Source of the DNA: an uncultured virus (IMG/VR IMGVR_UViG_2799112477_000001)
Taxonomy: Duplodnaviria > Heunggongvirae > Uroviricota > Caudoviricetes
Direction: 5' to 3' (one strand)
Virus record (IMG/VR): IMGVR_UViG_2799112477_000001
Length of the DNA stretch: 20,000 bases
How positions within the stretch are numbered: position 1 is the stretch's first letter; the number at the start of each line of letters is the position of its first letter. The notes beneath the pieces were generated by a model. That model had not been told where the DNA came from and made no database searches. It saw only the letters and a program-made list of their open reading frames with translations. Positions 1-20,000 of this stretch are shown here, in pieces. The position numbers and the translations under genes are program-made.

Positions 1-32
1 ATCACCGTAATATTGGGATCCCATCATCCAAC

Positions 33-108
33 TGGAGCTTCGGGCAGGATTCGAACCTGCGCTACCTTCACCTACGGATGGTAGACTTGCCTATTATCTT
101 ACCGAAGC
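33..108 (-). tRNA. tRNA-like gene with non-canonical anticodon arm (identity uncertain; nominal anticodon TAG but no long variable arm)
   Basis: Minus strand: acceptor GCTTCGG/CCGAAGC, U discriminator, encoded CCA, T-arm GCAGG-TTCGAAT-CCTGC and a D-arm. The anticodon stem has an A-A mismatch and the loop CGTAGGT lacks U33. 76 nt. Confidence 0.7.
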
Positions 109-113
109 ACAAT

Positions 114-245
114 GTTGCAGCCATCATACAGACTACCATGTCATCTCAAATGTCTAGGATTCGAACCTGACTGTATGTGCGAAGGAATGCGCGCGTTTCG
201 CGACTGCAACTTGTCGTCTTACCATTTTGGCTTCACTCAACATTG
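114..245 (-). ncRNA. degenerate tRNA-like/structured RNA remnant
   Basis: Contains a T-loop motif CAGG-TTCGAAT-CCT, a D-loop-like GCCAAAATGGTAAGAC, and a long-range stem GTTGCAGTC/GGCTGCAAC. No clean cloverleaf. Confidence 0.3.
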
Positions 246-307
246 GTAACGCAGGGCCAGACGTACACCGCTGCGACTTAATCCCCCGTTGGCCTTCCGG
301 GTTGAGT

Positions 308-386
308 TGGAGCTTCGGGTAGGAGTCGAACCTACATACAACTGCGTTTGCATACAGTTTGCTCTGGCCAATTGCGCTACCGAAGC
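308..386 (-). tRNA. tRNA-like gene, Cys-like (GCA, U73) with expanded anticodon loop
   Basis: Acceptor GCTTCGG/CCGAAGC-T-CCA, T-arm GTAGG-TTCGACT-CCTAC, and anticodon stem AACTG/CAGTT enclosing 10 nt (TATGCAAACG). 79 nt. Confidence 0.7.
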
Positions 387-390
387 ATAT

Positions 391-484
391 TGGTGGAGAT
401 GCCCCGATTCGAACGGGGTGCGGGCTGTCATTAGTCGATTACCGTGAGCCCAGAGCCCGTGCATTGCCATTCTGTCACATCCCC
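391..484 (-). tRNA. tRNA-like gene with a large insertion in the anticodon/variable region
   Basis: Acceptor GGGGATG/CATCTCC-A-CCA and T-arm CCCCG-TTCGAAT-CGGGG. A central stem CGGGCT/AGCCCG encloses about 27 nt. 94 nt; anticodon not assignable. Confidence 0.65.
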
Positions 485-581
485 ATATTGCGACTGCTCC
501 CGCCTTGCAAGTCGCTGTACACGCTCTCACCGTTAACGTCTGCTCCTTTCAGTGGTTCGAACAAGTCCGCTTTTGGAAATC

Positions 582-710
582 CTAAAAATATAGCTGACGC
601 TTCTTTATTGTCGTCTTGTGTATGCACACCATATGCATACAAGCAAGGCAATCTAAATTAATTTTTCCTTTTGGAGCTTTTTTCTTACACTCATAACAAT
701 AACTATTCAT
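582..710 (-). CDS. small Cys-rich hypothetical protein (42 aa, MNSYCYECKK...)
   Basis: Manually translated. Strong RBS AAAGGAG, ATGA overlap with the upstream ORF, CxxC motifs. Confidence 0.5.
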   Translation of the reverse strand: MNSYCYECKKKAPKGKINLDCLACMHMVCIHKTTIKKRQLYF

Positions 711-862
711 CGTCTGCTCCTTTCATCCATGAGAGACTTGAAAAATTCTTCTACTCTTTTGGACACATCTTTGTCCGTAGTCTCAAAGGTGAGCACATCC
801 ATTTTTATCGTTGTACCGTCTTTTCGTTCAACAGCCTTAACGACCTTGTACCAACTACTCAC
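707..862 (-). CDS. small phage-type hypothetical protein (51 aa, MSSWYKVVKAVERKDG...)
   Basis: Manually translated. GTG start after AAAGGAG; the stop overlaps the next ATG. Confidence 0.55.
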   Translation of the reverse strand: MSSWYKVVKAVERKDGTTIKMDVLTFETTDKDVSKRVEEFFKSLMDERSRR

Positions 863-879
863 CGCCTGCTCCTTTCCGC

Positions 880-1683
880 TCAAGGCTCGTCCTTTTCTCC
901 GTCCGAACAGTAATACATATCAAGGTTATCATCAACGAATTGTGAAATGTCGTGGTAAATCACGCAGTTTACGCCGAAGAGATTGACCATTGAGGCAACG
1001 CTTATTAACAGCACCTTGTTCTCATCGGTCTGAAAGACTTCTTTTGGAAAAGAGCTATCCTTTTTAATGGCGTCTGTGAGAGCTGCTACGCAGCTCACAA
1101 CCTTTTCGGTAGGACCATTCTCGTCTTCCTCATAATTGACGGATGATAGTGTGCTTATGTTCGACACGAGCGAGTTCCAAGCGTCTGCATAAGTTTCATC
1201 AGAGGCGGTGCTTAAAAATTCACGCATTTCTCGTTCTGTCGCGTCCCTGAAGATAGTTTTAACAGACGAATGTGCCTTCAGAGAGGATTCCAACTCTCTT
1301 AATGCTGTGATTAAATCCAAGTTGTTGCTACCGCAATTAGAACAATAATGCTTGCCGTGAAGTTCAGGCGGCTGCATTCCTTCTATCGCTATCCACTCCA
1401 TTTGCGGCCTATCAGCAGCAGGGGCATTCTTGACCACTCCGTATGCTTCCTTTATGCCGCACCATTTCGGATCGTGCAGACCGTTTTCGTCTACTTCGGA
1501 GTATTCGTCAAGCAGATCCGAAAGCTCGAGGAGTATATAGTTCTTACTGGTCAGATCACCGGCTGAGAAATCAAACAGAGCGTTCTGCAGCCGGTCAATG
1601 CACTGTTTGTATCCGAGATTCTCTTCGCAATACAGGCAGCCGGTTTCGTTGCTTCCAAGCCTACATTCGCCGCATCTACTCAT
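880..1683 (-). CDS. phage-type hypothetical protein, acidic, with CxxC motifs
   Basis: ORF track 880..1701. Probable start is the ATG at 1683 after RBS AGAAAGGA. CGEC/CLYC/CSNC motifs suggest Zn ribbons. Confidence 0.65.
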   Translation of the reverse strand: MSRCGECRLGSNETGCLYCEENLGYKQCIDRLQNALFDFSAGDLTSKNYILLELSDLLDEYSEVDENGLHDPKWCGIKEAYGVVKNAPAADRPQMEWIAIEGMQPPELHGKHYCSNCGSNNLDLITALRELESSLKAHSSVKTIFRDATEREMREFLSTASDETYADAWNSLVSNISTLSSVNYEEDENGPTEKVVSCVAALTDAIKKDSSFPKEVFQTDENKVLLISVASMVNLFGVNCVIYHDISQFVDDNLDMYYCSDGEKDEP

Positions 1684-1786
1684 ATTTTGTCCTTTCTGCA
1701 CTTTGTTTTTTCCTTAATTGGCATGAGCTGAGAGAACTGACGACCGCCACCCAAGTTTTATCGTCGATGGGTTTCTGTGTCATCAT
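1676..1786 (-). CDS. small hypothetical protein (36 aa, MMTQKPIDDKTW...)
   Basis: RBS GGAGAAAGGA directly upstream; the stop overlaps the start of the next gene. Confidence 0.4.
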   Translation of the reverse strand: MMTQKPIDDKTWVAVVSSLSSCQLRKKQSAERTKYE

Positions 1787-1834
1787 ATCCTTTCTCCTTG
1801 TAGACATATAGCGGCTAAACCACTCTCAGCTCAC

Positions 1835-1942
1835 TGGAGGGGACGGACAGCCTCGAACTGTCATCAACCGCCGAGTATGCCTCTCGGCTGTTTATCGGGG
1901 AGCATACCTCCTAAAGCATTCCGCCAATTATGCTACCGAAGC
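1835..1942 (-). pseudogene. chimeric/degenerate tRNA-like element
   Basis: The 5' end GCTTCGGTAGC plus D-arm resembles 308-386. It has a long variable hairpin GCCGAG/CTCGGC, T-arm GACAG-TTCGAGG-CTGTC and 3' TCCA, but the acceptor halves do not pair. Confidence 0.55.
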
Positions 1943-2051
1943 GCAATTCAGTTTCACCTGTTTTGACACGTCGTTAACCGAAAAAGGAAGCGCAACCAAG
2001 TTTCTCTCTTAATGCTGCAACTATGTGCTTGGAAATGATTGCAGCCTGAGG

Positions 2052-2124
2052 CAGGGAGTAGAGGAGTCAAACCTCTGTCTGCGGCCATGGTTCTCGCCGC
2101 TCTTCACCGCTAAGCTAACTCCCT
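2052..2124 (-). pseudogene. degenerate tRNA-like element
   Basis: Acceptor AGGGAGT/ACTCCCT, D-arm TAGCTTAGCGGTGAAGAGC, T-arm AGAGG-TTTGACT-CCTCT. The anticodon stem is broken and the 3' end is CCT rather than CCA. Confidence 0.55.
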
Positions 2125-2132
2125 ATACGTAA

Positions 2133-2173
2133 GTTTGTACTTATATTGTACAATCGGTTTGTACTTATGTCAA
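2133..2173 (-). promoter_or_regulatory. sigma-A promoter for the tRNA-like/small-ORF cluster, overlapped by 12-bp direct repeats
   Basis: TTGACA (2173-2168), N17, TACAAT (2150-2145). GTTTGTACTTAT occurs at 2133-2144 and 2157-2168; palindrome ATTGTACAAT at 2145-2154. Confidence 0.8.
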
Positions 2174-2201
2174 GCAATCCATCGGATAGGTTTTGTTAGT
2201 G

Positions 2202-2236
2202 AAAGAAAAGACCGCTTTTCAGCTGAAAGCTGTCTC
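2202..2236 (-). terminator. intrinsic terminator after the 2251..2505 gene
   Basis: Hairpin AGACAGCTTTC-AGCTG-AAAAGCGGTCT followed by TTTCTTT on the minus strand. Confidence 0.55.
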
Positions 2237-2250
2237 TATCAAAGGGTGGT

Positions 2251-2505
2251 CTAATTTATCTGTACTTGTATGCGTGCAACATATCGGCTAATACCATAAC
2301 GCTGCTCGCAACGCTCAACATGATTGGTGGCAGTCTTCAGCACGGCTCTCTGGAAGGGCGTGTCTTTGACAGCAAGCTGTCTCTTCGCAGCTTTTTCCAT
2401 GAGCAGCATCGTGCGCATTCTGTCGAGGGCATACGCCTCAACAGCAGCTTCATCCAGCCAGTCAGGCTCTTCAGCTTTATACGGATTATATTCCATTTCT
2501 GCCAT
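2251..2505 (-). CDS. hypothetical protein
   Basis: 84-aa ORF with a strong RBS AAGGAGGTG upstream. Confidence 0.7.
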   Translation of the reverse strand: MAEMEYNPYKAEEPDWLDEAAVEAYALDRMRTMLLMEKAAKRQLAVKDTPFQRAVLKTATNHVERCEQRYGISRYVARIQVQIN

Positions 2506-2545
2506 CGCTATGCACCTCCTTGTCGTAATTATAAAAGAGGGTATT

Positions 2546-3367
2546 TCAATTCGTTTTCCAGCTTGATCCTGTCACATAGTCTATGGATATCCCTGGCTCT
2601 ACGTTATAGCAGAAAACGTTGATATGAAACTTCGTTCCTCTGCTCTCTACGTCGCCTGCTTCGATATGTACGCCTCTACAGACCAGCTCGTTGCCTTTGA
2701 AGACAGGAGTTGCACGGTATAGGATCCTTCCGCCCTTTCTCAGGAGCCAGTTCTGCGTAGCTTTCTCCGCATAGGACAGCTGACCATCGACATTCATATA
2801 TTCAGTGCCTGTGACAAGGTTCCTCGGATCATCTGTAATCCCTGAGACCGCATACATTATGAGGTGGCAGCGGTTGTACAGCCATCCGCTGTTTCTGCTG
2901 ATTAGGTCAGGATATTGCGCCTGGTTCCAGCCTGAAGGAGTGACATGCGACAAGTCAAAGTCTCTTTCCCCTTCCGGTATCGTGTCTTTTCCAAGTGAAG
3001 CTTCACACGCACCGCATCTGCCGAGCCAGTCGAGCTCGGACAATTCTATATACATAGATTCTGCTTTCTTGTAATCCTCTTCCGTGAATTCCGGTTTGTT
3101 CCCGTTCAGGACATAGGTTGGTGTACCGGAGTATTCAGGGATAGAATCCAGAAGGCTGCTCTTTTCTGTCTGCATTGGAGCGGGTCTGTTTTCTGCCTGT
3201 TCAGCAGATTTGTCTATATCCTGTATGCTTCCGAACTCACCGGGAGGATCCACTATCACAGAGTGCTGTCGCATCGTATATATGCCCGCACCAATGACTA
3301 GCAGCATAATCAGCAGCATTCTTACTGTTCTGTATAATTTTTCTTTCTTGCTGTATGGATATTTCAT
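2546..3367 (-). CDS. membrane-anchored DNA/RNA non-specific endonuclease (EndA/DNA-entry nuclease-like, ββα-Me)
   Basis: N-terminal basic plus hydrophobic anchor; NRCHLI (DRGH-type) motif, NLVTGTxxMN, YRATPVF and YNVEPG, all typical of this family. Confidence 0.85.
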   Translation of the reverse strand: MKYPYSKKEKLYRTVRMLLIMLLVIGAGIYTMRQHSVIVDPPGEFGSIQDIDKSAEQAENRPAPMQTEKSSLLDSIPEYSGTPTYVLNGNKPEFTEEDYKKAESMYIELSELDWLGRCGACEASLGKDTIPEGERDFDLSHVTPSGWNQAQYPDLISRNSGWLYNRCHLIMYAVSGITDDPRNLVTGTEYMNVDGQLSYAEKATQNWLLRKGGRILYRATPVFKGNELVCRGVHIEAGDVESRGTKFHINVFCYNVEPGISIDYVTGSSWKTN

Positions 3368-3403
3368 CTATTTCTGTTCTGTTCGTCCATTTTGCCGCGC
3401 AGA

Positions 3404-3566
3404 ATCTACATATTATATATAGTAGAGATTTTTGTTTTGAGTCGGTAAATACTTCAGCACCGGCAGACCTTCCCGGAAGTAGAGATTTTGCGACAAGCAA
3501 CAAGCACAAGTACCTATCTACACCATGCGCATATATATGATATCCCTGCGCAGGCAAGTAGAGATT
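3404..3566 (-). CRISPR. atypical Cas12a mini-array 1: three handle units (3516-3566, 3447-3487 degenerate, 3404-3430)
   Basis: Minus-strand AATCTCTACT...GTAGAT handles (canonical Cas12a is AATTTCTACT...GTAGAT) with loops of 36 nt and 12 nt. The middle copy ends GTATTT but still pairs TACTTC/GAAGTA. The array begins 35 nt after the cas12a stop. First spacer region is AGGTACTTGTGCTTGTTGCTTGTCGCAA. Confidence 0.75.
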
Positions 3567-3600
3567 TTTAGCGGAAGCATGCTCTGCCGCGCTGTCAATG

Positions 3601-6600
3601 TTACTGTTCCTGTATATGCTGCAGCCAGTCGCTGCTTGATATAGACAGAGATACAGGTTTTGTCGTTTTGTCCCCTGCCCGTGCTGTCAGAGCTTCTTCT
3701 GACGCGCTCTTGATTCTATTGACTATCATCAGCCCCTTGCGGGCAATGTTGTATGCGCTATTATCGTCCTTTGGCGCTTCGAAGAAGCTTCCCGTGGCCA
3801 GATCCATGATTGGTGAAACGATATTTGATCCTGTGCGCATCTGTACGATGAGGCCAAAGAGCGCAAGAAGTTCTTCGTGGAAACTCTTATCGGTCATGCT
3901 GCACAGAGCTTCTCTGAGGTCCTCTGAGCTTTCATCGATACCGTGGTCGTTCAGAAGGCCTGTGATCGACTCCGTCAGATTGATAGGCTTATAGTTTATG
4001 CCTTTATCTCCTCTGACCGCACGGATCCGCTCTCCATGTGAGAAAACGCTCCATTTCATCCTGCAGCCATCGAGCTGCTTCAGCCTGTTCTCGCTTATAA
4101 AGTAGCTGTAGTCGAAGTCGAATCTGTACGCCCTGACCTCTTCGTCGTAAACGATCCTGTCAAAGGCGTGCCAGAAGGCTTTGGCTGCGGGGATGTTTGT
4201 GTATCTGGTATCAAACAGGTTCACAAATCCTGTATTCGAATCTATTTCTGTGATCTTCCACGGCGAAACGTAGAAGATAAAACCTGTCTGTTTTCCGATC
4301 TTGTCGAAGCTTTCGAACGGAGCTGTCAGCTGATAAGCTCTGTAGATCCCGCCCGGTTCATCCGGTTCAGCGGATTTGTTTACAAGCAGATTCAGCTTGC
4401 TTATAAGGCGTGCTTCAAGCTGCTGATATACAGCTTTTTCTATCTTCTGGCGCTGCTGTTTGAACCCGAGGCTCATATCCTCGATCGCTATTACTGCGTC
4501 GTATTTGAGCATAAGGTCGGCAAGGATGCGCACGACCTGCCCGATGTAGCCGTCTTTAAGCTGCTTTATGCCCTCTACTGATTCCCAGCTCTTTCTTTCA
4601 GCCATACGCTGGAGTTCTCTGCTTTCAAGGAGCTTCGCATAGTCGGTCTTCTTAGGCTTACTGCCGGAAGCCTGCTCTATGACGTTGAGAGATCTGTTCT
4701 CTAAAACATTTCCCTTTGGGTCAAGGACGCAGAGCTGGATGAGATTGTTTTCTCCCCTGCTCACACCGATGACATGTACGTTGTCTTCCTTCTTTATAGC
4801 GAGTCTCGCTTCGGTGTTGATAAAGCTGAAATTCGTTGCGGAAGCATTTATGGTGATCGGCACGTTGAGCTGAAATTTGTTTACCGTGAATCTGCGGTCC
4901 TTTACGATGTCATACTTAAGGACCTTGCTCCTCTTCGGATTCAGAGGGTTCTTTGCTGCTACTACATCGCCTGCCCTGTGGATCACGGCATCTTCCGGTT
5001 TTATGGATGCCTGTCTGAAGAAAAGTTCTGCTCCTCCGTTGAGTCTGCAGATCGGGGGCTCCCCGTTTCTAGGATCAAACAGTGCTCTCCAGTAAATAGT
5101 TGACAGGTCCGGTTTGCCGTATGCCTTGTTGCTGAAATCCCTGTGCCAGATTTCGAAGAGATAGAGCTGCCCGTTCTCTACAAGCTCGTTTACGACAGCT
5201 GTATCTATCGGTCTGTACTTTAGCGAATATCCTGCTGTTTCTACTTCACGGAAGAAGCATGAGATATCCTCGTAAGCAGCAGTTTCCGAGAATTTAAAGG
5301 AGAACATCTGCCATGCGTCCGTGACTGCGATACAGTCCTTGTAGAAGTCGATGAGCCTGTGGCAGTCTTCAAGGCTGAAGTCTTTTCCCTTCTTGAAGGT
5401 GCCACTCTTGTAAATGCGCATGATGTCTTCTGAAGGTTTGTAGTTTTCGATCCCCTTTCTGGAGAAGATAACGTGCGGAAGAGCTTTGTTGGCTCCGGTC
5501 AGCAGGTTGTACCTCATCTTCATATAGACATCGTCCGTTACTGCTTCAGGGACCTTTTTGAACAGGTTGCCCTGCCCTTTTGCAATGATCCCAAGATAGT
5601 ATTTGCCGTCTTTCAGAAGCAGCGTTCCGAGCTTTGCGCTTTCAACGCTTTCCGCCCAGCCGTCGAGGAGGAGGGAAGAACCGAAGTTGAGTTTGACCTT
5701 TTCAGTCGTATATATCTTGCCTGAAAGGTAGTTTCTGGTTTTGTTGTAGATGGAAGTAACAGCATTCAGCGCGTCCATCAGCGGCTCATAATCTGTGTAG
5801 AATGCGAGATCTTTGTCTCCCGTCCTGACGGAAAGGTTCTCTGTAGAGCGTCTGATGTTCAGGGCCGCGTCAAGGTATTCCTTTATAACGGCTTTTGCCT
5901 TGCTGCTGCTTTTGAGGCTTCTTGGCTCTGAGCCTCTCATCTGAAGGAATGCGAGGAGGTCTCTTCTTGCCAGATCGAAAGACATCTTGCAGAAGCCTGC
6001 CTCGCCCGTTATGTATGTCGACAGCTTCCCGTCTATTCCCGGAATGATATCCAGTTCTCCGATGCTGTAATACTCTTTCTTTCTCAGCGCTGTGTCTTTC
6101 TGCTTACGGTATGCTGCGGAACGGCGCCTCTTTTCGGTCACATCCTGTTCGAAATCGTATTTATCCCCGAGAAGATCTTTCATCTTACTCCAGGATCCGA
6201 GCATCTTATTCGATATGTCATTCAGAGCTTTTGTCCTGATGTATATTCCGTTAAGATCGTAGCCTCCTATGGAGCTTATGAGGGCCGTCATGCCTTCCGC
6301 TGCAGGCCTGAAGAGCTCATCCAGCGCGAGGAGCGCGTCTATTACCTCATCGTCTTCTCTGAACGCTTCAGGGATGAACGAGAGTGTCGTTCTGTCGCTC
6401 AGGATCTGCTTTTTCAGAGGTGTCAGCTTGGGAAGACGGTCTTCTTTGCTTTCAGCTGCCTGATTTGCCAGGTTGATGTATTCGTTCAGGCCTTTTATCT
6501 TAGTCCCGTCTTCTTTTGCAAAGCCGCCGATAAGCTGGTTGTATCTGTCTATGCCGCTCTGGGCCATTACCTTGCTGAAGCCTTCAACGGAGAAGGAGTC

Positions 6601-7254
6601 AGACATGCTGTCATCGCCAAGCAGTGCAGCTAGTTCTTTTTCAGCTGTCTTTATATTGTCCGGGAGAACTTCTGAGATCCTCGTGAATTTCCTGTGGTTA
6701 TCGAGGAAGATAGGCAGGTTGTCGTCTATGATCCTGCCGGCGACCGAACCACTCTTTCCGGAAGCGTCATATATGAGCCTCCTGTTATTGTGGTATCCGG
6801 TGAAGTAAGATGCGAATCCTTCAAAGCTGCTTATAGCTGCCATTGCTTCTGCGTCATTCTCATACATAGCAGGAAGAAGCTTGTCGAAGAGATCCGCCTT
6901 AAAGAGGTCGTTATAGCCTTTTGCGCCTGTGAGATCATTTGATATATTCTCAGTCATGCGCCTTGCGAGGTCATTCATTTCCTCTCTGGCCTCATCGCCC
7001 TTTTCCGGGTGGAAGTAGAGATCTGCATATGCGGTAAGATCGCTCCCGAGGGAAAAGCCATTAAGAGTATTTTCTATGTGGGTTTTGTGGAGCCCGTCTA
7101 TGAGCTTCTGGACTTTCTTCTTTTCCTCTGCCCGTCTTGTGTCCTCTTCTATGATCCCCCGCTCTTCGATGTATTCGAGGGTCTTCCCCTGCGGGATCAG
7201 GCCGAATCTAAGCGTTTTGCTGATCTTGTAAAGATTTGTGAAATTCTCGTACAT
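3601..7254 (-). CDS. cas12a: type V-A CRISPR effector Cas12a (Cpf1), predicted DNase-dead (RuvC-I Asp to Ser)
   Basis: N-terminal FTNLYKISKTLRFGLIPQGKTLE, KGLNEYINL, LKKQILSD, YNKTRNYL, GQLYLFEIWHRDFS, LNGGAELFFR, KDRRFT, KQTGFIFYV and AYNIARKG. RuvC-I reads GVSRGENNL (S832); E925 and D1163 are retained. Confidence 0.95.
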   Translation of the reverse strand: MYENFTNLYKISKTLRFGLIPQGKTLEYIEERGIIEEDTRRAEEKKKVQKLIDGLHKTHIENTLNGFSLGSDLTAYADLYFHPEKGDEAREEMNDLARRMTENISNDLTGAKGYNDLFKADLFDKLLPAMYENDAEAMAAISSFEGFASYFTGYHNNRRLIYDASGKSGSVAGRIIDDNLPIFLDNHRKFTRISEVLPDNIKTAEKELAALLGDDSMSDSFSVEGFSKVMAQSGIDRYNQLIGGFAKEDGTKIKGLNEYINLANQAAESKEDRLPKLTPLKKQILSDRTTLSFIPEAFREDDEVIDALLALDELFRPAAEGMTALISSIGGYDLNGIYIRTKALNDISNKMLGSWSKMKDLLGDKYDFEQDVTEKRRRSAAYRKQKDTALRKKEYYSIGELDIIPGIDGKLSTYITGEAGFCKMSFDLARRDLLAFLQMRGSEPRSLKSSSKAKAVIKEYLDAALNIRRSTENLSVRTGDKDLAFYTDYEPLMDALNAVTSIYNKTRNYLSGKIYTTEKVKLNFGSSLLLDGWAESVESAKLGTLLLKDGKYYLGIIAKGQGNLFKKVPEAVTDDVYMKMRYNLLTGANKALPHVIFSRKGIENYKPSEDIMRIYKSGTFKKGKDFSLEDCHRLIDFYKDCIAVTDAWQMFSFKFSETAAYEDISCFFREVETAGYSLKYRPIDTAVVNELVENGQLYLFEIWHRDFSNKAYGKPDLSTIYWRALFDPRNGEPPICRLNGGAELFFRQASIKPEDAVIHRAGDVVAAKNPLNPKRSKVLKYDIVKDRRFTVNKFQLNVPITINASATNFSFINTEARLAIKKEDNVHVIGVSRGENNLIQLCVLDPKGNVLENRSLNVIEQASGSKPKKTDYAKLLESRELQRMAERKSWESVEGIKQLKDGYIGQVVRILADLMLKYDAVIAIEDMSLGFKQQRQKIEKAVYQQLEARLISKLNLLVNKSAEPDEPGGIYRAYQLTAPFESFDKIGKQTGFIFYVSPWKITEIDSNTGFVNLFDTRYTNIPAAKAFWHAFDRIVYDEEVRAYRFDFDYSYFISENRLKQLDGCRMKWSVFSHGERIRAVRGDKGINYKPINLTESITGLLNDHGIDESSEDLREALCSMTDKSFHEELLALFGLIVQMRTGSNIVSPIMDLATGSFFEAPKDDNSAYNIARKGLMIVNRIKSASEEALTARAGDKTTKPVSLSISSSDWLQHIQEQ

Positions 7255-7279
7255 GGTGTGGCTGGTTCCTTTCGCTTAT

Positions 7280-7320
7280 AAAAAAGTGCGGTCCGTCTGT
7301 TCCGGGGCTCCGCACTTTTG
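7280..7320 (-). terminator. terminator-like hairpin in the cas12a 5' leader
   Basis: AAAAGTGCGG...CCGCACTTTTTT on the minus strand, about 25 nt upstream of the cas12a ATG. Confidence 0.55.
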
Positions 7321-7447
7321 TCTGTTTTTATTATTAAACGAAAGGAGCCGGGGGAAATGCCTAAAAATCGGTGACTGCATTTCCTCCGGCTTAACACCAT
7401 GAACACCATATCACAAAGAAAGGAATATGGTTCATGTTTCAATGAGT

Positions 7448-7476
7448 ATTATAGCAGTAGATAACGCAGATTGCCA
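7448..7476 (-). promoter_or_regulatory. extended -10 promoter upstream of the cas12a leader
   Basis: TGGCAA-N17-TATAAT with a TGn extension (TGCTATAAT). Confidence 0.65.
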
Positions 7477-7517
7477 CTTCTTTTTTGTGACGGTGCTGTT
7501 GCACTTAAGGTGATTGT

Positions 7518-7973
7518 TTAATGGCTCGGATGATAGTAGCCGAGCTCGATTGCAATGAAGTAGATCGCCCTCTTTCTGTATTTACTGAGCGTTCGCGGCG
7601 TAATCTCCAGATTTTCGCGCGAATATCCATAGACAAGGTTGTTTGTAAGGACATCTTTCAGTTTTTTGCCGGTGCGATTGTCTCTGCATGTCCTTGCTGC
7701 CTTGTATATGCCTTCGTGAATCGCTTTGATCTGCGCCTCTGCTGCTCTCTGTTCCCGCTGTTTATCTACGTGAGCTATAGCGATATTCTCTGTCTTTCTG
7801 GAGATGCTGTTTGTAGGTGAGACCGCTATTCCTCCGTACTGAGGGACCAGACCGTCCATATAGTCGTCGAGAGACCACGGAAGCTGCTCCGCTTTCTTCT
7901 CAAGCGAGGCATAGTTCTTCAGCAGATCCATAACCTTTTGCACTATATCTTTCGGCAGATGATAAGTCGTCAT
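7518..7973 (-). CDS. putative phage transcriptional regulator, ArpU/RinA-like (C-terminal sigma-region-4-like HTH)
   Basis: 151 aa. N-terminal LKNY, 'ISRKTENIAI', a coiled segment and C-terminal 'ITPRTLSKYRKRAIYFIAIELG' resemble the ArpU/RinA architecture. Confidence 0.55.
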   Translation of the reverse strand: MTTYHLPKDIVQKVMDLLKNYASLEKKAEQLPWSLDDYMDGLVPQYGGIAVSPTNSISRKTENIAIAHVDKQREQRAAEAQIKAIHEGIYKAARTCRDNRTGKKLKDVLTNNLVYGYSRENLEITPRTLSKYRKRAIYFIAIELGYYHPSH

Positions 7974-8263
7974 CAGAGGTCCTCTTCCTCGACTATTTCG
8001 AACTCTTCAGCGTTATCGATCTTGACACGCCTGATGAAATCTTCAGGGTAAGGTGTCCCGGTCAGAATGTAGGCGACCTGCGCGATCTGACTCAGGCGGA
8101 GCTTGCTGGGATCACGCAGAAATATCCCCACATAATGTGGGTTTACGTGCATCGCTTCAGCAAGGGCCTTCTTTGTAACCCCTGCGTCGAACATCGCGTC
8201 TTTGACCTTCTCAACATCCAGTTCAAGATCGTATTCCTGATTGGCAAGGCTGTTAATTCCCAT
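7973..8263 (-). CDS. Xre/Cro-type helix-turn-helix protein
   Basis: 'GVTKKALAEAMHVNPHYVGIFLRDPSKLRLSQIAQVAYIL' HTH pattern. Probable start MGINS at 8263 (ORF track extends to 8344). The stop overlaps the next start. Confidence 0.7.
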   Translation of the reverse strand: MGINSLANQEYDLELDVEKVKDAMFDAGVTKKALAEAMHVNPHYVGIFLRDPSKLRLSQIAQVAYILTGTPYPEDFIRRVKIDNAEEFEIVEEEDL

Positions 8264-8504
8264 GTTCGCCCTCTTTTCTGCTTTAGCTTGAAAATATATT
8301 TCACTCTTTAGTCGATTGTAGCATATAGAATGCACCGAATGCAACAGTATGTGACACGGAAGTGATATCAGCTTGACCTAATATTGCAACCGCCGAGGCG
8401 GGGAATGTTAAATTCATAGGTGTTGATTATAATTAAGATTATGAGGAAGGCGTAGATGAGTTGGAATGACTTCTGTTGGTGACAGACAGGCGGTATCGGT
8501 TAAC

Positions 8505-8540
8505 ATAAAGCAAGAGAGCCATTTCTGGCTCTCCTTTGCT
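8505..8540 (-). terminator. intrinsic terminator ending the hsd/RHH transcript
   Basis: Hairpin GAGAGCCA-GAAA-TGGCTCTC followed by TTGCTTTAT. Confidence 0.55.
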
Positions 8541-8615
8541 ATTCTTATTCATTTGATGCCGGGATCACTTCCGCTGTAAAAGTCGCTCAGATGGCGAAAT
8601 TTCAGCGTTTTATTG

Positions 8616-8813
8616 CTATAGGCAATGATTGTACAGGTACTCATCAAGGGCTTCTCTAAAGATCTCTGTTGTCCCTATTCCGCCTTTATGTTTCTCTATA
8701 TAATCGATCAACTCTTTATCAGTGTCATAACGTAGTCTGACGGTATATTTTGCGTAGTTGTTATTCTCCCAACGTTGCTTCACTTCTGTACTTGTTTGTA
8801 TTTTTCTCGCCAT
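8616..8813 (-). CDS. small ribbon-helix-helix-like DNA-binding protein
   Basis: 'YAKYTVRLRYDTDKELIDYIEK...TEIFREALDEYL' RHH pattern. RBS GAGAGGA precedes the ATG at 8813. Confidence 0.6.
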   Translation of the reverse strand: MARKIQTSTEVKQRWENNNYAKYTVRLRYDTDKELIDYIEKHKGGIGTTEIFREALDEYLYNHCL

Positions 8814-8824
8814 ATCTATTCCTC

Positions 8825-9403
8825 TCATTCAAATGTAACAGATATCTCATCAGGCTGCTCTTCCGCTGAGTCAGCATTCACTACAGAGAACTCCACATCC
8901 TGTTCAGCTGTAGCAGACTCGGCCACCTCTACGGCCTGCGCGTTGTCTACTTCATCCGAAAGGTATTTCTGCTCATATTTCTTGCAAAGTGCTATTACTA
9001 TTGCTCCGCCTACCATAAGGGATATCCCCATAGACACATCTGAGAACAGACAGAGGAACCCGAGGATGACCGCGATGACAGCTGCGCTGCCGATCTTTGA
9101 TACCGTTTCTGCGGGAGTGTCCTTCCTTTTGGTATACGTTCTGTTGGCATAAGCAGCAGATGAGGCAGCTTTCCGTCTTCTCTTCTTGGATGATCCGGAT
9201 CCGGCTTTGAACAGATCTTCTACGCTTACAGTCGTCTTGCGGTAGACCTTATTGTACATAGCACGTTTCGGGTCCTTGATCATGCCCATGCCCTTCTTCC
9301 CGTAAAACGGGTTCGTGGCTCTTTTGATCTGTCGCTTGACCTTACCTGTTGTTCTCGCTTTTACTCTTCTTTTGACGCTTGGTGTGCGTATTCCGACTTT
9401 CAT
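8825..9403 (-). CDS. phage-type membrane protein with a basic N-terminus
   Basis: N-terminal 'MKVGIRTPSVKRRVKARTTGKVKR...NPFYGKKGMG...YNKVYRKTT' is a recurrent prophage motif; two TM helices and an acidic tail. Confidence 0.7.
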   Translation of the reverse strand: MKVGIRTPSVKRRVKARTTGKVKRQIKRATNPFYGKKGMGMIKDPKRAMYNKVYRKTTVSVEDLFKAGSGSSKKRRRKAASSAAYANRTYTKRKDTPAETVSKIGSAAVIAVILGFLCLFSDVSMGISLMVGGAIVIALCKKYEQKYLSDEVDNAQAVEVAESATAEQDVEFSVVNADSAEEQPDEISVTFE

Positions 9404-9430
9404 TATGATTCTCCTGATTGCTATAACTTA

Positions 9431-9613
9431 CTACTGCTGTGAGGCAAGCTTCTCCATCTGCTTATTGTAATCATCGATGAATTTGTCTACTGCTCGCTCT
9501 ATCGCTACTGTTTTAGACTGGCCCGACTGTTCACAGTACTTTTCGAGTCTTTCAGCAACGCCAGCATCCATGCGGATGGTAACCGCTTTGTATTTCTTTT
9601 TTTCCTTTGTCAT
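9431..9613 (-). CDS. CopG/RHH-family DNA-binding protein
   Basis: 'AVTIRMDAGVAERLEKYCEQSGQSKTVAIERAVDKFI' is a classic RHH. RBS GGAGGT. Confidence 0.8.
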   Translation of the reverse strand: MTKEKKKYKAVTIRMDAGVAERLEKYCEQSGQSKTVAIERAVDKFIDDYNKQMEKLASQQ

Positions 9614-9618
9614 AGCGG

Positions 9619-12600
9619 CTACCTCCCCCCTGCTGCTATCCTTGCCGCTTCTTTGAATACCGCATCTGCCAGAACTGACATTATCGCATTGTACTTGGAC
9701 TCATCCTCAAACAGCGATTCATAAGTTTCCTGTGCTTCTACATAGCTGTTCTGAGCAGCCTCTCCGAATGCCTTCGGAAATATGCTCTGTCCAAAGATCT
9801 GCCTGTCTGAAGTGCTTGCAATCTTCATCAGCTTATCGTCAGCAGTGAATATAGGATACAGATTCGAAATGAGCACTTTATCGCCCTCTGTAAGCTGTCC
9901 GGCAAACTTCTCGTTGATTTTCTCGATTACTTCATCAAGGGGCTTCAGCGGGTCAAGGCCCATCGCGCTCTTGCTCTGAGGCGGCTCATATACACCCTTG
10001 CCATCCTCCAAAGATATTGAACCTTCGAAGGTCTTGTTGAGTTTGTAGTATTCAAGCTTGAGCTTGTTCTCGATATCTACCATCTTGACAGTCTCGACTG
10101 GGAGAAGCTTCAGAAGGTACGAGCAGAATACATATTCCTTATGAAGGTCCGCATCAAACATCCTGACTACCTGAGAAATGTATCCGTACCACCTTATAAG
10201 GCTCCTCAGCTGTCTTCTGAACTGATACCTGTCATCCGGATCCAGGGTATTATATCTGTCTGCCACTGGCTTAAGGATACTCGTCATCTTGCCCATAGAC
10301 CTGTCATCCTGTTTGCCAGGCTTGTAGTATTCATCAGCGAACTTCTCTATATCCGTATCATCATAAACCTTGAAATTTCGGAGTTCTCTCTGAGTCTGAT
10401 AGATCAGGTCAGCATTGACTTCCTGCTCAAGATATGTTTCCTGATAAAACGGGTTGAACGCTTCAGTGATATCATCTGCCGTATTGATGAAATCAATTAT
10501 AAGCGTATCATTCTTACCTGGACAGGTTCTGTTAAGCCTTGACAGAGTCTGTACAGCCTTTACGCCCTTGAGCTTCTTGTCCACGATCATCGTATGGAGG
10601 TAAGGCTCATCGAAGCCGGTCTGGAACTTTTCTGCTACGATAAGCATTCCGAAGTTATCATGGAACTCTTCCTTTGTCTGAGATTCGGAGATGGCAGAAC
10701 CGTCTCTGCGTTTGTTCAGCTTCGACTCTGTGTATTCATCACCGTTCTCCGGGACAGACCCTGAGAATGCAACAAGAACATCTACATCATCATAGCCATT
10801 CTTCTCGATATAATCCTTCACTGCGAAGTAATACTTTACAGCTGCAGGCCTCGAAGATGTAACGACCATCATCTTGCCCTTGCCGCCTATCTTGTGCCTT
10901 GTGACTTCTCTGAACGTTTCTACGATGATCGGTGTCTTCTGGCTGATATTATACGGATGCAGCTCCTCAAATTTTCTGATGACCTTTGCTGCCTTACTCG
11001 AAGGCACATCCGGGTTGTCTCTTGTAGTATTGGCTATCTTGAAGCAGGTATCGTAAGTCATGTAGTTCTGAAGGACATCAAGAATGAAGCCTTCTTCAAT
11101 TGCCTGCTTCATGCTGTAAATGTGGAATGGATGATATGATCCGTCAGGATACTCAGTTCCGAACATCTCAAGAGTCTTGTCCTTCGGTGTAGCCGTGAAG
11201 GCGAAGAATGACAGATTCTTATGCTTTCCGTGTGAGATGAGTTCCTGAATCAGTTTATTATCTGGATCGAACTTCTCTTCCTCGATTGCCTCATATTCCG
11301 CATATTCTCTCAGCGCTTCCTCTGTATCAGCAAGTGCCGTCTTGAGTTTCATAGCTGCGGAACCGGTCTGTGAAGAATGTGCTTCGTCTACAATGACAGC
11401 ATAATTTTTGCCATCGGCTTTATCTACTTCCTGATAGATGACTGGAAACTTCTGAAGCGTTGTAACGATGATCCTCTTTCCATCATTAATAGCGTTTTTG
11501 AGATCCTGTGAGGACTTACCCTCACCGATGGTCTCTACAGAGCCTATGGTGTGGTCAAAGCATGAAATAGTATTCTGCAGCTGTGCATCGAGGACAGTTC
11601 TGTCAGTTACTACAATTACACTCTTGAATATTGCATTATCGTCGATGTCGTGAAGTGACGCTAATCTGTAAGCGGTCCATGCTATGGAGTTCGACTTGCC
11701 CGAGCCTGCACTGTGCTGGATAAGGTAGTTATGCCCTGCTCCGTTAGCAGAAACGTCTGCGATGAGCTTTCTCACGCAGTCAAGCTGATGGAACCTCGGA
11801 AAAATGAGGTTCTGCTTCTTCACGACCTTCTCGTTGCCGTGTTTATCTACGGTTTTGTCTGTCTTCACTTCAAGGTGTATGAACTTTTTGATGACGTCCA
11901 TCATACTGTCTTTAGTAAAGACGTTCTCCCAAAGATACGCTGTAGGATATCCGTTTGGATTCGGAGGGTTGCCCGCTCCGCCGTCGTTACCGGCTCCGTT
12001 TGAGCCCTGATTGAACGGCAGGAAGTATGTGTCACCCTTAGCAAGTTTAGTTGTCATCCAAACTTCGGTCTGATCGACTGCAAAGTATCCGAGTATCCTC
12101 TTATTGAACTGGAAACATATCTCGGAAGGATCTCTGTCATACATCCACTGTCTTTTGCTGTTCTCTACATCCTGTCCTGTGTACTGGTTCTTCAGTTCGA
12201 ATGCGAATACCGGAATGCCATTTACAGCAAGCATCATGTCCACAGAGTTATTATTGACTGCTGAATAACGCCACTGTCTCACCACGTTTATGACATTGGC
12301 ATCATACAGCTTCTGTGCGGTCCTGTTTAAGCGCGATTCAGGCTTGAAATAGCAGACATGGAAAGTTATACCTCTGTGCTTGAAACCATGTCTCAGAACG
12401 GAAATAAGGCCATCTCTGTCGCTTGCATTATTGAAGGCGATACAGAACTTCTTTTCCGGATCGATCTTGTTCTGCATGACAAATCTTGCCCACTCCTTTG
12501 GCTGCGTAGCCTTGATGAAGTCGGTCAGTGTCTGCTTATACACTCCTAGCTTTGGATCATAGACGTCAGAAGTATTTGTATAACCGCCGTAATGCAGAAG

Positions 12601-12654
12601 TGATGACTCTATATCCTGCTCAAAGCGCTTCTCATTAGTCTGGTCTATTGCCAT
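9619..12654 (-). CDS. hsdR: type I restriction endonuclease subunit R
   Basis: D...NGIP...ELKN nuclease motif, Walker [34 protein letters not shown]. Confidence 0.95.
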
Positions 12655-14756
12655 CAGTTACCCTCTTTCTTTTTGTTATCTCTTGCACTGTATACGAAAT
12701 CACTACGATCAAGGCCATATCTATCAACCAGTGCGCGTATAATACACATAATAGTTGCCGCAGAGAACCCTGAACTTTCATAGATTTCGGAATCAGCCAC
12801 CTTCAAATTGCTGCCCCATGTCAGCTTGTAGTCATACGAAAACATCACTACACTGGACCATTCAAGAATATTCTCGTTACTTCTTGCCATGCTCTCTATC
12901 AGGCTAGGATCAAGCTCATAAAGCTTGTCTATGAAGATCCTGAGCATCTCTGCGAAGTTTGATGCCTTGATGCGTTCTCCCATAAATACGAAGTAGTTTG
13001 GTGCTTTATAAGTCGCATCCTCAGGATTTTCGCAGGTGTACTCTTTATATCTAGGATCAGCGAATGATACTACTTTCTCAGGCTTATCATATCTGAACAT
13101 GTCAAGAATCATCTTTGACAGTCTTTCTGCTCTTGCCTCGATCGTATCCTTGTTCCATGCTGTAAGACCTTTGACGTCTTTGTTCAGGATCACTACTTTA
13201 GTTCCCTTTTCATCAAGCATGTCAAGTTTCTGAAGGAACGGTCTGTCGCCCAGTTCACTGTTATGCCCGGTAAGAGTAAGGTTGCCCAGTGTATGCAGAT
13301 ATGTGTTTCTTACATTTTCATAGTCGGTCCCGAGCATATTCTGCCAGTTTGTAGACAGATTCTTATTCTGAGGCATAATGTGCTCGATAGTCAGATTATC
13401 TGTAAGTATTTGTTCCTTACTCTGATTTTCTATAGATGTGAGCAGGAATCTGCAAAGAGCATATTTGTGATAAAGGTCGTTCTTCTTCAGTGCTTCAAGG
13501 AATGTTAGATCTCGAGGCATCTCATCTCTGGAAGTCAACTGGGTCAGGAATGAAACTATCGAATCATAGTAATGTTCCTTGTTCTCCGGTACATTGAATA
13601 CTCTTGTATAGAGTGTCTTGTACAGTCCTCTTAATGAGTTCGAAGCGATTTCACACATGGTGCGGCGTACACTATATGAAACAAGAAGTCTTAAGGTCTT
13701 AACAAGCTCCTTCTCGCTTATGACCTCATTCAGGAAATCATCAAATACTCTATAAAGGAACAGGAATGCGGTTGTCTGATTCAGTGCCTGCAAGTTTCCG
13801 AGAAGGCTGTTGACCTCATCGCTGTATTTGCTGCTTCCATGCATAAATGAATGATACAGTTCTGCATAATGCAGAAGCTCCTGCAGCATGGTTTCGTTAT
13901 CGTATCCGCCGTCTTCATAGAGTCCCTTGAACTGGTCGTAGGCGTATTTCTCCTTCGCAAACTCATCGAGTTTCAGATTCAGATACGAGTAGAAGAATTC
14001 GTTTCGATAGTCTTTCTTGACAAGCTGCTCGATCTTGATCCAGTATTCTTCGAACAGTCTGTCCTGATCGACGTCAGTCATGAGAACGAAGTTCCGGATC
14101 TTGTCTGCAAGGCTGAGAGGAACACCTGTGGAATTGATTCTCTCAAATATTTCCTGAGCATTATCATCGGGACCGAGCTGAATTCTTGCGCAAGTAAGTC
14201 TGCCGATACCATTGAAAATATCCTTTATCCTGAGATCAGGGTCCTTCTCCATCGCTCTTTTTATGAGAGTGCAGAATAGCTCGTAGTTGTGCCAGATTCC
14301 GGATGATCTGTCAACCTCATCGAATTTATTGTCCATGATGAGCATAAGCTGCCTGTTATCTGACTTGACAGGCTTAAGTTTGAGCTTAGTTGCTTCTGTA
14401 ACATCGAAGGAGTCGTATTTGTCCTTATTGATAATAGTGTCTAGGATGGCTTCCTTATCGTATTTCTTATCTGCAAGATCAAGGAGCGCCTTCAGGAGCA
14501 GATAAATGGTCGTAAGTCTCTGCTGTCCGTCAATGATTACATATGACTGGATATTAAGACCGTTGTTCAATGGTGCGAAGACAACAGATCCACAGAAGTG
14601 CTGCTTATCCCTTTTGTAAGCATTGACGATATCCTCAAACAGTTTCTTGCAGTCGTCCTCTGACCACTCATAGTTACGCTGATATACAGGGATAGCGTAC
14701 TGCCTCTTATTAGGTTCGATGAAGTCGTTAATTATTCTTCCAGGAGCAATATCCAT
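12654..14756 (-). CDS. DUF262 + DUF1524 (HNH) protein, GmrSD/RloF-like modification-dependent nuclease
   Basis: [20 protein letters not shown] and IFERINSTG (DUF262); TIEHIMPQ...LGNLTL...N (HNH, DUF1524); extra C-terminal domain. Confidence 0.9.
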
Positions 14757-16021
14757 TAATTCGGTACCTCCTTCTTGCCTGTAAGATATTCGTATATGAG
14801 GGATTTTTTATATGACTCGAGTTCAGCAATAAGCTGCTCTTTCTTTTCTATGACCCTATCAATTTCAGAGCACTTATCATCCAAATAGCGAGATATTTCT
14901 GTTTGTTCCTCTTTATTCGGTATAAGCACAGGCATACTCTTAAGTAGCGGTTGCCCTAAACTTGCCCGAGTCACGATATTCATTTGTTTTGCAAGGAAAA
15001 TTCTATGGTGACTGCTTCGGAAATAATACTTTGAATATCCAATATCCAAAGTATTATTTATTGGCCGTAGTCTAATCAGAAATCCGGCAAACGTCGCATG
15101 AGGTATGGTTTCCTCACAAACACTAGAAAAACCTACTTCCTCTATAGTTTCAGATGTTCGTGTAAAGAAAATATCGCCTTTTTTGACTGAATACAGTGCT
15201 TGCTCTGCCTCACTCGACTGAATCAAACCACTTAATGCTTTCGGCAATGCAATATTTTTATAGACATCTCCATAACTTACAAAAGGAAAACCCTCTCCGA
15301 AATATTCCCCACCTTTACTAATTCCATTCTGCAATACTCCTATATGGCGCAATTTACAAACGTTCCATGATTCGGGAATATCACCTATCCACTCAATCCC
15401 GCTATCCTTCATCTCACGATTCGGGCGGATTCCTTTTGTAACCGCCTGAGTTATAACAGACTGCTTGAGTTTCTTGTATTCTTCGATGGATGCGCGGGTC
15501 TTTTCAATAACTGCATCTATACTGGAGCATTCTGTATTAAGGAACGATACGATGCGGGCCTGCTCTTTCTCAGATGGCCAAGCGATAACAAGTTTGTTCC
15601 ATAGCGATGCGGACCAAGTAGCAAGACTCACTGAATCAACAACAACTGAAGAAATACTCTGCTGTAAGCTATAACGCACAAACGCTCTGTTAATACTTGG
15701 TTTTATACATGCTCGAATAATATGGTCAGTATAACAAGCTGACTTCGAAGGTAGATATACATATGGTGTTCCGTTTCTTGACAAGAGCAAATCATTTTCG
15801 TTTGTATATTTCCAGTCAGGAAAGTCTTTATACTTCGTTCTTATTGGTTCAATACCGGCAGTGTAAAAAACAATATCGCTCTCATCGGAGGACCACAGTT
15901 CTTTGTCTATCCCCTCACCAGTATTCATTCCATTGTGTAAATACTTAAATCGGATTGTTCCCCAGTCATTTGGTATTTGTCCGATCCAGTCGACTCCACT
16001 CTTTTTCATTTCCCTCGCCAT
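14756..16021 (-). CDS. hsdS: type I R-M specificity subunit S
   Basis: Two TRDs with repeated conserved regions (EMKKSGVDWIGQIP / EMKDSGIEWIGDIP; EQARI / EQTEI; KQSVITQAVTKG / KKSLIYEYLTGK). Confidence 0.95.
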   Translation of the reverse strand: MAREMKKSGVDWIGQIPNDWGTIRFKYLHNGMNTGEGIDKELWSSDESDIVFYTAGIEPIRTKYKDFPDWKYTNENDLLLSRNGTPYVYLPSKSACYTDHIIRACIKPSINRAFVRYSLQQSISSVVVDSVSLATWSASLWNKLVIAWPSEKEQARIVSFLNTECSSIDAVIEKTRASIEEYKKLKQSVITQAVTKGIRPNREMKDSGIEWIGDIPESWNVCKLRHIGVLQNGISKGGEYFGEGFPFVSYGDVYKNIALPKALSGLIQSSEAEQALYSVKKGDIFFTRTSETIEEVGFSSVCEETIPHATFAGFLIRLRPINNTLDIGYSKYYFRSSHHRIFLAKQMNIVTRASLGQPLLKSMPVLIPNKEEQTEISRYLDDKCSEIDRVIEKKEQLIAELESYKKSLIYEYLTGKKEVPN

Positions 16022-16023
16022 TC

Positions 16024-17781
16024 TTACGCCTCCTTATGGAACAGAGACTGCAGGCTTTCAGAGATTTCTGACTCAAGGTCTGTAATTCTATCCATAATAT
16101 CCTCTACCGCTTCAGGGGCCTGGTACTCGTAGAAAAATCTCGTCATTGGGATTTCATAGCCGACCTTTGTTTTTGCCTTATCTACCCATGCATCTTGTGC
16201 ATATGGAAGGACTTCTCTTTTGAAATACTCGTCTATGTCTTCCTTCAGCGGCACATTTTCGGTATCTCTGAGACTTGAATCAGCGACTGGCTTACCTTTC
16301 TTAAGGACAATGACGCCATTTTCATCTCGCTGCGGTCTCTCTACAACGATTTTTCTGTAACCAAAGTCTTCGCCATCGAAGATCTTGCTTTCGCAGTAAA
16401 TTCCATCTTTATCACCATAGATCTTTCCATCCTGGAATTCGCCTACGGCTGTTACGATCAGATTCCTGCAATAATCAGTGATGTCGTTGCGTTTGTTTCC
16501 GATTGATTTGCGTCTCGGTTCACAGCAATGGGATGCATCAATAAGCTGAACCTTACCGGCTTTATATTCAGGTTTCGCCTTATCAATGACCCACACATAC
16601 GTACTGATACCTGTATTCATAAAAGCATCTGTGCTGAGCTGAATGATGCAATCAAGATAGTCGTTCTCTATAAGGAACTGCCTGATGTTAGACGGCCCGC
16701 TTCCGGCATCTCCGGAAAATAGAGGCGAACCATTCTGGATTATAGCCATCCTGCCGTCATCGGTAAGCTTGTTAACACCATTGAGTACGAAAAGCTGTTG
16801 CCCGTCTGATATCTTAGGCAGCCCCGGAGCAAATCTTCCCTTCTCTCCAAGCTTGTGCTCCGCTTCTACAGCCTTTTGTTCACGCTTCCAGTCAATGCCG
16901 AATGGAGGATTACTTATGATGTACTGGAAGTGGAATCCCTTAAATTTATCATCGGATAAGGTATCTCCGAATCTCATGTTCTCAGGATCCCCGCCACGTA
17001 TCAGAGTATCTGCTTTCGCAATAGCGTATGTAGACGGATTTATCTCCTGCCCGAAGGTTGTTACTACAGCATCCTTGTTAAGGGCCAGAATTCGCTCTGT
17101 CATGCACGAAAGCATCTGAGAGGTACCCATTGTCATATCATAGACTGTAACGTTCTCCTCACCAATATCCTTGTCTACAAGCAGCACATCTGTCATGAGG
17201 TATATTATGTCTCTGCTTGTGAAATGCGCTCCGGCCTGCTCATCGTAGCTTTCAGAGAATCTTCTGACCAGCTCCTCAAATATGTATCCGCAGTCAACAG
17301 CACTGACCTTGTCTGGTCCGAGATAGCCCTTAGCTGAATTGAATTCCTGTATTACAAGGTACAGAGTGTTGCTTTCCACCATCCTCTTGATGATATTGTC
17401 GAACTCAAACTTGGACAGGATGTCCTGCACGTTCGGTGAAAATCCTGCAACATAATCTCTGAAGTTCATCTCGATATTCTCAGGATCAGCAAGCAAAGAA
17501 TCAAATGTATACTTGCTTGTATTATAAAAGCTGTAGCCGGATGCTCTTGTGAGAAATCCGTCTATTACAGCCAGCTTCTGGACTTTCTTATACTGTTCCT
17601 GCACTTTTTCATGTGTCGGCAGCAAACAATCATGGAATCTCTTGATCACCGTCATCGGAAGAATAACCAGGCCGTACTCGTGAGGTTTGAACGGACCTGC
17701 AAGATGAGTGGCAACATTCCATATGACAGCTGCTTTTTCAGATATGTTTACTCCTACATTGGATACTTTATTCTCGCTCAT
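16024..17781 (-). CDS. hsdM: type I R-M N6-adenine methyltransferase subunit M
   Basis: AGAHFTSRD, motif I VYDMTMGTSQM, GQEIN, motif IV NPPF. Confidence 0.95.
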   Translation of the reverse strand: MSENKVSNVGVNISEKAAVIWNVATHLAGPFKPHEYGLVILPMTVIKRFHDCLLPTHEKVQEQYKKVQKLAVIDGFLTRASGYSFYNTSKYTFDSLLADPENIEMNFRDYVAGFSPNVQDILSKFEFDNIIKRMVESNTLYLVIQEFNSAKGYLGPDKVSAVDCGYIFEELVRRFSESYDEQAGAHFTSRDIIYLMTDVLLVDKDIGEENVTVYDMTMGTSQMLSCMTERILALNKDAVVTTFGQEINPSTYAIAKADTLIRGGDPENMRFGDTLSDDKFKGFHFQYIISNPPFGIDWKREQKAVEAEHKLGEKGRFAPGLPKISDGQQLFVLNGVNKLTDDGRMAIIQNGSPLFSGDAGSGPSNIRQFLIENDYLDCIIQLSTDAFMNTGISTYVWVIDKAKPEYKAGKVQLIDASHCCEPRRKSIGNKRNDITDYCRNLIVTAVGEFQDGKIYGDKDGIYCESKIFDGEDFGYRKIVVERPQRDENGVIVLKKGKPVADSSLRDTENVPLKEDIDEYFKREVLPYAQDAWVDKAKTKVGYEIPMTRFFYEYQAPEAVEDIMDRITDLESEISESLQSLFHKEA

Positions 17782-17810
17782 ATAAGTGCTCCTTTTACAT
17801 TGATACGGTA

Positions 17811-17839
17811 ATTATACCACACTTTGCCGTTTTACGCAT
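17811..17839 (-). promoter_or_regulatory. extended -10 promoter of the hsd operon
   Basis: ATGCGT-N17-TATAAT with TGG extension, 30 nt upstream of the hsdM ATG. Confidence 0.6.
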
Positions 17840-18100
17840 TAAAATGCAATACAAATATTGCATGCGCATACATGATATTATCCTACAGATTTAACACTAT
17901 CATTGTCTTATGACTCGCGATAAAAAAGTACAACGCAGTACATCGCGATTTCCGACATTTTTTGCATGAGATCCGACAAAAGAAACACGTTCGCCTAAAG
18001 GCGCCAGATAGTGCTTCTTGACGTTGGAATTTCAACGGTTTAGAGTGATCATACCGGCCGGGTAAATGTAAAACACACTTGACATAGAAAGGAGCCAGCA

Positions 18101-18442
18101 ATGGTAATGACAAGAATCAATGACAAGTATGATCTGTCGGCCTGCCAGGAAGAACCGGATGTGCTTGTGTTCGAACTGACACGTGCTATCCGCATGATAT
18201 CTCAGGACCTGGATCAGACTTATCCCGGCGATGCGAAGATCGTGATCTACAACGCCATATCTGACATGTACGACGCTCTCGGCAAGCAGTTCGAGAACCC
18301 TATGCAGGGCAAGTTCGACCAGTACCTCCAGTACTCACAGGAACGCATCAGCGACCGAGGCTGCTACGGGATCATATTCCCTGATGAGGAAGGAGGAAGC
18401 GGATGTCCGGATACAAATACAGACCCGAATTCGAGATCATAG
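18101..18442 (+). CDS. hypothetical protein
   Basis: 113-aa ORF with RBS AGAAAGGAG; overlaps the next gene. Confidence 0.7.
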   Translation: MVMTRINDKYDLSACQEEPDVLVFELTRAIRMISQDLDQTYPGDAKIVIYNAISDMYDALGKQFENPMQGKFDQYLQYSQERISDRGCYGIIFPDEEGGSGCPDTNTDPNSRS

Positions 18443-18639
18443 AATCTCTTGGGGTATTGGACATCAGAAAAAATGGCTGGAGAACAGAAGTAAATCTCAT
18501 ATCCTGGGACAAAGGCCCTCCTGTCATCGACATCCGTGACTGGCTTTTCGATCACAGCAGGAAGTCTAAGGGTGTCAACTTCACTGAAGCGCAGGCTGCT
18601 GCGTTAGCCGTGATCCTCAGCAGGAAATACAGCTCTTAG
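18403..18639 (+). CDS. PC4/YdbC-family ssDNA-binding protein (copy 1)
   Basis: 'FEIIESLGVL...GWRTEVNLISW....IDIRDW..DH....KGVNFT' YdbC signature. RBS GGAGG. Confidence 0.85.
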   Translation: MSGYKYRPEFEIIESLGVLDIRKNGWRTEVNLISWDKGPPVIDIRDWLFDHSRKSKGVNFTEAQAAALAVILSRKYSS

Positions 18640-18665
18640 CTTAGAGCCATGAATGGAGAAACGAT

Positions 18666-18887
18666 ATGGCAGACAATATCTCTTTTGAAATAAAGAAGCA
18701 TCTTGGGACCATATACACCAGCAGAAACGGCTGGCGAAAAGAGGTCAACATAGTCGCCTGGAACGGGAGCAAAGGAAAGATAGATATACGGACATGGTCA
18801 CCGGATCATGAGCACATGACAAAGGGCGTGACCCTTACAGAGAAAGAAGCAGCTAAGGTAGCAGAGATACTGAGCTCAGTGCTCTGA
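18666..18887 (+). CDS. PC4/YdbC-family ssDNA-binding protein (copy 2)
   Basis: 'FEIKKHLGTI...GWRKEVNIVAWNG...IDIRTWSPDH..MTKGVTLT' YdbC signature. RBS GGAG. Confidence 0.9.
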   Translation: MADNISFEIKKHLGTIYTSRNGWRKEVNIVAWNGSKGKIDIRTWSPDHEHMTKGVTLTEKEAAKVAEILSSVL

Positions 18888-18897
18888 GCCGGGCATC

Positions 18898-18942
18898 AAA
18901 AAAACAGCAGGGCGGACGATATGTCTTCCCTGCTGCTGTTTT
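18898..18942. terminator. bidirectional intrinsic terminator between the ydbC pair and mini-array 2
   Basis: Stem CAGCAGGG/CCCTGCTG with a T7 tail on the minus strand and a TTTT tail on the plus strand. Confidence 0.75.
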
Positions 18943-18997
18943 CCTGCACAAGATCTGAACCCCGATAACATCGTGTCAGACTTTTCATAGATGACGA

Positions 18998-19099
18998 ATC
19001 TACATTTTTCATATCTAGTAGAGATTTTGTTTCAGCGTTTCAGCAAGATTCTCAATGTCGGTAGCCGGGGATCATTTTATCTACGCTGTAGTAGAGATT
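18998..19099 (-). CRISPR. orphan Cas12a mini-array 2: two handle units (19079-19099, 18998-19026)
   Basis: TAATCTCTACTACAGCGTAGAT (near canonical, 6-nt loop) and AATCTCTACTAGATATGAAAAATGTAGAT (14-nt loop). The following sequences are AAAATGATCCCCGGCTACCGACATTG and TCGTCATCTATGAAAAGTCTGACACG. Confidence 0.75.
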
Positions 19100-19132
19100 A
19101 TCGTAGCGCACCACACTTCCATACTTGTCATT

Positions 19133-19161
19133 ATCTTAGCATGAGATAACCACATTGACAA
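19133..19161 (-). promoter_or_regulatory. promoter of mini-array 2
   Basis: TTGTCA-N17-TAAGAT with TGn extension, about 35 nt upstream of the first handle. Confidence 0.6.
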
Positions 19162-19191
19162 ACACTGCACCGCTACCTTCGTCAGCCCCTA

Positions 19192-19275
19192 TTTTGTACC
19201 AATTTAAACGTATCTCCGTTTTGTACCAAAATTGATTGAAGCAGCATCTTTCTTATGGTAGAATTTTTGTACCAA
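19192..19275 (+). repeat. putative res site: three TTTTGTACCAA repeats
   Basis: TTTTGTACCAA at 19192-19202, 19219-19229 and 19265-19275, plus an AAACG-N6-CGTTT inverted repeat, directly upstream of the resolvase. Confidence 0.6.
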
Positions 19276-19316
19276 TTATGACGGTCACTTGATTTGATAT
19301 TGAGAAGAGGTAAATA

Positions 19317-20000
19317 ATGGCAAAAAGGATATATGGCTATTGCAGAATCAGTACGCCAAAGCAATCTATAGACAGACAGATTCGAAATATACTCAAGGAT
19401 TACCCTGATGCGATCATCTATCAGGAGGAATTCACCGGAACCAAACTTGACAGGCCTAAATGGAACGCCCTGATGAGACAGATTCGACCTAATGACACTA
19501 TAGTGTTCGATTCTGTATCGAGAATGTCCAGGGATTCAGAAGAAGGGTTTAAGGTCTACGAGAAGCTGTTTTCTGATGGGGTAAATCTAGTGTACCTTAA
19601 GGAGCCACATATAAACACAGAAACATACAGAAAGGCTCTTGAGACGGGAGTGCCCCTTACAGGCACTGATGTGGACTATATACTTGAAGGTGTGAACAAG
19701 TATCTCATGTGTCTCGCTAAAGAGCAGATAAAGATAGCTTTCAATCAGTCAGAGAAGGAAGTCACGGATCTTCGCCAGAGAACCCGTGAAGGCATAGAGA
19801 CCGCCCGCAGAAACGGAAAGCAAATCGGTGCGGTCAAAGGCCGGAAGTTAACGACTAAGAAGTCTGTAGTGGCAAAAGAGATAATAAAGACCCACTGCAA
19901 GTCCTTCGGTGGCACCCTTTCTGACGCTGAGACAATGAAGCTTGCTGGGGTGACGAGGAACACTTACTACAAGTACAAGCGGGAACTGATGGGGAAGTAG
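19317..20000 (+). CDS. small serine recombinase (resolvase/invertase family)
   Basis: IYGYCRISTPKQSIDRQ (catalytic Ser), TGTKLDRP, DSVSRMSR, RTREGI...GKQIG and a C-terminal HTH. Confidence 0.93.
   Translation: MAKRIYGYCRISTPKQSIDRQIRNILKDYPDAIIYQEEFTGTKLDRPKWNALMRQIRPNDTIVFDSVSRMSRDSEEGFKVYEKLFSDGVNLVYLKEPHINTETYRKALETGVPLTGTDVDYILEGVNKYLMCLAKEQIKIAFNQSEKEVTDLRQRTREGIETARRNGKQIGAVKGRKLTTKKSVVAKEIIKTHCKSFGGTLSDAETMKLAGVTRNTYYKYKRELMGK

Follow-up and report, generated by a model that had tools for sequence, protein, structure and literature searches.

A Cas12a with serine at the RuvC-I position and its crRNA handles of widely differing loop length

The locus described here raises the question of what a cas12a gene might do with guide units that have little in common besides the two ends of their handles. 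The answer favoured here, with rather better than even confidence, is that the locus may represent an adaptation-less, mobile-element-borne and binding-only variant of type V-A, in which old repeats would have been conserved only where Cas12a binds them. The window, meaning the whole stretch of 20,000 nucleotides that was analysed, carries three handle units directly 3' of cas12a (array A, window 3404-3566) and two further units in array B (array 2; window 18998-19099), all on the minus strand, with cas12a lying 35 nt upstream of unit 1. The features on which the argument draws are the following.

2546..3367, minus strand: non-specific endonuclease gene, 273 aa, directly after the array (Pfam Endonuclea_NS_2, E 2.9e-14)
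3368..3403, minus strand: trailing 'guide' of unit 3, doubling as 5' leader of the following gene (next ORF begins at 3367)
3404..3430, minus strand: crRNA handle unit 3, with a 12-nt AU loop (pattern match, sequence and fold)
3447..3480, minus strand: rpoC-derived fragment, 34 nt, sense, with in-frame NFREGLPVLKY (BLAST against family genomes)
3478..3487, minus strand: truncated repeat, 'unit 2', 5' half only (AATCTCTACT), no GTAGAT (sequence read)
3488..3515, minus strand: guide (spacer) of unit 1, about 28 nt (sequence read)
3516..3566, minus strand: crRNA handle unit 1, AAUC-UCUAC, a 36-nt loop and GUAGAU (sequence read and fold)
3601..7254, minus strand: cas12a, 1217 aa, with Ser832 at RuvC-I for the catalytic Asp (TIGR04330, Pfam, LbCas12a alignment)
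7255..7477, minus strand: promoter-like site and 188-nt structured cas12a leader (GTGGCA-18-TATAAT, 10/12)
7518..7973, minus strand: 151-aa ORF upstream of cas12a, resembling phage transcriptional activators (PHROG 36, PHROG 248)
18897..18938, minus strand: terminator-like hairpin and U-run after array B (sequence; hairpin in fold)
18998..19026, minus strand: crRNA handle B2, with a 14-nt loop (pattern match, sequence and fold)
19027..19078, minus strand: array B spacer, 52 nt (sequence read)
19079..19099, minus strand: crRNA handle B1, with a 6-nt loop (pattern match, sequence and fold)
19133..19161, minus strand: promoter-like site upstream of array B (TTGTCA-17-TAAGAT with a TG extension; consensus match only)

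Handle units and expression signals

The window units share only AATCTCTACT...GTAGAT, and their loops measure 36, 12, 6 and 14 nt. A sequence-only reading of this DNA had given these four lengths and had held that only the functional ends are conserved; all four lengths were reproduced on the minus strand, and conservation of the ends was borne out, with AATCTCTACT unchanged in 10/10 copies, those outside the window included, and loops that differ between 5 and 36 nt. The U-to-C change that it had noted at the fourth handle position is likewise real, AATC standing in place of AATT in each of the five window units. The TGCGCA...TGCGCA inner hairpin that it had placed in the 36-nt loop of unit 1 is present and folds above the handle stem, and an inner hairpin also sits atop the stem in the 25-nt loop of a solo copy elsewhere on the contig.

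The pattern TCTACT-N(3-33)-GTAGAT matches three times in the window, against 0.07 expected and with none of 200 shuffles reaching three. Exact AATCTCTACT occurs five times in the window, and AATCTCTACT-N(3-60)-GTAGAT is found eight times in the whole genome, all on one contig, with a count of zero in the backwards control. When units are folded alone, the 5-bp UCUAC/GUAGA stem closes in seven of eight, the exception being unit 2; unit 1 folds at -17.4 kcal/mol with its handle stem closed, a stability equalled in 4/200 shuffles. A handle with this 5-bp stem and no tracrRNA is that of type V-A, apart from a fourth base that is C and not U. Upstream of AATCTCTACT the window copies have only an A-run in common, and the repeats adjoining cas12a are in effect the mature handle of about 20 nt at irregular spacing. 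Because a gap-free repeat finder run on the window arrays detects only 11-13-nt repeats, irregularly spaced at 57, 79 and 73 nt, it is plausible that CRISPR finders overlook these arrays; an Rfam scan returned tRNAs only, with no match to a CRISPR-DR family.

The leader of cas12a folds at -65.8 kcal/mol (z = -6.2; 0/200 shuffles as stable) and contains a terminator-like hairpin together with an anti-SD pairing. Array B has a promoter-like site before it and a terminator-like hairpin after it, the latter missed by a simple scan because its loop is longer than 8 nt. Array A has neither a promoter-like nor a terminator-like site of its own and may be transcribed by read-through from cas12a. Contigs from two bovine-gut RNA libraries, both of one study, span parts of cas12a and the upstream ORFs; as evidence of cas12a expression they are weak and no proof of transcription, DNA carry-over being possible, and among the RNA-library contigs listed none spans either array, which is uninformative either way.

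The Cas12a protein and its RuvC pocket

By its profiles the effector is a genuine Cas12a: it scores 1093 bits with TIGR04330 (cut-off 300), carries five Cpf1 Pfam domains with a complete REC1, REC2, PI, RuvC and Nuc set, and its best PADLOC models are all Cas12a. Motif I of RuvC reads GVSRGEN (vigvSrgen aligned with vigiDrger in LbCas12a chains). GVSRGE is common to all 10 nearest homologs, at 50-98% identity, and serine occupies the RuvC-I position in 11/11 members of the clade, whose pairwise identities are 49-98%; the triad of the window protein and these ten homologs is Ser-Glu-Asp and not the Asp-Glu-Asp of type V-A, with the motif II Glu and motif III Asp kept in all 11. Residue counts were taken from an alignment of 218 full-length homologs, in which the RuvC-I position is D in 187, S in 17, N in 5, T in 4, K in 2, H in 2 and A in 1, the motif II Glu is kept in 218/218 and the motif III Asp in 210/218. 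A neighbouring pocket Arg, which is R in 182/218 homologs overall, is N or S in 11/11 clade members. That the effector lacks the catalytic Asp of RuvC-I had escaped the sequence-only reading, and it changes the likely role of the guides.

Replacement of the RuvC-I Asp is the standard route to a dead Cas12a. Because serine stands at RuvC-I and the pocket Arg is lost, the protein is predicted to bind DNA without cutting it, and we infer that its DNase activity has been lost. Some altered catalysis in the Ser-bearing pocket is possible, since such strict retention of the Glu and Asp is odd for a functionless pocket. In a midpoint-rooted FastTree phylogeny of the 218 sequences, the Ser clade (support 1.0) is nested within a 31-sequence clade (support 0.97) in which 25/31 members lack D-E-D and the RuvC-I residue has in places become S, N, T, H, K or A; at least 14 state changes are needed across the tree.

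Other functional positions fared differently within the clade. H759, K768 and K785 align with H, K and K of LbCas12a and are taken here to be the pre-crRNA RNase residues (a His and two Lys in WED-III); this triad is kept in 10/11 clade members, the 98% relative carrying H759R. At two alignment columns that we take to be the PAM-reading lysines of Cas12a (T-rich PAM), K is found in 0/11 and 1/11 clade members versus 167/207 and 150/207 other homologs, the clade having V/T/Q/R and H where type V-A has two lysines, and the PAM is probably something other than TTTV. The Nuc-domain Arg R1140 is kept in 10/11 clade members, and a conserved Asp three residues on is not kept. With a dN/dS of 0.28 against the 98% relative, cas12a is evidently under purifying selection.

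The alternative that the protein is still a nuclease, its pocket working with Ser-Glu-Asp or with a borrowed acid, is judged unlikely. Speaking for it are R1140, retained in 10/11 clade members, and the Glu of motif II and Asp of motif III, which the clade keeps without exception; these are set against a change that is the standard dead-Cas12a mutation, the loss of the pocket Arg (N/S in 11/11 versus R in 182/218) and a RuvC-I position at which the surrounding clade shows drift to S, N, T, H, K and A, as expected once catalysis had been abandoned. Loop variation would on this account be tolerated noise in small arrays, and loops are indeed known to tolerate change: the handle loop of Cas12a faces the solvent, and extension of the loop by 5 nt, by 10 nt or with MS2 was tolerated by ErCas12a (PMC11031708, in part).

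Members of the clade appear to be rare. A representative library clustered at 50% identity contains the clade as one representative (57% identity), the next match being at 45%. No clade relative was found in a genome contig collection by single-protein search, and a search of it with the clade alignment gave relatives at 32-38% only; the viral contig collection searched with the clade alignment yielded none, nor did 200 family genomes and 400 order genomes contain a clade member. Full-text searches of the literature returned no paper describing a natural dead Cas12a. The part consulted of a survey of Cas12a clades reports catalytic residues conserved in all of its subtypes (PMC12375029), and that of the 2025 classification paper, which describes an inactivated RuvC for V-C, V-M, V-K, V-O and V-P, lists no inactivated V-A variant (PMC12669027).

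Guide repertoire, its turnover and the search for targets

The same contig (L009) carries five further handle copies about 50 kb upstream: a solo unit, whose 25-nt loop is structured, and a canonical mini-array in which four repeats of 35 nt, their loops 5 nt long, are separated by spacers of 31, 29 and 30 nt, the second repeat being split by an IS element with a DDE transposase. These distant copies have ...ATGTAATCTCTACT in common, and an array of near-identical repeats of about 36 nt with spacers of about 26-32 nt is seen there and in neither array of the window. The tally of handles stands at eight intact, one split by the IS element and one truncated, all on one contig; a relaxed scan of the whole genome gave no further credible copy, with 70 matches on other contigs versus 189 in the reversed control. 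When the ten units are aligned with MAFFT, the loops prevent placement of the 3' halves, and therefore no homology is claimed for the long loops. Because the canonical mini-array sits on the same contig, adaptation will at some time have built part of the repertoire.

How stable this repertoire has been can be judged from two metagenome contigs (L021 and L022) that encode a Cas12a 98% identical to that of the window, with 24/1217 residues different. Their array is the window array with an additional unit, made up of a handle whose loop is 5 nt long and a spacer of 27 nt, after unit 1 and ahead of the middle unit. In a 346-column alignment that starts upstream of unit 1 and takes in unit 3 and the trailing sequence, the arrays are otherwise the same save for a single base 5' of unit 1 and a handful of positions right in front of the next gene's start codon. 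Since the extra unit sits in an otherwise matching array, 47 nt are read as having been lost from the window through recombination between the 5' halves of handles. The sequence-only reading had taken the units for fixed, individually evolved guide genes that adaptation no longer makes. The second half of that claim accords with the genome, which at 86% completeness has no match to the Cas1, Cas2 and Cas4 families (PF01867, PF09827, PF01930) in a search whose controls matched, and in which the cas4-cas1-cas2 adaptation module of type V-A was accordingly not found; the idea that the guides are fixed did not hold up against the additional repeat-spacer unit of the 98% relative and the presence of a canonical mini-array.

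Unit 2 has a history of its own. From position 3487 it reads AATCTCTACT and then TCCGGGAAGGTCTGCCGGTGCTGAAGTATTT. When the array was compared by BLAST with about 350 genomes of the same family, recurrent hits fell on query positions 121-154, which are window 3480-3447; 15/350 genomes match this segment at E <= 0.05 (hit ranges read from the table), the best match, in genome G132, being 30/34 identical with an E of 1.1e-5 per genome. All four of the matching loci that were examined are rpoC, at a conserved site of beta' (NFREGLSVLEYF). Because the family BLAST places the segment in rpoC, unit 2 is identified as the 5' half of a repeat (AATCTCTAC) fused to an rpoC-derived fragment on the crRNA strand. 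It is without loop and GTAGAT, and the first part of its spacer is presumably missing as well; a microhomology deletion is a plausible origin, as both possible end points carry ACT. The alternative TACTTC/GAAGTA stem and inner CCGG/CCGG pair that had been pointed out for this unit do exist, inside the rpoC fragment. The notion of an evolved handle fell away, the unit being a truncated repeat with an rpoC fragment whose fold is no better than that of shuffles (z = 0.09).

As an aside, two non-synonymous differences from the family rpoC are the two bases that complete those pairings, which with two changes only is an anecdote. Disabling of the handle is often seen for self-matching spacers, and unit 2 may be read as a captured host-gene spacer with a disabled handle. 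The present host's own rpoC is 26/34 identical to the array fragment and is too divergent to be its target.

Guide targets were sought widely. The comparison of the guides with the host genome and with phage and plasmid databases, which the sequence-only reading had proposed as a check, gave no credible target for any guide in the genome itself, 50,697 phage records or 72,556 plasmid records; in plasmids and phages no guide matched at E <= 1. Three guides run against IMG/VR as exact 20-mers had no match there, and about 350 family genomes searched with the array held no credible guide target. For the guide of unit 1 there was no match in its own genome, phages, plasmids or IMG/VR, nor did any credible target emerge for the 52-nt spacer of array B. 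Around the cas12a promoter, no guide matches at 9/10 or better nearby, except for one low-complexity hit without a PAM.

Several candidates were set aside. Phage matches of the guides, at E 3-9, are at the level of chance, and so is the best site in the genome itself, in an ABC-transporter gene, with 3 mismatches beside GTTG and only 19/31 identical overall. An 11-nt guide match beside TTTG lies in a small gene, Flp-pilin-like by eye, with about 0.14 such matches expected. Hits that run across repeat-spacer borders in the family genomes G633, G563, G179 and G045 are in coding sequence and were discarded. A half-handle in G642, with 24/25 bases like B2 and no GTAGAT, is not significant over 340 genomes. 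The handle pattern occurs at 113 loci of IMG/VR, with a single match in each of the 80 listed, taken as chance.

It is in the arrays that a reading of the locus as a decaying remnant finds its ground, since they show a lost unit, an IS element inside a repeat and a truncated repeat. Neutral decay would then account alike for the altered RuvC, for the lack of adaptation genes and for the raggedness of the repeats, and nothing would work. One repeat-spacer unit lost relative to L021/L022, an insertion in a repeat of the canonical array, another repeat truncated and fused to an rpoC fragment, the failure to find guide targets and H759R in the relative are all in keeping with this. It sits poorly with an ORF that is full-length, a serine fixed in 11/11 members over 49-98% identity, a kept RNase triad, a dN/dS of 0.28 and handle ends that are exact in 8 copies despite differing loops and flanks; the RNA-library contigs over the gene add a weak argument in the same direction. 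Decay is accordingly held to be as unlikely as continued nuclease activity.

Comparison with 90 related loci, 52 of which have 3 or more handles, places the loop variation in a wider frame. The RuvC-I residue among the 90 is D in 85, S in 2, N in 2 and K in 1. Among loci with at least 3 handles, more than one loop length is found in 0/49 that bear the Asp versus 3/3 that lack it, with single-base loop variants in 4/49 of the Asp-bearing ones, and this association of RuvC-I loss with loop heterogeneity is a direct observation. The three loci without Asp represent two independent lineages, because L021 and L022 are near-identical. The second lineage, L064, shows the same repeat pattern: Lys at RuvC-I and an array that begins about 110 nt past the gene, with 18 repeats that keep AATTTCTAC and GTAGAT unchanged yet have 7 variant loops, 4-8 nt long, and a 5' repeat part that is variable too. 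Its 8 upstream ORFs include one resolvase and no Cas family. Over these few lineages, loss of the RuvC Asp would seem to accompany small, old or heterogeneous guide sets. L068 and L069 have Asn at RuvC-I and a single handle 55 nt past the gene, and the first 9 nt of its guide have a match, next to TTTA, at a site 64 nt before their own start codon (0.001 expected), which is identifiable as the published CreR arrangement. Outside L021/L022, none of the 90 loci examined has matching handles with AATC.

Genomic context, remaining readings and known systems

The surroundings of cas12a, over about 80 kb, contain an integrase, a resolvase, a topoisomerase, a PcfJ-like protein, TnpB, three RRXRR proteins and many orphan ORFs, and the locus is placed on an integrated mobile element of an uncultured bacterium. 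Between cas12a and array B lies a type I restriction system that has a GmrSD gene inserted in it. The endonuclease encoded directly after array A has a hydrophobic stretch at its N-terminus, as read by eye from the DNA. The 151-aa ORF matches PHROG 36 at 2.5e-6 and PHROG 248 at 4.4e-5, with TIGR01637 (ArpU) at 6.7e-4, below its cut-off; 3 homologs were found, and its AlphaFold model has a pLDDT of 38. No second cas12a was found in the genome, in which the gene is present as a single copy.

Under the preferred binding-only reading, the RNase pocket of Cas12a would cut pre-crRNA just 5' of AAUC-UCUAC, and the effector would bind DNA under RNA guidance and not cut it. Guides would be supplied by at least ten handle copies at four places on one contig, comprising three beside cas12a, two with promoter-like and terminator-like sites of their own, one solo and one canonical four-repeat array. 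Because new repeats would no longer be copied in, selection would be limited to the parts that Cas12a holds, AAUCUCUACU and GUAGAU, leaving the loop, which is exposed to solvent, the repeat's 5' part and the length of the spacers free to drift, expand or be deleted. We infer that the long-loop RNAs are processed and loaded, and by analogy with Cas12c and Cas12m the binding would serve to silence rival mobile DNA. Counted against this reading are the lack of targets, the fact that none of the listed RNA-library contigs spans the array, the strictly kept Glu and Asp, the decay of the arrays, H759R in the relative and an association that extends over two lineages only.

A counter-defence decoy, in which the dead Cas12a, surplus handles or both would soak up or misdirect the type V-A machinery of the host, is distinctly improbable. 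It would suit a location on a mobile element with integrase, resolvase, topoisomerase and PcfJ, and there are published viral crRNA-like RNAs that hijack Cas12a (bioRxiv 10.1101/2024.10.29.618823, in part) and a published phage Cas9 with a dead RuvC (PMC10910872, in part); against it, the genome lacks another cas12a, handles with AAUC were confined to this clade among the 90 loci examined, and no guide matches the cas12a promoter. More remote still is a programmable regulator in which structured loops would dock a partner, for which the 151-aa protein is a candidate, and guide genes would have different outputs, as a Cas12a analogue of dCas12f-sigmaE; that loop insertions might recruit proteins or play a regulatory part had been suggested by the sequence-only reading. 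Least probable of all is that dead Cas12a, alone or with the 151-aa activator-like protein, would use fixed guides to switch genes off or on, a reading that can draw on an adjacent ORF matching phage transcriptional activator families, on the precedent of RNA-guided transcription by dCas12f-sigmaE (PMC13472631, in part) and on the guide of the independent Asp-to-Asn lineage L068/L069, 9 nt of which match the region of its own cas12a promoter next to TTTA (0.001 expected), against which stand the want of any guide match to its own genome beyond chance, an rpoC piece without a whole handle and with a fit of only 26/34 to the genome's rpoC, and a putative 151-aa partner modelled at pLDDT 38.

Loss of the RuvC Asp together with repeat heterogeneity provides a simple sequence signature by which more systems of this kind might be found, and the rpoC piece on a broken repeat offers a concrete case of what appears to be a captured host-gene fragment with a disabled handle. 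Engineered gene silencing relies heavily on dead Cas12a with compact arrays, and the locus suggests that nature may have reached the same design. Should the biochemistry hold, type V-A would gain a branch that interferes by binding, with its own PAM and handle variant; there would be natural evidence as to which parts of the repeat are indispensable (AAUCUCUACU and GUAGAU) and which can bear cargo (the loop, up to 36 nt); and array finders and annotation pipelines would be seen to overlook such loci systematically.

Compared with canonical type V-A systems (Fn, As and Lb Cas12a), the family, the domain order, the tracrRNA-free UCUAC/GUAGA handle and the positions of the RNase triad are the same. 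The locus differs from them in the serine at RuvC-I, in changed PAM-lysine positions, in that no cas4-cas1-cas2 was found, in the C at the fourth handle position and in the handle-only repeats by the gene with loops of 5-36 nt, whereas a single loop length is the rule in 49/49 Asp-bearing relatives. The DNase-free Cas12c, Cas12m, V-O and V-P systems would resemble it in predicted action, an effector-processed guide and binding without cutting (PMC12669027, in part); Cas12c and Cas12m are of different protein families, whereas the protein here is a Cas12a by every profile. Dead-RuvC effectors with few fixed guides and a transcription-factor-like neighbour are also known as Cas12f-sigmaE and the TnpB-derived TldR (PMC13472631, in part; PMC10705468), which again belong to different families, and whose targets are known where none was found here and any partnership is putative.

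Standalone repeats and CreR RNAs in V-A loci have been published (bioRxiv 10.1101/2023.03.03.530964; 10.1101/2024.10.29.618823; both in part). Like the units described here, CreR and crRNA-like RNAs are short, repeat-like, handle-only and outside normal arrays, with a terminator of their own in some cases, as in array B. They serve a nuclease-active Cas12a, and CreR RNAs have a match of about 9-10 nt to the cas12a promoter beside a PAM, a feature absent here and present in L068/L069. Solitary repeats and RNA anti-CRISPRs are without a cognate cas gene, whereas here cas12a adjoins the units. Engineered dCas12a for CRISPRi, finally, has in common with this locus a dead RuvC-I, handle-only repeats and loop insertions (PMC11031708, in part), the difference being that those constructs are man-made and the arrangement described here is natural.

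Flanks of the cas12a gene

Three hairpins fold in the 5' leader of cas12a, the gene for the predicted DNase-dead enzyme (window 7255-7442, minus strand), with a combined stability of -65.8 kcal/mol (z = -6.2; 0 of 200 shuffled sequences were equally stable), one of them being terminator-like and lying immediately 5' of the ribosome-binding site; the fold also contains an anti-Shine-Dalgarno pairing. The leader has no match in Rfam, and may act as an attenuator or riboregulator. Directly upstream of cas12a sit two small open reading frames, the longer of which has only 3 homologs among 5.8 billion proteins.

Small open reading frames upstream of cas12a
7518-7973, minus strand: 151 aa, phage transcriptional activator-like (PHROG 36 and 248, weak ArpU match)
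7973-8344, minus strand: 123 aa, HTH regulator-like (PHROG 1373)

On the other side of the array beside cas12a, a gene for a non-specific endonuclease whose N-terminus has a hydrophobic stretch (2546-3367, minus strand) begins 37 nt past the last handle, so that its leader would be the "guide" of that crRNA repeat unit.

Other genes of the window and the element

Two genes called as tRNA-like by ARAGORN (window 308-386 and 2050-2124, both minus strand) have abnormal anticodon loops, one with four bases ("gcaa") and one with two ("ac"); they adjoin a tRNA-Leu and a tRNA-Gln, both normal. At 9619-17781 (minus strand), an operon for type I restriction-modification (hsdM, hsdS and hsdR) is interrupted by a GmrSD-type restriction gene between hsdS and hsdR. 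Elsewhere on the contig, an IS element with TA at each junction interrupts repeat 2 of the canonical mini-array. The mobile element that bears the predicted dead Cas12a also encodes three proteins with an RRXRR domain (449, 487 and 449 aa) and a single TnpB-like one.

Further genes on the contig
L009:11877-13076 (contig C42, ~94.55-95.75 kb): DDE_3/HTH transposase IS element
L009:1263-5203, L010:5142-6491 and L009:7606-8733, jointly: RRXRR-domain and TnpB-like proteins

Guide matches of array B and of a related locus

The first 11 nt of the guide of array B, the second set of handles, match a site beside TTTG in the genome that carries the array (G000:C57:17085, plus strand), for which about 0.14 such matches are estimated by chance when all guides are counted; the small gene containing it appears, by eye, Flp-pilin-like. 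In L231 (G642:C1 ~1565198-1565221), within a complete genome from another genus of the same family, a stretch lacking GTAGAT agrees at 24 of 25 positions with handle B2 over its 5' part and loop; this stretch may be a remnant, and is not significant once the genomes searched are counted.

In the related loci L068 and L069, the Cas12a carries Asn in place of the RuvC-I Asp, and its gene is followed by a single handle (L069:6237-6290; also in L068). Over its first 9 nt, the guide of this handle matches the gene's own promoter region beside TTTA (L069:2450), with 0.001 such matches expected. This arrangement is a putative CreR-like self-repression circuit built on a predicted dead enzyme.

Follow-up and report, generated by a model that had tools for sequence, protein, structure and literature searches.

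A deep Cas12a clade with serine in place of the RuvC-I aspartate: a candidate cleavage-free, crRNA-guided DNA binder on a mobile element

The stretch of 20,000 nucleotides analysed here (the window) carries a gene for a Cas12a variant, P0001, that belongs to a mobile element in a ruminant-gut bacterium. Its features are as follows.

2546..3367, minus strand: DNA/RNA non-specific endonuclease (Endonuclea_NS_2) with an N-terminal hydrophobic anchor
3404..3433, minus strand: crRNA-like unit with an 11-nt A/U loop
3478..3489, minus strand: 5′ half-unit AAAAUCUCUACU, the scar of a 47-nt deletion
3490..3515, minus strand: 26-nt spacer of unit 1, negative in the target searches described below
3516..3569, minus strand: crRNA-like unit 1, composed of AAAAUCUCUACU, a 35-nt loop with a nested hairpin, and GUAGAU
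3601..7254, minus strand: cas12a variant gene encoding P0001 (1217 aa; REC1, REC2, PI, RuvC and Nuc domains)
4759..4761, minus strand: Ser832 codon AGC at the RuvC-I catalytic Asp position, placed by alignment and identical in runs X9 and X12 and in an RNA contig of X19
7255..7477, minus strand: strongly structured 191-nt leader of cas12a, with the promoter-like site GTGGCA-18-TG-TATAAT (7477-7448)
9619..17781, minus strand: variable cargo, a type I restriction-modification system (HsdR, HsdS, HsdM) with an inserted GmrSD-type gene
18898..18935, minus strand: inverted repeat CAGCAGGG/CCCTGCTG with T7 after it, a terminator-like end to the second mini-array
18998..19098, minus strand: second mini-array, a pair of handle units whose loops measure 5 nt and 13 nt, with guide-like stretches of 50 nt and about 60 nt
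19133..19161, minus strand: promoter-like site TTGTCA-17-TG-TAAGAT upstream of the second mini-array
19317..20000, plus strand: serine recombinase with a resolvase N-terminal domain, running past the window end

The carrier of cas12a is a large mobile element, integrative or plasmid-like, that contains integrases, the serine recombinase, a topoisomerase, PcfJ-like, DUF3846, TnpB and IscB-like genes, and IS. The restriction-modification cargo at 9619..17781 is missing from the related copies L083/L084, which are elsewhere 98–99% identical, and the Endonuclea_NS_2 gene is probably a neighbour of cas12a and not its partner. The reported lack of cas1, cas2 and cas4 is borne out by family searches, which found no match in the window or in the whole 2.52-Mb host genome (85.6% complete); the same genome yielded no second cas12a. 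The cas4-cas1-cas2 block that marks a canonical V-A locus is thus absent from beside cas12a. As a control, 9/16 canonical loci with full flanks carry cas1 within 1.6 kb. Canonical Cas12a occurs in 6/200 genomes of the host family.

P0001 has the intact, full-length reading frame originally described, with zero internal stops over its 1217 codons. The Pfam models REC1, cas_Cpf1_2nd, Cpf1_PI-like, RuvC_1 and NUC all score above cut-off, residues 3–1215 match the LbCas12a chains with an E value of 6e-246, ReChb (8qwd) matches with 9e-288, and PADLOC calls the protein Cas12a at 1233 bits. By its domain architecture (REC1-REC2-WED-PI-RuvC-BH-Nuc) and full-length similarity, P0001 is a member of the Cas12a family, sharing the domain order of LbCas12a and canonical V-A effectors at a full-length identity of about 40%. 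We rejected an identity as Cas12a2, Cas12a3 or Cas12a4, which the accessible text of their description places in clades apart from Cas12a, with intact RuvC motifs, a PFS-recognition region and a zinc ribbon (PMC12851939); P0001 has a substituted RuvC-I, a match to the Cas12a PI family at residues 587–676, and its best matches in Cas12a proper.

The RuvC D-E-D catalytic triad is incomplete in P0001. The RuvC-I text HVIGVSRGENNL was found as reported; the motif reads IGVSRGE, with Ser832 replacing Asp. In RuvC the first Asp coordinates metal, the LbCas12a D832A mutant is DNase-dead, and engineered dCas12a is mutated at the very position lost here. Among 118 aligned full-length homologues, Ser832 is found in the 14/14 closest (51–98% identity) and Asp in the 104/104 others; in alignment A1, which includes the truncated P0007, Ser occurs in 15/30. 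Glu925 and Asp1163 do remain, in P0001 and in 14/14 members of this Ser clade, and Arg1140 is present in P0001 and in 13/14. R836, which is Arg in 104/104 canonical sequences, is lost in the Ser clade (Asn, Lys or Ser), the QMRNS and DADANG surroundings are degenerate, and position 1037 is a clade-specific Asp where 96/104 canonical sequences have Asn. The R1140–D1163 stretch, the Nuc/RuvC-III linker, is 6 + 9 = 15 aa shorter than in 15 canonical homologues (alignment A1). Positions conserved in ≥95% of canonical sequences are lost at 49/130 sites in RuvC/BH/Nuc versus 52/154 in REC/WED/PI (Fisher odds ratio 1.19, p 0.53); because loss is no commoner in the former, the nuclease lobe is not decaying as a whole.

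A sequencing error had been judged unlikely and is now excluded, the same Ser codon recurring in the metagenome contigs L083 and L084, two more DNA runs (X9 and X12) and one metatranscriptome contig (X19). In FastTree phylogenies with midpoint rooting the Ser clade is monophyletic (support 1.0), with a stem of 0.60 and within-clade distances of up to 1.41 substitutions per site, and its members are full length save one that is cut by a contig end. Comparison of P0001 with its 98% copy in L083 gave a dN/dS of 0.28 (25 synonymous and 26 non-synonymous changes). The original prediction had asked whether RuvC-I loss marks a conserved clade under purifying selection, and these values indicate that it does. 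On the trees, P0001 thus sits in a distinct, old and deep clade of Cas12a (type V-A). The prediction that the element domesticated Cas12a therefore stands in part: the location on a mobile element is confirmed, with locus context read for 1/14 Ser-clade members, but the change from Asp to Ser is ancient and clade-wide and was not made by the element itself.

The Ser clade is nested in a larger Cas12a clade (support 0.976) in which all triads are degenerate (DEY, SES, NET, KED, TED, SES), including sister lineages in which RuvC-III or the Nuc Arg is missing as well. This variety is the pattern expected of drift after loss of catalysis. At least 14 Cas12a lineages show RuvC-triad loss, as do 24/141 cluster representatives near P0001, which suggests that many database entries named Cas12a are not nucleases. 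Two triad-loss lineages have a readable context and both are mobile-element-like too: L140 (RuvC-I Lys) lies with a T4SS coupling protein, a resolvase and an 18-unit array, and L155/L156 (RuvC-I Asn) with one solitary guide, TnpB and DUF3849.

The WED-domain RNase residues H759, K768 and K785 are retained in P0001 as claimed (canonical columns: H 104/104, K 102/104, K 104/104) and in the Ser clade (13/14, 14/14 and 14/14), and among 29 triad-substituted Cas12a proteins the three columns read H 29/29, K 27/29 with 2 R, and K 28/29. RNase competence itself we infer and do not take as given, because the 98% copy (L083/L084) carries Arg at His759. Both lysines that read the TTTV PAM are replaced (Lb K538 by V537, K595 by H594) in columns that are K in 100/104 and K in 86 plus R in 9 of 104 canonical sequences; the target rules therefore probably differ from TTTV. 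In the available text of one study, AsCas12a K548V, the equivalent of Lb K538, had its PAM shifted to TATV (bioRxiv 10.1101/091611). The pocket is conserved within the clade (G532, W533, E535, S536 and E538 in 14/14, V537 in 10/14, K541 and H594 in 13/14), which argues for a working DNA-recognition surface.

The element carries four guide loci: a mini-array by cas12a, a two-unit array, a solitary unit, and an IS-interrupted canonical array. The original prediction of own guides holds for the units at 3404-3569 (minus strand), although these are atypical, the repeated part being limited to a ∼22-nt 3′ handle; the mini-array at 18998-19098 and the other arrays of the contig had been missed. The 47-nt deletion next to unit 1 took out a canonical unit with a 4-nt loop together with its 26-nt spacer, both intact in L083/L084, X9 and X12. 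The 36-nt 'spacer' of the 11-nt-loop unit (3368-3403) reaches downstream to the ATG that starts the endonuclease gene. The terminator-like repeat of the second mini-array was read from the sequence by eye, having been missed by the terminator scan (loop >8). The solitary unit precedes the topoisomerase start by about 150 nt. The canonical array, with 36-nt repeats and spacers of 29–31 nt, directly follows the topoisomerase gene on the same strand, about 50 kb from cas12a.

These repeats, including the 36-nt repeats, form the tracr-less handle hairpin UCUACU-loop-GUAGAU of canonical V-A, and the stem folds in every unit. The Ser-clade handle is its own variant, AAUCUCUACU, with AATC where loci with ≥2 units have AATT in 110/111 and AATG in 1/111; the canonical crRNA form is AAUUUCUACU. 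Loops range from 5 to 35 nt, lengths essentially absent from canonical arrays. The guide units exceed chance expectation: the genome has 8 whole ATCTCTACT..GTAGAT units, all of them on the contig that carries cas12a. A search with AATCTCTACT-N(3-33)-GTAGAT, which necessarily misses the unit with the 35-nt loop, gave 7 matches in this genome and one match each in 4/200 family genomes; a reversed-pattern control gave 6.

Searches of the host genome, the element, phage and plasmid collections and IMG/VR returned no protospacer or seed match for the guides, and 9-nt seeds occur genome-wide at chance frequency. Against the region upstream of cas12a, no guide matched at ≥12 of its first 16 nt. Metatranscriptome contigs cover the cas12a frame in 19 and 18 of 30 bins, a mere hint of expression because DNA carry-over is not excluded. 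The 191-nt leader has a minimum free energy of −65.8 compared with −41.0 ± 4.2 for shuffled sequences (z −5.86, 0/200 shuffles).

Because the cutting residue has been lost clade-wide while the guide-RNA machinery and guide loci are kept, P0001 most likely binds without cutting, and we consider it fairly probable that this V-A variant serves the mobile element as a cleavage-free, crRNA-guided DNA binder. The sequence features of P0001, how they are conserved, its context and its guide loci are directly observed, whereas we infer DNase loss, retained RNase, binding, an altered PAM and a biological role. In the proposed mechanism, the protein would still bind a Cas12a-type 5′ handle, its WED RNase site would probably still cut its own pre-crRNAs, and guides would be loaded from several loci of the same element. 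Double-stranded DNA beside a non-TTTV PAM would be recognised, an R-loop would form, and the protein would stay bound, blocking transcription or replication of the target. The canonical 29–31-nt spacers may have foreign targets, for instance rival plasmids or phages, and the handle-only mini-arrays, bounded by promoter and terminator, look like regulatory crRNA-like RNAs. The lack of a target for any guide in our searches, and loops of 11–35 nt that might prevent loading, weigh against this reading.

P0001 thus departs from canonical V-A in its protein (RuvC-I Ser, lost R836, replaced PAM lysines, shorter linker) and in its locus (AATC handle, loops up to 35 nt, no cas4-cas1-cas2). Cleavage-free silencing, predicted here from the substituted triad and its conservation, would resemble that of the type V proteins Cas12m (V-M), Cas12c (V-C) and Cas12b3, for which interference through binding, with the target left uncut, is known or predicted; these are other Cas12 families, whereas P0001 is homologous to Cas12a proper. 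Cas12b3 is described, in the text available, as an inactivated V-B variant on a conjugative plasmid with a mini-array (PMC12669027). TldR and Cas12k, as far as the sources at hand describe them, are RuvC-inactivated TnpB/Cas12 relatives that serve as RNA-guided binders, the former small TnpB-derived repressors with omega-RNA and the latter transposon-recruiting with a tracrRNA; their homology to P0001 is limited to the RuvC fold. In the searchable literature, outside which lie subscription journals and supplements, an inactivated V-A variant appears only in a brief note on CPR Roizmanbacteria, whose Cas12a 'group 1' has RuvC-II Glu changed to Asn and may not cleave (PMC6509639). That change concerns another residue and another lineage, in loci with a second Cas12a, and the accessible text carries no mobile-element or guide analysis.

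We give next to no credence to a decaying pseudogene or an assembly error at Ser832, an explanation rejected here. Apart from the substitution as such and an IS in the distant array, nothing speaks for it; against it stand an intact frame, a codon identical across independent assemblies and runs, Ser throughout a deep clade, and the low dN/dS. The conservation of E925, D1163 and R1140 could mean residual or altered catalysis, with Ser832 tolerated or compensated and targets still destroyed by nicking or by activity on ssDNA, on RNA or with another metal. We regard this as unlikely, although RuvC/Nuc is as conserved as the remainder of the protein, the clade has its own Asp1037, and the relatives Cas12a2/a3/a4 have shifted substrates in the text available (PMC12851939). 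Those relatives keep every RuvC motif, however, which the Ser clade does not. The lost Asp is moreover the metal ligand whose replacement leaves LbCas12a DNase-dead, R836 and the QMRNS and DADANG surroundings are degenerate, and sister lineages lack RuvC-III or the Nuc Arg.

It is distinctly unlikely, in our judgement, that P0001 is an anti-CRISPR decoy that soaks up host V-A crRNAs or shields the element's protospacers, its mini-arrays silencing a host cas12a promoter. A phage Cas9 with inactive RuvC has been proposed as such a decoy (PMC10910872, in the part accessible), and a preprint, in its available text, describes crRNA-like RNAs of V-A type, encoded by phages and plasmids, that repress cas12a with a single handle, a short guide and a terminator; the CreR/Cracr unit keeps only the ∼20-nt handle portion of the repeat, joined to a guide-like stretch and a terminator, and units are sometimes stacked (bioRxiv 10.1101/2024.10.29.618823). 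The separate unit at 18898-19161 (minus strand), with its promoter-like site, two handle units and hairpin plus T7, fits this layout, and some family genomes do encode canonical Cas12a. CreR/Cracr RNAs, however, partner with an active host Cas12a and pair over a short stretch with the cas12a promoter. P0001, the partner in this case, is RuvC-substituted, the search upstream of its own cas12a revealed no PAM-proximal complementarity of the kind expected (about 9–11 nt), the host genome (85.6% complete) has no other cas12a, the handle is AATC, and one of the element's arrays is canonical, with ordinary spacers. Very unlikely, too, is a mainly RNA-processing or RNA-binding factor that cuts or binds handle units before the endonuclease and topoisomerase genes to control their mRNAs, DNA targeting being irrelevant. 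The conserved RNase triad, the unit that ends 36 nt ahead of the endonuclease ATG, and the solitary unit and array around the topoisomerase gene would suit such a factor, but just 2/4 guide loci precede a gene, the L083 copy is H759R, and conserved REC, PI and remodelled PAM pocket are needless for RNA work alone.

A DNA-binding P0001 may be one case of a broader phenomenon. It is plausible, though short of probable, that V-A holds a recurrent, hitherto overlooked class of naturally DNase-dead Cas12a on conjugative or integrative elements, with at least 14 independent losses in ∼150 representatives. The Ser clade would be its most elaborated member, a programmable repressor with a K538V-like PAM pocket, its own handle, tolerance of long loops and dispersed guide loci, acting where mobile elements compete or regulating genes of the element that carries it.

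Few CRISPR effectors are used and studied as much as Cas12a, and its dead forms are made by mutating this same RuvC-I residue. If the reading of P0001 is correct, the clade would offer a ready-made dCas12a scaffold selected for binding, probably with a different PAM, and a handle loop that in nature accepts 5–35-nt insertions, useful for guide engineering. A natural, long-maintained dead clade would then add V-A to the type V binders (V-C, V-K, V-M, V-B3), once again borne by a mobile element.

The window corresponds to G000:C42:142677-162676, close to the end of the 162,836-nt contig C42 of a 2.52-Mb host genome in 59 contigs (85.6% complete). Its cas12a product, P0001, is a Cas12a by sequence: residues 3-1215 align with solved LbCas12a chains (E 6e-246), the ReChb construct 8qwd is a better match than these chains, and Pfam recovers REC1, REC2, PI, RuvC and Nuc, every Cas12a domain family, all above cut-off. 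The RuvC-I motif reads HVIGVSRGENNL, with Ser at position 832, and P0001 retains E925, D1163 and R1140 as well as the RNase residues H759, K768 and K785. Two further DNA runs, and one metatranscriptome contig that spans the site, show the same Ser832 codon. ORF, domain and residue checks agree, and therefore the original prediction, which had described an intact Cas12a ORF with Ser at RuvC-I and retained RNase residues, is confirmed as a description of the protein. Of 30 bins across the stretch, 19 and 18 are covered by metatranscriptome contigs, a hint of expression that could also reflect DNA carry-over; the guide loci lie outside this coverage, which is uninformative because short RNAs are not assembled.

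The cas12a gene and the Ser832 codon (window coordinates)
3601-7254, minus strand: cas12a, intact ORF of 1217 aa
4759-4761, minus strand: AGC codon of Ser832, at the RuvC-I position

As judged from its homologues, Ser832 is a clade character and not an accident. A homologue search yielded 1434 proteins at E <= 0.001 from 7999 scored candidates; among the 120 listed, all 14 closest homologues (P0002-P0015; 98%, then 51-56% full-length identity) carry VIGVSRGE. Among the 118 listed sequences of at least 1100 aa, residue 832 is Ser in 14 (P0001 counted in, the truncated P0007 left out), Asp in 104 and no other residue in any. The 14 Ser sequences form one clade with a support of 1.0 and a stem of 0.60 in a FastTree phylogeny, and differ from each other by up to 1.41 substitutions per site; the tree is midpoint-rooted, and the nesting of this Ser clade among the listed homologues is not readable from it. 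The alignment of homologues proposed with the original prediction hence finds RuvC-I Ser to mark a single clade (14/14 vs Asp in 104/104 of the rest), and the dN/dS estimate proposed alongside it, made against the 98%-identical copy on metagenome contigs L083 and L084, is 0.28 (25 synonymous and 26 non-synonymous differences). None of the clade members has NCBI as its listed source. No member was found in species-representative genomes (of 190 relatives, 80 loci were retained, none above 43% identity), a scan that may not include the P0001 genome itself, and none was found in IMG/VR or PLSDB. IMG/VR viral contigs gave one relative at 35% identity and the plasmid collection two records at 24%, and 6 of 200 genomes of the family gave a match (34-41% identity). 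In the metagenome scan, L083 and L084 alone stood at 98% among the matches listed.

Substitution of the RuvC triad recurs in other Cas12a proteins. An exhaustive search of 50%-identity representatives, in which the Ser clade is collapsed into one representative, gave 1330 matches; among the best 150 of these, 24 of the 141 of at least 900 aa carry a triad substitution, most often at RuvC-I (N, K, H, T, S or A). Together with five added Ser-clade sequences, these 24 resolve into 14 maximal all-substituted clades (again among the best 150 of 1330). The RNase residues are retained in nearly all triad-substituted sequences. A homologue search seeded with P0188 produced no closer relative of that lineage beyond P0171. 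Across 169 fetched loci, RuvC-I is non-Asp in five: Ser in L083 and L084, Lys in L140 and Asn in L155 and L156. Directly past the L140 gene (10001-14959) comes an array of 18 units whose repeats are heterogeneous and whose handle loops mostly measure 7 nt; upstream genes encode a T4SS coupling protein and a resolvase, and cas1, cas2 and cas4 are absent from the 10 kb upstream. Only one handle unit, a solitary one, follows each of the genes of L155 (39-3704) and L156 (2505-6257), which also have Gln at the Nuc Arg; this one-guide layout is reminiscent of dedicated RNA-guided regulators, and the neighbours are TnpB, HTH, GNAT, DUF3849 and UvrD-like genes. These few, partly related cases agree with the window in keeping guides, lacking adaptation genes and having mobile-element neighbours.

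The conservation of the nuclease lobe is compatible with a residual or altered activity, since E925 and D1163 are invariant in the Ser clade and losses are not in excess in RuvC/Nuc. Of 284 positions conserved at >=95% in canonical (Asp-bearing) Cas12a and scored where the Ser clade fails to retain them, 49/130 are lost in RuvC/BH/Nuc vs 52/154 in REC/WED/PI (odds ratio 1.19, p 0.53); these counts speak against a simple decay of the nuclease lobe and show no domain-level relaxation of RuvC/Nuc. Such even conservation equally fits a lobe that R-loop formation and folding still require. The Ser clade also lies within a larger clade (support 0.976); the six other representatives there have the triads DEY, SES, NET, KED, TED and SES. 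Because E925 is retained in 29 of 29 triad-substituted sequences examined, regardless of their other losses, its conservation suggests a structural role. The degenerate larger clade and the retention of E925 irrespective of the triad favour true loss of catalysis.

Further changes set the Ser clade apart. Position 836, Arg in 104/104 canonical sequences, is N, K or S; two deletions, one of 6 and one of 9 aa, shorten the stretch from the Nuc Arg to the RuvC-III Asp; and the QMRNS and DADANG surroundings are degenerate. The lysines Lb K538 and K595 read the TTTV PAM. At the former, 100/104 canonical sequences have K, whereas Ser-clade members have V (10), T (2), R (1) or Q (1); at the latter, K in 86 and R in 9 of 104 canonical sequences compare with H in 13/14 of the clade. 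Around the replaced lysines, G532, W533, E535, S536 and E538 are each present in 14/14 and K541 in 13/14, and the pocket is more uniform than the same pocket among canonical proteins. Since it is uniform within the Ser clade, the PAM pocket looks remodelled, not abandoned. The Lb Y542 position is Lys in P0001. According to the available text of the engineering study, AsCas12a K548V (equivalent to Lb K538V) performed best among single changes on a TATC site, and the RVR variant also alters the Lb Y542 position (bioRxiv 10.1101/091611). We infer that the PAM of P0001 is altered.

The genome contains eight whole handle units (crRNA-like repeats composed of a 5' stem half, a loop and GUAGAU), all on C42.

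Guide loci (window coordinates unless C42 is given)
Directly past the cas12a stop codon, minus strand: mini-array beside cas12a, with a AAAAUCUCUACU-(35 nt)-GUAGAU unit, a 26-nt spacer and a 5' half-unit
18998-19098, minus strand: second mini-array, two units with 5-nt and 13-nt loops
C42:91976-92014: solitary unit with a 24-nt loop, ~150 nt ahead of the topoisomerase gene
C42:94460-95894: canonical array directly past the topoisomerase gene, four 35-36-nt repeats and 29-31-nt spacers

Handle start and loop length distinguish these guides from canonical arrays. The start is AAUC here vs AAUU in 110 and AAUG in 1 of 111 related loci with at least two units, and the loops measure 4, 4, 4, 5, 11, 13, 24 and 35 nt vs 3 nt in 1834, 4 nt in 190 and another length in 1 of 2025 units from 105 canonical arrays. 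Minimum-energy folds place the handle stem in each unit, with the long loops as nested hairpins, and the z-scores are not significant. In the cas12a-side mini-array, the repeated part is the final ~22 nt of the Cas12a repeat only, and a unit with an 11-nt A/U loop lies 44 nt beyond the half-unit. L083, L084 and two other DNA runs have an extra unit here, whose loop is of the normal 4 nt, together with a 26-nt spacer; the window version is shorter by one unit through a 47-nt deletion between repeats. In the 98%-identical copy (L083/L084 10001-13654), residue 759 is Arg vs the catalytic RNase His, and both contigs still hold the more complete three-unit mini-array. Within window 3368-3433 (minus strand), the last handle unit contains TATAAT in its 11-nt loop and ends 36 nt ahead of the ATG of an endonuclease gene; it may double as, or have been overwritten by, the promoter or 5' UTR of that gene. 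TTGTCA-17-TG-TAAGAT lies ahead of the second mini-array, and a hairpin and seven T come after it. An IS630-like element (G000:C42:94553-95752; L172:11877-13076), with a DDE_3 transposase and an HTH ORF, interrupts the canonical array within its second repeat, and CTAG stands on either side of the insertion. In IMG/VR, the handle pattern (16 bases with a variable gap) gave at least 113 single matches, consistent with chance; a solitary 4-nt-loop unit (L180) is indistinguishable from chance.

Guide targets were not detected in the genome, the element, the phage or plasmid collections or IMG/VR. Searched against their own genome (blastn-short), nine guides returned self-matches only, and 9-nt PAM-proximal seeds occur at chance level; the single TTTG + 11-nt seed match, on contig C57, does not exceed what 10 guides should give by chance. 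The region upstream of cas12a holds no 12-of-16 guide seed match. Three guide-locus stretches gave nothing in the phage and plasmid collections but one match at E = 0.7, taken as chance, and exact 24-mers from three array spacers had 0 matches in IMG/VR.

The surroundings of cas12a point to a mobile element.

Element and cargo features (window coordinates unless C42 is given)
C42 ~83 kb to end: tyrosine and serine recombinases, DDE transposase, TnpB, three RRXRR (IscB-like) proteins, type IA topoisomerase, PcfJ-like protein, DUF3846
9619-17781, minus strand: type I R-M operon (HsdM, HsdS, HsdR), an island missing from L083/L084
33-484 and 2050-2124, minus strand: four tRNA-like genes (ARAGORN), called as Leu-TAG, one with a 4-base anticodon loop, Gln-CTG and one undetermined

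This part of C42 also carries many unknown small ORFs, and one of 1823 aa (G000:C42:97686-103157) is without a Pfam or PHROG match. The absence of cas1, cas2 and cas4 that the original prediction had noted for the window extends genome-wide: Cas1, Cas2 and Cas4 families have no match in the genome (85.6% complete), and in the control set cas1 lies within 1.6 kb in 9/16 canonical loci with full flanks. A phage origin was rejected, as no structural phage family occurs among 66 ORFs. L083 aligns collinearly with C42:133.9-162.7 kb (95-99% identity) and has neither the type I R-M/GmrSD island nor the tRNA block of the window; the element is thus mobile-element-like with variable cargo. The tRNA block, missing from the otherwise near-identical L083/L084, is so counted as cargo; Rfam at gathering score finds two tRNAs and nothing else. 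A 700-aa GmrSD-type gene (PADLOC Orf5/HEC-06 models) sits between hsdS and hsdR. Two candidate partners of P0001 were rejected: the R-M genes because L083 does not carry them, and the endonuclease gene, considered as a trans nuclease, because its product has a hydrophobic anchor at the N-terminus. The three RRXRR proteins (449-487 aa; G000:C42:83939-85288, 86416-87879 and 107818-109167) and TnpB (90282-91409) mean that, with cas12a, several RNA-guided protein families share one element. An association of Cas12 with IscB appears in the accessible text of Altae-Tran et al. (PMC10910872); unlike there, the RRXRR and TnpB genes here are not adjacent to cas12a. Upstream of cas12a (7255-7477, minus strand), a 191-nt leader runs from a promoter-like site to the cas12a start with a minimum free energy of -65.8 vs -41.0 ± 4.2 for shuffled sequences (z -5.86). 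It has three hairpins with a T-run after the last, its upstream CUCCUUUCG pairs with the ribosome-binding region, and it has no Rfam family match; it is possibly an attenuator or sensor. The stretch was found in gut metagenomes of 11 studies, mostly ruminant, some of which may be the source of the assembly.

The original prediction had interpreted this protein as a Cas12a domesticated by a mobile element for programmable DNA binding. The clade-wide Ser, the guides and the mobile context support that interpretation in part; that no guide target was detected weighs against it. On balance, P0001 is probably a DNase-dead, crRNA-guided DNA binder that serves the element. On this reading, its system would resemble the cleavage-free type V systems. 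In its accessible text, the 2025 classification covers V-C, V-M, V-O, V-P, Cas12b3 and transposon-borne subtypes and includes no inactivated V-A; there, Cas12b3 is a variant with a mini-array, like the system of the window, and sits on a conjugative plasmid (PMC12669027). The window mini-arrays share the layout of the V-A crRNA-like CreR/Cracr RNAs as outlined in the available preprint text (bioRxiv 10.1101/2024.10.29.618823). In the openly accessible main texts searched, the one earlier substituted Cas12a was a CPR protein with RuvC-II Glu changed to Asn (PMC6509639). Judged from its sequence, P0001 falls outside the canonical V-A type as functionally defined, in its defining triad, its PAM lysines and its adaptation module, and its system would constitute a new variant within the known type V-A.

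Follow-up and report, generated by a model that had tools for sequence, protein, structure and literature searches.

The window, by which we mean the whole stretch of 20,000 nucleotides analysed here, carries a cas12a gene with a short array of handles, a strain-variable cassette and, on the minus strand at 18898–19161, the small unit described in this work. As read from the sequence of the interval 18700–19400, this unit consists of a promoter-like site, a first handle, a 52-nt spacer, a second handle, and a hairpin followed by T7. The features of the locus are given below with the evidence for each; the last two lie outside the window, on the same contig (C42).

3404..3566, minus strand: array 1, a handle locus adjoining cas12a directly downstream, built of handle-only units (sequence, alignment, folding)
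3601..7254, minus strand: cas12a, 1217 aa (five Pfam families, structure-sequence match)
8609..19170, no strand assigned: strain-variable cassette with array 2 (the unit), two PC4-like genes, hsdM-hsdS-gmrSD-hsdR and small ORFs (blastn, annotation)
18898..18942, minus strand: intrinsic terminator, a long G+C-rich hairpin (18942–18905) and T7 (18904–18898) (folding; inverted repeat I9)
18943..18997, minus strand: guide 2, or 3′ tail, beginning TCGTCATCTATGAAAAGTCT (sequence)
18998..19026, minus strand: handle 2 (psiR2), AATCTCTACT-agatatgaaaaat-GTAGAT, with an expanded A/U-rich loop of 13 nt (sequence, folding)
19027..19078, minus strand: guide (spacer) 1, 52 nt, beginning AAAATGATCCCCGGCTACCG (sequence)
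19079..19099, minus strand: handle 1 (psiR1), AATCTCTACT-acagc-GTAGAT, with a 5-bp stem and a 5-nt loop (sequence, folding)
19133..19161, minus strand: promoter-like site TTGTCA-17 nt-TAAGAT, with TG before the -10 (sequence and promoter scan)
19275–19265, 19229–19219 and 19202–19192, minus strand: three direct copies of TTGGTACAAAA (sequence)
19317..20000, plus strand: serine recombinase of the resolvase/invertase type, conserved beside the variable cassette
C42:91975–92014: handle standing alone upstream of a topoisomerase gene, with a hairpin insert of 24 nt
C42:94475–95894: orphan canonical array with full 36-nt repeats cctttggaactatgtAATCTCTACTatgtGTAGAT and spacers of 29–31 nt

Read on the minus strand, every element that a preliminary description had assigned to the unit was found in its place, and the distance to cas12a, estimated there as about 11.7 kb, measured 11.64 kb to the start codon (7254). 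The unit lies upstream of cas12a, with a type I restriction operon and other genes intervening. Both handle units fold as a Cas12a handle, that is, a 5-bp stem UCUAC/GUAGA followed by U, and the fold of handle 1 has −4.3 kcal/mol (z = −4.0). The 5′ and 3′ halves of handle 2 are identical to those of handle 1, the loop alone being enlarged to 13 nt, and all 16 defining bases are kept in both handles, whose starts are 73 nt apart. A tail of 100 nt, which includes the terminator, follows handle 2 on its 3′ side (18898–18997).

The unit departs from a canonical type V-A array in several respects. A full-length repeat of about 36 nt is not seen in it: only the 3′ handle part recurs (10 nt, loop, 6 nt), and the 5′ flanks of the two handles differ (gcgctacgat and ctgaaacaa). 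Its spacing is irregular for such an array, 52 nt as against the regular 23–31 nt or so, and the unit shows no adjacency to cas1/cas2/cas4 and cas12a. No Rfam family matched within the interval 18898–19161. A 38-codon ORF (18896–19012) was considered as a gene and rejected, as it runs through handle 2 and reads through the terminator hairpin.

The unit had been credited with its own promoter and terminator, and it is the terminator that stood. Its hairpin folds with −24 kcal/mol (z = −4.4; 1 of 200 shuffles as good), and it was missed by a simple terminator scan because that scan allows loops of 3–8 only. The promoter-like site is present and matches 9 of 12 consensus positions, a match at chance level: 6 such sites were found in 17700–20000, against 4.2 expected from shuffles. 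Owing to an A-run on its opposite side, the terminator can be used as well by the convergent PC4-like gene, whose end is at 18887.

Counts of the handle motif bear directly on the question of chance. In the window, TCTAC-N(3-30)-GTAGAT has 3 matches where 0.30 are expected, a number reached by 1 of 200 shuffles; two of the matches are the handles of the unit and the third adjoins cas12a. Across the 2.52-Mb genome, AATCTCTACT-N(2-45)-GTAGAT has 8 perfect copies against 0.05 expected, all of them on contig C42 and at four loci. By itself, the 9-mer AATCTCTAC is no commoner in the genome than expected (19 against 19.3), and hence the signal is the composite motif together with its clustering. That frequency of the 9-mer is what could be said for two short hairpins being handle-like by mere coincidence. 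Against coincidence stand the excess of the 16-base composite motif, its confinement to the contig with cas12a, the pair of copies 73 nt apart, and a similarity to array 1 that extends past the handle. Coincidence is thus highly improbable, being effectively refuted by the motif counts, and the sequence observation is confirmed as lying far beyond chance.

The whole-contig motif search also revealed the copies outside the window that had been anticipated, namely the solitary handle at C42:91975–92014 and the orphan array at C42:94475–95894, the latter split by an IS630-type insertion; with four loci on one contig, the handles are indeed dispersed. No handle was found in the 263 nt upstream of cas12a. 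The loops of the contig's handle units measure 4, 5, 11, 13, 24 and 35 nt, the two longest folding as extended hairpins. Of 100 loci surrounding other Cas12a genes, 68 contained two or more copies of a handle, and all 68 carried AATTTCTAC; the C-for-U variant AATCTCTAC occurred in none of them. The remaining 32 loci had no repeated handle, and they include the two sister contigs L028 and L029, whose loops mostly exceed the 3–6 nt allowed in the count. These counts support the view that both handles of the unit are a private variant of the resident Cas12a, and array 1 is built from the same AATCTCTACT...GTAGAT, as had been noticed at the outset.

Array 1 has diversified units. Its first (R1) carries a 35-nt hairpin insert in the handle loop; the third has a degenerate handle, with GAAGGT instead of GTAGAT in the alignment; and the last has an 11-nt loop. 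In array 1, as in the unit, only the handle repeats, and the sequences 5′ of the handles are unrelated. In the alignment, R1-spacer-R2 of the unit runs parallel to R3-spacer-R4 of array 1. The context of the last handle, already suspected to be shared by the two arrays, is really common to them: it reads aaacaaa(a)AATCTCTACTA...GTAGATTC, with 87% identity over 37 nt and the consensus aaacaaa(a)AATCTCTACTA.ATAT..AA.ATGTAGATTC. Judged by this alignment, the paralogy between array 1 and the unit extends past the handle, handle 2 being the paralogue of the last handle of array 1. In L028 and L029, array 1 has one additional unit, AATCTCTACT-gatt-GTAGAT plus 27 nt, which is missing from the window.

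The protein encoded by cas12a presents REC1, REC2, PI, RuvC and Nuc over its full length (five Pfam families, E 1e-76 to 2.5e-30), and its residues 3–1215 align with LbCas12a structures (E = 6e-246). Its RuvC-I motif is IGVSRGE, with Asp changed to Ser, whereas LbCas12a has IGIDRGE. The Glu of RuvC-II and the Asp of RuvC-III are kept, so that the RuvC triad is incomplete at its first Asp. The Ser is found in 15 of 15 cluster representatives of the clade (P0001–P0015, 51–98% identity), while the next 29 relatives, outside the clade, all have Asp (IGIDRGE). At the level of the residue, then, the earlier claim of a dead Cas12a is borne out across the clade. Engineered RuvC D-to-A mutants are the basis for inferring loss of DNase activity; by analogy with them, and from this one residue, the protein is probably DNase-dead and should bind DNA without cutting it. 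Residues H759, K768 and K785, which we take to be the pre-crRNA RNase triad of LbCas12a, are kept; in the clade alignment K768 and K785 are invariant and H759 nearly so. The top match in the PDB, ReChb (8qwd), was suspected to be a natural binder and was set aside, its RuvC-I being IGIDRGE in the alignment.

The genome, which is 85.6% complete, has a single cas12a, and no family match to Cas1 or Cas2 was obtained in it. Neither the Cas12a protein nor the 301-nt unit locus was found in any of 60 related genomes. In GTDB genomes, a single-protein scan found no relative, and a scan with the clade alignment yielded 21 loci, all at 38% identity or less, so that none belongs to the Ser clade. Among 78 loci obtained from JGI metagenome contigs, L028 and L029 alone fall in the clade, and a protein scan of IMG/VR returned one distant Cas12a. 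In the literature searched, no naturally occurring Cas12a whose RuvC is inactive was described. The accessible part of the 2025 classification lists inactivated V-C, V-M, V-O, V-P and Cas12b3, and V-A is not among them (PMC12669027).

Targets of the guides were sought at several scales. In the genome itself (85.6% complete), allowing up to 5 mismatches in 20 nt, the best match had 3 mismatches and no PAM. The best hit of a search for PAM and seed was an 11-nt seed after TTTG at C57:17085, inside a small membrane-protein ORF; as about 0.06 such matches are expected per guide and ten guides were tested, it was judged a chance match and rejected. Neither guide has a TTV-flanked seed of 7 nt or more in the window, and the 263 nt upstream of cas12a are no exception. 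For guide 1, the one searched in 400 family genomes, there were about 51 matches with 3 mismatches against about 22 for a reversed-pattern control, and none was better. In INPHARED phages and PLSDB plasmids (blastn, E up to 10) the guides match only at E of 0.8 or higher. Exact 20-mers of both guides of the unit, three guides of the orphan array and one guide of array 1 had no counterpart in IMG/VR, exact matching being insensitive; and 1.43 Mb of retrieved loci held no match to the guides of the unit. The suggestion that the unit serves a small regulon found no credible PAM-flanked guide match in its own genome; with no target found in these shallow searches, the idea is left without support.

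The surroundings of the unit are those of exchangeable DNA. In blastn comparisons with L028 and L029, whose Cas12a is 98% identical to that of the window, positions 2546–8608 align at 95.7–98.3% identity and positions 19175–20000 at 99%; in place of the 10.5-kb cassette, both contigs have 3.8 kb of other DNA. This replacement DNA contains, by reading, a putative group II intron-like reverse-transcriptase ORF. The cassette includes a type I restriction-modification operon into which a GmrSD gene is inserted. By eye, similarity to L028 and L029 stops at about 19170, which is 9 nt before the -35 hexamer, and the promoter-like site therefore begins about 9 nt inside the strain-variable cassette. 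Apart from array 1, no perfect handle was found within 10 kb either side of cas12a in L028 and L029; the absence of the unit there implies that it is dispensable for the Cas12a module. By its position, the unit is accessory cargo at the very edge of the cassette. The three TTGGTACAAAA copies lie on the conserved side, flanked by the cassette breakpoint and the resolvase gene; they are candidate sites of the recombinase or of a regulator. No repeats of note bound the cassette.

Given such an accessory position, a guide, decoy or hijacker borne by the cassette is as plausible as a regulon of the host. The RNA could be a decoy or hijacker, similar to Racr or Cracr, that serves the cassette and not the Cas12a system: as a decoy, its repeat mimics would soak up the resident Cas12a; as a hijacker, it would steer Cas12a off the cassette, or direct it to cas12a or to a rival element. 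The location beside a serine recombinase and the TTGGTACAAAA sites and the sister contigs lacking the unit agree with this explanation, as do the phage-family matches of neighbour genes (PC4-like DNA-binding protein, invertase, regulators). The V-A Racrs and CracrVA1, as far as their descriptions go, are likewise built of promoter, repeat mimic and terminator, and multi-unit Cracrs are described in types I-C, I-E and I-F. On the other hand, the window holds no PAM-flanked seed of 7 nt or more, and so the defining feature of Cracr and CreR is lacking; the cassette gave no sign of genes for replication, transfer or virions, so that it is at most a putative mobile element; no known anti-CRISPR gene was recognised beside the unit in the general annotation; and the benefit of a decoy is less obvious against a DNase-dead effector. 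We regard this explanation as unlikely.

A 621-nt stretch carrying the unit was detected in DNA runs of 10 studies, mostly of ruminant gut; among the runs listed with it there was none of RNA. Variation was counted on contigs of 4 runs from 4 studies, as follows.

18898..19161, the unit: 2 variable sites in 264 nt
18451..18897: 15 variable sites in 447 nt
19162..19316: 6 variable sites in 155 nt
resolvase gene: 0 variable sites in 684 nt

The unit is less variable than its two flanks together (2 in 264 against 21 in 602; Fisher p = 0.02), which is weak evidence because the contigs share ancestry or haplotypes, the variants cluster, and the resolvase gene is even more uniform. One of the two variable sites, at 19148, lies in the promoter spacer and varies in all four runs, with both hexamers unchanged. 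The other, at 19090, is the first loop nucleotide of handle 1, where 2 of the 4 runs have A instead of U on the RNA strand. Guides 1 and 2 are identical in all four runs, and such unchanged guides fit fixed guides and not adaptive turnover.

These data also bear on whether the unit is a non-functional relic, that is, the tail of a former array of the same type that was moved by recombination and is kept because it is young or hitch-hiking. The unit parallels the last two units of array 1, one of them already degenerate (GAAGGT); its spacing is irregular and no targets were found; the system is being reshuffled, as seen in the loss of an array 1 unit relative to L028 and L029 and in the split orphan array; and the polymorphic loop base falls in handle 1. 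A relic would hardly be expected to keep the 16 defining bases in both handles, ahead of a strong terminator, with a promoter-like site at the right distance; the diversity of the unit is, besides, below that of the flanking non-coding DNA, and its sequence recurs in the runs of 10 studies. We regard a relic, too, as unlikely.

We propose instead, with a probability of roughly one half, that the unit is transcribed on its own and encodes a crRNA-like mini-array of two units serving the resident Cas12a, which is probably DNase-dead. Transcription would run from near 19126 to the T7 tract and give an RNA of about 230 nt. Cas12a would then cut this precursor just 5′ of each AAUCUCUACU handle with its own WED-domain RNase, and each complex would hold one handle and its downstream guide, the 3′ end being trimmed by other nucleases. 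Since the first Asp of RuvC is replaced by Ser, binding without cutting is expected of the complexes; they would settle uncut on PAM-flanked complementary DNA and block transcription or replication, a binding-only action such as reported for Cas12c, Cas12m and Cas12a loaded with CreR or Cracr. The guides would be hard-wired, because no adaptation genes were found, and the unit would travel with the exchangeable restriction cassette. The anatomy, the identity of the handles, the clade-wide change of Asp to Ser and the accessory position are seen in the sequence; that the RNA is transcribed, processed and loaded, that the DNase is lost and that silencing results is what we infer.

At the level of sequence, the proposed guide gene is supported by the identity of the handles, the excess of the composite motif, the strong terminator, the paralogy with array 1, the clade-wide change of Asp to Ser with the RNase residues kept, a genome with a single cas12a and no match to Cas1 or Cas2, and, weakly, the low diversity of the unit with its unchanged guides. 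In addition, its anatomy of psiR, guide and rho-independent terminator matches, by analogy, that of published V-A crlRNAs used for binding, as far as these are described (10.1101/2024.10.29.618823, 10.1101/2023.03.10.532045). Counting against the guide gene are the chance-level promoter, the lack of a target, the absence in L028 and L029, the irregular spacing, the polymorphic loop base of handle 1 and the 13-nt loop of handle 2, whose fit with Cas12a is only putative; loop length of the handle matters for some Cas12a orthologues, according to one preprint. The DNase-dead label has against it that its basis is one residue and that the other two acidic residues of RuvC are conserved. A wider reading is possible and is offered tentatively: the lineage, whose Asp-to-Ser change is fixed in a clade diverged to about 51% identity, may have given up DNA cutting and spacer acquisition and come to rely on hard-wired, handle-only guides dispersed through the genome, some with long hairpins in the handle loop and some on exchangeable defence cassettes, so that the specificity of an RNA-guided DNA-binding silencer would be swapped by cassette exchange instead of adaptation and the unit would be a plug-in guide module.

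Comparison with known systems helps to place the unit, within what the available descriptions of these systems hold. CreR, of Moraxella bovoculi and others, lies upstream of cas12a, has a 20-nt handle in common with the repeat, and guides Cas12a to its own promoter by partial pairing beside a TTTA PAM (10.1101/2023.03.10.532045). Like the unit, CreR is described as a mini-array with its own promoter (in the unit, a promoter-like site) whose first repeat-like element shares the 20-nt handle, and its guide serves binding and not cutting, as proposed here. The second repeat of CreR is degenerate, whereas the unit has two intact handles; CreR lies directly upstream of cas12a, whereas the unit is found in an exchangeable cassette at a distance of 11.6 kb; the CreR guide pairs with a PAM-flanked site in the cas12a promoter, and no such complementarity was found in the unit; and the CreR effector is described as an active nuclease restrained by partial pairing, whereas the Cas12a of this locus itself lacks the RuvC-I Asp. 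The unit thus has the shared handle of a CreR, and neither its location nor its complementarity to the cas12a promoter.

The phage copy CracrVA1 consists of handle, guide and rho-independent terminator; it is processed by Cas12a to about 40 nt, and the resulting complex binds DNA and does not cut it (10.1101/2024.10.29.618823). The same source counts 30 arrays among the Cracrs, with two or three units each; they belong to types I-C, I-E and I-F and, in the portion available, none to V-A (10.1101/2024.10.29.618823). Like the unit, a Cracr is a stand-alone gene outside the cas locus with promoter, handle of 19–20 nt, guide and rho-independent terminator. In the same account it is defined by at least 9 PAM-proximal bases in common with the host CreR or its target, and none were found for the unit: no CreR was identified, nor any match of this type. 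The carrier of a Cracr is described as a virus or plasmid, whereas that of the unit is a restriction cassette in a bacterial contig, in which no virus or plasmid was recognised.

RacrVA1-3 are solitary repeat mimics that inhibited Cas12a immunity (PMC10651486), and the unit resembles them in being a repeat mimic that lies apart from CRISPR loci, in DNA that is accessory or mobile, and is preceded by a promoter (in the unit, a promoter-like site). As described, a Racr is solitary and has no meaningful guide, whereas the unit has two units 52 nt apart and a long tail; with a partner handle 73 nt away, it is not a solitary repeat, and the SRUFinder rule, as given in the source, would class it as a mini-array (PMC10651486). 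Cas12c, Cas12m and Cas12k, whose DNase is inactive or absent, bind DNA without cutting, and Cas12c and Cas12m silence by roadblock (PMC12669027, PMC11013384); these are presented as separate subtypes with their own guide architecture, whereas the protein of this locus is a bona fide Cas12a with a single change in RuvC-I. By its sequence, the unit fits best with a two-unit V-A crlRNA gene on a defence cassette, paired with a Cas12a that lacks the RuvC-I Asp.

Stand-alone crRNA-like genes of Cas12a are already known (CreR, Cracr, Racr), and a remote mini-array would by itself be a modest extension of them. Three things are unusual here: the RuvC-I substitution is fixed in a natural clade of Cas12a, and no adaptation genes were found; the guide units are handle-only, with loops from 4 to 35 nt; and the unit appears to travel with a restriction cassette that can be swapped. 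Should the RNAs be made and loaded, the system would amount to a natural CRISPRi based on Cas12a, its guides being modular and exchanged horizontally. It would then bear on the domestication of CRISPR effectors for binding-only roles, and would offer a natural DNase-free Cas12a scaffold and a gauge of the variation tolerated in the handle loop. Were the unit a decoy, the logic of RNA anti-CRISPRs would be extended to binding-only effectors.

A handle scan of IMG/VR returned at least 108 loci, nearly all of them single matches inside conserved phage genes, as expected by chance, and no homologue of the unit was present among the matches listed. In the same scan, one locus (L150) is a 40-nt tandem repeat of a perfect handle, and two others (L113 and L188) resemble solitary repeat units.

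Ser replaces the first RuvC Asp (IGVSRGE) in the Cas12a encoded by the window (3601–7254, minus strand) and in P0002–P0015, that is, in 15 of 15 cluster representatives with identities from 51% to 98%, and Asp occupies this position in the next 29 matches beyond the group. Judged from these alignments, the substitution is a trait of the whole Cas12a clade, of which no published report was found in the literature searched. The residues for pre-crRNA RNase activity are retained in these proteins.

The features flanking cas12a and array 1, the handle-only units directly downstream of it, are as follows:

2546–3367, minus strand: Endonuclease_NS_2-domain gene with a hydrophobic N-terminus, directly after array 1
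7255–7517, minus strand: 263-nt region upstream of cas12a, in which a TATAAT box is accompanied by two long inverted repeats and a hairpin resembling a terminator
7518–7973 and 7973–8344, minus strand: two small genes upstream of cas12a, with matches to the phage transcription regulator/activator families phrog_36, phrog_248 and phrog_1373

The last handle of array 1 (3404–3430) ends 36 nt ahead of the ATG of the Endonuclease_NS_2 gene, and therefore processing by Cas12a would cut the mRNA leader of this gene; such processing could leave Cas12a on the 5′ end of the message. The sister contigs L028 and L029 also keep the Endonuclease_NS_2 gene, as well as both small phrog-matching genes together with cas12a. 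In the upstream region, the hairpin (AAAGTGCGG...CCGCACTTTTTT) lies immediately ahead of the ribosome-binding site, and the region has the appearance of an attenuator or small RNA; its 263 nt presented no Rfam match and no handle.

Handles were also found elsewhere in the genome (contigs C42 and C2):

C42:91975–92014 (7975–8015 of the fetched locus L001): solitary handle in the leader of a topoisomerase gene
C42:94475–95894 (L001 10440–11900): orphan V-A array of canonical form, whose repeats are 36 nt and spacers 29–31 nt long
C2:2123, minus strand: intergenic half handle, gactcaaaAATCTCTACTATAG, without GTAGAT

In the solitary handle, a 24-nt G+C hairpin (−12.8 kcal/mol) takes the place of the loop, and the 5′ flank of this handle is similar to the canonical repeat. 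The orphan array, immediately preceded by the topoisomerase gene, has repeats that end in the same AATCTCTAC handle, and is interrupted within a repeat by an IS630-type element (DDE_3 and HTH ORFs). The half handle and the last unit of array 1 have similar 5′ flanks. Three further genes (L001 39–1289, 2417–3880 and 6283–7410) lie less than 10 kb from the orphan array: two are IscB-like, with RRXRR(+HNH) domains, and one is TnpB-like, with OrfB_IS605 and Cas12f1-like TNB domains.

In the IMG/VR viral contig L150 (401–500), three or more 40-nt units follow one another head to tail, each formed by a perfect AATCTCTACT-ttat-GTAGAT handle and an identical 20 nt. L113 and L188 present one handle each, downstream of promoter-like A/T-rich DNA, and these resemble solitary repeat units.

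Further genes of the window lie beside the two-handle guide unit and in the restriction operon:

12654–14756, minus strand: GmrSD-type (type IV restriction) gene within the type I operon, with hsdS and hsdR on either side
18403–18639 and 18666–18887, plus strand: two paralogous genes for PC4-like small DNA-binding proteins, convergent to the guide unit

The guide unit and the PC4-like genes share a terminator, and the stretch of these genes (18403–18887) was the part with the highest polymorphism in the metagenome contigs compared.

A cluster of tRNA-like genes, including tRNA-Leu(TAG) and tRNA-Gln(CTG), is located at 33–484 and 2050–2124 (minus strand). Three of its genes are tRNAs by Rfam, and two have odd anticodon loops in ARAGORN, of four bases (gcaa) and two bases (ac).
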